Made by a program: the position numbers and the translations under genes. Below, one piece after another: positions 1-64,000 of a DNA stretch of 64,000 nucleotides. Below the pieces are notes generated by a model. The model searched no databases, was not told the origin of the DNA, and saw only the letters and a program-made list of their open reading frames with translations. Location of the stretch: contig CP145420.1 of the NCBI GenBank assembly GCA_036867785.1, positions 1 to 64,000 of the forward strand, given 5' to 3'. Source of the stretch: Plasmodiophora brassicae (Eukaryota). The number at the start of each line of letters is the position of its first letter. Within the stretch, counting starts at the first letter, position 1.

Positions 1-360
1 ACCCTAAAACCCTAAAACCCTAAAACCCTAAAACCCTAAAACCCTAAACCCTAAAACCCTAAAACCCTAAAAACCCTAAAACCCTAAAACCCTAAAACCC
101 TAAAACCCTAAAACCCTAAAACCCTAAAACCCTAAAACCCTAAAACCCTAAAACCCTAAAACCCTAAAACCCTAAAACCCTAAAACCCTAAAACCCTAAA
201 ACCCTAAAACCCTAAAACCCTAAAACCCTAAAACCCTAAAACCCTAAAACCCTAAAACCCTAAAAAACCCTAAAACCCTAAAAAACCCTAAAAAACCCTA
301 AAAAAACCCTAAAAAACCCTAAAACCCTAAAAAACCCTAAAACCCTAAAAAAACCCTAAA
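1..360 (-). repeat. Telomeric array (TTTTAGGG)n, seen as CCCTAAAA on the + strand; chromosome end
   Basis: Tandem CCCTAAAA from base 1; proximal ~100 bp (260-360) has variants with A6/A7 tracts. Confidence 0.98.
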
Positions 361-3300
361 CTGGACTCCTTCCGCCTTAAGTAACTCCTTAACCTCATCA
401 GCAAGGTGATGTTTCTCCTTCCTCATCCTGGCGGCATGTGCCTTCACCAGCTTCGGTACATCCATCGCCAACCTGCAGATTGGCTCCCATGAATCCTCCG
501 CTTCAGAGAAACCCTTCCATCCGATCAACAATTCCAATTCCCCTGTCTCCGGACTGTGCCTGCAGTCCTTGAAGACTTCAATGGCGAAACGCTCATTGTC
601 ATAATCCATCTGTCGCTTCAGTTCCTCAGTGGCATTCACTTTGCCATGTTCATAGAGGCGAACGCGGTCCCCGTGAACGGTTCGAGTGTCCGTCTCATTG
701 AACATATTCCTCACCTCGTAGGTGTAGTTCTCGTGGCTATCAGTTATTTGATATAGGCCCCGCCACTTCATAAAGAGCTTCTTGCCCGGAACCTTACCCG
801 GTTCAGGCAATCCGATGAGTACATAGTCACCGATCTGAAAGTTCGGTGCAGTTGCTCGTCGGTACGCGTCGCTCCTCTTCCTGTGTACGGCTCGGATTTT
901 CTTCGATTGCTGCACTGCTCCCTTGTGCATTTCATTCAGCGACGTCTGCAATTGCATGACTAGCTCCTGAATATGCTCCTTTGAGAGTGTAGCTTCCCCA
1001 TACTTCTCATCCCCTGGCCTCTTGAACACTTGCTTCAGCGGGTTGTCTGGTTGACGTCCCATCATCACTGTCACTGGCGCATTCCCGTTGGTACGCGCCT
1101 GCGACCTGTGATTGATCGTGTGTTCAATGTTGTGGTTCAACCATGGCCAATCGTATTTGTCCCACTGCAATTCAGACAGAAGTGCTCTGACTAGTTGCAA
1201 GTAGTTCCTGTTGATCACCTCAATTGATCCATTACTGTAATGCCCATAGGCAACAGTCGGGTGATGAGCAAATCCACATCGACGCGCCAGTTCCTTCACA
1301 ACGTTTGCCAGAAAGCAAGACGCCATGTCTGACACCATCAACTCAAACGTTCCGAAGATAGCCCTCCATTCGAGCAGTGCCTCTACAGTGGTTTCCGCAT
1401 TGGGTGTATGGTCAGGAGTAATCTTGACCATGCCAGACAGATCATCCCTGATTATCAGATTCCATTGCAGATCATGTCTTCCGCCCTTCTGAGCCGCCAT
1501 CATGTATAGCCAATCCAAGTGAATCACCTGATTCGGCCTAACACCATGAACAGCTGTTCCCAATGGCCTGGGAATCCTAACCCCGCCCCTTGTCGGTAGA
1601 CAGTTCAAACACGCGTTGCAGAACGTCCTCATGTCCTCATCGCAGTGTGCCCAATGGCAGAACTCCCCCAACTTCCTCAACGAGGCCTTCAGTCCTAGAT
1701 GCCCACTGTTTCCGCCCGCATGAGCAATAGCGCATAGCTGCAGCTTCAGCTCGTTGCATTCGTCTGGTATGATCACCTGTCCCTTCCCTGTGACGAAGAG
1801 ATCATCACCATTCTTCGGTCGTTTCGTTCCTCTGAGCCATTTCCTCTGAGCCTTACGGATTTCGTCCACGGTCGGCCATTGGAATTCCTTCCTTTGTAAC
1901 GGCCGTACCCGATATCCGTCCTCAATTTGAAGCGTTATCCTCCTGATCGTGCGTACCTCTAGGTGCTGGTCATCAGGCCCACCGTCCGGTGCACCCCACC
2001 GCGTCATAAGATCCGACCACACATTGTCCTCCCCCGCAATGTGTTCAATGACGTAGTTGACCCTCTGTATGTCCAGTGCCCATCGTTGCAGTTTCTGCGC
2101 CGTTGGCTTTGACACGTCCGTTGGTGAGAATATCCTCACGAGATTCCTATGATCGGTAAACAAACGAAACTGCTCGTTGGTTGTAACGAGATAGTCCAGT
2201 TTGTCAATCCCATCCTTGATCGCGAACCCTTCCTTCTCCACCGTGGACCAGTTCCGCTCTGGGCCCGCGAACTTGTGTCCGACGAAACCCAGCGGTTCAT
2301 GTCGCTGCCCATGCACTGGTTTACCCAAGTCCTCAGGCGGAATCTGTGTGACTACCGCCGCGCTGTTAACCTCATTTGCATCTGAGAATAGGCATTGGAT
2401 CCGGTCCTTTCGCGGGTACGCTAGTTGGACCGTGTCCGCCACTGCCATCTTCAGTTTCTCGAATGCCAGCGCATGTTCGGGTGACCATCCATATTTGCAC
2501 AATCGCACCCTCCTGGCAATGGCTTTCGTCCTGCCAGGTTGGTCCTTCATTGCATCCTCGTATATCCTCTGTAACAGGTGTACCTTCCTGTTGTACTCAG
2601 GGATGGACCTACTCATCCACTGAGTTGCCATAAGGAATTGTTGCAAGTCCCTTGCCGTCCTCGGCTGTGGTATCGCCATTAAAGCCTCAATCCTAGCAGG
2701 ATCGTGCCTTACCCCTTCTGGCGTGAATATCCTTCCACAAAACCGAACCTCTGTTGTGAAGAGCTCACACTTCTCCACGTTGAACTTGATGCTGTGCCGT
2801 TCGGCTAGCATCAGAGTCCGTTCCAACGTTCGGAACCAATCATCCTCCCTTTGGGCATGCCCCATTAGATCATCGATCCATATGATTAGTTTGTGGAACA
2901 TAAGTTCCCCGAACACCTCAAACATCCTCCCTTGATACTGAGGGGCGGAGTTCATTCCCCCCTGCATCGACCTCGTTGGCTTATACACCCCCTTATCTGT
3001 CATGAAGGAGAAGATCTCCTGACACGCTTCATCCAGCGGCATCATCCAGAAGCCTTTGAACGCGTCTAGCTTAAACCAGAACCTCGAGCCTGCCAGGTTC
3101 CTCAGTATCGCCTCCTGATGTGGCATAGGCCACGCCACGGCGACACATTTGGCATTAACAGCTCTGAGATCAACACAGAACCGCTTTCCGCCCCCTGGCT
3201 TCGTCACCACCACCACCGGTGAAGCCCACTTCGCGTTGTAGTTTTCAACGACTAGGCCATACTTCTTCAATTGGGCGACGAATTCCTCCATGAAAGCACT

Positions 3301-5025
3301 GTCCTCCATACTGTACTTTCTGGCTCGGCACCTGTAAGGTTCCGCATCCGGTTTCAGCTCCGTGACAAATGGTGTAACCCTGGCTGGACCATCAGGTCCA
3401 ATGCTCATACGCCAAACGTCCCTATATCTTCTGACGAGTTTCCGAAGCGATTTCCCCATCGCTTGCGGTAGGCCATTCCTCAATGCGCGCTCGACCATCC
3501 CGTCCATCTCCCTTTCCAGGGAGTCTGTGGAATCGGTTCCGATCCTCACATCCTCTGTTTCCTCTTCCTCCCCTTCCCAGAGAGGTGGCATCTCGTTTGC
3601 CATATTGTGCACTTCATCCATGACGTCATTCCCCTTCTTCGGCGTGCTCTTAATGAGTACGTCCAGGGCCTTCTTTGGGTGGATACCCAAGTCGTCCAAC
3701 AGCCTCTCCCCTAGGATTATTTCCTTTTCAGGAATGTCCCATACAAGGCATCGGCGCCGGCGAGTGATCAGTTCGCCTGCCGTCGTCGTCAGTCCCAGAT
3801 CCAGTATCATCACATGGTAGGCTGTGTGCTTCGTTTCTCTGTCTACCAGACAGAACGTTTCCGGCTTCTGGAGGTTCTCCATTGTTAACAATGGGTCCCG
3901 CTCCATTAGCTCGCGCGCTATGGTCAATGGCATCAGAACGTCAACCGATGTCGCTCCACTGTCCAGAACCCCAACGTAGTCTTCCTCATGTCCGTTTACA
4001 CGAACGACTACTTGGTCCCCTGTCCTCTGCGCCCCCTCCGACACTCTTCCTACCACTGGAAGCCATGGGTACTCTGACAAGTCGTCATCTTTATCAGATT
4101 TGGCCTTACGGGGTCCATCCCTTCCCGTTGGCCCCTTGCGGCGATCCTTCAGCAGGTCTGCGACCTGCTTCTTGGTAGGCTTCTTCGGGCAACGAAACGC
4201 TGGATGTCCAACCTCGTCACAGTTGAAACATCGCAGGTCCTTCCGGTGTCGTTTCGTGTCCCGGCCTCCATCGCCCCCCTCATCCGTCTGCGCCCCTCGC
4301 TTCCTCGGGGTGGGTTTGACCTTTCCCTTCCCCTTGCCATCCTCACGTCCCGGCTCCATGTACAACATCGTCTCCTCATACGATGCAGCTCGTTCCTTCA
4401 GCACCCGATAGAATTCCAAAGGGTCCTTCTGGAGATCGGTCTGGCGCTTCATGACGAGGGTCCGCATGAGCGCTTGTAAACCGGATGGGCGCACAGCACC
4501 CAGTAGGTACTTGACCAGGTTCTTCCGTCCCTCGCGGGACGTGAAGAGGTCCTGCCACCCGTTGCGCGCGACCAATTCCTCGTACTGCTGCACGAGGTTC
4601 ACGACCCTTGCAGCTGGTGTGGTGATGGTCAGCTTCATCGCCAGCTTCCGCATCTCCCGGTCGATGTTCGCGTCCGTCGAGCGATCCTGCTCCAGATGCC
4701 TCTTCATCCAGTCCATCAGGTCGCTCTCCGTCACCCCCTCGGCGTCCGTGCCGAGTTCCCACTTGCAGATCGCCCTGAGCAGACCGGGGTCGATCATACT
4801 CCTCACTGACCGTGGGATCTGGCCCTTGGCATTCGGATCGTCCCGGAAGTGATTCCGATACGTCTTCAGCTCGGCCATGAACGTCGTGACGGCCTTGCGG
4901 TCCATGCTCTTCAAGGTCGGCGCCTTGTTCATCTGCAGGACGATCGTTGAGCCTTGCACGCTCTGTCCTTGTTGTCGATCATCGACGTCATCTTCCAGCA
5001 GCATCTCCTGCGCGGTGGCCACCAT
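337..5025 (-). CDS. Gag-Pol polyprotein with chromodomain
   Basis: CCHC knuckle CFNCDEVGHPAFRC; protease LDSGA; RT motifs RFCVDLRAVN, LDAFKGFW, WIDD; RNase H FSDA...WSTVEKEG...FTDHRNL; integrase GHLG..CLNC, HLDW, VSD, NGSIE; chromodomain LIGWKGFSEAEDSWEP. Likely start is the ATG at 5025 (MVATAQ). Confidence 0.93.
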   Translation of the reverse strand: MVATAQEMLLEDDVDDRQQGQSVQGSTIVLQMNKAPTLKSMDRKAVTTFMAELKTYRNHFRDDPNAKGQIPRSVRSMIDPGLLRAICKWELGTDAEGVTESDLMDWMKRHLEQDRSTDANIDREMRKLAMKLTITTPAARVVNLVQQYEELVARNGWQDLFTSREGRKNLVKYLLGAVRPSGLQALMRTLVMKRQTDLQKDPLEFYRVLKERAASYEETMLYMEPGREDGKGKGKVKPTPRKRGAQTDEGGDGGRDTKRHRKDLRCFNCDEVGHPAFRCPKKPTKKQVADLLKDRRKGPTGRDGPRKAKSDKDDDLSEYPWLPVVGRVSEGAQRTGDQVVVRVNGHEEDYVGVLDSGATSVDVLMPLTIARELMERDPLLTMENLQKPETFCLVDRETKHTAYHVMILDLGLTTTAGELITRRRRCLVWDIPEKEIILGERLLDDLGIHPKKALDVLIKSTPKKGNDVMDEVHNMANEMPPLWEGEEEETEDVRIGTDSTDSLEREMDGMVERALRNGLPQAMGKSLRKLVRRYRDVWRMSIGPDGPARVTPFVTELKPDAEPYRCRARKYSMEDSAFMEEFVAQLKKYGLVVENYNAKWASPVVVVTKPGGGKRFCVDLRAVNAKCVAVAWPMPHQEAILRNLAGSRFWFKLDAFKGFWMMPLDEACQEIFSFMTDKGVYKPTRSMQGGMNSAPQYQGRMFEVFGELMFHKLIIWIDDLMGHAQREDDWFRTLERTLMLAERHSIKFNVEKCELFTTEVRFCGRIFTPEGVRHDPARIEALMAIPQPRTARDLQQFLMATQWMSRSIPEYNRKVHLLQRIYEDAMKDQPGRTKAIARRVRLCKYGWSPEHALAFEKLKMAVADTVQLAYPRKDRIQCLFSDANEVNSAAVVTQIPPEDLGKPVHGQRHEPLGFVGHKFAGPERNWSTVEKEGFAIKDGIDKLDYLVTTNEQFRLFTDHRNLVRIFSPTDVSKPTAQKLQRWALDIQRVNYVIEHIAGEDNVWSDLMTRWGAPDGGPDDQHLEVRTIRRITLQIEDGYRVRPLQRKEFQWPTVDEIRKAQRKWLRGTKRPKNGDDLFVTGKGQVIIPDECNELKLQLCAIAHAGGNSGHLGLKASLRKLGEFCHWAHCDEDMRTFCNACLNCLPTRGGVRIPRPLGTAVHGVRPNQVIHLDWLYMMAAQKGGRHDLQWNLIIRDDLSGMVKITPDHTPNAETTVEALLEWRAIFGTFELMVSDMASCFLANVVKELARRCGFAHHPTVAYGHYSNGSIEVINRNYLQLVRALLSELQWDKYDWPWLNHNIEHTINHRSQARTNGNAPVTVMMGRQPDNPLKQVFKRPGDEKYGEATLSKEHIQELVMQLQTSLNEMHKGAVQQSKKIRAVHRKRSDAYRRATAPNFQIGDYVLIGLPEPGKVPGKKLFMKWRGLYQITDSHENYTYEVRNMFNETDTRTVHGDRVRLYEHGKVNATEELKRQMDYDNERFAIEVFKDCRHSPETGELELLIGWKGFSEAEDSWEPICRLAMDVPKLVKAHAARMRKEKHHLADEVKELLKAEGVQFRVFLGF

Positions 5026-5072
5026 CGCGTCCTTCTTTGAAACCTTCCCCGAAAGGATGTTCAAGAGATCTC

Positions 5073-5215
5073 TGTGACGTCCCAACGGTGATGGTATATC
5101 AGCCGTGTAGTATAATCGTCTGTCTCCCCGACCTGCAGCTCCCACGGACGCCGTGCGGACTCCGTGCGCACTCCGTGCATGTCCGTCATTCTTAGGGCGG
5201 CCTAGCCGGATCACA
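5073..5215 (-). repeat. Putative 5' LTR (143 bp, TGTGA...TCACA)
   Basis: Inverted 5-bp termini bracket the segment between the gag start and LINE sequence; internal short tandem (CTCCGTGCGCA-like) at ~5149-5187; no second LTR in the window to confirm. Confidence 0.55.
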
Positions 5216-5222
5216 GCTATTC

Positions 5223-7116
5223 TTGTCTTATAGCTTGGAGCCGGCACAAGCGATTAGCATCGCTGCGTGGAATTCCGATGGTCTGGACGTCGCAAAGCTC
5301 CAGGCCACGGCCGCATTCTTCAGGGATCGTCGCCTAACGGCGGCGGTCTTTGTAGAAACTTATGTTCACTTCGAAACATCACTGACGAACGTCCTTGCAG
5401 ATTATAATGTCCGACATGTCGCCGGTGGGCGCTCCGCCGGTGAACTTCGCGGTCACGGCGGCATCAGTATCATGGTACCGTCCACTGTCGCCTTGCAAGA
5501 GGTCGCCCGCGAACGCAACCGAAGCGGCCCGAGGTGGGCAATCCGGCGCGTTGGCGAGGATCTACTCGTCGCTGGCGTCTACATTCGCCCCAGCCGGTCA
5601 CTACCCGACGTCTTCGAGTACGAGGTGACGCTTGTAGACCGGACCGCCCAATGCCCTGGCGAACGCCATCGGGGGACACTGCTCGGCCCGGGAACGTGTC
5701 GTCGTTGTCGGCGATTTCAACGCTCGACTCGGCGACATCTCGGGCGACAGCACGTCGTTCCCTAGGAAGCCCCACGTTCTGGCGCTGGCCGCACGATGCT
5801 CGCTGTCACTGCTCAACTACCCGCTGCGCGGCGATCCCAGCCGATGGACATTCGTGGTGCCCAACGGCAGCGGACGCTCCGTCGCCGATCTCGCCCTGGC
5901 TCGTGGCCTCGACGCCGCCGCCACCTTGAGTGTGGTCGGTGCGCTGGTCAGCACCGCGCATCGGATGCTGGTCATCGCGAGCGACCATGCCGTACTGGAG
6001 CGCATCGACCCGAGCCGTTATTCGTGGGCACGTCGGATGCTCGCCGATCCTGACGATCGTCCCGCCCTCACTGTCCTGCTTTCTCCGGCCTACAACTATC
6101 TTCGGGCCCTATGGATGGACGCCGCGCTGGACCTAGACGACATGCGCGACCAGCCAGTCGACAGCCTGTACCGCCATACTACTGCCGTTCTCCGTGCCGT
6201 CCTCGAGGACATCGCCTGCTGACCCAGCTCCAGATCGAAGCGGGGCCATTCGGCATCGATGCGCCCCGTCTGGAAGGCACTGCAGCGGTGCGACCTCCGC
6301 TTCTACCTGCACTCCATGCGCAGCGTCTTCTCGGCGACGTCGCAGCTCAAGCCGAGCCAACGCCCGTCCATCGAGGAGTTCACTGACCATTGGAAAGCGG
6401 TCTTCGAGAAGGCGGGCGTGGACGACGGCCCGCGCCTGCGTTCCCCACGCCTCTCCAGCGACCTGGACGACGAGGAGCGCCAGGTGTTCGACCCCGCTGT
6501 CGTCAGCGCCGTCATCCGGCGCCATGAGTGGATGAAAGGGGTCGGCCCGGACAACATACCGATGGACCTCCTGAAATGTGACCCGATTGCCGCCTGCCCC
6601 TGGATCTCCTGCATGTTCACATGCCTGTACACCGTGCAGCTCGTGCCGTCCGAGTGGCGTTCGGCGCTCGTCGTCCCCGTTCCGAAGCGCAACACCGACC
6701 CCGCTGACCCGTCCAACTGGCGAGGCATCGCGCTGAAATCCCACCCTGCGGAAGGCCTACGAGACATGCCTCGTCACGTACATGCACCTGAAAGGGTGGC
6801 TCCAGATGCACTTCCAGCTGCAGTTCGGGTTTCGGCGAGGTATCGGTGTCCCTGAAGCCGTGTAGGTGGCCGACGAGCTCACATCCCACTGGGCGTCACA
6901 ACGCAAGCCGTTTATCGAGGTCCTCCTCGACATGAGGAAGGCGTACGATAGCGCCCGCCGCATCCACGTCTACAACAAGCTACAGAGGCGCGGTGTGCCG
7001 GCCCATGTCATCGCCCTGCTGCAAGCCTTGTTCGACGGCTGCCACTTCATTATCGCCCTGGACGGGCAGCTCTCCGAGCGGATCGCCGCGCTCGTCGGCC
7101 TCTTCCAGGGCGCCAT
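5223..7116 (+). mobile_element. Degenerate LINE (non-LTR retrotransposon) ORF2: APE endonuclease plus truncated RT
   Basis: APE motifs AWNSDGL, VET, RGHGG, VAGVY, VVGDFNARLG; RT motifs GPDNIP, VPSEW..VVPVPK, NWRGIAL, QFGFR, LDMRKAYDS, GLFQG; frameshifts and stops; ends before the YxDD motif. Confidence 0.9.
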
Positions 7117-7332
7117 TGGCAGCCGTCGAACAAGGCTTGCAGCAGGGCGATGACATGGCACACCGCGCCTCTGTAGCTTGTTGTAGACGTGGATGCGGCG
7201 GGCGCTATCGTTCGCCTTCCTCATGTCGAGGAGGACCTCGATCAGCGGCTTGCGTTGTGACGCCCAGTGGGATGTGAGCTCGTCGGCCACCCACACGGCT
7301 TCAGGGACACCGATGCCTCGCCGAAACCCGAA
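6824..7332. repeat. Inverted repeat of LINE RT segment (arms 6824-7044 and 7117-7332)
   Basis: Arms are near-identical reverse complements with a ~72 bp spacer; the second arm has a 5-bp deletion. Confidence 0.95.
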
Positions 7333-7409
7333 ATGGCATGTCGTCAAACATGGGGCACTCGTCACCGAAACGCGACACGACCGGACGCTGGTACGAAGCG
7401 CCGTGTCGT

Positions 7410-8565
7410 TTAATCGCTGCATGGGCGATAATGTCGCCAGATGACGCCAGGATAATCGGCCGATTCGCCCCGGATTCGCCTGCCGATGGGATCCAGGATC
7501 CGAGCGGCGCCGTCTTCGCAGGTTAACGGCGGTCGATCGTCACGACCAGACGTTCCCAGTTGCATCGCCGATACCCATCCGGGATCGACTCCACAAACGA
7601 CGACACGAGCCCGATCCCATAGCTCCTTCGACGCCGTCTTCGTCAGCATGTCCAGCGCCGCTTTCGCCATGTTGGTGTGCGGGTGCTGACTTGTGTTCAC
7701 GCGCGATGATTGCCCTTCCTTCGACGTCACATTCACCACCGTCCCCTGGGCGCTGGACAATGCCCCGGCCAGACCGTTCAGCAAGAGGAATGGGACGAAC
7801 GCATTGACGAGGAGGACTTCGAGGCATTCGCCTGGGTCGATCCCGCCCAACAGAGTCGACGTCCACGTCGTTTGCGAACGCAGGTCGCCGATCGTATCAC
7901 CGGTTCGCGGATCGACCGCCCCGAGAACGGGGAACAGATCGTCGCCTTGCTTGACGGCCGTCGATCGCTCGGCAGGAAGCAGTGCCTGCGACATGGGAAC
8001 GACGACGACGTCGTGCACCATGGGACTTCGCAGGCGTTTCAGGCGTTCCTCCTCCTGCACCAAGGCAGCGTAGAATTCGTCCGGGCGACGAATGGTCTGC
8101 GCAGCGTTGTTGATCAGGGCAGAAACGTTCGGGTACCGCTGGGCGAAGTGCCTGACGAGCGCTCGCACCCGAGCAAGATCCCTGAAATCGCACCCGTAGA
8201 CGTGGACACGCTCGCTGCCGTACTTGGCGAGCTTGGCGGCCAGGATATGCGGGAAGCGCGTCGTCGCGACAATAAGCGGCGCGCCCGAACCCAGCAGACG
8301 CTGGACGATGGCGAAGCCGATCTTGATCCGGGCGCCGGTGACGATGACCACCCCCGGCAGGCCGGTGAAATCGGTCGATTCGGCACGTTTCGCCGCGTTC
8401 ACCTGCGAGCAGACCTGGCAGATGGCAACCTGCCAGCCGTCGTGATCGCATCGTTTCCGGCACATGTAGCAGGGCCGGCGCCGGCCAGATCCATTCCCGG
8501 CGCCCGTCTGGTGCAGGCGGTCCAAGAGCCGATCGCGCAGCCGATCGACCAGGTCCAGAGCTTCC
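7410..8565 (-). CDS. Short-chain dehydrogenase/reductase with N-terminal Cys4 zinc finger (possibly the C-terminal half of the upstream gene)
   Basis: CYMC...CQVC; VIVTGARIKIG; LINNAAQTIRRP; HTNMAKAALDMLTKT; VDPGWVS. Confidence 0.85.
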
Positions 8566-10279
8566 TGTTGGCGCGTTCGTCCTGGTCGGCGGTGACCGAC
8601 GCCATGCGCGTTTGCGCCAGAAGGTCACGAAGCTGGTCGACCGCTGTCGGAGGGGAATCTGGGCGAGGTTCCTTCGTCGCCTGATCCGGGGCCTTCTCTG
8701 GCGCTGTGCCGGGGAATTGCACCGGCTGACGACGCAGATACGCGAAGCACGCCGGGTCGTTCTTTAGGACGTCCCATTCGCCGATCACCCCGAAACCGAT
8801 GCAGGCCTGATCCTCGATGAGTAGGCGCGAGTAGTGCATGGACGCCGGTCGGGCAGGCGTGTACCTGGCGAACAGGAACAGATGACGTGCGGACACGCTC
8901 AGTTCAACCCGATGTATCGACGATCTGGGGCGCACGGCGCCCTGTTCGACCGCAGCGACCGAGTCGACGTACCCGGGCGCTCGCGCCGATGCAATCGCAA
9001 TGTGCACGGCACGATTGCGTTGGCTGAATATCGTACGAACCTGATCATCGTCGATGTTAAACTGGACGAACGCGACGAACGTTTGCGCTGGATCGGGAGA
9101 AACCGGACGTTTCCGCGCCCCTCTGTAAACGCTCCTGAACCTGTCGGTGGACTCGCTGAAGAACGCCTGCGCATCCAGAGAAGTAATCGCCAGGGCCTGT
9201 TGCCCAGCTGGGAACTGGCCCAGACGTGAGACGCCGACGCCTATAACGGTCGCGTGACTGGCGCTGGCTCTCTCGATCGGAGACTTGCAGCGTTCCATCG
9301 ACGTGATCGTGACCGCCTGCCAGAAACGCTGGCGGATCGTGGCAGAAGCGTACCAATCAGATGACCTCTCGATACTCCAGCCATGAACCAGAACTTGGTC
9401 GCCAACGTTGAGGACGCCTTGCAGCAGGTAGCCGATCAGGATCAGCCCGTCCTCGAGTGGATTGCCCCGCCAACAGTCGACCGCGAACACGACGTCGCCG
9501 TCGTTGGGGTCGTCCGGCATCGGCAGCGATGACAGATGGGGCAACAGGTCGGACGGGTGGCAGAAGGTCAGGGGCGCGGGGAGCATGGCGAGAAGGGTTT
9601 CGTCGGCGGCTCCAGACGAGACCGCGATCGATGGTGTCAACCCCGCCCCGTAGACTTCGTACATCAACCTGTTCAGCTCCGGGAGGCGATCGTTGAACTC
9701 GCCGCGGTCGCCACTGACGACGACGACGACGGTTGCCACTGGCGATAAGCCCATGAGCGCGGCCGATCGCGATCGCGATCGCTTCTTCCCGGGTGTGTCA
9801 TGCAAAACCAGGGAGGTTCCAGGGAGCGGCCAGTACGAGTCGATGGTGGAGCGGTGCTGGGAACGCTCGGCCATGGTCCTGTCGACGATCCAGGTACACT
9901 GGGCCACGGCGGCAGCCGCCGGTTCGCATCGGACGGCGGCGTCGAGTCGGGCCAGGACCCGCCCAGGAACCCGATGCCGAACGTACCCGCCGACCAGGGC
10001 CGACTTGCCCGACCCGGCTGGGCCGACGAAGATGATGGCCCTGGAGACGTCGGGCGGCGATGGCGCTCGGGGCCAGTTCACGACACGACGGGACATGTAC
10101 CCGACACCGTACGACCATCGATGATAACGATCGTAGAGGTGGAAGAGGACATGCGCGTACGGGAGCGCGTCGCTGTCGGCCGGCCCGATCGCATCTCGAA
10201 CAGCGTCCCAGGCGACGCCGCTGAGCAGATCCCGGGACCGCAGCAGGTCGAACAGGAGATCGCCCGTCATGACCGACAT
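8560..10279 (-). CDS. Highly divergent EF1A/HBS1-like translational GTPase domain protein
   Basis: P-loop GPAGSGKS, G3 DTPG, VVVSGDRGEF, domain-II-like G.L.QG.L.VGDQV and ITSME; no clear NKxD motif. Confidence 0.6.
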
Positions 10280-10851
10280 GGGAGCGGCGCGGCACCCTGA
10301 TCAACTGCAAGATCAGCGATCAGGCCGATCAACGGCACCGGCGGGCCCTCGAACGATCAAAAAATAGGCGCCGCGCACCCACCATTCCTCATTGCCCCCA
10401 GAGAGAACTCCACAGCAGGAGCCTTAACCTACCTGTGGTCATGGTAGACACGGAAGGGATCTTAGCGGACAACCGGGAGGACGAAATGTGGGCGTCGTCG
10501 TAATGCCTTTGATGTATAATTCCCGAGTGATGCCGTCGCCCAGGTTATCTCGGCATGGCCAATATTTATGTGCTCGTGACTCTGGGCTCTGATGCGTCTT
10601 CGGCTACAACAATCCCTACCAGGCCAATACCCGGCCGGACAAAGAAGTAAAATTTCTAATTGCGGAGCGAATGGTTTTCATTCTTACGAGGACCTGGAAG
10701 AAGGCTGTATGACCTTGATGTTCAAACTCGATTCGTCAAGGAACCGTTTAGGATAAACAGATCGTTTCCGATCGCTTTGGAAAATGCTCCTGTGTGTTTA
10801 TAAAGACAATTGACAGCTGGGTCGAGCCTTCGTGGAGAATTGCTATACAGA

Positions 10852-12858
10852 TTAATCGTCCTTGCCACTGCCCGATCCGGCCTGCAGCGTCGCGAAATTG
10901 CGTTTCCGATCGCGCTGCTGTCGCGGAGGTGGAACAAGGCCCAGGTCTATAACCAGTGTCCGCAAGATCCAGGAGTGACGGTTCACCGATGCGCCTCGCA
11001 TGCCGAAGGCCCCAGTGTTGCCCCGTTTCTCTAGAATGGCATTGACAAGGACGCCTTCCGCAGCTAGGAAGTACCGGTAACAGCTAGCCTGCCACACTTT
11101 CAAGTCATCCTGGCTGATAGGCTTGGATGGTAGCTCCATGTCGGCTGGTTTGAAAGTGGTGCTGTACTGGCTGGCCCAGAACCTGGCAGCACGCAAATGG
11201 CGCCTCGCTGTGTAGGTAAGGTTGCTCCAATCCCATAGGGAGAGGTAATCGAGGGAACGTGTGTACGCTATCGTTGCGGCCCAGGCGGATGAGATTGCGG
11301 CAGGCAACAACGGCGGGGCAGGCTTCACTTCCGATGTGCTGGGCCAAGGGATCCGGTCGACGACGTCGGCCGGCCAACTAGCATCGGCAGCACATGTGCT
11401 TGCGGCGAATGATGTCGTGCGCTTGTCTTCAACGAGCCCCAAGCGTTTAACCAGTGCTCGCAAACGCCAAGAATGACGGTTCACGGATGCACCGCACATG
11501 CCGAGGGCCCCAGTGCTGCCCTGTTTCTCTAGAACGGCCCTGACGACGACGCCCTCGGCAGCTTGGAAGTAACGATGACAGCTGGCCTGCCAGACATCGA
11601 TATCATCATCGCTGGTAGGCTTGGGTGGCAGCTCCGTGTCGGTTATCTTAAAAGTGGTGCGGTAGTGCCAGGCCCAGAACCTGGCAGCATTCAAGTGGCG
11701 ACGGGCCGTGCAGGTAAGATTGCTCCAATCCCATAATGAAGTGTCATCTAGGGAACGCGTGTACGCGATCGTTGCAGCACAGGCCGATGGTATTGCGGCA
11801 GGCAACGATGGTACGGTCTCCTCTGCCTTACTATTGGGCCATGGGAATGTGGTGCAGATGCCGGTACAAAGCACAATCGATTCATCATCACTACCAGGTC
11901 TGCAAACTCCAGCGGCCTGAGTCTCGGCGATGCCGGTACAAAGTACAGACGTCGATGCATCATCAGTACTAGGTCTGGAAACGTCAGTGGCCTGATTCTC
12001 GGACAGAGATACTCGGCGGCTTGGAGGGGAATGAGATGCCGTCGATGTCCTGCTGCTGGATGCGTCAACTTTCTTCAGAAGCCGACTCGGGATGGAAGCA
12101 TGGCTGCTGGACCGTGCAGCACTCGGGCAAGTTTGAGACCAAGTGGTCAGCGTCATCGGAGGATCGGGTGAGACGGGCTCCATGACAGTGTCCATCCTAA
12201 CCAGGTATTCGAGAGAAGATTGGCGTGTCACCTGGGACGTACCACGTGTGCGACAATCGACAAGCGTGCAGGTCCGGTCGACGACACTTTCAAGACGAAG
12301 GTTTCGGAAGCAGAATTTTCCAGTGTCTTGAACCAACAGCATTCCTAATGCCTCAATCGTGAACGGACGCGTGAAGAACGATGAGAAATGCGATCGCCCG
12401 GCCTCGCAGATCCAGATCGACTGCCGCATCGGGCTTTGGATCCATGGACGGACGGCCTCCGGGATCTGGCCCTGTCTGAGGCTCTCCACGAGCGCGTCGG
12501 CCTCCCTGATGATGTCCATCAAATCCAGGTTCACGAATGCAAATGCGAGACTGTCAGGGATAGCCATGTGTCGGTCCTCGGGCGACTCCAGAGTGTCACT
12601 ATTCAGGCACGATGCTGCGGCGCGAATCAAATCATATGTTAATCCATCCGCCAGAGTCACCATCATGCTTGTAACCCGCCCCACTAGAGGACACTCGAAC
12701 CAATGAGTCAGGCCGGCCGCGGCTAGCACAGCGTTGGCATGGTCGGCCTGCTGGCGCGTCATCATTGGCGGCATATCCAACGGATACACTGGAAGATTCA
12801 CAGCCAGCGCATAACGCGTGGTATATGCGAGCAGGAACACAGCGAGTGCCACAGTCAT
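10852..12858 (-). CDS. Predicted secreted protein with two ~125-aa tandem domains
   Basis: Signal-like MTVALAVFLLAYTTRYALA at 12858; domain duplicated at ~11432-11803 and ~10934-11305 (TIAYTRSLD..SLWDWSNLT.TARRHL.AARFWA). Confidence 0.6.
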   Translation of the reverse strand: MTVALAVFLLAYTTRYALAVNLPVYPLDMPPMMTRQQADHANAVLAAAGLTHWFECPLVGRVTSMMVTLADGLTYDLIRAAASCLNSDTLESPEDRHMAIPDSLAFAFVNLDLMDIIREADALVESLRQGQIPEAVRPWIQSPMRQSIWICEAGRSHFSSFFTRPFTIEALGMLLVQDTGKFCFRNLRLESVVDRTCTLVDCRTRGTSQVTRQSSLEYLVRMDTVMEPVSPDPPMTLTTWSQTCPSAARSSSHASIPSRLLKKVDASSSRTSTASHSPPSRRVSLSENQATDVSRPSTDDASTSVLCTGIAETQAAGVCRPGSDDESIVLCTGICTTFPWPNSKAEETVPSLPAAIPSACAATIAYTRSLDDTSLWDWSNLTCTARRHLNAARFWAWHYRTTFKITDTELPPKPTSDDDIDVWQASCHRYFQAAEGVVVRAVLEKQGSTGALGMCGASVNRHSWRLRALVKRLGLVEDKRTTSFAASTCAADASWPADVVDRIPWPSTSEVKPAPPLLPAAISSAWAATIAYTRSLDYLSLWDWSNLTYTARRHLRAARFWASQYSTTFKPADMELPSKPISQDDLKVWQASCYRYFLAAEGVLVNAILEKRGNTGAFGMRGASVNRHSWILRTLVIDLGLVPPPRQQRDRKRNFATLQAGSGSGKDD

Positions 12859-13338
12859 TGGGCAACAGTCGACTTCGACGGATTTGCGGGCGCACAGCAG
12901 CGGCCAGCGCGGTAGGGCCTCAAACGGCTCTCTTTGACGCCTTGATACCTGCCCAATTCCCGCCAACCCACTTCGTGCCCAAGCCAGTTTTGCCCGAGAG
13001 GGGAGTGGCGTGCAAAGCTCCAACGTTGGGCGCGCAGCATGTCGGCGTTTCGTCAAAGTACTCGCCACGAGCGATTGCCTTCCCATTCGTTGTAGTGTGG
13101 ACGCTGACGTCAGGACATGCCGTGACATTTGATGTGATCGCTTTAGTGTTCGCAATTGCGATGGCACGGCATCAGCACCATACCTCACAATCACAGACGC
13201 GACGATTGCAGATTCGCGCTTCAACCTGGTCGCGCTGCGCAGGCACCTCTGGATTCGGACAGCGCCTATTATCGATCACGTCTCAAAGACATGAGAACAA
13301 TTACCATTTGCTGTCAAAAGTCAAGCCGCAAAACTCGT

Positions 13339-16300
13339 TCATTTACGAAGGCCTATGCCAGACCTCATGGACGGCGACTTCATTGGTCGGCTCAGTTGCG
13401 AGTGCACTAGGCTGCCATCATCTGATGCCGCATCTGGAACGGGCTGGGGATGTGCACTTGAGGATCTGTCGATCGCCGGCGCTGCTGCTGATGCAACTGT
13501 TGGCTGTGATGACGAGAAGTTCATGACGAGTTCAACCCCGGCGGGGAACTTGCTGTGATCGGCGTCTTTGTAAGCCTTGTCCATGTCGGCCTTGACGAAT
13601 CGCAGGCAGTCGCCAACGAATGCAGCATGTAGGCAGACGTAGACAAGAACTTTCGCCAGCTTTCCCTTCTTCTCTCGCGACAGCACTTCCACCTTGATAT
13701 CGCCGGTTAGGACGCAGACCTTCCGGAGGCGCCACGTGCAGGTCGTCGCTGTTCGTGTCATCATCCGGATCCACTTCTGCCGTACTTTGCCGTCATCCTG
13801 CTGCACGGCAATCATCAGCCAGATCTCGTTATCCTCGGGCACCATCGTCCTGTCGATGTTGTTCAACACTACGCCGATCAGGCAGACGTTTCGGCGCAGA
13901 TCGTGGGTGCGACCCCCAGAGAGATACTCTTCATCTGTTCATAATTGTGCACCATGTCAGTGCGGGCGAACGCATTGTATCACAACATGCCTTACAATAG
14001 TGCACATATCGCGTTTGCGACGGGGTCATTGACGATTCGTTCTCGAGGTCGGGCCGACGCGTCCAGAACAAGCGCAGGGCGGCGTCGGCCGTGGACGCGA
14101 CGCCGCTATCGAGGAGGTAGGCAGCAGCCATCATGCTGGATCGTCCTTTGCCGGCCTTGCTATGTATCAAGGCTAGCGACGATTTCGTCGACAACCACTG
14201 GCGCATGGAGTCGCAGTAGTCGATCATCATCTGGAACGGGCAGGGAGCGTGCCCGGAGAACGGGAACTGGACGATCTGGTCGCCCGGCACCTGTGAAATG
14301 TCGTAGTCGACCTCTGCGTATGCATGAGGTGCGTCAGGTGGGGATATAAGCACGTTCCGCTCGAATGGGACGCACCTAGGCACAGGTTGTAGATTCGGTA
14401 CCGGACGTGCTGGGGCTGCAAGTGATCCGCCAGGAGCCGCGCCATGATCTGTCGGATGTCGTTCGTTGTGAACACGAGGATGATGACGCGGTCGGTGACC
14501 TGGATGGTGTCGAGTCCTGGCACGGACGACCACGATACAGTGGGCGGCACAAGCGAGGCCGACGCGGGCCTTGGGCTCTGTACCGCATGGGACGTCGTCT
14601 TGCTCCCGGCGACGTCCTTCAAGCATTGCTTATGATGCAGGGTCGCTTGCAGTGCGGCCTGCAACGTCAGGCAGGAACGTGACAGGTTTCGTGCTCGTCG
14701 GCCAGCCGCGTAGGACGACAGAGCGCCTTGCAGGACGCCGAGTGATGCATAGTACCGTTTCTGCCGCAAGCGCGCCAGGTACGCCTTCGTGCCGGCCTGC
14801 ACTGCGATACAGTGTCGAGCGATGGCCAGGTCGCGTGCCGACTCTAACGCCCGGTAAACGTCGTCCTTGAGGAACACCATGGTTCGTCCCAGGTGGAAGG
14901 CGGCCTGGCCCCGCAGCGACTCCACAAGATCAACCTTGTCCTCCAAGATCGTGCCAACAATCGATTCGGTGGTGGCGGACGCATTCCCGAGAGGCCGGTA
15001 TCTATACGCGAACGTGTCGTGCGGGATACGTATAGGGTATCCCGCCTGTCGCACTCGAACCATCTCCAGCACGCCTAACAAACGCTAAGGGAACCTGGGT
15101 CGACAGCGGACGTTGCAACCTCAGCTGTACCTGCGTTGGACAGCTGTTCGAACACCATGGGCGATTGGAACTCGTCGGGCAGCTGTCGCTGGTTGGGTTT
15201 GATGCATCGGACGAACTGCGGCGACGTGTCGTTGAGCATGGTCACCAGATGTTGCACCTGGGCGCGGAAATGTCCCGCCTGAAACTTGCCCTTCTTGGTG
15301 CTCTTTTTCCTCGTCTGCAAGCTGTTCGCGTCCTCCTCGGTGATCTCCTGCGGAGCGGCTGACGAATTGACGATCGTGCCGACCTGCTCGGACGTGGCCA
15401 TCTCCAGCAGATCGTGCAAGTCGTCGCTGATGCGGTCCTTGTTCTTGCTGAGGAATTCGCCCACATTGTACTGGACGTCGCCAGCGTAATGCGAGATGGT
15501 CAGATGCAGGGGACGCTTCCGGCTGTCATCCTTGAAGACGGACGACGTGGCATGGGCCTTGCAGACCTTTTCGAAGAAGGCCTGGGTGGACCCTTGTGGG
15601 ATCAGGCACTCGTCGTCGAGCATGGAGAATACGCCGGACGGCGCCGAATCGATGACGGCCAGCGTGGGCGAACAGTCCGGGAAGGTGATGGTCTCCCAGG
15701 GCACGCCCTCTCTCTCGTACACGGCCTGCTCGGCGACGGACAGGACCCGCTCAATGAAGATCGACTGCAGCCGCTCGTTGCAGTAGTTGATGCAGATCTG
15801 CTCGAACCCGTTGTACTCGTCGAATCGTTCGAACCCCTGTGGGTAAATGTCAGGTGGGCGGTAACGCGATAGCATTATAACAGGCACTGACAAAGATGTC
15901 GAGAATGCCGATAGTGTGCGTCGTTCCGCGTGCGTTGCTTGGGCGAGCTGAGAATGACGAGTTGCTGGGGGCGGTGGACGAATCAGGCTGGAGGGCCTGG
16001 TTCATACGGGCGATCAGCCATCGGAACAGTCTGGCGTACATCTCCTTGGCGAGCGCGTTGCGCGCCGAATCGGCCTTGTCCACGTCCACAGGCACATAGA
16101 CGCGGTGTGCATCCTGCCCGATGCGACGCCCGATCAGAGCATCGCGTGTCGCTTCGTCCTCTGTGCACCGCCACAATCAGCCGACGCACCGATCGTCACC
16201 ATGCGGACAGGTCGTGTCCATACCGAATGTGGACAGCTTCAGGAACCAAGTCAGATGGGTACCTGTCTGCAGGACCGCATGCCCTTCGTCGTCACTGGCG

Positions 16301-17475
16301 AACTCGAGGTTGCCGAGGTGCAGGATGGCGGCAAGGACGTTGAGGACAGCCTGGCGCTCCCCGCCCGACATGCCCAACTGTTCCATGGCGTCGACGATCT
16401 CCTGCAGGTCACCAACGTGCGCCTGTGCTGGGCCGGCCGACCCTGCGTCCTGCCCGGGCTGTCCGCCCAGGAACTTGTACGCAGCTGGCCTCGGCACGAG
16501 TCCATACGTCGACCGGAGCGTCGCCTCGGGTTGTCCACCGAGCAACGCGTAGAAGATGTGAAAGTTCCGTTCGCCGCTGCTGTGCGATACGATGCGGGAC
16601 GTTTCCAGCATGAAGTACGACATGGACGCGTCCTGCATCTCGCCCGACCCGGCCGACATGTGGATCTGCAGGTACTTCCCGAACCGGGAACTGTTGTCGT
16701 TCCGGAGCGTGCGCGCGTTGCCGAATGCCTCCAGCACCGGGTTGCACTCGACGACCCGCTTCTGGATGCGGGCCGCAACTGGGCACGTTTCCATCCTCAG
16801 CATGCGCGCAGGCGCGGAAACGATGGACGACGGCGACGGCCTACCTTCGTGCTCGGTGACGTTCGTGGCAGCGGCATTGGCCGACAGGACGGCCAGGAAT
16901 TGCAGGGCGTACTTGGCGGCTTCCGTCTTCCCGCTGCCGGAGTCGCCACAGATGATGAGCGACTGAGCGGTGCCATCCCGTCGCATCCGCTGGTAGCACT
17001 GGGCCGTCGTGCCAAAGATGTGTGGCGTGCTGGACCCCGACAGGTACGTGTCGACGGCAGGGCCCTCGTACATGCCGTCGATGAGCCGGAACGGGTTCAC
17101 CGATAGCAGCGTAGAGCCGGCGGCCGTGTACACCTGCGCGTGATGGAACCGCTGGCGCAGCGTCGCCAGCAGTGATGGGGCATTGACGCGGTCGAGCAGG
17201 GTCAGGTCGGTGACGTCGTGGAGAGGCCCCGTGTCCGCCCCGACCGATATCAGCGACGACATGGGCACGGCACGTGTCGGCGCATTGTCAGTGGCGTTGC
17301 CGCCGTCGTCATGGACAACGGCGACGTCAACGAGGTCGGACGGGGACCCGACAGGTGGATTGGCGGTAGGGCCCAGAACGCGCGCCTTCACGTACACGTG
17401 CTGCGGATCTGGGGCCCAGTACATGGACGGGCTGGATGGCGCGCCGCCGGCCATGACCCGCGCTATGCTCGACAA
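13339..17475 (-). CDS. Myosin (motor + IQ motifs) with C-terminal PTEN-like pseudophosphatase and C2 domain; multi-exon
   Basis: GDSGSGKTE, LEAFGNARTLRNDNSSRFGK, ERNFHIFY, IGILDIF/GFE, FEQICINYCNERLQ, FVRCIKPN, GRTMVFLK; IQ-like VQAGTKAYLAR; PTEN-like YRIYNLC, HSKAGKGR, TPSQTRYVHY; C2-like GDIKVEV, DMDKAYKD. The 3' end is uncertain. Confidence 0.92.
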
Positions 17476-17884
17476 CGGGGTGCTCTAGAGGTACCAGTGC
17501 CGGCGATCGACCATCGCGTTAAGGCTCGACTACCATTATAATACAGGTGGGGCGGGCACGCTGTGCGATTCAACCGTGCCACTGTCGAGTCTGTTGACGA
17601 CGTTGCGCGTGTCGGTGAGGACGCATACCCACACAACTTGTGAATGGCCCGAGCAGGTAGAGGGCATGCAGGGGTGGGTGCCCGTGTGCGCCCGGATCTG
17701 GCGCGCCGCCGCACCGTTGTCATTATGACTGCCTGCCACAACGTGCACAGCGTAAGCCACCCGCCTCGAACCGGGCGGCAGCTGGTTCGCGGACGGTGGT
17801 GGGAGCCCACCTGATCCGCCGGGGAGACGTTCCCGCTGACAGGGGCGCGCCATGGTCGCGGCTTGCGCCCGAATGCAACTGGGC

Positions 17885-18211
17885 ATGGAGATGTGCCTGA
17901 GCTGGTTGCTGGACATGGTGACCGTCAAGAGGCCTCCCAGCAAACCAATGGACAGCATGGCGGGCCCGGACCGGCTCGACGACGACCAGGTCGGGCGGGC
18001 CAAGGTCCCCAGCGTCGTCGGCGAACCGGACGTCTTCGACGACGACATCGTGCTAGACATCGCGTACGATGACGACGACCTGTACCATGACGAGGGTGCG
18101 CCGACCCAGGTCGACTTTGACTGGAACTGCCTGAAGGCGCCGGCACCGACCCGAATTGAGCCGGGCGCCGCCCCGCCCGTACAGGCGCCCGGTCCGGGCC
18201 ACGACGACTAG
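17885..18211 (+). CDS. Small acidic hypothetical protein
   Basis: ORF with GC-ending codon usage and Asp-rich content; no recognised motif. Confidence 0.3.
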   Translation: MEMCLSWLLDMVTVKRPPSKPMDSMAGPDRLDDDQVGRAKVPSVVGEPDVFDDDIVLDIAYDDDDLYHDEGAPTQVDFDWNCLKAPAPTRIEPGAAPPVQAPGPGHDD

Positions 18212-18272
18212 TCGCAACGGACGATCCAACATGTGGCACGTTTAACAATCGGGGTATCGTGTCGGCCGCGCG

Positions 18273-18980
18273 CTAGACGAACAGGGACAGTGGCTGATCG
18301 AACCCGTCTCGGTTGCCCATGACGATGGACGATTCGGCGACGGCGGTCCGGGCGGCGGATGGATCCAGGCGCAGGGCGGCGTCAATGGCGTCCATGGGCG
18401 CGGCCATTGCAATGTCAGCCGCGCATCGTCTGCCGGTCATGTGGCAACGGGTGACGATCGCAGCCGACAAACCCGTCAGGAAGTTCCCGGGCGGCAGGAC
18501 CGGTGCACGGCCCACATGATAGACGGCGTCGTGCCGGCCGTCATGCGTCAGGACCGAGCACTTCGGCAGGCAGGTACGGACGACGACGTCGTGGGCGGTA
18601 TCGGGGACGATGCGAGCGACGACGGCATCGAGGTCGGATGGATCGATGCGGTCCGGGGTAGGGCACATGACCAGGCAGGCGTCGTTGGCAGGGTCATCGA
18701 CAATGACGATGTCGGACGGGCTGAACTGGTGCGACCTGGGCACCAGACGCGAATACGGACCGACGGTGGCGACCAGGCCAACGCAGACGATGACGCGGCC
18801 AGCGCCTTTCGACGTCGACATATCCTGCACGACGACCACGGTGGCGGTGTCAGCAACGTGCGGGCGAGCAGAATGCCATCGGCGCAGACGTACGACAACA
18901 GCGGGCGGCGGCCAGCGATGGCGTTTGGAGGCGAACAGGTCATTGCGCCGATCGGGGCACGGGTCCAGGTTGAGTTCCAT
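18273..18980 (-). CDS. Proteasome assembly chaperone 1 (PAC1/PSMG1)-like protein
   Basis: LPPGNFLTGLSAAIVTRC resembles the PAC1 L.xPN...L.AA.L..C motif; C-terminus SLFV. Confidence 0.45.
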   Translation of the reverse strand: MELNLDPCPDRRNDLFASKRHRWPPPAVVVRLRRWHSARPHVADTATVVVVQDMSTSKGAGRVIVCVGLVATVGPYSRLVPRSHQFSPSDIVIVDDPANDACLVMCPTPDRIDPSDLDAVVARIVPDTAHDVVVRTCLPKCSVLTHDGRHDAVYHVGRAPVLPPGNFLTGLSAAIVTRCHMTGRRCAADIAMAAPMDAIDAALRLDPSAARTAVAESSIVMGNRDGFDQPLSLFV

Positions 18981-19471
18981 GGCCGCCGTACACTGCCTGA
19001 CGCCACGCGCTCTGCCGACGCGTTGCGCACTCCAACGGCAACGGCCGGCGCACGGCGGCACTTCCGGCTGACCCTCCCGGCCCACAGCTATAGGCGAAGG
19101 TGTTTACACCCAGTACCGACTGGCCTGGCGTTCCTGGCACTCGCATGTCGAATCAGCTACCTAGTTGATGAACAGGCGGCCATCCCCCAATCGGGCTCAG
19201 TTGCTTCCGCTTGCTCGTCCGATCGTGGCGCAACGCGATGGCGACCTGCTTTCTCGGCCGCCTCTGCTGAACGTACGTCAGCGTCAGCGTTCTCCCATGC
19301 CCGGACCCTGGGATCCCGGTTGAGTGCTCGGCGACAGGGCGGGTGAGTCAGCGATGGAGAGGTGGGCAGCAGCGGCCCCGGGCGGAGTTGGCGCCGATTT
19401 GCGGACCGTGTGGTGGCAGTCGATACCCGCCCGCTGTCTGTCGCCGCCCGGCGCTCTGCCGTACCATCATC

Positions 19472-20010
19472 ATGACAGACAACTACGTCGTCCCGCGCAA
19501 CTTCAAGCTGCTCGAGGAGCTCGAGAGCGGCGAGAAAGGCATCTCCAGCGGCAAGCACGCCGGATGGGTGTCGTACGGGGTCGACGGTAGCCGGCGCGCG
19601 CGATGTCACCCCTGTCCTGTCTCGCGTGCGCTGACTATGTGTGTTGTCGCCGTTCGCTAGGTGATGACATTCTGCTGACGAACTGGAACGCGACCATCAT
19701 CCTTGGCGAGCGCATATACTCCCTGAAGGTATTGGCGGGCGGCAGGATTCTGCCTGGAGACGACGGGCCTTGACCTGTGCGGCAGGTGGTTGCCGGCCCG
19801 AACTACCCGATGAAGCCGCCCGAGGTGCGCTTCGTCACCAAGATTGCCCTGCCGCAGTACGTCGACGCCAAGGGCATGGTCACATCACAGCTACCGGCGA
19901 TCGCCCGCTGGAAACCCAGCATGGGCATTGCCGACGTGCTCTGCTCGCTCCGGGAGGCCATGGCAGGGACATCGAGGATTCCGCAGCCGCCGCCTGATGC
20001 CACCTTCTGA
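19472..20010 (+). CDS. MMS2: Ubiquitin-conjugating enzyme E2 variant (UEV1/MMS2), 3 exons
   Basis: VPRNFKLLEELE.GEKG, VSYG, RIYSLK, GPNYP..PPEVRFVTKI, QPP; two GT-AG introns. Confidence 0.92.
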
Positions 20011-20103
20011 CATGTATCATACACACAGGGATCCGTCCACAGCAGACCGATCACAGTTGATGTGTACAGATTATGGTGAACGTCGGCGGGGGCCTGCGTC
20101 GGA

Positions 20104-20467
20104 TCAGGCCTGCTCTGCTGGGCGCTGGTCGTAGTACTCCTTGTTGCGTTTCATGGCGGGCGATGGGATCGCGGCGATGACGTTCGGCGCCTCCATCGTG
20201 GCCGTATCGCCGATCAGGTCGTCCTTGAATTGCAGGAACCCGGCCAGGTCCACCGTCAGGCACACCGCCAACAACGCGCTGAACACCGACACCGACGTTA
20301 ATGACGCCTGCCACCCAGGTCACTACCCCGTCAGCGATGCCACAATGACGCGGAGGGCAATCACGCACGAGAACGTTGGTCGCCCAGATGACGCAGGCGT
20401 TGACGGCCACCGTGATTAAGAACGCCGTCGACGCCACCAGAGCACCGAACGCGATCGACGGGTCCAT
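20104..20467 (-). CDS. Small two-TM hypothetical membrane protein, probably one intron
   Basis: Two hydrophobic segments in adjacent ORFs (IAFGALVASTAFLITVAV; VFSALLAVCLTV). Confidence 0.35.
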
Positions 20468-21202
20468 TGTTATCCTGCATCGTACCACGGATTGGGGCTC
20501 GATCACGTCGTCGGGCGCAGACCGCGACGTACCATGGGACATTGACCAGCAGGACGATGGAGGAGAAGGCGGACCCTGCTGGAAGCATTGGCGACTTGAC
20601 GCAACTGGTAAACAGGAAACGTACAGGTTAGGACGGTAAGGCAGTACCAGATGAGCTGGAACTGGGCGGTCGGCGCATCTGATCCAACCTTGCTGGCAGC
20701 AACGCCGATCGCTGTACAGACGCGTGCCAGGTCAGAGGCGTTTGCAGAGAATCAGTACCGTCACCGACTGACAGATAACAAGAGCGACAGCGATCCCTTG
20801 GGTTACGGTCCACGCCAGTCGCAGCTGGTTGATTCGAGTCCACTGAATGTCGCTGACAGCGTTCGCCAAGCCAGACAGTTGCACCATGTTGCCTCAAGAA
20901 AACGGGTGCCTGCCCTCGACGTTGAATGACGACCTGTGCCGGGTCAGCGACTTGTGACTTGTGAGGAGGTTCCTCTTCGACCCGCCATCCGGCGCGGACG
21001 CCTTGACAATGTAACGAGAGGGCCCCTCCATTCGACCCTCATTGCGACCGAATGCTACACTGCCGCACTCCAAGGTTGCCCTTTACTGCCCGAGCCAACG
21101 AGGTCTAGCGGCCCCATCTACAATCCGCGTTATACAGTTCTAGTGCTCTTTATGCTGACAGCAATACAGTGAACATGGGCCCGTTAATTTCAAGAGCACG
21201 AA

Positions 21203-22283
21203 TCAGTTCAGGAGATCAGTGATGACGCCGGCGCCAACAGTCTTGCCGCCTTCGCGGAGCGCGAACCGCATGCCTTTCTCCATGGCCACCGGTTCCAGCA
21301 GGTCGATCTGGAAGTTGGCGTTGTCGCCGGGCATAACCATTGGCGTGTCTTCCGGCAGTGTGATCGTCCCGGTCACGTCCGCTGTTCGAAGGAACAGCTG
21401 CGGCTTGTAATTCGTCACAAACGGCGTGTGCCGTCCGCCTTCCTCTTTCGTCAGCACGTAGACTTCCGCCTTAATCGACGATGATGCTTTGCAGGTGCCC
21501 GGTTTTGCCATGACTTGGCCACGGTTGACTTCTTCGCGCTTCGTACCACGAAGCAAGATGCCGACATTGTCGCCGGCCTGTACTCGCGGAGTCAGGCACT
21601 AATGTGGTAGCGTAAACGACCTGCTGGATTACCTGGCCGAATTCCATATCCTTATGGAACATTTGTACACCGGTGCACGTCGTTTTCATGGTCGGCTTGC
21701 CGAGACCGATGATCTCAACCTAGGCATAACGACAATAAGCTCACAGCGTTGGAGACAAATAGTTATGCGCTTACTTCGTCGCCAGTCTTGATTTTACCGG
21801 TTGCGATGCGGCCCGTGCAGACTGTACCACGGCCGGCGATGGAGAAGACGCCCTCGATGGGCATCAGGAAGTTCTTATCTGTCTCGCGAACAGGTTCGGG
21901 AATATACTCGTCAACGGTCTCCATGAGCTTGATGATGGACTGCCGACCGAGGGGGGTATCCTCGTTGTTCAGGGCGGCTAGGGCCGATCCCCGAATGATG
22001 GGGATCTCTGATCCTGGGTATTTGTACGAGTCGAGCAGTTCGCGGATCTCCATCTCGACCAATTCCAGCAATTCGTCGTCCTGAAGCAGGTCGCACTTGT
22101 TCAGGTAGACGACCAAGCTGGGGATGCCGACCTGTCGCGCCAGGAGAATGTGCTCGCGGGTCTGTAAAACGTCTCGCCTTCAGCTAATAACTCGTGTGCG
22201 GCAATCTGTGCATGTGGCCTACTTGGGGCATAGGCCCATCAGGAGCGGATACGACAAGAATGCCGCCTTCCATCTGGGCGGCA

Positions 22284-22315
<32 letters not shown>

Positions 22316-22719
22316 TCCGGGGCAGTCGACATGGGCATAGTGGCGGTTTACAGTCTCGTATTCGACGTGCGCTGAGTTGATCGTAATTCCACGGGCGCGC
22401 TCTTCAGGCGCTTTGTCAATCTCAGCGTACGATTTGTACGCGCCGACGCCCTGCACCTCCGACATCACCTTCGTCAATGCCGCCGTCAGGCTGGTCTTGC
22501 CATGGTCGACGTGTCCAATCGTTCCAATGCTGCGACGCGCGATCACAAATCAGATCCAAGAACGGTAGTGTCGCACGGGGGATCCCTGATAGCGGGACGC
22601 CCCCGCGAACAAACAATGTAACTGCTAGCGTACTTGAGGTGAGGCTTGGCGCGCGCATACGTCGACAAATGCCTGATACTGGAGGCGAACCGCCCCAGGG
22701 CGCACATGGGTCGGACCAT
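21203..22719 (-). CDS. TUFM: Mitochondrial elongation factor Tu, multi-exon
   Basis: [62 protein letters not shown]; presequence-like N-terminus; introns. Confidence 0.95.
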
Positions 22720-23269
22720 GATGGGATGCAGTTGGAGGGTAGCGTACGACACGGGCGCGATCCCCAACGCCAAATGAGGAGCGGTGCGACGCGGCGCCCC
22801 GCACGGACTCCGCCTTGTCGGTGCCGCCCGCTACTGGTACATACCCAACCTGCTCTATGTCCCGGCAACTGCAGCAAGGGTCGTATCGGGCGGTCGTTTC
22901 CGTGTGGTCATGTCGAGTACGGCGGGCCCCCCTTGCCCATCTCGAAGGTAGGTTGCGCACATCTGGTTCGCCAACCGAACCGATATTGACGCGGCAGTCG
23001 CGCAGAGCAGGACACACCGACGGAGGCACAAAGGCAGATACGAACTACGGCCAAATCGACGCAGGTTTCCGAAGTTTACCAAACGAACGGTGACACACTC
23101 GTACCCGAACCAAGTCGCGCTCAAGAGCTGATCTACAATGGTCCCGATCCAGGGCTCGCGTAAGCCGAATTCCCAACGTAGCAGGTAGAGAACGCGCTGC
23201 TGGGTTTAAAGAAATGGCGTTGTAATTGACGGTGACGATATAGGCTTGTTGGCGTTGAAACGGGTTTGT

Positions 23270-23827
23270 TTAGGTAGAAGAAGCGTCCTTAACAAGTTTC
23301 TTTTTCGGGATCTTGGGAAGAATAGTGCCCAGGACACGGTTGAGCTTGGCGATAATCTGCCCGTTCGGTATGGCGCGCCCGGTTTCGTAGTCAGTAATAA
23401 CAGTCTGCTTCTCGTTGATCAGTTGCGCCAGCTGCTTCTGAGTCAGGTTCTTCGCTTGCCGCGCCTTCAGCAACGCTATCTGAGAGAACGAATGGATTAC
23501 AGCTGAACCTCACATATATCCATAACAATGGGTATACCTTGAAATCCTGAGTAATCGCCTTGTGATGAAAGTCCTCCGTCTCTTCTTCCAGCTTCTTGGC
23601 ATTTGATGCACCAGTGACACGATTTGCTCCTATTGAATCCGGAAGTCAGACAGATCTATGCCTACAACGCTGCCATTCGACCGACCGGCGGCGAACTTCT
23701 TGACAGTCTCGACCTGGGCGCCGGAGCGCATCGCGGAATTGACGTCATCACGCTGGGCAGCCTTCTTGCCAGCGCCGCCGGCGCGCGTCTTGCGCAGGAC
23801 AACAGCGTTCCAGTCCTGATGCTCCAT
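23270..23827 (-). CDS. MBF1: Multiprotein bridging factor 1, 3 exons
   Basis: [55 protein letters not shown]. Confidence 0.93.
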
Positions 23828-24583
23828 GGATCTGTGGCCGGTCGCGTCCCGAGCCAACACCAGGACAAGTGGAAGTCCGTGAGATTGGGAGTGGCCCGTG
23901 GAACTTTCCGACTTGCCACCCTCCTCCAGAAGTTGGGCCAGCTGGGCCGTCGTTTCTTGTTCAGTGTCGCTCGACACGCTAAACTTCGCCCGGTAGGTCG
24001 TCTACCAGTACACCATCGCTCATCAGACAGACCCCCACGTAGCGAAACGGTCACTAAATATCCGCATTCATCGCCAGCACCCACCAGTCGCCTCCTTGCA
24101 GCCACCGGTCATCAAAATCGTTCATATTCACCATCCTTGCGTGCCCTAGCCCTGCAGCGGTTTCGCTGTGCACATCATCTTGAATGCCGATCCGTGCGAT
24201 ACCGAATATTCCGCTTTCGTGCACGCCGCACAGAACCGACCAGGAATCAATGCACTCGTTTACAGAGACAACGGCAGCGTAAGCCGCGTCGTCCGCTGAG
24301 CAGGCCGTTGAGGAAACGTTATGTTTCATATGAATGGACCATCGTTCCACAACCATCCTGCACAGGACGCCTCTGGACAGGTCCAACCCAAGACGTTTCC
24401 AAACCAACAACAGCAGGTAGCTCAAGTAACTACAATGTGGTGTACACCACATCGCTGCCTTGCATGTACAAATCCTAACACTGGTATGCTCTTTAACGTT
24501 TATCATTTTCCACATATCACACGCCCGCACTTGTACATGGACACTTCCAGTCCTCATGCCATACACATATACGGCTATTCACA

Positions 24584-25319
24584 TCAGGACCCGACAAGAT
24601 GATGACCTGTCCAGCATTCGTCCGCATCGACGTTCGTCGCTTTACGGGTGCTGCCGGCGCACTCAGAGTCGCTCTCGTACTGGCTCTCGTCATCGCTGGT
24701 AAAGATTTCGATCTCAAGCACGCTTGGGTCATCAGCGCCCAGCGTCTCATCGATTTCCACCTCCAGGTCGCTGAATTCGCTATCGTGAATCGTGGCGACG
24801 CCACCGACCAGCGATACTTCACTTCCACGCCTATTACACCGATCAGCTGAAGCACATCGGTGAGTCCGACAACTTGTACCTGCTCAACGCAATGCTGAGC
24901 TGCCTTCTCCTGACGACGTAGAATCTGTCCGAGTATCGCAGGCCTTGTGCAGTACCGCCAATGCAAGCGCCGTACAGGACGGCGAGCACGTCGCGCCGAA
25001 TGCGACATGTGTGGATGAGCCAGTCCTCGGCTACCGTCAATGTGATCAGTAGCACGAGCATGGTCAGCCAGTGGTGCAGATGCACGTGAAGGCGCCCAAC
25101 CGTGAAACGAACGGAGACGGACACGCCACCCAGGTATCGCTCGATGCGATTACGCTCACCAGCGGATGGCGCCGAGAGAAGATCGTAAACTGCGAACGAG
25201 GCGATGGCACCGAGCAGGCCCGGCAGCCCGAACAGGATCAGCGCGATGGCGGGACCAATGATACCATAGGTGACCCAGTGGCGGTGCCGATGGTGGAACA
25301 AGGCCAGCAGAATGCGCAT
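24584..25319 (-). CDS. Small membrane protein with HLHHW motif; inferred intron (~24830-24880) adds an acidic tail
   Basis: Three to four hydrophobic segments, RLHVHLHHWL, GG.AQGLRYSD; phase-compatible GT-AG intron leads to an Asp/Glu-rich exon. Confidence 0.6.
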
Positions 25320-27497
25320 TCAGGCCTCGAGCGGGGCGGTAGGGAACAGGCGGTCGCGGCTCGACAGGCGAGGCGCCTGCCAACGCCGCCAGGCGACTGT
25401 TCTGGAACAAAGGGAACGCGCTGGGCCGCTTGGCTGGACCCGGCACAACCACTGACGACGACGTCAAGGTCTCCTGGGTGGGTGCCGAAATTAGAATGAC
25501 GACGGGCGCGCGAGACTGCGAGTGCGAGCGTTGCGCTATCAATAGCGCCCGCTGCTGGATTAATCCGGCGTGACGTGTTGCGTCACGCAAAGTGCCACAC
25601 GCTACCAGGATGGAGAGATGCGGACCTTGAAGCCCACCAGATCGTGAAGCGACCCGGTCGCTTAGCACGATTTGTAACAAGCACATCGTGCGACCAACGA
25701 CTCGGAGTCAACGGTACTGTTGCCGTCACCTACCGCGATCTAGACGCCGCGTTGGCGGAAGCCGGGAGGGATCGCACCAGTGGGGTGACTGTCTATCCAG
25801 ATGCGGCATCTGTCCTCGGACCCCGTATCGACCCTGGATGGTTACCCGCTGCGACACGTAGGCGTTGACGACGCGGCATTCCGATTCGACCAGGGACACA
25901 CAGGTAGCCTTAACCTTGCGTAATCCGACCGTGGTACTGCGTACGTGGGGCTGTGCACTTAGTAGAGACCGACGACAACGTTGCCAAGCGATTGCGAATC
26001 GTCACACGATGTTCGGGCATCGTCGTTGATGGCTCGCCCCCACCTCGCCACCGGAGGTGTCTCATGTACTGGATGAAGATTACTTCTATCGTTTGGGAAC
26101 GGAACCAGGTGCGTAGGTATTCGGATCTGCTGATCCGCAACGGCATGCGGTTCGGAGAGGTACAGCGCCTGATCCGATGGGAAATGAAGCACTGACACAC
26201 ACGTCTACCCTATACAGAACGTCACTCGGCGAGCGTGCAGCAAAGCGTTCTTTTATTGGTACGCAGGTCTGCTTCGACGCCGTGGCCAACCGTCCTACAA
26301 TGAAACGTGTCAGAAAGGATTGCGATATCAATCGGAACGAGACTGATCCAGAAAAAGGGTCAGCAAGATTCCAAACGATTGTCATCAAATACAAATTCCA
26401 GTCCACTACTCATGAATTGAAAATCATTCCCGAATCGCTTCAGCACACCAATTGGACGTACCGAGCCATATGTGGATGGGCATTCGTCAAGCCACAGCAA
26501 AACCCTGGGTGAAACACAAATTAGCAATCCACATCAGACATCTAAGGAAGAATTCGAGCAACATAGTTTGCACTTCAATATCTGTAATTCGTCATCATAT
26601 GCAGATCGCACCGAAAGAGAATATCGTGCGCGCCCGTGTCAGTGCATGGACGGATTCGTCCGCACATGCACTGACACGGCTTGTGACTCTCTCGGCAACA
26701 TTGAAATCGTTTCAACATGGCGCGTATTGCAGCGCTCAGTAGAACGAAAGTTGTAATGATTTGTTGTGGTTCATCATCGAGAGTTCAATCGTTATCGACG
26801 TTCAACAATGCACAGCAAAATATTGCAATAACGGTACGTACAGGTCGGGCAGTACCGATGTATGGGTTTGGTGGCAAGGCGTACGAGCAGGCGACAGCAC
26901 GCGCACGCTTGGACGTTTGATTGTCAATGCCGCCACGGTGTCCGTGACGGAGTGCTCCGCGTCGAGAGTCGAGACACGGTGGCGCTCTAATATTTCGGTC
27001 CGACCTCGCCTGTTTTCGCCGATCACGGTGTCCTGCGTGGCTGCGCGTGTGCTGCTTGCCGTCCGTGACACCCGGGGCCCGACAGGAATCAACAGGTAAC
27101 CACGGATGGTCGCATGACATTGCTATGTCCAACTGGCCGCCAACATTGCGGACGAGAAAATGGCGGTGGCTATACGCGTCCGTGCGCACTAGTAACGGTT
27201 CGCACACCGTTCAACAAGCGTGCGCCTACGATCCATATGTTGTTGTGCACCGATTCAGTGCAGGCGCTGTCGCTCCTATCCCCGTAGGTCAGTTCCGCCG
27301 CCGGCTCGTCTTGGGCGCCCGCCGCGTGTGCATATCGAGATTGCGCGACTGACAATAAGTCCAAAAATAGCGGACGCCGCAGCATGCCCGCACGCACTTC
27401 CTGGGCAGTGCCTCGCAGTTCTTGATTTCGCCGCGAGGTCGCCAATCGCTCCGGCCACTGCCCTAGACGCACGCCAGGTGCCGCTGCCCCTAAACGA

Positions 27498-28376
27498 ATG
27501 TCGGCCGGCATGCCGAACAGCGGCGCCGTACCGCCCGGCATCGATCTCTCCGGCGCCGCCTTTGCCAACGACATGCCGTTCGGCGCCCCCCATGTCTATC
27601 AGGATCCCGTTGTCGGCATGGCGCTGGCCATCCTGAACTACATGCGCAGTGATGGCGTCCTCGACGCCGGCCTGCACGCATCCGCTCAGCACCTGCTCCG
27701 ACACACCGACCACGCGGCCCGCGCCTTCGTCTCGATCGCCGACCCGTCCATGCGCGTACGCTGGCTGCTCGACTGCATCCGAACATCGGCCGCGTCTGCG
27801 CCATCGCCTGCCATCCCCGTACAGCATGCCCCGTATCCGGATTTCGTCTTCAACACCAACGCCATGGTGCCCTCGCCGCTCGTGGCCTCGACGCTGCAGG
27901 CACCGTTCACGTTGCAGCGTCCGAAACCGGTTGTAACAGCGTCCGGTCTGCGCCTGACCCCAAAGACGGGCGTTGTTGTCGGCGCCGGCGGCAGCAGCTG
28001 CCATCACTGCAAGAACAGGAGGCCCGCCTCCCAGCTTCGCCTATGTGCGAACCGTATCCGGTCGATGTCCGCCTCGTCGAAGAAGCCCATCTGCAGGAAG
28101 AAGTTCTGCGAGCGGTGCCTGGAGAAGTTCGCGTACGACATCCGGATGGACACCTCGAGCCGTTGGGAGTGCCCGGCCTGCACCGGCACCTGCGTATGTG
28201 CCGTCTGCAAACGCAAATCGTCGCCGCCGCACGCGGATCAAGATGGTGCCGCCGTCGCGAGCACGCACGCGTTCGGCGTGACGAACCACGCCGCTGGTGT
28301 CCCGTTCACGTCCGCCTTCTGGGACACCGACCATATGCATGAGCTGTCCCCTGCGGGAGCCCTCCAGCTCCCATGA
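27498..28376 (+). CDS. zf-4CXXC_R1 (CDCA7/JMJ-type) zinc-finger protein
   Basis: SSCHHCK...C...CRKKFCERCL...WECPACTGTCVCAVCKRK. Confidence 0.85.
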   Translation: MSAGMPNSGAVPPGIDLSGAAFANDMPFGAPHVYQDPVVGMALAILNYMRSDGVLDAGLHASAQHLLRHTDHAARAFVSIADPSMRVRWLLDCIRTSAASAPSPAIPVQHAPYPDFVFNTNAMVPSPLVASTLQAPFTLQRPKPVVTASGLRLTPKTGVVVGAGGSSCHHCKNRRPASQLRLCANRIRSMSASSKKPICRKKFCERCLEKFAYDIRMDTSSRWECPACTGTCVCAVCKRKSSPPHADQDGAAVASTHAFGVTNHAAGVPFTSAFWDTDHMHELSPAGALQLP

Positions 28377-28424
28377 ACCACCCGAAGGAGTCGTCGTACG
28401 TGCACATATATACATGTACTAGTA

Positions 28425-29186
28425 CTATTGCTGCTGCGCGTCGGGGCTGTCGGTCTCGTGATCGTTGCTGCTGCGCACCCGGGCGACATGGCCGCCGTCC
28501 CTGGCCCAGCAGTCGGCCAGGTCGCGATCCCGGGGCGTCACCCGGATAAAGTCCAGCGACCTGAGGTGCGGGAACGCGTGGATCGTCGCCAGGCGATAGT
28601 GCTTGCGGGACTCGCACGGGTTGCCGAACAGGGTCAGCTTCTGCAGGCACGGCGCCTGGCGCGACAGCTGGTCGAGGACGGGGCCCAGCCTGCCGATCCG
28701 GTTGGCGTGCAGGTAGACGACGCGCAGGTTGACGAACGGGGCCAGCTGCCCCGGGGCGATCTCCTCGATCGCGTTATGCGACAGGTCCAGCCAGGATATG
28801 TCGGCGACGCTGTCGACGAGCCGGACCGCCTGCCCGGGCAGGCCGTCCAGCGACCCGATCTGGTTGTACGACAGCTTGATGGCCGTCGTGCGCAGGTGCA
28901 ACGTCAATCGGGGCGACCCGCCCGGGTCGGCGACAGGTGCCCCGGCCGTGTCAACGGGGCCGCCCACGGGCGCGGGCGCTTCCCCGTCGACAGTGACGCC
29001 GGCGTCGCTCCCGATTGGCGTCTGGCGAGCCGCAGCGGGATCCGGGCTGGGCGACACCGCCGGCAGCAGGTGCCGCGCGCCCTTCGTCGCCTCATGCGTT
29101 TCCAGGTCGGCAATCGAGTGCAGGTCCTGGAACGAGTAGTCGAGCGGCGGGCCCGACGTCGTCGCACGGTTGCCCACCGAGTTCAT
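28425..29186 (-). CDS. Leucine-rich repeat protein, LRRC51-like
   Basis: PLDYSF, WLDLSHNAI, LRVVYLHANRI, LTLFGNP, LRSLDF. Confidence 0.85.
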   Translation of the reverse strand: MNSVGNRATTSGPPLDYSFQDLHSIADLETHEATKGARHLLPAVSPSPDPAAARQTPIGSDAGVTVDGEAPAPVGGPVDTAGAPVADPGGSPRLTLHLRTTAIKLSYNQIGSLDGLPGQAVRLVDSVADISWLDLSHNAIEEIAPGQLAPFVNLRVVYLHANRIGRLGPVLDQLSRQAPCLQKLTLFGNPCESRKHYRLATIHAFPHLRSLDFIRVTPRDRDLADCWARDGGHVARVRSSNDHETDSPDAQQQ

Positions 29187-29371
29187 GCGCCCCGCTGACA
29201 GACGACGACCCGCGCGCCGACAGATATTGATCGCAATTGCAGACGACAGGGGGGGGTGGCGCGTGCCCCCTGATACGGCACCGTCTCCCGAAACGCGAAC
29301 GCGACACGGGTCCTACGCGACCAATACGTGTAGTACTGTGCAAACGAGAAAGCGGGAGCTTAGGGTTGCCA

Positions 29372-30345
29372 TCAGGGTGCCTTCATGCGCAGCGACGATC
29401 CGGCCAGGCCCGCCTGTGCAATGGTGGCCGCTGGATCCGACAATGGCCTGGGTGGGAACCCGCCCAGCAGGTCGAACGTGGCGGGCGCCCCGGTCAGCCT
29501 GTACACCCCAGGGTCAGCGCACGCGACGACGGGCAGGCGTCAACGATCGCAGGCGTACTGCATGACGTGCTGGAACAGGTCGAGGACCGTATGCCGGGCG
29601 GCATTGACCTGGATGCGATGCCGGGACCCGTCCAGGGCGGCGACCTGCACGGTACTGACGGGCTCACCCGCCACCAGCGATAACGGCGCCGCTCGCGCCG
29701 CGCTACACGCAGGGCCCCCGCATCAGTACGTCCTCCTCTCGCCATGGGCGACTGCCTGCAGCAACAACGACGCCAACCTGAAGGTGGAGGCGGCGGACGG
29801 CTGTGCGGACCGGAGCGAGAATCCCTGGCCCTGGAACGCCTGGAACGCAGGGACGTAATCCTCGGACGTCTTGCTGACCAGGTTGACGCCAACGTCCTGC
29901 GCCGCGCCCGATGCCTGTCGCACCTGGGGCTCGAGCTCCTCGGGCACGCGCTGCGCCAGCAGGTCGGCCATGAAGCGCTGGTTGTCGGGGCGCGCCGCAT
30001 CGCGGAACGGCCCGTCGGTGCCGTCCGGGTTCGTGACGATGAACCCGTTCCTGTAGACGGTAATGGTCACCAGCGGATGCGCGACCGGGCCCATACCCGT
30101 CTGCGCCTGCCGGTAGCCGGCCGCCACGATCGCCGACGTGTCGATCGGGGCGTCGCCCCGCACCGGTCGCAGGACCGCCGTGCCACTGTTCGCGACGCGC
30201 GCGCGCCCGGGTCAGTCCAGCGACGAGCGGCGCCCGGTGACGCTGCTGACCTCTGGTGGCCGCCCTGTGAGAACTCCTCCACGCGGCGCGCATCGGCGTT
30301 CGACGCCCGCAGATCGTCGATGGAGTGGACGCCGCCGCGCGACAT
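29372..30345 (-). CDS. p97/Cdc48 cofactor p47-like (SEP + SHP + UBX), multi-exon
   Basis: ITVYRNGFIV, VPEEL, AFQGQGFSL, UBX GFPPRPL..TIAQAGL. Confidence 0.88.
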
Positions 30346-30533
30346 GGCGACCGACGACAGCGCGCGAAACTCCGAACACACTTTGCTCTGACCGCCGCAC
30401 GCCGCGTGTCACCCACCGGCCACAAAGGCGCCGCCTGACCCGGCCCCGTCTGCCCCGCACCGTTCGTCGAATGCGCGCGCCGGCAGTACGACGAAACCAC
30501 AGCGTTTACTACGTGTAAAGGGCAAACCGATCG

Positions 30534-33500
30534 TCAGTAGTCGTCGTCGTCGTCGTCGTCGCTGACATCGGTGAACCCGTCGCCATCGCTGCCGCCGGCG
30601 TCCTCCTCGCTGGATTCAACGTAGACGACGCGGGCGGACGCTGCGGCACGACGAGTCTTCGTTGCAGGTTTCGCAGGTGCAGGCGGCGCCGCGACGCCAC
30701 TCTTCGCGAGCTTCACGTCGTCGTCGTCGTCGCTGGATACGGCTGCCGCACGGCGACCCTTCGCCGCCGGTCTGGCGGGTGGAGCGACAACGTCGTTCTT
30801 CACGTACTTGGCGTTCTCGTCGCCGGGGCCGGCATCGGGCATGCTGGCGCCGGCAGCGGGGCGGCCTCGAGGCTTGGCCGGATGCTTAGGAGGGCGGGGC
30901 GCACTCGACAGCTGCTTCGACAGGCGGGGCACGTTGGGGGCTGCCGCGCCCGTCTGCCCATCAGCGCCATCGTCCTCGTCGATCGTGAACGGGTCGTCAA
31001 ACGAGGAGCCGCCGCCCTCAGACAGCAGCAGCATCTTGGACTTCTTGTGGGCAGGCGATGGCGCCGACTTCTTCGGCGCAACCGACCGTTTCGCCGCCCC
31101 GGGCCGGTCCTTGGCGGCGGCAACCCGTTCCGCCAGTGGCTTCTTCTTCAGGATGACAATGTCGTCATCGCTGTCCGACAATTCGTCCGATTCGGAATCG
31201 ACCGCAGTCGCCTTTCGTGCTGCTGCTGCTGCTGCTGCTGCCGTTGACGACTTGGGCTTGGCAGACGCTGCCGTTGACGACTTGGGCTTGGCAGATGCTG
31301 CCGTTGACGACTTGGGCTTGGCAGATGACGACGTCGTGGCGGGCTTGCGTGTCGATGGGGCGGGATCCAGAAGTTTCGGCTTGGTTTCCACAAAGTCCAG
31401 CTCGTCGAATGCTGCAGACAGGATGCGATCCGTGTCATTTCCGGTCGTGTTCGGCAACGCGATGCGGTTCTCTTTCGAACCTTCATCGGCGGCATCACCA
31501 TCGGCGACGGTCATGACGACGTCAGGGACCGGGTCGGTCTCAACCGCCAGCGTCGAGCAATCGCGGGCGCGGCATGCGCTAGCCTCCATCAGCGCCACGT
31601 GAGGGTTCGACCGGCCCGTCTTGCGCATCAGCGTCGCGTCCGCTTGCCTCTGCTCCTTCTCCTCCTGGGCTTCATGTGCGTCCAGCGCTGCCACGAACCG
31701 GTCGAGGTCGCCGCGCCACATATCTTGCCAGGTCACCTTCTGCAGCTTGCCAATCTCAGCACGGCAGGCCGCCAGCGACTGCTCGAGTTCGGCCGCCGCC
31801 TCCATGGTCAACGACAGGAGCGGCATGGTGAGCAGGTAGGAATACGACTTCTTGTCGTCATTGTCATCGCCGTCGCCGTCGTCAATGATGGATGGCGACA
31901 CCTGCTTGACTATCAGCGTCGAGTCGTGCTTCACGCCCGGAAGTTTGTCGAATTTCATGCGCGTCAGCGTGTCCTCGATCTCGGCGCGTGGGACGTTGCG
32001 AATCGCGATCGTGTCATTGCATACGCCCCTGATGAACCGGCACTTGTTGTCCAGACGCCGGCACTGCCGCTCGAGGACCGACAGCAGATGTTTCTTCCGC
32101 AGAAGGTACAGCTGCTGGCGGGCACGAGCATGCTCCAGCAGGATGTCCTGGACCCGGGCGTATTGCCCGATCTGACCAGCCTCGTTGAACAGCGTCATGT
32201 TCGTTGTCGAGATCGAATGCGTCAACTTGAAGATGCGCAGGAGTTCGTTCGTGTCGGCGGCACGTAGAGCCTGCCCAGCTGGTTCGTCCGACAGCTGGAT
32301 GGTGAAATCCACACGATTATCGGTGTGGCGAGCCTCAAATCCTGCAGGAACATTCAGCTCCTCCGCCCTCGGTACGGTTCGGGAGCACGGGCCGTGCCCT
32401 ACCTGCAATTTCTTTCTTCTCGTCCATGGCCTCAAACATGGCTTTGTAGCTGTCCGTCGACTTGTGCATTGGCAGCTCCAGGATCTCAATAGAGTTAGCG
32501 TTTCTTTTGACGATGCCGGTGACCTCGTACTTGTTGCACTGCGAGCTCGCCGACCGTTTCTCGGCGACGCGCCGGATGTCACCGAGGAACCCCTTGTACC
32601 AAGGGTGCAGCGACAGAAGGGAATCAGTGCGGCCGCCGCTGTCGATATAGCATTGGACCCATCGGACAAGATGGCGCGGGTTGTACTGCGGGACCGATGT
32701 GGACCACCCGGTCCCAATACCTTCGGCGCCGTTCACAAGTACCATAGCAATGATCGGCACGTAGAACTTGGGTTCAATCCGCATCCCGTCATCATCGAGG
32801 TAGTCGAGCAGTGCGTCGTCCTCGGGCGGGAACAAGGTTCTCGTCACTGGCGACAATCCCGTGTAGATGTATCGAGGAGAGGCAGCGTCCTTGCCTTGTG
32901 CGTGACGCGTGCCGAACTGACCGATGGGGAGAAGCAAGTTGATCTATGGATAACACAGTCAGCATGACTGTCATGGCGTCTCAAGCGACACGGGTACGTT
33001 ATTGGAGCCCATGTAATTCTGGGCGAGGTTGATGATCGTGGCCGTCAGCGAAGCTTCACCATGATGGTAGGCTGAGTGTTCGGCAACGTAACCAGAAAGT
33101 TGAGCGACCTTGATTTCGCCCGTCAGTTTACGCTTGAAACAGGAGTAGAGAATCTTCCGCTGCCCGGGCTTGAGACCGTCGAGGAGCGACGGAATTGACC
33201 GGACGTTATCCGACTGCGAGAACAGGACCAACTCACGGTCAACGAATTCCGTATAGGTGACAGATCCCTTCCGGTAGTCGATATAGGTTCCAGGATCAAG
33301 CTCCGCGAGCCAACGCTTGCGATCTTCAACACGCTTCTTACTGAACGCCTTCTCGATCGCGTCGTCGTTGCCTGCGCCGTTATGGGCAGTGTCCCACTTG
33401 AATTTGACGCGGTGCTGATCGATACGAGAGAAGTAGTCTTTCGCGTCCTTGCTGGTCGACGTCCCTAAACCTTTGAAGTACTTGATTTTCCATCCTGACG

Positions 33501-35782
33501 GATTTGCCTTGCGCCATGTTTCGTATTCCGGAATTGTGTAGAACGGAACCTCTTGCGAGCCCCGACGACATTTTACAATCGGCGTGATCTGCGACAAGGG
33601 GTCAGACCAAGGGAAACGAAAGGGAAACGTGGCAACGAACAAATTGGGATAAGAACGACGGTTGTTGCAATAACGATGGCCAGAACGTATGCAGGAAGTT
33701 GATCAGAAGCCCCTACGCCATTTGGTGAGGACGGCAATGCGTCGCGGCCAAGGTTGCCTTACCTTGATATGCGAACCGTCGTGATCTTGATCGGTCATCT
33801 ACGTCCAAGCACAACGTCATAAATGCGGACACGAAACGATGATGACAATCGCTTACAATCATAAGATGACCATACCGAAGCTTTGAAACGTCCGCGTAGG
33901 TGTGCCCTTGTTGCAAGCCAAGAATCTTCTTGATGTTGCTGATCTCCTCATTCTTCAGTATCATAGCGCTGGACGCATCGCGGACGTTGAGAAGCTTGCC
34001 CTTTAACGGGAAGACGCCGTACGCGTCGCGCCCAACGATAGAAAGACCTGACACAGCCAGAGCTTTGGCGGAATCCCCTTCCGTCAGAATAAGGGTGCAC
34101 TTCGACGAGTTCTTTGTCCCGGCCCAGTTGGCATCGTCCAACCTGTGATGCGATGAGCAACTGTGGACGAAGCATTATTCATGAACGACTGACTTTGGAA
34201 TCCCTCCGATCTTGGACTTCTTCGTCCCATCGTTCTTTTTCAGCTCCTTGGATTCCCGGAATTTGGACCATGACAAGACAGCGTCGCGGACACCAACATC
34301 CATCACTGTACGCCGCCCATATCTTAAACCGGCTCCCGTTTCCATCAGCCCTATCGTCCTACCTTTCTTGACAAAGGCCTCCGGGATGTCGCATTTCGAC
34401 CCGAATGTCTTTGCATTTGAAGTGAGCGTCTCCTTCGTCTGTGAATCGAACGCGGGATTCTCGATCAGGGAATTAACGAACACGAACAGGTGGTTTCGGA
34501 TGTGTGACGGTTTTAGCGTCTTTGGAGCGCCTTTCTTCTTCGAGATGCCTGCAGAGGAGGAGTCAATCCAATGAAGCCTCCTGCCCACGTGCAATGTCAC
34601 GTACTCGCAAGAACCATCTTGCAGATCTGATCTGTTACATGGTCGACGTGCTTGCCGCCTTTCATTGTCCAGATGGAATTGACGAATGATACCTGTTCAA
34701 AGGTGCCATCGCTGACCGCCACCGCGATCTGCCAGCGGTCGTTGGAAGCGTCAAACACACGATCCTGCTTGTCGGGATGCTCTGGCAAATAGAGACCGAC
34801 GTAGTCCTTGAACGTCTTCACCGGCAATCGTTCGCCGTTCAGGTAGACCTTGACTGCCCTGTCCGTGCATCCAGCCAAGTCGTAGACCCGCTTGACAAGC
34901 AGATCATAGATGTCGTCGTCAAAGGCGGTCATGCCGAATTTGCCGAAATCGGGTTGGAACGTGATACGGGTCCAGTCCTGAGCGCACCTCAGGGACGGTT
35001 AATTCGCAAATCCGCCCACGCGTACCTGCTTCGTGACAGCAGCCTTGACAGTGGGTTTCGCATGGACGGACATGTTATTCTCGAAAATCTGATAGCGACA
35101 CGGTCAGCAAACAGGAAGCGGCACGAATCGGGCCACGGGGGACCTGCGTGAAATACAAGCCAGCATCGCAGTCATTCGTCTCAACAACGAACCGCCTTGA
35201 ATAGATATTGGTCAGCTTGGCACCGAAACCATTGCGACCACCAGTGGTCTTCTTCTCTGCGTCGTCGTAGTTGCTCGACGTCAGCAGGTGCTAAGCGAAC
35301 CACGAGTCAAAGTGGGATCCAGTGTCGACGATGATCATGACTGTTTACGCCAAAGATCAGCTCGGGGACGTATATGTTGTGCTCGCTGTGAATGCGCACG
35401 GGAATTGCCTGGCCGTTATTGAAAACCGATATCTGCCCTTTCTCCCGATCAATGTCAACTTTGATGGTGTCCATGTGTTCAGGATCGCGCTGCTTGTTGT
35501 CAGCAGCGTTAACGAGGATCTGGTCATATTGAACGATGTGTCAGGACGTCGGAACGCTTGAAAACAAGGTTCTCCTCTAACCTCGTCGAATATTTTATAG
35601 AGGGCCGGCACGATGTTGATCGTTCGCCTCTCCATCGCCGTCCGCGACGCATTCAAAAGCCATATGTTTCTGAGCTCGGCGACCTCAACAGACCCGACAT
35701 AGGTGTCGGGACGCAGCAGGATATGCTCCAGCTGGGTCTTCTTCTGGTAGGTCTGCTCGATGGATCGCCCGGAGACGACCAT
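30534..35782 (-). CDS. TOP2: DNA topoisomerase II, multi-exon
   Basis: YQKKTQLEHILLRPDTYVGS, LILTEGDSAK, PLKGKLLNVRDA, YFKGLGTS, DGLKPGQRK, AYHHGE, ASPRYI, GIGTGWST. Confidence 0.97.
31218..31330 (-). repeat. Coding tandem repeats in the TOP2 tail: 30-bp unit x~3 (SAKPKSSTAA) plus a (GCA)n poly-Ala run
   Basis: GCCGTTGACGACTTGGGCTTGGCAGA repeated; (TGC)n run. Confidence 0.9.
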
Positions 35783-36188
35783 GGTGGCAGGGGCGCGGCG
35801 CTCTCGCCGTCAGAGCCAGTCCCCGACAGATCTGTCGGCGCTCGCACAACGCCCACCCGGCAACGACTGCTGTCCGGTCGACGTCTGACAGGCGGTGGGC
35901 CGTGGCAGTATTTCTCGAGTGACGCGGTGTCCCCCGCGGGTGCCACTTCCACTTCCACTGACCTTTCTGGGTCAAGTCCGCGACGCGCGCCGCAAACCTC
36001 TCGCTGGCAGTCGTGACTCGTGCGGCCTGTGCATCGCCAACGTCGTCAGCAAAGGCAGCTGGCGGGTATTTACGTAGCGCGGCGGCGGCACGTTCGAGGT
36101 CATGCCCGATGGGGGAGAAACGACACGGCACTCTTCGATCGTGTCGAGTTCTGGATCGCGCAATGGTAACGGGGACGCCCGGGGGTCG

Positions 36189-36887
36189 ATGGCAGCGCAG
36201 GTATCGCCCGCGGATTTGTACGTCATGGGTCTGCCAGAGTCGTATACGGACGCGGATCTGGTGTCGCTACTTGCGGACGTCGGCCAAGTCGTTCAGATGA
36301 CCATGCTGCAGGTGCCTGATGATTCCAAGCGGCAGGCGGCGTTCGTTCGCATGGCGAGCAAGGAACAGGCCCGCTATGCGTACCTGAGCCTGCAGGGCCG
36401 GCCTCTATGTGCCGACGGGCATCCATTAGAGATCCAGCTGGCCTGCGTTGTCAACTTTTTGGATCGTGGCCAACCCCAGGTCCACCAAGACGACCCGTCT
36501 GGAGAGGCGGCAATTTTAAACCAGATGGCCGATTTGGAGCAGGAATTGCAAGGCGCGTTTCAGGCACAGCAGTTCGAACGATGCGGTGAAATCAGGGAGG
36601 AGCTGAGGCGTGTGGCAGCGGCGTACCCGGGCAGACGCCGCGGACCAGGCTCCGCCGTTCTTTACTGCAGCAATTTGCCCTCGGAATATGATGAGACAAC
36701 GCTGGCTATGATGTTTTCCGCATTCGGTGACGTGCTGGCCGTATCTATGCCCAAAGATCCCAGGACCAAGACCAGGAAGGGATACGCGTTCATCGATATG
36801 GCCGACGCCGACCAAGCAGCGAGGGCTATTGACACATTTGATGGGTATCCCGTTGGAAACAAGATCATGCACGTCAAGTTCAAGTAA
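36189..36887 (+). CDS. RNA-binding protein, RRM-(UVR-like helix)-RRM
   Basis: RNP2 LYVMGLP and LYCSNLP; RNP1 AAFVRM and KGYAFIDM; linker LEQELQGAFQAQQFERCGEIREEL. Confidence 0.85.
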   Translation: MAAQVSPADLYVMGLPESYTDADLVSLLADVGQVVQMTMLQVPDDSKRQAAFVRMASKEQARYAYLSLQGRPLCADGHPLEIQLACVVNFLDRGQPQVHQDDPSGEAAILNQMADLEQELQGAFQAQQFERCGEIREELRRVAAAYPGRRRGPGSAVLYCSNLPSEYDETTLAMMFSAFGDVLAVSMPKDPRTKTRKGYAFIDMADADQAARAIDTFDGYPVGNKIMHVKFK

Positions 36888-36956
36888 GGGCCCACGAAGC
36901 ATGCCTGTTTGTCGCCAAATGCTATATATGTGTAGTATATATAAATCACTTGACTG

Positions 36957-38318
36957 CTACAGTAGCGGGTTCTCGTAAAACAGTGACCTCTGGTGGTTCG
37001 ACTGGGCCAGGCGAAGGCGCTCGTCCAGGCGTTCCTTTTGACGTGGGTTCAACCTCTCCAGGCGTTCATCGAGAGACGGCGCCGTTGCGCGCCCTAATAC
37101 CTGGTTGTGACGACGGGGACGGGATCCGTGCCGCCCTCGGGGTACCTCCTCACATTGTATAACACGATGCAGGCCGTTGTTCTCATCGTCGTCGTCGTCT
37201 TCCTCGTCACGACAGTACGCGTTCGCTATGGACATGGCATGGCGCCAGAAGACGTGTCGGACAGCGGCTTGCATTCGCGGGATTCGCCATTGGGCATGAA
37301 GGTGGAATTGCAGGTCCCGGTGCGTCAGCAGCGAGCTGCTCGATCTGAAGTTCGCCATCTTTTCGTCAAAGACGCACCTGGTCAGGATGAGCGGATGCTC
37401 GGGCGCCAGTTCATACTGCGGCTTCCTCGGGTACCGCTCCACGTCCAGCAGCTCGTCGACGATCGATGGCGATTCCAGACGCCGACCAACCAGAAGCAGG
37501 ATCGCCATCATGCACCGGATCTGGTTGTATAGGAAGCAACGCGCGTTCACCGTCAACGCCATCATGCGATCGTACGGATGGGCAGCATTGGATCGTCCGG
37601 CATCGATGTGGTCTGCGTGCTCATCGACAGGTCCAACGCGAACGCCGTCAATCGTCCTGACGAAGTTGTGACAGGACACGACCGACATACGGCAGAAGTT
37701 TCTGAAATCGTGTGTCCCGACGAACTTGTTGGCGGCCACCTGCATGGCCTCGATATCCATGCCATCGGCGAAGAACAGGTACTGGTATGTCCGTCCTAAG
37801 CAATGATGCCGGGCATGGAAGTCATCATCCACGAACGCGTATCCGGTACAGTAGATATCTGGGGGTAGGACGCGATTCAGAACGGCTTGATAGTCGATCG
37901 GCAGGCAGCTATCGTCGGAGGGTGCTCGTAGATCCAATGCAACGACGTTCTCCAGAGCGGAGACCCCCTTGTCGGTACGGCCACACCTCGAGAAGCGGGG
38001 AATGTCGTTGCGGGAGCGAACCAAGTGCGCCTTTTCCAATGCGATACGAAGCTGGCCTTCAATCGTGTCATCGACATTGGGCTGAATGGCCAGTCCTCTG
38101 TATTTGGCACCGTTGTACGCCAAGCGCAGCGCAACTGGGCGCGTCGTATACGACGACCAGTCAAACGGACGGTGTGACTTCTTCTTAGGTCGGGCCGGAG
38201 CAATCGGCTGCGACGACTCGAGTCGAAGGATGCGTTCGACGAGTACCTCGATGGGTTGCTGCAGAAGGCGAGCGCGTTCGGTCTCGACGGATACGCGACG
38301 ATTGTTGCGACGAGTCAT
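36957..38318 (-). CDS. PUS3: tRNA pseudouridine(38/39) synthase (TruA family)
   Basis: ALRLAYNG..YRGLA.Q, SRCGRTDKGVSA, FVGTHDFRNFC, FLYNQIRCMMAIL, KPQY. Confidence 0.93.
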   Translation of the reverse strand: MTRRNNRRVSVETERARLLQQPIEVLVERILRLESSQPIAPARPKKKSHRPFDWSSYTTRPVALRLAYNGAKYRGLAIQPNVDDTIEGQLRIALEKAHLVRSRNDIPRFSRCGRTDKGVSALENVVALDLRAPSDDSCLPIDYQAVLNRVLPPDIYCTGYAFVDDDFHARHHCLGRTYQYLFFADGMDIEAMQVAANKFVGTHDFRNFCRMSVVSCHNFVRTIDGVRVGPVDEHADHIDAGRSNAAHPYDRMMALTVNARCFLYNQIRCMMAILLLVGRRLESPSIVDELLDVERYPRKPQYELAPEHPLILTRCVFDEKMANFRSSSSLLTHRDLQFHLHAQWRIPRMQAAVRHVFWRHAMSIANAYCRDEEDDDDDENNGLHRVIQCEEVPRGRHGSRPRRHNQVLGRATAPSLDERLERLNPRQKERLDERLRLAQSNHQRSLFYENPLL

Positions 38319-38577
38319 CGCGTATGCGGCAGGAAGTCCGCGACGGCTTCCGCACGGCCACGGCGCCCACGCGCTCTTGCAGACGCACGGTCCAGGATGG
38401 GGATCCGTGCGCTGTGTAGAGCACCGTTCAGCTTCGGCATCTCCAATGAACTGGCAATCTAATTCCGAGTCTTTATGAACGAACTGCTTACTTTGTGTGT
38501 TCGCCTTGGTACTCGATAGGCTTCGGCCAATTGCTCCAAATCACAGCGGGTTCGATCATCCAGCCTGGAGAGTTGGG

Positions 38578-38957
38578 GCACCGGCTTTCCCTTTCAGGTG
38601 CGCGAACCTGGAGGTGCGGTCACCCAGTCACGGGAACCTGCAGGTGCGCGCACCTCCAGGTTCGCCAGGGCTCGCGTGAAGCTGGCTCTCGTACGTCACA
38701 GAGTCCCGGATTATTAATTTTCAATTTAATTGGCGAACGTGGACGTGCGCGCACCTGGAGGTTCCTGTGACTGGGTGGCCGCACCTCCAGGTTCGCGCAC
38801 CTGAAAGGGAAAGCCGCACCGCACAGCCTTCCCGGTTTGCCAGGTGCGCGAACCTGGTGGGTACAGTCACAGGAACCTGGGCATGGAGCTGGTGTGCGCA
38901 CCTGGAGGTTCCTGTGACTGGGTGGGCGCACCTCCAGGTTCGCGCACATGAAGGGGA
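38578..38957. repeat. Palindromic MITE/foldback-like repeat, one intact and one degenerate unit
   Basis: 72-bp inverted arms 38582-38653 and 38745-38816 (3 mismatches), AT-rich core, flanking GCACC direct repeat; second unit ~38826-38957. Confidence 0.8.
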
Positions 38958-39001
38958 ACGTCGCAGTCGTCCATTAATTAGGGGTTGGCCTACCTCTCCA
39001 T

Positions 39002-40463
39002 ATGGGATTACCGGCCCGGTCCCTCTCAGCCTTCATCGTCGTCGTCATCTGCGCCGTCGCTAAATCTGTACTGATTGTCCACAACGGCAACGGCACCATT
39101 GCATTTACTATACTCTCTGCACATTTCGCCGCTGCTAATAGTTCATTCTCGGTCACCGCTCCGCCTCATTTCGTCTCGGCTGCCGACCAGATCGCCAACA
39201 CATTTCCTGACACAGTCGCGAATCACATCGTCTTTGTAGACAACTCGGTCAGTCTCGGTTTTGTCAAGCTTGCCCAAGCCTGTCAAGCCGTACACTGTGC
39301 CGGCATCGTATCCGCCGGTAAGTTCCGCATTAGTGAGTTCGCAAGGTCTACTGTATGATTCGCTACTAGATGCCACATACGTACTAACCAATTACCAATT
39401 GTCATGGAGCTATCGCCAACACACGACACCGTTTACAAACGTCCCCATCGTCGGCATCGCCCCCACAGTAATACCGCGTTTGCAAGGTTGCATGGCCTCG
39501 GATCCGACAACGACGATTACGATTACGTCTGATTCTGCACATCCGTTCTCCGCCTTCCTTCTTTTACCGTTCGTCAACGTTGCGTATACGGCAGCGTTCC
39601 TGATCAACATTGCTTTGTTCCTGTACGCGCTCAACTTGCTGATCGCGTTTCTGGTCGATGGACGTGGACGGTTGCGGCGAATGCCGGTGCTGGCAGGGAT
39701 CGTGCTCGTTGTCCAGATCGTGGCATCGGCGGTTCGCGCCATGAATTTCTACGATAATGCATTTGCTAAGGGGCAAACTTTCCCGTACTTCTGGTGGCGA
39801 ACCGGCCAGACAGTCTACATCGGCCTGCATTACCTGACGACGGCGACACTGGCGATTGTAATGTACCAGACGTACATGGCGTCGAGGACGGGGGCGAAGA
39901 TGGGAAACTGCAGGAAATACGCCTTCTCCATCTGCATCATTTCGATCTATGCAGCATCGGGATACGATTTCGTATCGACAATCATCAGTGCGTACACCGA
40001 GATTGAAGACCGGACCATGGCGGCAGGAGAGGTGCTCTACATTGTACTGGCATTGCCGATCCTGATCACATTCATCGTGTACGGCAGTCGTGTGTCTGCC
40101 CTGCTGACGTCGAACGCGTCCAAATTCGGTCAAGACGCTTTGATGAAACGCAGACTACGGTTCGCCAGGCGCACATTGGCATCAGGCGTGGTCGGGATCG
40201 CTATGACAGCCATTATTATCGTCGACGCTTTCGTTTACATATTGTACCCATCTGCTAACCTAATTGGAAGTTATTCGACTTGCATCGGGTTCAACCTGAT
40301 GACACTCGACGACTTCCTGTACGTAGCAGCGTTCAATGCCCCACAGAACGATTCCCTCAACATGGTCGACGTCATCTGGCGGCATTGTCGACATTGCTGT
40401 GGTTCTCCAAACCTCCGTGCAGTCGTACCTGTCACGTCGTCACCAAACCCGCAGAAAGCATGA
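39002..40463 (+). CDS. Signal peptide + extracellular (PA-like) domain + multi-pass (~7TM) membrane protein
   Basis: Hydrophobic N-terminus; about seven hydrophobic helices in 39540-40340; probable short intron near 39318. Confidence 0.7.
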
Positions 40464-41148
40464 AACTTGTTCTTCATACAGTACAATAAACCAATGCGTG
40501 CCAAGATAAGGGTTAAGCGCTGAACGGCGTCAGTTTCGATCAGGAATAACGTACCGAAGGTTCACTTGGGGACGCTTGCGCCGGGACTCACGCGGCGCCT
40601 TCGGATCGCCTGTAGGGCCTGGGCTTCCGCCAGCGCCGCTGCAGAGGTGCGCGTCAGCGTCGCCAGGGCGCCGCAGCACCTGTCTCTGGGGTATTCGGGG
40701 GTCGTCGGGTTCTCGTGGCTCGTACTGGTCTTGACCATGAGGGCGGTCGGTCAATCCGTAGCCTTGATACGTTGACGCTAGGGATTCAGCCTGAGGAACA
40801 TCTTCAACCGGCAGCGCCAACTTTCTGCTCCGGAGACGCGGCTACCCCGGCTCCACGTCAATCTAACGCTTCACAAGAACGAACGGCCGTGTCCCACACG
40901 AAATATACACGGCGCACTGGATTGCAACCGACCTGGCAGCCTCCCTCGCGACCATCCTGGGGCGCATCCCCACACTGTACGTGCTACGTGACGCAACGGA
41001 ACGATGGCCAGCATCACGGACGTCGAGGCCGATGATATTCTGTGGTCGGCCGACGAGACAGCAATGCGCCCACCTGCCGCTCGCTCATTCTGGAGATAAC
41101 GGCCAACGAGCACGTCTGCCTGGTCTTGACATTCATTTGGTGCCACAA

Positions 41149-41940
41149 TTATGTACCGGCAAGCGCAAACCGCTCGACGTAAGGTCTAAGATGCTGGTTG
41201 GCCTTGGCTCGGTATAAACCCAGGAGCATGTCCAGAGCCACCTGCCGCAGGTCACCATGCGTCTCGCCCGTTTTACCGCCCTTGGCGGCCGGTGCAGGAC
41301 GAGTGACCTGCCGACTATCGCGTTAAAGGACCGGCGGCGGAACGCAGGGGACGAAGCATACCAATAGGACGCCATACAACGCTCGAGCGTTATCATCAGG
41401 GTTCAGCTCAATAGCGGCCGCGTAATACCGTCGGGCGACATCCCGCGATTTGGCATCGTTGGCGGATGTCAGGCAAAGTTCCGCATAGGTGCAGTAGGCA
41501 TCATAGGACGCGGGCTGTAAAAGGAGGACCTCCTCCTGGGCGAAGCGCGCGTACGAATACTGCCGCATGCGAACGTACATGTCAACCAGCTCCTGCCACG
41601 AGTGCACGTCTGACGGCACGTAATCGAGCAGGTTAAGAAGATGCTGTAGAGCACGTGCCCAGTCCCCCTTCGCCTTATAGATCGAAATCATCGCCTTTCG
41701 TGTAGGCAGATCGACTGGGTCCTGCTGCAGCAACGATTGCAGGTCGTCCACCGCCTCATCGAACCGACCCGATGCCGATTGCACCATTGCCGCCAGGCGA
41801 TGAACGCGCCGACTGCCCGGGAATCGATCCGACAGCGCCTTCAGACACGCGGACGCTGTCGATAGGCGCCCCGCATCCAATGATGCCAGTAGGCGGGCCT
41901 GCAGCGCATCCCAAACGTCGTCAGCAGGCAACGACGCCAT
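41149..41940 (-). CDS. EMC2: ER membrane complex subunit 2 (TPR), 2 exons
   Basis: L..RFPGSRRV.RL, D..SWQEL..MY, ARFAQEEVLLLQP, YAE..., ARRYY..A.ELN..NARALYG. Confidence 0.88.
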
Positions 41941-42319
41941 GACCGTGCCGACGATCACGTTTTGCCGTGAACGCCGACGTGGCCGGGGTGGTACGGCACC
42001 ATCAACCGTGCAACAACCTTTTATCGAGCAGTACGTGCGTCTTTGCCTGATCAGGCCTCTGATCATGTCGCAGACGACGACGACGACGACTTGTTGTGGT
42101 AGCGGGCACGCTGTCTCGGAGCATAACCGACGTTAGTTGGCGTCTCCGGAACGCCAACAACGGTGCCAGATGCCACGCACGCGCCGAGCGATACCATCTC
42201 CCGCGTAAACGTTGGTTGCCGTTGCGTCGCGACGACCTTGATAACTTCCGCGTCGCGTTCCCGTTGCTGTCGACGAAGCAAACTCCGTGGCGTTCAAGTA
42301 TTCCCACTGGTGGTTGCCG

Positions 42320-42619
42320 ATGCTGCTCGAGCGATGGGACGCCGACCTGACCTCGGGTCACTACGGTGGCATGGCTGAACGACAGCGGCATCTCTTGTCG
42401 ACTGCCGCCTGCTGCCGCTGCCCGACGCCACCGACGGGGACGGCGAGGGCGACGCGCCCGTCGGCCTGTGTGTCACCCAGTTCCACTTCCTGCTGCTGTA
42501 CCGAAATCGCCTGGTGGCGTATAATCAACTGACCGGGTCCACTGTGTACGATATCAGGACGCCTGACAGCGCCGGGCCCATGCGCGGCATTCAGCGGGAC
42601 GTCCACCTTTGCTCCGTGT
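42320..42619 (+). pseudogene. VPS18 relic (first codons plus an internal fragment matching 45148-45425)
   Basis: MLLERWDADLTSG followed by near-identical copy of VGLCVTQFHFLLLYRNRLVAYNQLTG. Confidence 0.85.
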
Positions 42620-43374
42620 TTCGCCCACTATGTACCGTAAAATTACCTCGGACACCGATCAGCGTCCTGCGGCGAGCGCCGATGGTATCGTTATCGAACA
42701 CAGTTCGGGAGATCGAGTCTAAGGTCATCAGCACTGGACACATCTCGTGGTCCGATTACCGAGAACTTTTAACGCCGATTGCGAAGAAGAAGTGCAGCTT
42801 TGCCCACATGCACGCCAGACCTAAGCCACTACGCGTCCGCTGTTGTCGATACCATTCTCGTCAACATGCAGATCGACGCGATAGAGGGCGACAAGCTCGA
42901 TGATCTACAATTAGAAACAATTTCTAATTCCGCTCAACAGCTCCATCAAGAATGCCCACGATTTTGTCTTGGACGCATGCATGAGCAGCGACAGGCCGAG
43001 CACTGCAAGACGGGAATCGGGTTGGCGGCTCACTTCAAGCAAGGACTGAATGCATCTAGCAATCACATAGAATTGTAGATCATCGAGCTTGTCGTCCTCT
43101 ATCGCGTCGATCTGCTTGTTCACGAGAATGGTATCGACAACAGCGGACGCGTAGTGGCTTAGGTCTGGCGTGCATGTGGGCAAAGCTGCACTTCTTCTTC
43201 GCAATCGGCGTTAAAAGTTCTCGGTAATCGGACCACGAGATGTGTCCAGTGCTGATGACCTTAGACTCGATCTCCCGAACTGTGTTCGATAACGATACCA
43301 TCGACGCTCGCCGCAGGACGCTGATCCGACAGAATGCCGGTGTCCGAGGTATTCTACGGTACATAGTGGGCGAA
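42620..43374. repeat. Inverted repeat, arms 42620-42912 and 43071-43374, spacer 158 bp
   Basis: Arms are near-perfect reverse complements; both translate to VSLSNTVREIESKVISTGHISWSDYRELL. Confidence 0.95.
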
Positions 43375-44105
43375 CCGTAGCCTTGATACGTCGACGCCAG
43401 GGATTCAGCCTGAGGAACATCTTCACCCGGCAAGCGCTAACTTCCTGCTCCGGAGACGCGCCTACCCCGGCTCCACGTCAATCTAACGCTTCACAAGAAC
43501 GAACGGCCGTGTCCCACACGAAATATATACGGCGCACTGGATTACAACCGACCTGGCAGCCTTCCTCGCGACCATCCTGGGGCGAATCCCCACACCGTAC
43601 GTGCTACGTGACGCAATGGAACGATGGCCAGCATCACGGACGTCGAGCCCGATGATATTCTGTGGTCGGCCGACGAGACATCAATGCGCCCACCTGCCGC
43701 TCGCTCATGCTGGGAATAACGGCCAACGAGCACGTTTGCCTGGCCTTGACATTCATTTGGTGCTACAATTATGTACCGGCGATGGCCGGGGTGGTACGGC
43801 ACCATCAACTGTGCAACAACCTCACATCGAGCAGGGCCTCTGATCATGTCGCAGACGACGACGACGACGACGATTTGTTGTGGTAGAGGGCACGCTGTCT
43901 CGGAGCATAACCGACGTTAGTTGGCGTCTCAGGAACGTCAACAACGGCGCCAGATGCTGCGCACGCGACGAGCAATACCATCCCCCGCGTAAACGTTGGT
44001 TGCCGTTGCGTCGCGAACGACCTTGATGACTTCCGCGTCGCGTTTGCCGTCGCTGTCGACGAAGCAAACTCCGTGGCGTTTAAGTACTCCCGGGGGTGGC
44101 TGCCG

Positions 44106-47100
44106 ATGCTGCTCGAGCGATGGGACGCCGACCTGACGTCGGGTCAGTCGCCCCGGTCCGCTCTCACGACGCCGTCGGGACGCCGCTCGTCGGTCACATC
44201 CGATACGTTGCCGTCCGGCGACGACCAGGTCCGTTCGCTTCGGGAGCGTCCCAGCATCGCCCGGTGCTGACCCTTTTGCACAGGATGCCCCGATATTCTC
44301 GCTGGACCGGCTGAAATGGCAGCCTGCCAAGGCCGAAGGCGATGTCGTCTCGCTGGCAACCACGGGCAATACCTTGACCTTGCTGACGACCTGTCGCCTG
44401 CTCATATCCTGGGACCTGGCTACCGACACCCATAATGTCGCATCCGGACCGTGCTGTCTTGATTGATGACCAGGCATCTGACGTTGCCACGATGTTTGCA
44501 CAGGTGATCGTTATCAGTAGGCGTCCGGACCTGCACGTGCGACATGTTTGGGCGACCTGGCACGCCTGCCCGTCGAAGCACGCCCTGATCAGTGCCGCCG
44601 GCGGCCTGCTGCTGTACGCGAACGACGCCCTGAAGAAGGCTGTACCGTTGAAACCGAATGCCCAGATCACAGCCGCTGCATGGACCTACTCGTCACGATT
44701 GTAACCATCGCGCGGTCCCGACACCATCTCGTGTGATGTGTAACTCGCCCACACTTGTGTGCAGCGCCGACCTTGTGCTACTCGCATCCGACAATGGCGT
44801 GATCCTGGCGGCCGATCTGGCGTCGAGGGACAGGGCCGTTCGAAGGCTGTGTCAGCTGCCGGAGACCTCGCCCATCTGTACCGTATCCACTCGCGTTGTC
44901 TCCTTCTGCCTGCTTACATGGGCTTAACGTCGTCGTAGGCGCGATTGAGATGGAGGTGTCTCTGCAGCAGGATGGGTCGGACCACTTCCTTGTCATGTGT
45001 GCAACACGGACGCGCCTGTACACGTTTGCTGGCGGCGTGACGCTTGACGCGGCGCTGTCGGGGGAGCCGACCTTCATCGAGCTCCATGGGCAGGCTGCCG
45101 TGCAGACGTCGTTGCAATTCTACCGGGAGGACGGGCGTACTCGGACCGTGGCATGGCTGAACGATAGCGGTATCTATCATGGCAGGCTGCAAGACTCTGC
45201 CCTGGTCGATTGTCGTTTGCTGCCGCTGCCCGACGCCACCGACGGGGACGGCGACGGCGACGCGCCTGTCGGCCTGTGTGTCACACAGTTCCACTTCCTG
45301 CTGCTGTACCGAAATCGCCTGGTGGCGTATAATCAACTGACCGGGGCCACCGTATACGACGGCAGGACGCCTGACAGCGCCGGGCCCATGCGCGGCATTC
45401 AGCGGGACGTCCACCTTCGTTCCGTCTTTGTGTACTCGGCAACGGCCATCTGCGAAGTCGTGATTGAGCGCGAGGACCGCGATATCTGGCGAGTCTACCT
45501 GGAGAGGCAGGAATTCGCAGAGGTGGGGGTTGCACGTGCCGTGTTTCTCGCTCGTGTTTGCTGACCGGCTCGCGTAGGCCCTGGAATTCTGTTCGACGCA
45601 AGCGCAACGGTACAGCGTGCTGAACGCGCACGGGGACCACCTGTTCGAACAGGGGCTCTACAAGCCGGCGGCCGCGATCTTCTCCCAGTCGGACCGGTCG
45701 TTCGAGAGCGTCGCGCTGCTGTTTCTTGGCGAGGAGAAGGCTCGCGATGCGCTCAAGGACTTCCTGCGCCGTCGCCTGGAAGGGTTCGCTCGACGCAGTG
45801 CTGGACTGATCCAAGGGCCTGACTGCCAACCTACCTAGGGTACCTGAATCGGCGCTGACGCAAAGGACGATGATCTGTACGTGGCTGACCGAAATGTACC
45901 TGGACGCCCTGAACCAGCAGCGTGATGCGCTTGTCGACGACGTCTACGAGGACCTGTGCAGCGAGTTCGTCGACTTTCTGTCCGTGTACCGGAACGATCT
46001 GGACCGGCAGACGACGTTTGAGCTCATTTCGAGCCATGGCCGTACTGCCGACCTGCTGCAGTACGCGGAGATCGTTGGCGACCACGACTGGGTGCTGCGG
46101 TACACGCTCGAGCAGGGCCGGTACCTGGATGCGGTGCAGCTGATCCGGTCGCTGAACGTCGCCGACTCCATCCTCCCGCTGGTGTACCAGCTGGCGCCGC
46201 AGCTCGTCGAGCACGAACCGAACGCGACGATCGACGTGTTCATCGACCTGTCCGATCGGTTCGATGGCATTCGCCTGCTGCCCGCGCTGCACCGCTGCGA
46301 GGCGCCGATCGGCTCGGCCCCGGCTCTGCGGTACCTTCGTCACATTGTCGAGCATGGCAACCGGGAGCCCGTTCTGCACAACTACATGGTGTCGCTGCTC
46401 GTCCAGCTGGACGACGAGACCGACGTCCTGCAGTACCTTCGGGACCATGGCGAGGACGCCGTATTCGACCAGAAGTTCGCTCTGCGACTCTGCCATCAAT
46501 ACGGGCGCCTTCGTGCCTGCGTCCGACTGTACGAACTGATGGGCCTCTACCACGAGGCTGTGCGCCTGGCGCTGCACGTCGACCTGGACCTAGCCAAATC
46601 CGTGTGTAGCCGGCCGGGTATGCTCCCTGCATCGTTCTGCTGAGCAAACGTGCTCGTCGTAGGTTGCCTTCTCGTTGTCGTCGTCGTCATCGTCGTCGTT
46701 AATATCGCAAGCCGACCTGAAGACGATCTGGGTCGACATTGGCCGTCACGTCCTGCGCGAGCGCATGGAGCACGGGCATGACGACAAGGCGCTTCAGGAA
46801 GCGGTGGCCATCATCAAGCAGTGCAGTCCGCACATTCAAATCGAGGATGTACGTCATCGACCTGCGCCGTCGCGTCTACTGCTGACCATACGTCGCCGTT
46901 GCAGATGCTGCCGTTCTTTCCCGACGACCTTCGCATAGGCGATTTCCGGTCGGAGATGGTCGACTGCCTGTCGTCGTACACGGCCCGCTTGGCGGCGCTT
47001 CGTTCGGAATCCGACGCGCTCAGCTCTGCGGCCGCCGCCCTTCGCGATGATATCGCGCGTCTGCGTCACCGAACCGGTCGCGTCAGCGGCGATGCTGTCT

Positions 47101-47444
47101 GTCACCTGTGCCAGCAGTCGCTGTTCGCCGATGTCTTCATGCTGTTCCCGTGCAAGCACCAGCTGCACCAGCGATGCACCGTTGCCGAACTCTATCGCCT
47201 GCAGGCGCATCGTCGTCGGCGCCGGTCCGTCATCTTCGAATCCGACGACGAGGACGACGGTGATGACGAGGTGTTGGACGTCGACAAGGCCCCTGAGGGC
47301 GACGTCGGCACCGAGTTCGACCTACAGGGTCGCGCCACGTCGGCGTGCGTCCTCTGCGCGGACGACATGATCGTCTCGGTGGACATCCCCCTGGTTGGCA
47401 GCGGCGATGCCGACCGCGACCAGGACGACCTATGGCATTTGTAA
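44106..47444 (+). CDS. VPS18: Vacuolar protein sorting 18 (Pep3), multi-exon
   Basis: ATRTRLY.F.G, AWLNDSGIYHG, TQFHFLLL, EDRDIWRVYL, SFESVALLF, TWLTEMYL, LISSHG, FALRLC, LPFFPD, RING CHLC..FPCKH..H..C..CVLC. Confidence 0.93.
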
Positions 47445-47553
47445 ACTATCACCCGGGCTATGTGGACTACGTATGTAGGTGGAGACGACCAAGGTCTGCT
47501 GTGTATGTGGAGGACATGGAGCCTCGGCACGTACCTCTCGTGCACCCACGAAT

Positions 47554-49471
47554 TCAGGGCAGCATGAGCAGAAGCGCACCGAGGGTGCCGACGGCATTGG
47601 TTGCCCACGAGGTCGGCATCCTGGGTGACGACGACTTGGCAGCTAACGTGCTCGACTGCCCCGGCGTCGGTGTACTCGTCACCGTGACCTGGCAAGGACA
47701 AAGTGCTCCGGTCAACCATTGACGCATGGCAAGACCTCAGCGGGCGGTCGACATACGGGCAGGACTGGGTTAATCATGGCCGCGTCCGGCAGCTCCCACA
47801 TGAGCATCCAGTTCATGTATCCGTTTGTGGCGATGTCAGCCTGCAAGCCGTAGTCGGCGGTGACGACGTCGGGAACGGCGACCTGCAGCTGAACGGTCGC
47901 CTGGCCGGTCAGGACCGCGACCTCGCAGGACATGAGGGACGCCGGCTTGAGCACGAACAGGCTGAGCCGGAACATGAACAGACGGCAGACGTCGACCCCG
48001 TTGTCGAACGCCCACGTCGGGTCCAGGTTGTTCAGCGACACCGTCAGCGTCTGCGACGAGGATCCCGCCGGTGCCGGGCATGCCGGCGCCGTGCCGAACC
48101 CGTCACATTCGCTGTGCAAATAGGCGGACGCCAGTGCCAGCGACGTCTGATTCGCCGCGTACCGGTAGACGACCTCCTGCGCACAGCACCCGAGCGACGA
48201 CTTCAGTTGAACCAGGCCTGCATATCGGTGCGGGTGTCAGGCGCGCTGGGGCGGCCCGCCGCCATCGGGAAGACTGACCTGCGCTGCAGGTGGCATTGCA
48301 AGTGCCATGGCTGCTGTCGAGAGAGACGGCTGTCGGCACGTGGCAGGGCAGCGCCTGCAGGGCGGCCTTCTGCTGGAACAGCTTCGTGCCACACAGCGTA
48401 CCGTCGGTGTCTCGCGCACACGCCAGGTCGGCCTCCTCGATCGTCCTCTCCAGGGCGTTCTTGATCGGGGTGTACGGCGTGGGGCCCCCATTGTTCAGCC
48501 AGGCGTCCAGCGCTTGGTACTGATTGTACGACTGGGCCATCATGCCGGCAAGAATGCCACCGTAGGACTGGCATTTGTCGGTGCACATGGCCGGCGTCGG
48601 GTCGGTCGGCATTGTCGTCGTCGCGCGTCGATTGGCGCCGATCTGCGCTTGAAGCAGCGCCTGTGCTTCGTTGAACAGCGCGTCGGTGCGCTTCCCCGAC
48701 ATGCACCTGCGTGGGTCATGGACCGGCGGGGGGTCAGACACGGCACACGTACGCCGGGACGGTGGCCTACCAGTTGCCCCGGTGACGAGAGCAGAACGCC
48801 GCCGACACCACCGAATAGGAGAGCAGGTCGATCACGCCATACATGTGGGCCGACATGGACGCCATCGAGCAATGTGTCTGAGGTGGGTATCCGACGGCCG
48901 CCCCGTCCGCTCCGCTGCAGAGCCCCTGCAGGACCGTGTCCGTTAGCACGACGGGCGGCGACGACGTCGTCCTGGCCGACGATGATGGGGACCAGAACGC
49001 GTCATTGCGCGCAAGGCAGTAGGCGCCGGTGGCGTCCTTGCGGCAGATCCTGCTCATGTAGGTGCCGACCAGGCCAGGCAGGCGGTCGTCGTAGAAGGCG
49101 ACGTTGCCGCAGGTCGCGATCATGGCACTGGCTGTGGACACGACCCGATCGTGGCAACTGTCGGGGCCAACGCAGAACGTGGCGTTGATGCTGGGCAGCG
49201 ACGACGGGTCGCAAGCGAACATCGTGTCCTGGAACTTCAGGAAGGCCTGTTGGCAAGGCGTCCGCCTAGCTTGCAGCAGGTGTCGTCGTCGACCGGCGTA
49301 TGGACCCTCGGGGCTGTCGTTGCGCGTCGCGTTTGGATGCCAACGGTGGGCGACACGGGGACGCCACGATTGGATCAGGTGGAACAATGTGGCATCGTTG
49401 GCGGTCACGTGGTCGACCAGGACGACAGCGGCACAGCACAGCGAGCCGACTACGACAACGACGAACCTCAT
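47554..49471 (-). CDS. Cys-rich secreted, probably GPI-anchored surface protein, multi-exon
   Basis: Signal MRFVVVVVGSLCCAAVVLV; repeated C.(K/R)D..G..C modules; inferred last exon S/T-rich then GTLGALLLMLP*. Confidence 0.7.
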
Positions 49472-49746
49472 CCAGTTTGCAATCGTGAAGGGTACGCCCG
49501 CGCGAAATGAATATCGGTGCCGTGGCCCACCTGCACCGGCCCCGATGTACGGTACGCTGGAACGACCCAAACGTGGGATCGCGGAGACCCTCACGTCATG
49601 CGACGCCTCACGCCTGACGTGCGTCGCGGTCAGCGCTATTTCTGTTTCCGCCACAGTGCGACCGGTGACAGTAGCTGCGCTGTTGTTGTCCGCGTGCGCA
49701 GTTGCTCTGCGGGTCCGGGGTCCTGCCTGCTCCTGGACGATCGACG

Positions 49747-50334
49747 ATGACGTCAGTGCCGGCCGTACTGCTGGTGGCCGGCATTGCTGCCATCGCTAAA
49801 CCGCTGGTAGATGGGTCTGCGGTGCAGAAGCTAGACGATCTCATGAACGAACTTGTACTCGAAATGGCCTCGTGCGACATCGACGATGCCTACCCTGACA
49901 GCTGTGGGCGGGCCGGGACGCCCGCTGCCCTGCCGCCGCGATTCCTATGCACGCATGAACGGGATGAGGTGCCTGCCCCACCGACGCGTTCCGTGTCGCT
50001 ACCCGGCGCTCCACCTGAGTTCGACGGGCATTCCAGCCTTATCAAGGAATGGGATGCGCTCTGGCAGGCACTGCGACGCCTGCCTCCGTACCCGCCGCCG
50101 ACTCGACCCCTGCCTGCACCTCCAGTCGAATCGTCGAATGCAGATCAGCAGGTGGACACCGCCGTTACTCGCTGTCGACCGGATCATGGACAGGGGCGGG
50201 CATCGTCCGGCCGTACCGTGACGCTGTGGAATTCGTACCCGCCGCCGCCTCATAGCAACGCTCGCGTGCTGGTGCACCCGCGCGTTGCCAAACTTCGACG
50301 GGATCGCAAGCCGGGTCCTGTCGTTCATCGGTAG
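49747..50334 (+). CDS. Hypothetical protein with signal-like N-terminus
   Basis: MTSVPAVLLVAGIAAIA; Pro-rich; 3' structure uncertain. Confidence 0.4.
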   Translation: MTSVPAVLLVAGIAAIAKPLVDGSAVQKLDDLMNELVLEMASCDIDDAYPDSCGRAGTPAALPPRFLCTHERDEVPAPPTRSVSLPGAPPEFDGHSSLIKEWDALWQALRRLPPYPPPTRPLPAPPVESSNADQQVDTAVTRCRPDHGQGRASSGRTVTLWNSYPPPPHSNARVLVHPRVAKLRRDRKPGPVVHR

Positions 50335-50607
50335 GGATGGTGGTAACGCCCCTACCAGGCGGCGGTGTCGTCCCAAAGGTTGGCCCCGTTGCCCATCCGC
50401 GCTAACCAGACAATACACGTTTACGAGGCATTGCGTAGGGTGGCAATCATCTGCGCCTCCAGCTGCCCATTGGAGAACGTATTCAGCGAGCCACCAATCA
50501 GCAACCACTGATGCGCGCCGTTACCGTCTGCCTTAGCTTGATCTTGGCGAGGATCTCGGACACGGTCTGCTCCAGAGTCTGCAACGCGCGCCCACACACA
50601 TACAACG

Positions 50608-51201
50608 TCAATCATCGTCGTCATGGCGCGCGTCAGACGCGCGAACACGCACGAGCATTCTCCGGATGCGGCCGCGTTCGAAGGAGCTCTCCTGTCGCAT
50701 CTGCCGGGTCATCATGGTCTGCAGTGTGGCGATCCTGCCGAACACCTCGTCCTGGCGGCGCTGCAGGTCGGCCAGCGCGGTCTGCGCCGCCGAGATCATG
50801 TCGCGGACGCGCTCGAACTCCTCCACGTCGTCGTCGTCGAACCCGTGGCCCTCGTCGCCCTCGCCGGTGCCCGTCGTCCGCGCCTGCAGGGCCTCCACGC
50901 AGACGCGCAGACGCTGGATCTCGTCGCCGACGACGTCAATGTCCCGCTGGATGCCCGCGTACACGACGGCCAGGTCTGCGCGAGCAACGACCAGCTCCTG
51001 GATCGATCCCGTCGCTGTCGTCGTCGTCGTCGCCGTCGCACCGGCCTCGTTGGCGGCGGGCGCGCGCACCGACTGGTCGACAATGTCGCGAAGTTCCTGC
51101 CGGCACTTGCCCAGGCGGTCCTCCAGCTCGGCCGTCGTCGGCAGCGCGTTCAGCTGGGCGGCGTACCTGGACGCCGTCGCCGACGACGCGATTCGCACCA
51201 T
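50608..51201 (-). CDS. Coiled-coil hypothetical protein
   Basis: Heptad-like helices, GC-ending codons; 3' end may be spliced. Confidence 0.55.
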   Translation of the reverse strand: MVRIASSATASRYAAQLNALPTTAELEDRLGKCRQELRDIVDQSVRAPAANEAGATATTTTTATGSIQELVVARADLAVVYAGIQRDIDVVGDEIQRLRVCVEALQARTTGTGEGDEGHGFDDDDVEEFERVRDMISAAQTALADLQRRQDEVFGRIATLQTMMTRQMRQESSFERGRIRRMLVRVRASDARHDDDD

Positions 51202-51420
51202 GAGCAGTGGCGCTGCTGGGCACGTTAGGACACGTCAGGGCACGCGCCATCGAGAACGATCATCGGTCCACACACACACACGCGCTTCCAGATGGTTCAC
51301 GAGGGTGCAAATATCCCGAACAACGTCGACCGGGGAGGGTTCCAGACTGGTCAGTGCTGTCACGACGACCACCGCAGGGTTCCGTATCGCCTCGTGGGCC
51401 AGGTGTGTGTACTGTGTGGT

Positions 51421-52374
51421 TTACATGTAGCGGGTGGCGCTGGGCGCCATGTAGGCCGGGGCTGGGTTCGGGTTGCCGCCCAGCACGGGCACGAACTGGG
51501 GCGCGATCAGCACCGCCGGCGACGCCGCCGGGATGATGCACTCCTGTGGAGCCGATGCCGGCGACGCGACGATCGGGACCAGCACCTGCGGCGGTTGCTG
51601 TTGCTGGATGATCAGCGTCGCGTACGAACCGACCGCCGGGGCATCGGTCGGCACCGGGCGCACCGCCGCCGCCGGTGCTGGACTCGTTGCTGGGCTGGGA
51701 CCTGCTGGGTACAGTGCCGCTGGGGCAGGCGCCTCGTCGTCGTCGTCCACTTCGGGACTGTCGTCCGAACCTGGCGTCGGCGCGGGCGTTCCCGGCGCCG
51801 TTGTTCGCGTCGCGGGCGCTGCTACGTTGCCAGTCGGCGGCGGCGTTGTCGTTGTCGAAGCCGGCACCGGAGATGGGGACGCCGTCGCCGGGGCGCGCGT
51901 CATGGGCGACGCCACCGCTGACGACGGTGGTGGTGTTGGTGGCGGTGGTGGAGATGTGACAGGGGCAAACGATGACGGCGCCGGCGAGGGCACCGGTGCG
52001 AACGTCGGCGACGTCGTTGCCCATAACGTGGAGCTGTTCGTTGTGGGAGGCGCCGTCGTGGCTGGTACCGGGTACCGGGTCGACGTCACTGGGCCATGCT
52101 CCGGGTACAGGCCGGTGGCCGGCGACGACGACGAGGGAGCGGACGGCGCCGGGTACAGCGTCGGTTCGACGTAGTCGCCGATGTGGCGGTAGAACGAGCG
52201 CGACACCTGCGGGAACGGCGGCGTGTCTGGCACGATCGGGATCTGCGTTGGCGCCGATGCGTTCGCCAACGTGCTGGCGTTACGGTGGGGGTCGTCAACG
52301 GTGGCATTCTGGGCCAGCGCCGGCCAGCCGGCCGACATCGCCAGCACGCACAGGCACGTGATCATGGGCGACAT
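51421..52374 (-). CDS. Secreted Pro/Thr/Ser-rich mucin-like protein
   Basis: Signal MITCLCVLAMSAGWPALA; low-complexity P/T/A/S body. Confidence 0.75.
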   Translation of the reverse strand: MSPMITCLCVLAMSAGWPALAQNATVDDPHRNASTLANASAPTQIPIVPDTPPFPQVSRSFYRHIGDYVEPTLYPAPSAPSSSSPATGLYPEHGPVTSTRYPVPATTAPPTTNSSTLWATTSPTFAPVPSPAPSSFAPVTSPPPPPTPPPSSAVASPMTRAPATASPSPVPASTTTTPPPTGNVAAPATRTTAPGTPAPTPGSDDSPEVDDDDEAPAPAALYPAGPSPATSPAPAAAVRPVPTDAPAVGSYATLIIQQQQPPQVLVPIVASPASAPQECIIPAASPAVLIAPQFVPVLGGNPNPAPAYMAPSATRYM

Positions 52375-52588
52375 TATGGGAATGAGCGCCTCGGGGACGA
52401 CGGGTGGAGAGCAGACCGGACGACGGGTGACTCTGACTCCAGGTCGGGTCAAGCCAGCCACAGGGCGCCCCCCGATGGAGGAGTTGCGTCAACACGCTGG
52501 CCTTGGCGATTGAGTCACACTCAGTCGATACCGTTATTTTAGAATCTTATTCCTGTATTGGTTTATCACCTGCTGCTGGGGCAGGGAT

Positions 52589-54723
52589 TTAGACGCGCGC
52601 CAGGCCATGCCGAGGCGGCATGGGCCCATCGTACGCCATCGGCCCGCCATAGGCGACCGGATTCCCGGCCGCCGCTGGCGCCTGCGTCACACCCAAGGCG
52701 AACGCATCGACAGGGATGGCCAGGACGGGGAACGCGACGAGCGCGTTCGGATCCGGTACCGATGGGTTCCGCATGGCGGCCAGTGCCAGGTCCCCTGACG
52801 ACGGGGCAGGGGGTACGACCGGCGGGACCGTCATCACGGGTGCCATAGACGATGTCGGTCCCGGGCTGACTGGCGCGACGCTGGTGGATCCGGTTGTAGG
52901 CGCCGGCGACGACGCGGGCGCTGGGGTCGGCGATGTGCTCGACGGAGGCGGTGTCGTAGGTGGCGCTGCTGTCCTGGAATCGACGGACGACCCTGGTGCA
53001 GGCGAGGGGGCTGGCGTCGGCGACGGAGATGGGGCAGACGCCGACCCAGACGGGTACAGCGCGTGCCGGCCGCTCCGGTACCCTCGAGCCGAGGCGTCCG
53101 ACGGCGCCCGCCCCGCTGCTGCCGCCGGCGATCGACCCGTCGCAGGATCCGCCGACGCGCCCGATGTTGTTGGTGCCGGTGACGTTGTCGCCGCTAGCAC
53201 GTCACCACCCGACGTTGGAGCTGGTGATGGTGCCGGCGTTGGCGCAGGCGTCGGCGCTGGCGTTGGCGCGGGAGTCGGCGCTGGCGTTGGCGCGGGAGTC
53301 GGTGCAGGCGTTGGTGCAGGCGTCGGTGCGGGAGTCGGTGCGGGCGTTGGTGCAGGCGTCGGCGCGGGAGTCGGTGCAGGCGTGGGCGCGGGAGTCGGTG
53401 CGGGCGTAACGGGTGCAACTGAGGCGGCCGACGTCGTCGGTGCAGGAGATGGCACGGGTGACGCAGGGTCGTTCCGCGCCGCATCGCTTCTGGCATTGGT
53501 CGACGGCGACGGCGCTGTGATGCACTCGTTGTTGTCAGGGACCTGCCTCGGGTTGGCGGGTCCTGGCGAGACGCGATCCGCCGCCGGGATCTGGTCGGGT
53601 CGCATGGTGACAATGGGCAGGTGGATGCCGCACCCGTCCAGGTTGGCCGGTGCCGACGGCAGGGCGCGCAGGTTCGACTCGGCGACCTGCTCGAACCGGG
53701 GCCCCAGCGCCTTGTCCCGGATGCAGTTGTCGATCGCCAGCTGGACGCCCGGGTTCGCGGCCGCCTCGCGCTCCAGCCCGCAGCAGCATTGCCTGGCGAC
53801 CTCGTTCAGCACCTTGGCGCTCTCGAAGACGGGCGCGCACGGCGCCGCCTCCGCGCCAGGCGAGGCGTACGCGGGCACCTCCTCGACCGATGACGCTGGT
53901 GCTGGGCCGCACCGGTCCTTCACATTGGCAATCGGTGCCACGCCGGCACCACCAGGGGCGCCCACCGCGAACTGGGCCGCCCACTCGCCAGCGGGCGCGT
54001 CCCGGCGACGCCGCGCGTCGCACGTGCCGCACATCCCGGTGCAGGCCGTCGCGCCGGGCGCGTCAACGCGCACCATGAACGGCGACAACGACACGGTGAT
54101 CGGCCCGTCCCGCGTCGTGTTGATCTGAAGGTCCAGATGCCGCTGCCCTGCATCATGGGCACACCCCCCGGTCAGCGAATGCGATGCGACGCGACGTATC
54201 GTCGTGGCCGTCCTACCCACGTAGTGCAACGCGATCGGGATCCTCGACGGCGACACGCCGTTGATGTTGTCGCGGACGAAGGCGGGCGCCGCATCGAGCG
54301 GCATCGCCTGGCCGAGGACGTGGACCAGGTCCCAGGTGCCGCCCCTGATCGACCCCGTCCTCATGTTGAACCGGCACAGGCCGTCGTCAACCTGGGCAGC
54401 AGAGGGCGACAACGTCAGTGTGGGGCGCGCAGGCCAGGGGACGAACGGCCCGGGCGCCGGGGGCGTACCTTGATGCGGCACGAGTCCAGGAAGGAGACGG
54501 TGCCGTTGTAGTCGGCGGGCGAGCGGTACTCGCACTGGAGCTCGACCTCGGCCGTGCTGAACATGCGGAACAGGCCCTGGCCGGCGTAGTCGAACGTCTG
54601 CCCCTGGCACTGCTGGACGTGGCCGGCGCCCGACGACGTGCATTGGCAGGGGGCCGACGCGACGAGCGACGCGCGCATGGCCATGGCGGCCAGGACACCC
54701 AGCAGCGGGACGTATCGAGGCAT
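52589..54723 (-). CDS. Secreted vWD-like domain protein with (PTPA)n stalk
   Basis: Signal peptide; CTSSGAGH...[18 protein letters not shown]; introns near 54390-54468 and ~54135-54210. Confidence 0.75.
53225..53406 (-). repeat. 12-bp coding tandem repeat encoding (PTPA) x~14
   Basis: GGCGTCGGCGCG/GGAGTCGGTGCA variants in tandem. Confidence 0.95.
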
Positions 54724-55486
54724 ATAGAGACAGCGACGGCCGCGCCTAGCGATTAGATTGAATCTATGCGAATGCACGTCTCACGAACAGGGCCAGATCG
54801 TTTCTCTGTGTGTCCTCGGCGTGACTCAACGGTACCGGTTGAGTAAAACGGCGTTGACCCGGCGAGCGCTGACTGGTTTCGTCGTTGACCCGCCGCCGTT
54901 CCGTCTCTGGACCGATCACGAACGACGCACCACGTTCGCAGCAGGCTGTGTGCTTCGTAGCCGGGCGCCTGCGCATGGTCGTACGTTGCGTCTGACGGGT
55001 GGCGGAACGAGGATCGCTGCTCGAACGGCAACCGAAAGCGTCCCCACGCGCCGGTGTGTCTCCTGTACGCCGGGCGACGACCCGGGAGAGGGTTGCCCTC
55101 GACAAACGTACAGTAGGAAGCCTGGTCGGCGATCGTGCTCCTGGGCCCAGGAGCGGAATCTCCGGCCCGGGTCAGATTCGCGCCGAACAACGAACATTTG
55201 GAAAACGGGAACGGGGATGCGCGCGCGCGTGCTCGGCCCATGGGTTGATTCACGCGCCGACGACGAGGTACACGATCCGCGCGTGACCCGCGGGACGCGC
55301 TCGCATGACTCACCTGACCCGCGCGCATCGCCTCTCGCCCTTGTGACGTCTGCACCGCGCGACGCTTCGTCCACTTGTCAATCGGACGTATTTAACGCAC
55401 GTCGTGTGGCGCGGGCGCGTCCTGTGGCTCATCCCCCAAACTCTAAACCGTCTCCCTATCTAAACCCGTCCCCGGCGGCAGGCAGC

Positions 55487-58350
55487 ATGCGCGTCGTCGC
55501 CCTATCGATCCTGGCGCTGGTGGTCGCGACCACCGCCCACAGCGCCGTGCACTGCTCGATCCACGGGTCCACCCATGTCGTCATGTCGGACGGCACCAGC
55601 AAGTACCAGCAGCACAGCGGCGGCCTGTTCCGCGCGTTCGCCACCGCCTACAACGGCATGCGCCTCGAGGTCCAGTGCGAGTTCACCGATCGGACCGCCG
55701 CCCCGGGCGCCTCGCCGCAGCAGGTCACGTCGTCGTCGGCCGTGCTCAGCGAACCCGAGATGACGTCCTGCCGCCTCCGGGTCTACGATGTGGCGCGCGG
55801 GTGCGGCGTCGACGTCCGCCACGACGGCACGCTGAACCGCGGGTACGGGTCCATCGCCGGCCGGGCCATGCCGCTGGCCGCCATGAACCAGGTGCCCATC
55901 GACCCGCACCTCGGCGTCAAGGTCATCCCGTTGACCGGCAACGCCCTGTCCGTCGAGGCGAACTGGAACGGCACCTTCATTCAGGTACGATGTGTCGCGA
56001 TGCGCCCCTGTCCCCCCCTCCCCTGACGCGCGTGCCGCTGGGCAGGTCGTCCTGGGCGAGAAGTACATGCAGGTGCACAGCGCCGTCGTGCCCAGCTGCG
56101 TCGGCCTGTGCGGCAACTGCCAGGGCGTGCAGGCGCCCCCGATGGACATCAGCTCGATGGCGGCGTTCGTCGCGTCGCAGCAGGTCGCCCCCGCGCAGGC
56201 CATCCAGCCGCAGGCCCTGTGCGGCACGTCGGGCCTCGGCCTCGGCGCTTCCCTGTCGACAGGTCGCCTCCCCCGCTCGTCGTCCTCGTCATCGTCGCAC
56301 CCAACTGACCGTTGGGTGCACACAGGCATCCCACAGCTGTTCCCGCAGCAACAGCAGGGCGCCGCGATGCTGGGCGCGTACCCGTACCCGGCGTACTCGC
56401 CGCCGACGCTGGCCGACCTGTACTACACGGCCCAGTTCCCGACCGAGGCGCAGCTGCTGATGGCGTTCGAGCAGTGCTCGGCCGGCGACATGGTCCGCCT
56501 GCAGTACGACCCGATCTTCAACTCGTTCGTCGAGGACTGCATGTACGACAAGTCGCTGGGCGTCGGGTACGTGTGTGTGTGTGCCGCGCGCGCGCCCCCT
56601 CCATGCGCTGACCGCCCTGTTGCTCTGCAGGTTCGATGCGGCGGCGAAGTCGTCGATGGACGCGTTCGTCACGTTCACCGAGTCGATCCTTCGTAGCGCG
56701 CGGGTCGCCCAGGTGCTGGCCGTGTCGCCGTACCTGGTGCAGGTCTGCGCGGCCTGCATCCCGGTCCAGTGGCCCGACACGATCCAGACGACGCAGATCC
56801 TGACGTCGATCACGTCGTCGTCGTCCGGGTCCGCCCGCGCCTACGAGCGCCTGGCCAGCGGCGGCGTCACGTTCCCGATGCGGTACGCGTCGATCAACAA
56901 CTACGCCATCGATCCGTTCGTGCAGACGCTGCTGGCGTCGGCGCTGTCGAGCGCGTCGGCCAGCAGCAGCAGCAGCAGCTGGAACGCTAACATCGTCATG
57001 CCGTCGTGGTCGTCGGCCTCGATGCTGACGCTGCCCTCGCAGCTGGTGTCTGCGCCCCTCGTCGTCGACGGGCAATCGTCGCTGTCGTGGAACACGATGC
57101 CGCTGCTGGGCGGCGGCGTCTGCACCACCATCGACCCGTCTCGCCTGGCGCAGATCGAGATGCTGATCCAGCAGTACGTCGAGGGCGGGCAGGCGACGCA
57201 GCTGGCGTCCCTGATCCAGCAGGGGCAGTACTACTCGGTCTGCCAGGCCCTGGCCTGCGGCATGGGCCAGCGGTCGCCCACGATGGCCAGCTTCGCGTCC
57301 TACCTGCCCATGTCGTCGGTGGCGTCGATCTGCCCCATCAGCACGGTGCCGTCGTCCATGTTCTACCACAGCTACGGGCAGTACAACGGCAGCAACCTGC
57401 CGTACAACGTCTACGGGCAGTCCACCGCCTCGCTGTACGACAACTACCTGCAAGGCGCCACGTACGCCCAGCAGATGCTGGGCATGTACGGGTCGTACGG
57501 CTCCATGAGCGGGTCCATGTACGGGCAGGGCATCAGCGGCAACCCCTACTACGGCGGCGGCCAGGCGTTCCCCACCGGCAACGGCATGTGGAACGCTGCC
57601 AACGGCAACGTCGCGAATGGCTACTTGAGTGGCCAGGCCTTCGGCGCCAACAGCATGTCGAATGGCAACGTCGCCAACGGCATGTGGAATGGCAACGCCG
57701 CCAACGGCATGTGGAACGGCAACGTCGCCAACGGCATGTGGAGCGGCAACGTCGCCAACGGCTACTTCAATGGCCAGGCGTTCGGCGCCAATAGTATGTG
57801 GAATGGCAACGTCGCGAATGGCTACCTGAGTGGCCAGGCCGTCGGCGCCAACGGCATGTGGAACGGCAACGTCGCCAACGGCCAGGCGTACGGCGGCAAC
57901 ATGTTCAACGGGAACCTGGCCGCCAGCCAGTACCTCGGCGGGCAGGCCCTCAACGGCAACGGCTTCGTGGCCGGGTCGGGCGTCCTGAACGGCGCAGGCC
58001 AGGCCGGCATGATGACCGGCAGCAGCGTCCTGAACGGCGCGTACGCCAATGCGAACATGCTCGGCACGGGCAGCGTCAACACGTTGGCCGGCCAGTTCGG
58101 TGGCAACTTCAACGGGCAATTCGCAGGCGGCGCGTTCAGCATGAACGGCCAGATGTCCGTCACCGGTGGAGCATCACAGCAGCTGCTGAACGAGGCCGAA
58201 ATGCTGGCCGGCGCGCCGGCCATGTCGCCTGTGCAAGGCGCAATGGGGACCGGAGGTTCGACCGCCGAGCGCATCCTGGCGCAGCAGGACACGGGCAACA
58301 CCGTGCAGGCGCTGGGGCAGGCACCGCTCGGCGCCACGCTGATGGCCTAA
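55487..58350 (+). CDS. Secreted vWD-like domain protein with Asn/Gly-rich repeat tail, multi-exon
   Basis: Signal MRVVALSILALVVATTAHS; CSIHGSTH..SDG; GLFRAF..LEVQCEF; CVGLCGNCQ; DCMYD; introns near 55986, 56263, 56568. Confidence 0.75.
57580..57925 (+). repeat. 27-bp-based coding repeats encoding NGMWNGNVA interleaved with NGY(L/F)(S/N)GQA(F/V)GA
   Basis: AACGGCATGTGGAACGGCAACGTCGCC variants in tandem. Confidence 0.9.
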
Positions 58351-58458
58351 ACGGCGTCCCCCGGATCACGTAAATAACGATACACAGTTGGTTATAGGAC
58401 GCCGCGCGCCAGCGCCTCCGTTCATGGCCAGTGTTGTGTGTACTGGCGGTAGGCAGAG

Positions 58459-58988
58459 TTACGGCTCCTTTGGCGTCACCGCCTCGCCTGTCAGACACGT
58501 GCAATGAGAACGCAGGCTGCCTCCTGGGCGATCGCAGACCGTAGTAGAATTTCTGCAGGAACGGCGACACGTGGCGCGACGATTGGACCAGGCTGGCCGG
58601 GACGGCGATCTTCGTGTCACGCCACGGTTCCAACGCCTTCAGGACGTGGGACCTGGTCTTGAACCCCAGCAGGGTCTCATGCAGTTCCATCTCGGCCTTG
58701 CAGCGAAGCATGTCGATCATGTTGATGTCGTCCACGTCCCTGAACCGGCGAAACCGCGTCCCGACGTTCTTGACGGCCTGCGGCGTCGACATGTCGCTGA
58801 TGTCATAACCCTATCGGGGGGCGGACGCGTGTCATTCGCCGCGGCGGGACACACGGGCAGCCACCGACGTTGAGGATACCGGGCATGGCGCGCACGACCC
58901 GCCGGTACAGGTGCAGCACGCGCTGCCGGGCCTCGTGCGCACCCGCCGACGCGAACGTGGACACGGGCGGCAACGAGCGCGGGTTCAT
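58459..58988 (-). CDS. NDUFA6: Complex I LYR-motif subunit B14/NDUFA6, about 3 exons
   Basis: EARQRVLHLYRR, D...IDML..KAEMEL.ET...KTRSHV, FLQKFY.G. Confidence 0.88.
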
Positions 58989-59194
58989 GACAGGGTCAAT
59001 ACAGCCCCCCTCGGGGAGACGAACGCAGACAAACGCTCAAACCGCGACGGAAATGCGCGTCGCCCGTCTCTCTGTGACGAACTGATTCCTGCGCCGGTTT
59101 TGCCGTCGCCCCCTTTTTGCCCAGCCAGCCCCCCGAGGCCCCGGATGACTGCGCTGTATTTTGGACAGATAAAATAGCGTTACGCGGCCCACTC

Positions 59195-60098
59195 CTACGT
59201 GGGCAGCTCCCAGGACGTCCTGCCCGTCGCCTTGTTCACGTAGTACCGGTTGCCGGTCTCGTTGTCGACCACCTCGGTCCATTCGTCAGCGGGGCCGGAC
59301 GCGACCGCCCGCTGCGGCGAGGACGACGGCTGTTTCTTGGGTGACGCACGCGACCCCTTCTGCTCCGAGCCAGCCTGCTGCTGCTGCTTGCCTTCGACGT
59401 CGTACCGTTCTGGCTGCGGCGGCGGCGGCGGCGGCATGTGAACAGGCTGGTCGGCGGGTGTGTCGGCGGCCTTGTACAGATGTTTGTAGCTGAACTCCAA
59501 CGTTGCTTCGTGGCGGAATATAACGCCATAGAGGTTAGCGAGAACGCAGAAGATCCCTGGCCCAGGGTCATTCGTTAACCAAGTACGATGCGGACGTCGC
59601 TCCGTACCGAGCCCAGCGGCAATGTATCCCATGACGCCCAAGCCTGGGGGCAGCACGGGTGGTCAGTCGGTCGCAACGACAGGATATCGCAGAAGCGACC
59701 GGACCCGTTGACAATGTCGACACGAAGAATATGAAGGCGGTACGACCCTTCCAGCCGAGAATCAGCGCCAGGTGGTTGGCGATGAACGCGTGCGCCCAGC
59801 CGAAACGCGACTGCCGCCGAATATGAGCACGTCAGCAGGGCGAACGACGCCGGCCCATACCTCGAAAAGCAGCAGCAGTATGCCGAATACGGCAACGAAG
59901 AACCCATTGAGCTGACCCGCAGCGTCACACATGAGGGCCGCCGCAAATGCCCAGCAGACGTACGAATTTCGGCACGCTGAGTCCGCCGATCAGTATGAAC
60001 GTCAGCAGGCCGGCGATGATGAAGAGCAGGGACGCGATGAAATTAATGCCCTTGAGCGCCTTGACGAACGCGCCGTCGCGCAAGCGGAAGACCTCCAT
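59195..60098 (-). CDS. COPI-associated/TVP15-like membrane protein with C-terminal WW domain, multi-exon
   Basis: Several TM segments, GWKGRTAFIFF, poly-Pro, WW domain EWTEVVD..TGNRYYVNKATGRTSWELP. Confidence 0.65.
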
Positions 60099-60373
60099 GG
60101 CGACCGCGCCGCCGTCGTCGACACGTCAGTGATGTGGCGGCCGGCCGAGCGAGCGAGCGGGTGGGCGGCCTCCTGCCTCCACGACGGCGAATCTTTTTCA
60201 GATACAGGTCGCACCGTCGCAGTCGTCTCTCGTCCGTCACGGTCCACGTATAGGGGCAGGAAGGGGCCACTCACCCGCCCGGTATCACGCGCTCGCCTAT
60301 ACCTATTCGTCATGCGTGCAGCGAAACGGCCACGAAAGGTGGTGGGTTTTCAGGGGCTTCACTTTATTCTGGT

Positions 60374-61462
60374 TTAGAGGAGCGGTGCAAAGGGGACAGC
60401 AGGAGGTGCAGGCGGGATGGGCGGCGCAGGAGGTGCAGGCAGGACGGGTGGCATAGGAGGTGCAGGCAGGACGGGTGGCGCAGGAGGTGGAGGGGGGACC
60501 GGCGGCACAGGTACAACCGGGGGCACAGGTGCAACCGGTGCCAAAGGTGGAGCGAGTGGTACGGCGGGCGCCAACGGTGGGGCCGCTGGAAAGCCTGCCG
60601 CGAATAATGGCGGTGCTGGCGGCAATGGCGCAACACGATGAGCGAATGGCCCGACTGGTAGCGGGTATACATCTGCCTCCACAGGCAGGGGTGGAGGGCG
60701 GTGCACCGCAAAGACCAGCTGCGGGACAGTCATGTCCACGAGGGTGGGACCATTAAGAGGCGCTCCTGGCAGAGGAGGTGGCGGGACCGGGTCCCAGCGT
60801 GCAACGGGGGGAAATGGGTCACCCCTGGGACCCCAGACGTCGGACCAGGGTGCCAGCGGGATGATTGGCGGGAAGTCTGGGACGAATGGGGGCGCTAATT
60901 GCACGACGGGTCGTAGCGGGTACCGTCCGAGCAACTCTGCTGGTATGACAAACGGCGGGGCAGCAGCACCTGGAGCCATGGGCGGGGCAGCACCGCCTGG
61001 AGCCATGGGTGGGGCAGCACCGCCTGGAGCCATGGGCGGGGCAGCACCGCCTGGAGCCATGGGCGGGGCGGCCGGCGCAGGCAGGGCGCCGGTAGGTGGA
61101 AATGCTCCCGGAGCGGCAGGCGCAACAGGCGGCAAGGCCCCTGCGAACGCGGGCGCCGCATATGCCGACGAGAACCCGGCCAGCAACGCAGCGGATGGGT
61201 CTGACCCGGATGGCAAACGTGGAGCTGGCGGGGCAGGTGCCGTCGTTGGTGCCTCTGCGGGAGGTGCAGTCGTCGCCATCGTAGTAGTCGCAGGCACGTT
61301 CATCGTTACAGTCGCCGGCGCAGCAGCGGTCGCCACTGCAGCAGGTGCCGCTGCGGCTGCCAATTCCGGGGACACCGAATTCCCTGGCCATGTGTACGAT
61401 CCTTGGCCGCTGCTGCACCGTGCTAGGATGGTCACCGCGATGGTGACCAGAGCGCGATGCAT
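60374..61462 (-). CDS. Secreted Pro/Ala-rich (extensin-like) protein with (PPMAPGGAA)x4
   Basis: Signal MHRALVTIAVTILARCSSG; 27-bp repeats at ~60957-61070; PPxxP-rich C-terminus. Confidence 0.75.
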   Translation of the reverse strand: MHRALVTIAVTILARCSSGQGSYTWPGNSVSPELAAAAAPAAVATAAAPATVTMNVPATTTMATTAPPAEAPTTAPAPPAPRLPSGSDPSAALLAGFSSAYAAPAFAGALPPVAPAAPGAFPPTGALPAPAAPPMAPGGAAPPMAPGGAAPPMAPGGAAPPMAPGAAAPPFVIPAELLGRYPLRPVVQLAPPFVPDFPPIIPLAPWSDVWGPRGDPFPPVARWDPVPPPPLPGAPLNGPTLVDMTVPQLVFAVHRPPPLPVEADVYPLPVGPFAHRVAPLPPAPPLFAAGFPAAPPLAPAVPLAPPLAPVAPVPPVVPVPPVPPPPPAPPVLPAPPMPPVLPAPPAPPIPPAPPAVPFAPLL

Positions 61463-61858
61463 GATGACAAGTGTCCGGATGATCTGTGGCCCGGAACGGG
61501 ACGCTGACCTCCGAATCACCAAACGTCCCGCCGGTACTGGCGTACGGCGGGTAGTTTTCCCAACGCCGCCAGGGCACGAACTTAGCGCGGCACACATCAG
61601 CAACGACGCCGGCGCTTGTTAGGCTGGCGCGGAGGGCGTACGTATTCGGTATACGGGTGCTGCCCTAATCTTCGTTGACGATGTCGCCCCTCGTCAGGCA
61701 GCGTGCAGCTCGCGGAGTTGCGGCACAGACCGGGGGGAAGCTCCGCGTTTGCCACCAGGTGAATTCCCCCGTCGGGCGGCCTGCACCCGTCGCAGGCCTG
61801 GCCGTGCCAACCGGGGCCCGTCCTTATATTAACACTGATTGTCGAGTTCCGTCGCCGC

Positions 61859-64000
61859 ATGCTGCACGGCACGTGTGCCAGGGTCGCCTGGCCCCGTCGC
61901 CTCGTCGGCTACTGCCGGCGCACTCCGATGGCCACGTTCGCCTCTGCCGCGGCGCCGTTTGCGCTCGACGCTGGCTTCGTCAACCAGTATGCGGACAGGG
62001 TTGGCGTGCTATGGTACCTGTATGCGTTTTGATGCTGGCTTGCTGACGGTGCTGGGCAGGCAGCGCCGTTCGGGTTCAACGGTCTCGGCGAGCTCGTCTA
62101 CCGGCGGACGTATTCGCGAGCGAAGCCGACCGGCGATAACGAGGAATGGTTCGAGACGGTCGAACGCGTCGTCAACGGGACGTTCAGCATGCAGAAACGG
62201 TGGATCGATCAGTCCGGCCTGCTGTGGGATGCGGACCGGGCACAACGCAGCGCGCAGGTTCCCCCATCGTTGCTCATACCTGGTTTCCGACGTGTAATGG
62301 ACGCCCACACAGGACATGTATGATCGTATATGGTCATTGAAATTCGTACCACCGGTCAGCGACCCTGGCCCATGATCTGTGTCACACCAGCACTTGCCAA
62401 CGCTGTTCGAACAGGGTCGAGGTTTGTGGGCAATGGGGTCGCCGCTGACCGAGGAACGCGGCCTGTTCGCCGCCCTGAACAACTGCGCCTTCGTCTCCAC
62501 CCGGGATCTCGACCGCGACCCAATCCGCCCGTTCACGTTCCTCATGGATGCGTCCATGCTGGGCGTCGGCGTCGGGTTCGACACCAAGGTCGGTCTGTCG
62601 CTGGCACCCCGCGACCAGCGCCCCTTCGTCTACTGACGCGTCATCATGCTCAGGGCGTAGGCAAGATTGTCGTCAAGGGCATCGACTACAGCGCCCCGGT
62701 CCAGCATTACAGCGTTGCCGACAGCCGTGAGGGATGGGTCGATGCGGTGCGCGTGATGCTTCAGTCCTGCTTCTCGGCTGGCCCTCCCATCGTAGGTGCA
62801 TCCGGGATCCAGGCACCACCGTGTGGACGCGACCTTACGGGTCCCCATGTGTTTGTTCCAGAGATACGACGTGTCGCAAGTTCGACCGGCAGGAGCGCCC
62901 ATCCGGGGATTCGGCGGTACCGCCAGTGGCCCGGGCCCTTTGCTCAGCGTACGTGCTCGTTGGCCTGCCCAGACGCGCGCCGTTCGTGTTCTGACCATTG
63001 CCACCGGTCAGCTATTGGAATCGATCGAGGCGACGCTGCGCGCGCTGACGGGCCGCCCGATCACCGTTACCGCCATCACCGATCTCATGAACCTGATCGG
63101 CAAGTGCGTCGTCTCTGGCAACGTCAGGCGCACGGCCGAGATCGCGTTCGGCGACCCCGACCTCGACGAGTACCTCGACCTGAAGGTCGCGTGTGTCCTG
63201 TATCGAACGTGCGCGTCCTGCTGACCGGCGTTGTCGAACAGGACTACGAGAAGAACCCGTCTCGCGAGGGGCACGGGTGGACCTCGAACAATTCCGTGTT
63301 CGCCCGCGTCGGCATGGACTACGAGCGCGTCTGCTCCCGGGTCGCCCGGAACGGCGAGCCCGGGTTCGCCTGGCTCGACAACATGCGCGCGTACGGGCGC
63401 ATGTCCGACCCGGCCAACGATCGCGACCGACGGGCGGAAGGCGGCAACCCGTGCCTGGAGCAGACGCTGGAGTCGTTCGAGCTGTGCTGCCTGGTGGAGA
63501 CGTTCCCGGCCCGGCACGCCTCGCTGGACGACTTCCTGCGGACGCTGAAGGCGGCGCTGCTGTACGCGAAGACGGTGACGCTGGGCGCGACGCGCTGGCC
63601 CGAATCGAATCGTGTCATGCTGCGGAACCGTCGCATCGGGTGCTCCATGTCGGGGATCGCCCAGTTCATCACGCAGCGCGGCCTGCACGCCCTGCACGAC
63701 TGGTGCCAGGCCGGGTACGCCGCCGTCCAGCTGTGCGACGAACGCGTCAGCGAGTGGCTGGCCGTGCCCCGGTCCATCAAGTCGACCTGCATCAAGCCGT
63801 CCGGCACCGTCTCCCTGCTGGCGGGCGCCACACCCGGCATGCACTACCCCGAGTCGCGCTTCTACATTCGACGCGTCCGCCTGGCGTCCACGTCGGACCT
63901 GCTGGAACCCGTGCGACGCGCCGGGTACCCGGTGGAGCCCTGCGCGACGACGCCCGACACGGCCGTCGTGGAGATCCCGGTCGACGTTGGCGCGGGCATC
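61859..64000 (+). CDS. nrdJ: Class II adenosylcobalamin-dependent ribonucleoside-triphosphate reductase (monomeric NrdJ/RTPR type), multi-exon, truncated by the window edge
   Basis: GFNGLGELVYRRTYSR, PP/GRGLWAMG, ALNNCAF, DSREGW, GFGGTASGP.PL, CVVSGNVRRTAEI, SNNSV, NPCLEQ.LE..ELCCLVE, NRRIG, TCIKPSGTVSLLAG; about 7 GT-AG introns. Confidence 0.95.

What the first reader, a model, noticed from the sequence alone, without database searches (positions are those of the whole stretch)
260..5215. Intact chromovirus ORF capped by the telomere: the telomeric repeat supplies the stop codon and replaces the 3' LTR
Seen: the uninterrupted gag-pol ORF passes a complete chromodomain and reads GAA GGA GTC CAG TTT AGG GTT TTT TTA GGG TTT TAG (EGVQFRVFLGF*). 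Its last codons and stop are telomeric repeat; there is no PPT, 3' LTR or subtelomeric spacer. Known: Gypsy ORFs normally end just before a G-rich PPT and the 3' LTR. Inference, model 1: a recent break healed by telomerase at a TTTAGGG-like seed at the start of the PPT, sparing the whole ORF. Inference, model 2: a telomere-associated LTR element that recurrently caps chromosome ends. Transcription points outward, so read-through would give UUUUAGGG (TERRA-like) RNA.
Basis: partly seen in the sequence, partly recalled or inferred. Interest (0 to 1): 0.78.

Follow-up and report, generated by a model that had tools for sequence, protein, structure and literature searches.

The report
Healed chromosome break inside a retrotransposon
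A chromosome of the clubroot parasite broke at the last codon of a young jumping gene and was re-capped with telomere repeats, an ordinary repair also seen at many of its other chromosome ends; the less ordinary find is that this jumping gene had landed inside a second, telomere-tailed retroelement that clusters at chromosome ends.

Summary
Observation confirmed: the 1,562-codon gag-pol ORF runs into the telomere, which supplies seven codons and the stop. Details corrected: 24 of 28 genomic matches carry a native TAG exactly there, so the break fell one base into the stop codon, 188 nt before the PPT, on a 2-nt seed (GT). A telomere-borne stop is trivial (120 of 120 telomere-frame pairs). The family is an ordinary young two-LTR Ty3/Gypsy scattered over the genome. 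A second end (C13 left) is cut inside the same family at another base, but four more ends cut other Gypsy families in the opposite direction, and 20 of 40 ends are demonstrable truncations with 1-4-nt seeds. So one-off telomerase healing is supported; a capping LTR element is not. Reads were inconclusive. New lead: the copy sits in a relic of an APE-type LINE clade that is subtelomeric (16 of 32 loci within 20 kb; 21 of 21 within 100 kb point 5' to the telomere) and ends 3' in short telomere tracts, also in 2 of 2 distant metagenomic relatives, recalling MAGGY-in-MoTeR. The scan noted healed ends before in other genomes.

The parts
1..359 (-). Telomere array (TTTTAGGG)n of the left end of contig C11; the ~11 units next to the junction are irregular (T3-7AGGG)
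337..360 (-). Telomere-derived tail of the ORF: seven codons (FRVFLGF) and TAG; base 360 is the one base shared with the native stop codon
361..5025 (-). All 1,555 native sense codons of the single gag-pol ORF; 99.2-99.9% identical in DNA to most internal copies, three private synonymous differences
412..582 (-). Chromodomain at the integrase C-terminus
   Evidence: HP1/CBX5, E 5.5e-6; Pfam Chromo E 9.5e-4, under cut-off; relatives P0005 and P0011 pass the cut-off
1597..1752 (-). Integrase zinc-binding domain (catalytic D..D-x35-E core follows, read by eye from the translation)
2062..2487 (-). RNase H (single Ty3/Gypsy type)
2734..3204 (-). Reverse transcriptase (WIDD motif)
3955..3963 (-). 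Protease active-site motif DSG (by eye)
4189..4230 (-). Gag CCHC zinc knuckle
5064..5073 (.). 10-bp palindrome where the tRNA primer-binding site would be
5073..5248 (-). 5' LTR, 176 bp, TG...CA; points towards the telomere
5249..5252 (+). Remaining half of the 4-bp target-site duplication, at the start of ORF2 of the LINE
   Evidence: uninterrupted site in the C18, C8 and C13 LINE copies
5249..7452 (+). Decayed copy of a subtelomeric APE-RT LINE (ORF2 with frameshifts and stops, then an inverted piece at about 7117-7452); its 5' part, which lay beyond the Gypsy copy, is gone

Best explanation
A copy of a young, active Ty3/Gypsy family of Plasmodiophora brassicae integrated into the start of ORF2 of a decayed LINE that already lay in the subtelomere (shown by the uninterrupted sites in sister LINE copies). 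Later the chromosome broke, or eroded, inside the element; the end was trimmed to the first base of the native stop codon and telomerase added repeats using two bases of homology (inferred from the junction). The 3' UTR, PPT, 3' LTR and the dispensable DNA beyond were lost (shown by comparison with other copies). The seven-residue tail and the new stop are by-products. The copy cannot complete reverse transcription in cis, having no PPT and no 3' R region (established LTR biology); it might still make Gag-Pol and read into the repeats from its 5' LTR (untested), but 12 of 21 loci examined carry an uninterrupted ORF with the native end, so it has no unique role. It is one of at least 19 independent healing events visible at this genome's 40 ends.
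For: 24 of 28 matches continue with TAG, UTR, PPT and LTR. 11 of 13 two-LTR copies have no LTR mismatch and a matching 4-bp TSD. 20 of 40 ends have an exact copy of their terminal sequence that runs on elsewhere among the loci held; in-register seeds are 1-4 nt (7, 5, 5, 2 cases over 19 events); best-phase homology 2.16 against 1.59 nt at random positions, P 0.002. Six ends cut Gypsy ORFs: two of this family outward, three of a second family and one of a third inward. Only two pairs of ends share a junction. No other telomere carries more than 30 nt of the first 100 nt of this telomere. A telomerase RNA-binding domain above the Pfam cut-off is encoded on C15. The same kind of event, with a single T as seed, is reported for Magnaporthe (10.1101/845669, passages) and with short template homology for Plasmodium (PMC5550746, passages).
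Against: No read or contig seen spans the junction. The break spares every sense codon: landing between the last codon and the end of the PPT has about 3.8% chance per break in the element, and landing in the stop codon itself far less; this is also the only one of the 19 events whose lost side begins AGG, completing a telomere-like TAGG (read by eye). Two of 40 ends in this one family has P about 0.02 under uniform breakage, and both point outward. The telomere grammar used for the seed test, including a C-containing variant, was drawn from these same telomeres.
Confidence: 0.8

Rival explanations
1. Assembly mis-join: a telomere-bearing fragment was attached through the 99.7%-identical repeat to the wrong flank, or the junction is a minority or chimeric molecule.
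For: The element is a near-identical ~28-locus repeat. One published assembly of this species says telomere-bearing fragments were added to some ends and then checked by read coverage (10.1101/2024.04.03.587992, passage); I did not try to establish which assembly G000 is.
Against: The copy has three private differences spread over 3 kb; its proximal telomere pattern is unique; all 40 ends have their own telomere and the same style of junction; the element is only 4.9 kb long.
Confidence: 0.09
2. Telomere capture: the broken element invaded an existing telomere through micro-homology (its stop codon region reads TAGG) and copied it, without telomerase.
For: The lost side of this junction is telomere-like, unlike the other 18 events; two pairs of ends do share junction and proximal repeats over 277 and 123 nt, so ends are copied between chromosomes here.
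Against: No donor: the best match to this telomere's first 100 nt elsewhere is 30 nt. The retained homology is only GT, in the range of the other ends.
Confidence: 0.05
3. One reading: a telomere-associated LTR element that targets and recurrently caps chromosome ends.
For: 2 of 40 ends are capped inside this family, both outward; 4 of 28 loci lie within 20 kb of an end against 0.9 expected, P 0.011; a chromodomain could steer integration to heterochromatin (PMC5348765, passage).
Against: 22 of 28 loci lie more than 100 kb from an end; a second Gypsy family is more enriched (8 of 32 within 20 kb) and capped inward three times; the two junctions differ; insertion sites are a LINE relic and a 144-bp satellite, not telomere repeats.
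Confidence: 0.03
4. The break point was selected because the whole ORF with an outward LTR promoter is useful there (helper proteins, or TERRA-like RNA for that telomere).
For: The break lies exactly in the stop codon, and the three private differences are synonymous.
Against: The sister case at C13 left is cut inside integrase and has lost the chromodomain; 12 of 21 loci examined have an uninterrupted ORF; three synonymous changes are too few to show selection.
Confidence: 0.03

Closest known systems
Terminal truncation with de novo telomere formation in Magnaporthe (Pyricularia) oryzae, and MAGGY insertion into MoTeR arrays (10.1101/845669; passages read)
   Same: A chromodomain-bearing Ty3/Gypsy element inserted into a telomere-associated non-LTR element whose 5' end faces the telomere; truncated ends, including rDNA, capped by new telomeres on seeds as short as one T.
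   Different: MoTeRs sit inside telomere arrays and are related to restriction-like-endonuclease elements; the LINEs here have an APE endonuclease and only 8-14 nt of telomere sequence at their 3' junction. In the passages read, the cut falls in MoTeR or rDNA, not in the LTR element.
Telomere healing in Plasmodium falciparum (PMC5550746; passages read)
   Same: Telomerase adds repeats directly to a subtelomeric break at a few bases of template homology.
   Different: There all nine events start in one register; here seeds of 1-4 nt start in several registers.
Chronos elements of oomycetes (PMC5348765; passages read)
   Same: Ty3/Gypsy with an integrase chromodomain, outside the Chromovirus clade; the element's nearest named relatives outside Plasmodiophora are Phytophthora proteins (about 40% identity).
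   Different: Chronos is defined by a second, archaeal-type RNase H; only one RNase H region was found here.
Chromoviruses (Ty3/Gypsy of plants, fungi, vertebrates)
   Same: PR-RT-RH-IN order with a C-terminal chromodomain.
   Different: RT-RH falls in a separate protist clade in a tree without named chromovirus references; 4-bp TSD and a palindrome in place of the tRNA site (the usual 5-bp TSD and tRNA-Met or self-priming site are recalled, not from a call).
Telomere-specific non-LTR elements: HeT-A/TART/TAHRE, SART/TRAS (PMC4700185; passages), FoTeR (PMC12857005; abstract and outline)
   Same: For the flanking LINE clade, not the Gypsy: concentration at ends, fixed polarity with the 5' end outward, head-to-tail stacking (C18 right, C1 left), telomere sequence at the 3' junction.
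   Different: Host is a rhizarian with a telomerase gene; tracts are short and are absent from LINE-free copies of the flank, which points to addition onto broken or freshly healed ends rather than insertion into long arrays; 11 of 32 matched loci are internal.

Membership tests
Ty3/Gypsy LTR retrotransposon | pol order PR-RT-RH-IN | tested here: met
   (protease and integrase core by motif)
Ty3/Gypsy LTR retrotransposon | two TG..CA LTRs, PPT, target-site duplication | tested here: met
   met by internal copies; the window copy keeps only the 5' LTR
Chromovirus clade | chromodomain at the integrase C-terminus | tested here: met
   weak; close relatives pass Pfam cut-off
Chromovirus clade | RT phylogeny inside the Chromovirus clade | tested here: inconclusive
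   quick tree of 73 rows puts it with Plasmodiophora, oomycete and unnamed elements (support 99), apart from SH3_Tf2-bearing elements; no named chromovirus was in the tree
Chromovirus clade | 5-bp TSD and tRNA-Met (or Tf1-type) primer site (features recalled) | tested here: not met
   4-bp TSD in 11 of 13 copies; palindrome, no TGG, after the LTR; Tf1-type self-priming not tested
Chronos (oomycete chromodomain Gypsy) | dual RNase H with an archaeal-type domain | tested here: not met
   only RT_RNaseH families hit, one region; definition from PMC5348765
De novo telomere healing | telomere joined directly to sequence that continues in other copies | tested here: met
De novo telomere healing | short homology to the repeat at the join; telomerase in the genome | tested here: met
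   2-nt seed; Telomerase_RBD over cut-off
De novo telomere healing | junction present in single molecules | tested here: inconclusive
   only assembled contigs were available
Telomere-specific retroelement (claim for the Gypsy family) | confined to ends, inserted in or on telomere repeats | tested here: not met
   22 of 28 loci more than 100 kb from an end; insertion sites are a LINE relic and a satellite
Telomere-associated non-LTR element (claim for the flanking LINE clade) | enrichment at ends with fixed polarity | tested here: met
   16 of 32 loci within 20 kb (1.0 expected); 21 of 21 within 100 kb point 5' to the telomere, 3 of 11 farther in do; some loci are duplicates of one another
Telomere-associated non-LTR element (claim for the flanking LINE clade) | telomere sequence at the 3' junction | tested here: met
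   also 2 of 2 long metagenomic relatives
Telomere-associated non-LTR element (claim for the flanking LINE clade) | priming on chromosome 3' ends or endonuclease specific for telomere repeats | not testable with these tools
   inferred from junction anatomy only

The most novel reading that the evidence does not exclude
The junction is one frame of a fast turnover cycle at the chromosome ends of a rhizarian pathogen that uses two capping routes: telomerase, which heals almost any break on 1-4 bases, and an undescribed clade of APE-type LINEs whose RNA ends in telomere C-strand repeats and is reverse-transcribed directly onto broken or barely healed ends, stacking head to tail like HeT-A/TART although telomerase is present. 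Chromodomain Gypsy elements then fill these arrays, and the next break cuts through them, here leaving a whole gag-pol ORF and an outward promoter against the telomere.
Probability: 0.45. Interest if true: 0.68.

Novelty: new member of a known kind. Interest (0 to 1): 0.4.

Why it matters
The junction itself is an anecdote of a known repair. Its value is as a marker: because the element family is very young, the break is younger still, and about half of all ends in this genome show the same direct joins, so terminal DNA is being lost and re-capped often. That offers a concrete mechanism for the divergent subtelomeres reported between isolates (10.64898/2026.10.14.759018, passages), 19 natural seeds from which the telomerase template of a rhizarian could be inferred, and a lead to a telomere-tailed LINE clade that I did not find described. 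If those LINEs really attach to broken ends they would add a further eukaryotic supergroup to the list of retroelement-capped chromosomes.

Tried and rejected
Reads: one search listed 24 runs, 20 holding the stretch, all as assembled contigs; no RNA holder listed on record, which is no evidence on expression. I laid 4 of the 24. All four show the native continuation beyond base 360 (loose ends in X5, X6, X15; an overhanging contig in X1). No listed piece spans the telomere junction or the LTR/LINE junction, but 592 pieces and 34 loose ends were not shown; in X1 and X15 the first-bin depth equals that of the one contig starting at 360 (my arithmetic), so nothing was laid over 337-359 there. Contigs drop one-copy variants of a 20-copy repeat and telomeric contigs may be filtered, so this is no verdict. 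A residual depth of 47.7 at the private site 4612 in X1 is too weak to use. Contigs of X1, X5 and X6 do cover the LINE relic (5260-5870 in all three, to 6209) without differences. The listing of cluster members: the exact tailed protein is not in the collection; no support either way. Irregular proximal repeats as a signature of new healing: rejected, since all 40 telomeres have them and they return at the tips; the perfect middle may be consensus smoothing. Seed at the PPT: rejected. Tree: 6 of 120 rows dropped for length (P0085-P0088, P0097, P0106), 73 of the remaining 114 used by my choice, careful search unfinished. Pfam gave nothing for the 1,264-1,344-codon subtelomeric ORF family or for LINE ORF1. 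A genome-wide pattern search for the short tract listed only its first 100 places and was not usable. For 13 of 18 LINE 3' junctions no LINE-free copy of the flank was among the held loci. The metagenome scan confirmed only 3 of 100 pattern matches, 2 long enough to show a 3' end. Literature searches returned no description of these ends in this species; supplements of the papers were not read and may bear on this, above all those of the 55-assembly pangenome preprint.

Full report
Setting. The window is the first 64 kb of contig C11 of a 25.28-Mb genome in 20 contigs. All 40 contig ends carry arrays of TTTTAGGG. The element's 90%-identity cluster holds proteins named Plasmodiophora brassicae, and T4AG3 is the published telomere of that species (PMC6823432, passages), so I take the organism to be the clubroot parasite.

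The observation. The ORF 337-5025 on the minus strand is open for 1,562 codons and ends EGVQFRVFLGF*. It has a Gag zinc knuckle, a DSG protease motif, RT, RNase H, integrase and a chromodomain. The last seven codons and the stop are telomere repeat; no PPT or 3' LTR follows. The 5' LTR is intact at 5073-5248.

What normally follows. A search with the last 546 bases gave 28 matches: 24 read CAG TAG where the window reads CAG TTT, and 3 stop earlier. After the native stop come 188 nt to the PPT and 200 nt to the 3' LTR. So the telomere begins one base into the native stop codon, far from the PPT, and the retained homology to the repeat is GT. All 1,555 sense codons survive. A stop supplied by the telomere needs no explanation: 120 of 120 telomere-frame pairs reach one within 71 nt, and the second capped copy ends ...GKVPGLGFF* in the same way.

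The family. It is young and dispersed. Of 13 two-LTR copies compared, 11 have no LTR mismatch (one of them has a 22-nt gap) and a matching 4-bp target duplication. Of 21 loci examined, 12 have an uninterrupted ORF with the native end. The window copy differs from the full-length single-block copies by 7-18 substitutions in 4,889 nt and has three private, synonymous differences. Of 28 loci, 4 lie within 20 kb of an end (0.9 expected, P 0.011) and 22 more than 100 kb away. In a quick tree of RT-RNase H (73 rows, no named chromovirus) it groups with other Plasmodiophora, oomycete and unnamed elements, apart from SH3_Tf2-bearing Gypsy elements. It lacks the second RNase H that defines Chronos (PMC5348765, passages) and has a 10-bp palindrome in place of a tRNA site. 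It is a chromodomain-bearing Gypsy; membership of the Chromovirus clade is not shown.

The other ends. I fetched 8-10 kb from all 40 ends. The left end of C13 is also capped inside this family, outward, but about 410 nt earlier, within integrase, and that copy had inserted into a 144-bp satellite that forms the ends of C6 left and C20 right. This looks at first like model 2, and 2 of 40 has P about 0.02 under uniform breakage. But a second Gypsy family (34% identical in protein) is capped at three ends and a third family at one, all four inward, and the second family is the more end-enriched (8 of 32 within 20 kb). LINE ORFs are cut by the telomere at C1 left, C9 left and C18 right, and the large-subunit rRNA gene at C5 left and C10 right. 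For 20 of 40 ends an exact copy of the terminal sequence runs on elsewhere among the loci I held; these are 19 events, each at its own base, with in-register seeds of 1-4 nt and slightly more homology than random positions (2.16 against 1.59 nt, P 0.002). For the other 20 ends no such copy was held, so they are untested, not negative. A telomerase domain is encoded on C15. Direct capping of broken repeats is therefore the rule in this genome, and the window's junction is typical in all but one respect: it fell in the stop codon, and it is the only one of the 19 whose lost side completes a telomere-like TAGG. I cannot separate coincidence from a preferred seed.

Is the junction real? Not proven. 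Only assembled contigs of public runs were on hand and they gave no verdict. In favour: private differences along the copy, a proximal telomere pattern found at no other end (best match 30 of 100 nt), and the consistency of all ends. Against complacency: the element is a near-identical repeat, and one published assembly of the species reports adding telomere-bearing fragments to ends before checking them with reads (10.1101/2024.04.03.587992, passage).

Mechanism. Shown: insertion site, lost parts, junction bases. Inferred: integration into an existing subtelomere; a later break or erosion; trimming to the stop codon; telomerase addition. Established LTR biology: without PPT and 3' R the copy is dead in cis. 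Untested: transcription from the outward LTR into the repeats, and a Gag-Pol with seven extra residues after the chromodomain.

The flank is the more interesting part. Bases 5249-7452 are a decayed LINE; sister copies on C18, C8 and C13 are uninterrupted at the insertion point, and the C8 copy has a 1,260-codon APE-RT ORF2. A protein search gave 49 matches at 32 loci: 16 within 20 kb of an end (1.0 expected) and 21 within 100 kb, all 21 with the 5' end towards the telomere, against 3 of the 11 internal loci; the query was itself subtelomeric and at least three pairs of loci are duplicates of each other, so the counts overstate independence. Of 21 hits to three 3' UTR queries, 18 align to or near the 3' end, and these are followed by telomere-like C-strand sequence: a good 8-14-nt match in 11, a degenerate one in 7 (read by eye). 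Where a LINE-free copy of the flank was held (5 of 18 junctions, 4 events plus one older relative counted among them), the tract is absent from it, so it was added at the join; at C18 right and C1 left one element is stacked on the cut end of another. Two metagenomic relatives at 40-41% identity also end in such repeats. This anatomy fits a LINE that is copied onto broken or barely healed ends using a telomere-repeat tail, or one whose endonuclease prefers telomere-like sites; the C8 and C12 junctions, with degenerate tracts behind an identical LINE end, favour the second for some copies.

Comparison with what is known. Magnaporthe offers the closest picture: the chromodomain element MAGGY inserts into telomeric MoTeR elements, and truncated ends are healed on seeds as short as one T (10.1101/845669, passages; PMC1635262 and PMC8381367, passages). 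Plasmodium healing (PMC5550746, passages), Chlamydomonas subtelomere contraction (PMC8287924, passages), SART/TRAS and HeT-A (PMC4700185, passages) and FoTeR (PMC12857005, abstract and outline) are further precedents. In the passages I saw of three papers on this species' genome none describes truncated ends or telomere-associated LINEs; the pangenome preprint notes divergent sub-telomeric regions. I read no supplements. Earlier scan notes report healed ends inside genes in other genomes and the palindromic primer site in this genome's Gypsy elements; I saw the palindrome here but did not test their claims.

Verdict. The genome-wide pattern and the telomere-tailed LINE clade lift the whole to 0.4: a new member of a known kind.

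Noticed in passing
window 5249-7452 and G000 C1L, C4L, C8L, C9L, C12, C13, C14, C15, C17L, C18R (L029, L032, L036, L037, L061, L066, L097-L104); metagenome loci L114, L115: Subtelomeric APE-RT LINE clade with fixed 5'-to-telomere polarity and short telomere C-strand tracts at the 3' junction, stacked head to tail at some ends; the tail is also in two distant metagenomic relatives.
   Followed up: partly
all 40 telomeres (L029-L068, window 1-359): About 10-14 irregular units next to the junction (T2-8AG2-5, CTTAGGG), then about 20 perfect units, then irregular again at the tip; either a truly imprecise telomerase smoothed by consensus or a start-up mode. Many seeds end in GC, GCT or GCTT, hinting at the template.
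   Followed up: partly
L037:1-216 (C9 left telomere): The distal 20 units are TTTAGGG, not TTTTAGGG, unlike all other ends; this is the host-plant type repeat (PMC6823432), so possibly host reads in the assembly.
   Followed up: no
L033 (C5 left) and L058 (C10 right): Both ends are cut at the same base of the large-subunit rRNA gene and share 277 nt of telomere; C9 right and C16 right likewise share a junction in a 169-bp satellite.
   Followed up: partly
L040 and L048 (C13:413-10259): Two copies of the same Gypsy family in tandem, both outward and both 3'-truncated; the outer one is inserted in a 144-bp satellite and capped by the telomere.
   Followed up: yes
L064:161-4192, L043:391-4182 and relatives at C1L, C5R, C7L, C9R, C15R, C17, C20R: A family of 1,100-1,350-codon ORFs shared by many subtelomeres, all reading away from the telomere, with no Pfam match in the two members scanned.
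   Followed up: no
L053, 1,174 nt inside the C5 right junction: A buried 20-nt telomere tract, as if an old healed end was later extended.
   Followed up: no
L071, L072, L004/L005 (C12:761,300-777,600): Two inverted copies of the family 400 bp apart with crossed target duplications, suggesting a rearrangement between them.
   Followed up: no
window 5064-5073: 10-bp palindrome in place of the tRNA primer-binding site, the same in the copies examined.
   Followed up: partly
window 6821-7335: Inverted repeat of 179 + 42 nt formed by an inverted piece of the LINE relic.
   Followed up: no
L038:492-6260 (C10 left): A 1,923-codon ORF ends 7 nt before the telomere junction with only the first third of a DUF3638 domain; probably a host gene cut by a healed break.
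   Followed up: no
L072, L082, L086: The second Gypsy family has inserted into copies of the first at least three times, once into the 3' LTR 13 kb from the right end of C2.
   Followed up: no

What the first reader, a model, noticed from the sequence alone, without database searches (positions are those of the whole stretch)
13339..17475. Myosin whose tail is a dead PTEN phosphatase plus C2 module
Seen: one continuous exon (ORF 14227-15081) runs from the myosin converter (GRTMVFLK) through IQ-like motifs into PTEN-like LDTIQVTDRVIIL...YRIYNLC, so the fusion does not depend on gene modelling. The next exon has HSKAGKGR (AGC at 14159-14161; PTEN has HCKAGKGR) and FPFSGHAP (PTEN FEDHNP), so both the nucleophilic Cys and the general-acid Asp are replaced. 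A PTEN-type C2 follows (GDIKVEV, DMDKAYKD...FP). Known: inactive PTEN-C2 modules act as phosphoinositide sensors in auxilin/GAK, tensins and plant class II formins. I do not recall a myosin class with this tail. Inference: a motor that binds phosphoinositide membranes directly.
Basis: partly seen in the sequence, partly recalled or inferred. Interest (0 to 1): 0.82.

Follow-up and report, generated by a model that had tools for sequence, protein, structure and literature searches.

The report
Myosin motor with dead-PTEN membrane tail
A plant-associated eukaryote makes an actin motor (myosin) whose cargo end is a PTEN-type lipid phosphatase that has lost its catalytic residues, so it probably reads membrane lipids; we found no record of this combination.

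Summary
On the minus strand, 17454-13339, lies a gene of seven coding exons whose spliced CDS gives 1250 residues with no internal stop. All six GT-AG introns are removed in contigs of public runs, and one contig appears to bridge from the motor to the C2 domain. The motor-to-PTEN junction lies inside one exon (14376-15073). Domains are a myosin head with intact P-loop and switches I and II, three IQ-like repeats, a PTEN-like phosphatase domain and a PTEN-type C2. The PTEN signature reads HSKAGKGR, with Ser (AGC 14159-14161) for the nucleophile Cys, and FPFSGHAP, with Gly for the general-acid Asp. Four runs from four studies show no other letter there. A 309-residue fragment from another source (P0124, 49% identical over 297 residues) has the same two changes, and its model superposes on PTEN at TM 0.81. 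The motor falls in no sampled myosin class. No other myosin-PTEN protein turned up in protein, atlas, metagenome or literature searches. Best reading: a monomeric motor anchored to anionic or 3-phosphoinositide membranes by a pseudophosphatase-C2 module, as in class II formins. Lipid binding is inferred, not shown. It is a new variant of a known kind.

The parts
13339..17454 (-). Whole coding region of the myosin-PTEN-C2 gene: 7 coding exons, 3753 nt of CDS, 1250 aa plus stop
   Evidence: Exons joined at the RNA-supported joints translate with no internal stop. The ATG at 17454 is the first in-frame ATG after the in-frame stop at 17485-17487.
16845..17454 (-). Coding exon 1: N-terminus and the start of the motor, including the P-loop GDSGSGKTE (residue 170)
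   Evidence: Pfam Myosin_head E 4e-77 on ORF 16177-17484. Motif positions.
16779..16844 (-). Intron 1 (66 nt, GT..AG, in frame)
   Evidence: Joint 16778/16845 in X15 and X20 contigs. Splice sites GTAGGC..GCCCAG.
16224..16778 (-). Coding exon 2: motor, including switch I NDNSSRFGK (residue 230)
16161..16223 (-). Intron 2 (63 nt, GT..AG)
   Evidence: Joint 16160/16224 in an X15 contig. Splice sites GTATGG..GCACAG.
15892..16160 (-). Coding exon 3: motor. Switch II LDIFGFE (residue 475) spans the junction between exons 3 and 4.
   Evidence: Pfam Myosin_head E 1e-10 on ORF 15850-16176..
15837..15891 (-). Intron 3 (55 nt, GT..AG once the cut is shifted by 1 as the tool notes)
   Evidence: Joint 15835/15891 'cut +1' in X15 and X18 contigs.
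15131..15836 (-). Coding exon 4: lower half of the motor
   Evidence: Pfam Myosin_head E 1.8e-66, profile positions 372-611.
15075..15130 (-). Intron 4 (56 nt, GT..AG with the cut shifted by 1)
   Evidence: Joint 15073/15130 'cut +1' in an X15 contig.
14376..15074 (-). Coding exon 5, the fusion exon. It holds the end of the motor and converter (GRTMVFLK at 14866-14889), three IQ-like repeats at 23-residue spacing (residues 805, 828, 851; about 14632-14802), a linker of about 35 residues, and the first ~45 residues of the PTEN-like domain (LDTIQVTDRVIIL...YRIYNLC).
   Evidence: One open frame. Pfam Myosin_head profile 605-679. IQ-like spacing. Nearest atlas feature clusters are IQ and Myosin_head. 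Pfam IQ itself was not detected.
14314..14375 (-). Intron 5 (62 nt, GT..AG)
   Evidence: Joint 14313/14376 in X15 and X18 contigs.
13996..14313 (-). Coding exon 6: core of the PTEN-like phosphatase domain. It contains FPFSGHAP (14243-14266; Gly 14252-14254 in place of the general-acid Asp) and HSKAGKGR (14141-14164; Ser AGC 14159-14161 in place of the nucleophile Cys).
   Evidence: phmmer against the PDB: PTEN E 1.9e-14, alignment shown. No other letters in X15, X18, X19 or X20 pieces covering this place.
13935..13995 (-). Intron 6 (61 nt, GT..AG)
   Evidence: Joint 13934/13996 in X15 and X20 contigs.
13513..13881 (-). PTEN-type C2 domain (in coding exon 7, 13339-13934), with a basic loop SREKKGKLAK after GDIKVEV. 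Net charge of the C2 segment is +7.
   Evidence: Pfam PTEN_C2 E 1.7e-13. AlphaFold model of this exon has pLDDT 82-96 over residues 11-140. Best PDB folds are the C2 of PTEN and Ci-VSP, E about 1e-6. Charge.
13342..13512 (-). Ser/Ala/Pro-rich C-terminal extension of about 55 residues, predicted disordered, followed by stop TGA 13339-13341
   Evidence: pLDDT 44-58 for the last 6 blocks of 10 residues. Composition S11 A8 P7 of 55.
14038..15802 (+). Spliced antisense transcript over coding exons 4-6. Four + strand GT..AG introns: 14338-14392, 14779-14892, 15037-15089, 15192-15248.
   Evidence: X19 record 13 carries all four joints and X18 record 7 carries two of them. Exact GT..AG ends and a longest + strand ORF of only 146 aa come.

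Best explanation
This is a real, expressed, single gene for a 1250-residue unconventional myosin. It has a catalytically competent-looking motor and a short lever of three IQ-like repeats. There is no room for a coiled coil, so it is probably single-headed. The tail is a PTEN phosphatase-plus-C2 module. That module keeps the PTEN fold, the whole Lys/Arg-rich P-loop (H-x-K-A-G-K-G-R) and a basic C2 loop. It has lost the nucleophile (Cys to Ser) and the general acid (Asp to Gly). It is therefore most likely a pseudophosphatase that holds on to anionic or 3-phosphorylated phosphoinositide head groups instead of hydrolysing them. In that reading the tail docks the motor directly on a membrane, so that force on actin moves or tethers that membrane. 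Functionally this resembles the TH1/PH tail of class I myosins and the PTEN domain of plant class II formins. What is shown: the gene structure, the splicing, the domain identities and folds, the two substitutions, and their conservation in a relative. What is inferred: loss of activity, lipid binding, monomeric state and membrane cargo.
For: Gene and transcript. The 7 exons give an open 1250-aa frame. All 6 introns are removed in contigs of runs from 4 studies. X15 record 2 (2378 nt) lies on 13764-15835 with three introns out. Its remaining 485 nt match the joints 15835/15891 and 16160/16224, which have the same depth, so it reaches 16438 in the motor (the last step is my inference from lengths and depth). 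The junction exon 14376-15074 is one open frame from converter to PTEN.

Motor. Pfam Myosin_head covers profile positions 2-679 across the exons. The P-loop, switch I and switch II motifs are present.

Tail. PTEN is the best PDB sequence hit of the phosphatase exon (E 1.9e-14). PTEN_C2 scores above its Pfam cut-off. The model of the window's own C2 exon best matches the PTEN and Ci-VSP C2 domains. The related fragment P0124 is 48.8% identical over 297 residues and colinear across both exon joints. Its model (pLDDT 81, pTM 0.83) matches PTEN at TM 0.81, E 6e-23.

Substitutions. Ser and Gly sit at the PTEN Cys and Asp columns, and no other letter is seen in 4 of 4 runs laid. P0124 shows the same HSKAGKGR and FPFSGHAP, and P0127 shows HSKAGKGR.

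Retained binding features. K, K and R of the P-loop are kept, the C2 loop SREKKGKLAK is basic, and the C2 net charge is +7.

Precedent. The class II formin PTEN domain lacks a catalytic residue, binds PI(3,5)P2 and thereby targets the formin. A Cys-to-Ser MTM1 keeps phosphoinositide binding without activity (PMC3410418, abstract and passages). Apicomplexan formin-2 carries a PTEN-C2-like domain (PMC6688858, passages).
Against: No lipid-binding, activity or localisation data exist for this protein. The N-terminal basic PIP2-binding stretch of PTEN has no obvious counterpart: the linker before the domain has only 2 Lys/Arg in 35 residues. Pfam models of the phosphatase domain score only below their cut-offs (DSPc 23-25 bits against 33.5). 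The Pfam IQ model is not detected even at E up to 10, so light-chain binding is uncertain. The C2 exon alone finds nothing significant by plain sequence search in the PDB (best E 0.19). The laid runs are labelled RNA only by guess, and they are de Bruijn contigs, so one uninterrupted mRNA molecule has not been seen. One contig (X18 record 7) mixes sense and antisense joints, which shows that these contigs can be chimeric paths. PTEN-like domains in tensin and auxilin also serve protein-protein contacts (recalled, not tested here).
Confidence: 0.6

Rival explanations
1. The PTEN-C2 tail is a protein-binding cargo adaptor or an autoinhibitory domain rather than a lipid reader. It would bind a phosphoprotein or other partner, or fold back on the motor. 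The Ser/Pro-rich C-terminal extension might play the regulatory role that PTEN's phosphorylated tail plays.
For: The pocket has the substitutions of a classical substrate trap (Cys to Ser, Asp to Gly), which could hold a phosphoprotein as well as a lipid. PTEN C124S is used as a trap for a protein substrate in PMC4754336 (search listing only). There is a disordered Ser-rich C-terminal extension of about 55 residues after the C2, in the position of PTEN's regulatory tail. There is no PTEN-like basic N-terminal motif.
Against: The two P-loop lysines that distinguish lipid-directed PTEN from protein phosphatases (their role is recalled) are kept exactly. The C2 is basic, at +7. The closest precedents of inactive PTEN modules fused to actin machinery bind lipids (PMC3410418).
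Confidence: 0.22
2. The tail is still an active phosphoinositide or protein phosphatase that the motor carries along actin, working with Ser or another residue as nucleophile.
For: The rest of the signature (His, both Lys, both Gly, Arg) and the PSQxRY segment are conserved. HSKAGKGR recurs in stand-alone PTEN-like proteins on ciliate-code contigs that keep the Asp (L001, L002, P0125). Such recurrence would be odd for a purely dead enzyme.
Against: Cys-to-Ser replacement abolishes activity in this enzyme class. This is stated for MTM1 in PMC3410418; that it holds generally for CX5R phosphatases is recalled. The general-acid Asp is lost as well.
Confidence: 0.07
3. The gene is an artefact or a dying gene: an assembly or contig chimera of a myosin gene and a PTEN gene, or a pseudogene.
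For: All transcript evidence is from assembled contigs, some visibly chimeric between strands (X18 record 7). No protein of this organism is in the protein collections searched.
Against: The junction lies inside one exon with an unbroken frame. 14 runs hold 0.99-1.00 of the sampled words of the 4.2-kb stretch. The 3753-nt CDS has no stop. Both halves keep their family motifs. The tail is 49% identical to a fragment from another source, with the odd residues conserved.
Confidence: 0.03

Closest known systems
Plant class II formins (e.g. moss For2A) and apicomplexan formin-2: actin nucleators with a PTEN / PTEN-C2 module
   Same: In both, an inactive PTEN-like phosphatase plus C2 is fused to an actin-machinery domain. 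In For2A the module lacks a catalytic residue, binds PI(3,5)P2 and targets the protein to the cortex (PMC3410418). A PTEN-C2-like domain occurs in formin-2 (PMC6688858).
   Different: The partner here is a myosin motor, not FH1-FH2. The module is C-terminal, not N-terminal. The formin domains lack the catalytic Arg, whereas here the Arg and both Lys are kept and Cys and Asp are the residues replaced.
PTEN / TPTE / voltage-sensing phosphatases (active lipid 3-phosphatases)
   Same: The two-domain phosphatase-C2 fold is shared. For P0124 the TM-score is 0.81 to PTEN and 0.79 to Ci-VSP. The window's C2 exon best matches PTEN and Ci-VSP. The P-loop is identical to PTEN's except for one residue.
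   Different: The nucleophile Cys is Ser and the general-acid Asp is Gly. There is no basic N-terminal motif. The module is attached behind a myosin neck.
Tensin and auxilin/GAK PTEN-like pseudophosphatase regions
   Same: Both are catalytically inactive PTEN-plus-C2 modules inside larger cytoskeletal or trafficking proteins. Auxilin 3n0a is a fold match at TM 0.71 for P0124, and a Tensin 2 cluster appears among the atlas structure hits.
   Different: They are much less similar in sequence: auxilin E 5.9e-5 against PTEN 6e-26 for P0124. Their P-loops are degenerate (recalled), whereas this one is almost intact.
Myosins with lipid-binding tails: class I (TH1), and SAR myosins with FYVE, PX, PH or Aida_C2 tails
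   Same: Both have a motor, a short neck and a membrane-lipid-binding tail with no coiled coil. FYVE, PH, TH1 and Aida_C2 tails appear among the best motor hits. Aida_C2 in class XXXI is stated in PMC3942036.
   Different: The motor is only 31-35% identical to any of them and joins no supported clade. None of the 120 listed hits carries a PTEN-family Pfam domain.

Membership tests
Myosin superfamily | Myosin head (motor) domain along its full length | tested here: met
   Pfam PF00063 on the four exon ORFs covers profile positions 2-290, 300-359, 372-611 and 605-679 of 679 (E 4e-77 to 7e-7). BLASTP gives 31-35% identity over about 750-870 residues to many myosins.
Myosin superfamily | Nucleotide-binding motifs: P-loop GESGAGKT, switch I NxNSSRFGK, switch II DIxGFE (consensus forms recalled) | tested here: met
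   GDSGSGKTE at residue 170, NDNSSRFGK at 230 and LDIFGFE at 475 in the spliced protein.
Myosin superfamily | Neck with IQ light-chain-binding motifs | tested here: inconclusive
   Three [VL]Q-started repeats lie at exact 23-residue spacing (residues 805, 828, 851). Atlas features are nearest to IQ and Myosin_head clusters (score 0.94). The Pfam IQ model is not reported at E up to 10.
An established myosin class (I, IV-like MyTH4-WW, V/XI, VI, VII/XV, VIII, oomycete FYVE/ankyrin types) | Motor domain groups inside the class clade with support | tested here: not met
   Tree of 35 rows: the query plus 32 of the 120 hits listed and 2 of the 3 hits. I chose the rows to span tail types and labelled them from Pfam tails and source names. 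The query has the longest end branch (2.1), no starred set holds it, and its only grouping is an unstarred one (83-86 SH-aLRT) with two oomycete FYVE myosins and one MyTH4 myosin. This is not a curated reference set of all 79+ classes, so membership of an unsampled class is not excluded.
Active PTEN-family lipid phosphatases | Phosphatase domain packed on a PTEN-type C2 domain | tested here: met
   Pfam PTEN_C2 above cut-off. PTEN is the top PDB hit of the phosphatase exon. The fold of P0124 matches PTEN over both domains, and the window's own C2 model matches the PTEN C2. The window's phosphatase domain itself could not be folded because it is split by an intron.
Active PTEN-family lipid phosphatases | Catalytic Cys in the HCxxGxxR signature | tested here: not met
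   HSKAGKGR, with Ser codon AGC at 14159-14161, aligned to 'ihckagkgr' of PTEN. No variant in 4 of 4 runs laid.
Active PTEN-family lipid phosphatases | General-acid Asp in the loop FEDHNP | tested here: not met
   FPFSGHAP aligned to 'ypfedhnp': Gly stands at the Asp column. P0124 shows the same.
PTEN-like pseudophosphatase targeting modules (tensin, auxilin/GAK, class II formins) | PTEN fold with lost catalytic residue(s), embedded in a larger cytoskeletal or trafficking protein | tested here: met
PTEN-like pseudophosphatase targeting modules (tensin, auxilin/GAK, class II formins) | Binds membrane lipids or phosphoinositides without hydrolysing them | not testable with these tools
   There are only indirect signs: the retained P-loop Lys/Arg, the basic C2 loop and the C2 net charge of +7.

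The most novel reading that the evidence does not exclude
This gene founds a new myosin class whose tail is a natural 'substrate-trap' PTEN. The P-loop is intact, but the nucleophile and the general acid have been removed. Evolution has thus turned a 3-phosphatase into a stereospecific reader of 3-phosphoinositides, giving a motor steered directly by PI3K-type signals on membranes. With the formins and tensin, this would be a third independent recruitment of the PTEN-C2 module to the actin machinery. The multi-intron antisense transcript, which is the only spliced form seen in a run labelled with another organism, could switch the motor off in one life stage.
Probability: 0.3. Interest if true: 0.75.

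Novelty: new variant of a known kind. Interest (0 to 1): 0.6.

Why it matters
Myosin tails decide what a motor carries. Many tails bind lipids through PH, FYVE, PX or TH1 domains. A PTEN pseudophosphatase has not, in any source I could search, been reported on a myosin.

If the tail reads phosphoinositides, it would show that the PTEN-C2 module has been recruited repeatedly to couple actin machinery to membranes: to formin nucleators, to tensin, and now to a motor. It would also offer a natural Cys-to-Ser, Asp-to-Gly 'trap' as a ready-made probe for whichever lipid it recognises.

The value is tempered by context. Protist genomes are known to hold hundreds of unclassified myosins with new tails: 287 orphans, perhaps 160 further types (PMC5583752, passages). 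A new tail is therefore not a surprise in kind.

Tried and rejected
- **Whole genome.** None is held for this window, so I could not look for a canonical Cys-PTEN, paralogues or copy number.
- **Earlier findings of this scan.** Nothing by place or by sequence.
- **Sequencing runs.** No RNA holder is listed. The four runs I laid are 'RNA?' by guess only.
- **Parts without cover.** 12981-13342 in all four runs, and several motor bins in X19, say nothing either way. I therefore do not use them to set the 3' end. The last 23 nt of the CDS and the 3' UTR have no contig.
- **Joint 16438/17186.** It skips 747, has GA..TG ends and a side of 30, and occurs in one X15 contig. I treated it as a contig artefact and did not follow it.
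- **Loose end at 13759.** It belongs to a depth-223 contig in X15. Its 30-nt consensus has 0 matches in the window at up to 3 mismatches. Unexplained.
- **Word-based protein searches.**
  - Fusion exon, longer proteins: 3 hits, all ordinary MyTH4 myosins at 32% identity.
  - Motor exon: 6502 hits at E <= 1e-20 among 8000 candidates scored. The best 120 are listed, none with a PTEN-family domain and none above 38% identity.
  - Phosphatase exon: 2 hits.
- **Full HMMER scan.** The C2 exon against 1.84 billion representatives gave 7 hits at E <= 0.001, none longer than 541 aa. P0129, a cotton phytocyanin-repeat protein, looks like a low-complexity false hit.
- **Metagenome scan.** The first alignment (A2) was rejected as not conserved enough. 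With A3, 370 stretches matched a pattern and 3 were relatives. All three are ~2-kb contigs at 22-27% identity; the two whose ORFs I read (L001, L002) encode stand-alone PTEN-like proteins in the ciliate code, with no myosin upstream. L003 was not inspected.
- **Atlas.** No cluster combining Myosin_head and PTEN families was found near either query. Only clusters of 50 or more members are searched.
- **PDB phmmer with the C2 exon alone.** Nothing significant.
- **Pfam IQ.** Not detected.
- **Upstream and downstream ORFs.** No Pfam family, so the neighbours do not help.
- **Taxon.** Not determined. Organism names are coded, and no protein of this organism is in the collections.
- **Literature.**
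  - Searches returned 2, 5, 0 and 0 papers. None of the 7 listed concerns a myosin with a PTEN tail, judged from titles and abstract starts.
  - 'PTEN' occurs 0 times in the main texts of PMC5583752, PMC3942036 and PMC5455982.
  - Their supplements, which hold the domain tables and orphan lists, are closed and may bear on the novelty claim.


Full report
**What is in the sequence.** The window is GC-rich eukaryotic DNA, with a GC fraction of 0.49-0.70 per 2 kb. Between 13339 and 17484 the minus strand carries a chain of long stop-to-stop frames. Pfam assigns them as follows:
- Myosin_head on ORF 16177-17484: E 4e-77, profile positions 2-290.
- Myosin_head on 15850-16176: E 1e-10, profile 300-359.
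- Myosin_head on 15075-16001: E 1.8e-66, profile 372-611.
- Myosin_head on 14227-15084: E 7e-7, profile 605-679.
- DSPc on 13931-14629: E 5.8e-5, below its cut-off.
- PTEN_C2 on 13339-13938: E 1.7e-13, 50.9 bits against a cut-off of 27.1.

Examples are GRTMVFLK at 14866-14889, and LDTIQVTDRVIIL...YRIYNLC in the same frame. HSKAGKGR lies at 14141-14164 with AGC at 14159-14161. FPFSGHAP lies at 14243-14266.

**Gene model and transcript evidence.** I laid contigs of four public runs from four studies on 12800-18200. They remove six introns that have CT..AC ends on the + strand, which is GT..AG on the gene's strand:

| Intron | Length (nt) | Runs showing the joint |
|---|---|---|
| 16779-16844 | 66 | X15, X20 |
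| 16161-16223 | 63 | X15 |
| 15837-15891 | 55 | X15, X18 |
| 15075-15130 | 56 | X15 |
| 14314-14375 | 62 | X15, X18 |
| 13935-13995 | 61 | X15, X20 |

Joining the exons at these joints gives a CDS of 3753 nt, or 1250 residues, with the only stop at the end. The ATG at 17454 is the first in frame after the stop at 17485-17487. Three contigs run colinearly through 17186-17473 with no joint, so I see no hidden upstream coding exon.

X15 record 2 (2378 nt) lies on 13764-15835 with three introns removed. Its first 485 nt fit the two further joints of equal depth (270 + 215 nt). It therefore appears to reach 16438, well inside the motor. That last step is my inference.

There are caveats. The runs are 'RNA?' by guess, and they are assembled contigs rather than single molecules. 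One contig (X18 record 7) mixes joints of both strands, so chimeric paths do occur. The point that matters most does not depend on any of this: the motor-to-PTEN junction lies inside one exon (14376-15074) in one open frame.

**The motor.** The P-loop (GDSGSGKTE, residue 170), switch I (NDNSSRFGK, 230) and switch II (LDIFGFE, 475) are all present. The motor therefore looks able to hydrolyse ATP. After the converter come three [VL]Q-started repeats at exactly 23-residue spacing, at residues 805, 828 and 851. The first, VQAGTKAYLAR, is close to the IQ consensus (recalled), and the other two are degenerate. The Pfam IQ model does not report them. The atlas's language-model features for this exon are nearest to IQ and Myosin_head clusters (0.94). 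About 35 residues separate the third repeat from the PTEN domain, which leaves no room for a coiled coil. I therefore infer a single-headed motor.

**The tail.**
- **Sequence.** The phosphatase exon's best PDB hits are PTEN chains (E 1.9e-14), then TPTE2 and Ci-VSP. PRL phosphatases and auxilin are far weaker.
- **Catalytic columns.** The printed alignment puts 'ihskagkgr' on PTEN 'ihckagkgr' and 'fpfsghap' on 'ypfedhnp'. The nucleophile Cys is Ser and the general-acid Asp is Gly. His, both Lys, both Gly and the Arg of the signature are unchanged.
- **C2 fold.** A model of the window's own last exon is confident over residues 11-140 (block means 82-96) and poor over the last ~55 residues. Its best PDB matches are the C2 domains of PTEN and Ci-VSP, at E about 1e-6 over ~135-145 columns.
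- **Limit.** The window's phosphatase domain is split by an intron, and spliced sequence could not be handed to the fold tool.
- **Proxy.** I therefore used P0124, a 309-residue fragment found with the phosphatase exon. It is 48.8% identical to the spliced tail over 297 residues and colinear across both exon joints, which independently supports the splice model. Its model (pLDDT 81.3, pTM 0.83) superposes on PTEN at TM 0.81 (E 6e-23), on Ci-VSP at 0.79 and on auxilin at 0.71.
- **Basic surfaces.** The loop after GDIKVEV reads SREKKGKLAK, and the C2 segment has a net charge of +7.

**Is the Ser real and conserved?** The pieces of X15, X18, X19 and X20 that cover 14159-14161 show no other letter. 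14 runs hold 0.99-1.00 of the sampled words of the stretch. P0124 has both HSKAGKGR and FPFSGHAP, and the fragment P0127 has HSKAGKGR. The signature with Ser also occurs in stand-alone PTEN-like proteins that keep the Asp (P0125/P0132 with FNDHAP; L001 and L002, which encode the protein in the ciliate code, with EDHEAP). The Ser variant is therefore not unique to this gene and is not tied to the myosin fusion.

**Relatives and class.** No orthologous full-length protein was found.
- The fusion exon found three ordinary MyTH4 myosins.
- The motor exon's best 120 listed hits, out of 6502 at E <= 1e-20, reach only 31-38% identity. They carry TH1, DIL, MyTH4, FYVE, ankyrin/PH/Aida_C2 or other tails, and never a PTEN-family domain.
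- The spliced protein is 31-35% identical to the best of them.
- In a quick IQ-TREE tree of 35 rows, the query has the longest end branch (2.1) and sits in no starred clade. Its only grouping is unstarred (83-86 SH-aLRT), with two oomycete FYVE myosins and one MyTH4 myosin. The class I, V/XI, VIII and VII/XV-like groups are each recovered with stars and exclude it. The rows were the query, 32 of the 120 hits listed and 2 of the 3 hits. I chose them to span tail types; 88 listed hits, mostly fungal class I, were left out.
- This is not a curated class reference set. The honest statement is 'unclassified, long-branched', not 'new class'.
- The full HMMER scan of 1.84 billion representatives with the C2 exon gave 7 hits, none a long protein.
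- The metagenome scan gave only the three short contigs L001-L003; L001 and L002 encode stand-alone PTEN-like proteins in the ciliate code.
- Neither atlas search showed a cluster combining the two families.

**How it most likely works.** A monomeric motor with a short lever ends in a PTEN-C2 module. That module has kept everything needed to cradle a phosphoinositide head group and to sit on an anionic bilayer, but has lost the two residues that do the chemistry. The nearest worked example is the moss class II formin. Its PTEN domain lacks a catalytic residue, binds PI(3,5)P2, and is required for cortical targeting. It can be replaced by other PI(3,5)P2 binders, including a Cys-to-Ser MTM1 that 'maintains phosphoinositide binding' without activity (PMC3410418, abstract and passages). 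Apicomplexan formin-2 also carries a PTEN-C2-like domain thought to recruit it to a membrane (PMC6688858, passages).

By analogy, I read the tail as a membrane anchor that may prefer 3-phosphorylated inositides. The motor would then drag or tether that membrane along actin. I put this at about 0.6. The rivals are:
- a protein-binding or autoinhibitory role for the trap-like pocket and the disordered Ser-rich C-terminus (about 0.22);
- residual catalysis (about 0.07);
- an artefact or pseudogene (about 0.03).

**Comparison with the literature.**
- 'PTEN' does not occur in the main text of the two pan-eukaryotic myosin classifications (PMC5583752; PMC3942036). Nor does it occur in the rhizarian myosin survey (PMC5455982).
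- PMC3942036 does record Y_phosphatase domains on choanoflagellate myosins and an Aida_C2 domain on class XXXI.
- PMC5583752 reports 287 orphan myosins that may amount to 160 further types.
- Four full-text searches combining myosin with PTEN terms gave 2, 5, 0 and 0 papers. Judged from titles and abstract starts, none is about such a myosin.
- The supplements of the classification papers, InterPro and CyMoBase could not be consulted.

**Verdict.** The functional half is a reasonable inference that has not been tested. The gene is best filed as a new variant of a known kind: an unclassified unconventional myosin whose lipid-binding tail is, unusually, a PTEN pseudophosphatase-C2 module. Interest is 0.6.

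Noticed in passing
window 14038-15802, + strand: A spliced antisense transcript overlaps coding exons 4-6 of the myosin gene. It has four + strand GT..AG introns (14338-14392, 14779-14892, 15037-15089, 15192-15248). X19 record 13, from a run labelled with another organism, carries all four joints and no sense joint. X18 record 7 mixes two of them with two sense joints. X15 shows only sense joints. The longest + strand ORF in the spliced form is 146 aa, so it is probably non-coding.
   Followed up: partly
L001 1-1674 (+) and L002 405-2024 (+); proteins P0125/P0132: Stand-alone PTEN-like proteins from other protists also carry HSKAGKGR (Ser for the catalytic Cys) but keep the general-acid Asp (EDHEAP, FNDHAP). 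L001 and L002 encode theirs in the ciliate code. A Ser-type PTEN signature therefore recurs outside this gene.
   Followed up: partly
window 13759 (run X15): A high-depth contig (the bin depth is 223, against about 23 for the gene) matches the gene only from 13759 upward. It continues for 255 letters into sequence that is not in the window. It may be a repeat, a paralogue or a chimeric contig.
   Followed up: partly
window 337-5253, - strand: A 1638-aa open frame with RVT_1, RNase H-like and integrase zinc-binding domains: a retrotransposon pol-type ORF of the Ty3/gypsy kind (the kind is recalled).
   Followed up: no
window 10852-13275, - strand: An 807-aa open frame directly downstream of the myosin gene, with no Pfam family. 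It contains two copies of a ~130-residue repeat (…TIAYTRSLD..SLWDWSNLT.TARRHL.AARFWA…NRHSW), visible in the translation.
   Followed up: no
window 17523-18200 and beyond: Contigs of much higher depth than the myosin gene (70-205 against 3-24) cover the region just upstream. In X15 one of them runs on into the first coding exon down to 17186. None of the six ORFs tested there has a Pfam family.
   Followed up: partly
window 30534-32732 (-) and 36957-38540 (-): ORFs with a DNA_topoisoIV domain (E 8e-18) and a tRNA pseudouridine synthase domain (E 4e-27): ordinary housekeeping genes of the same eukaryotic genome.
   Followed up: no
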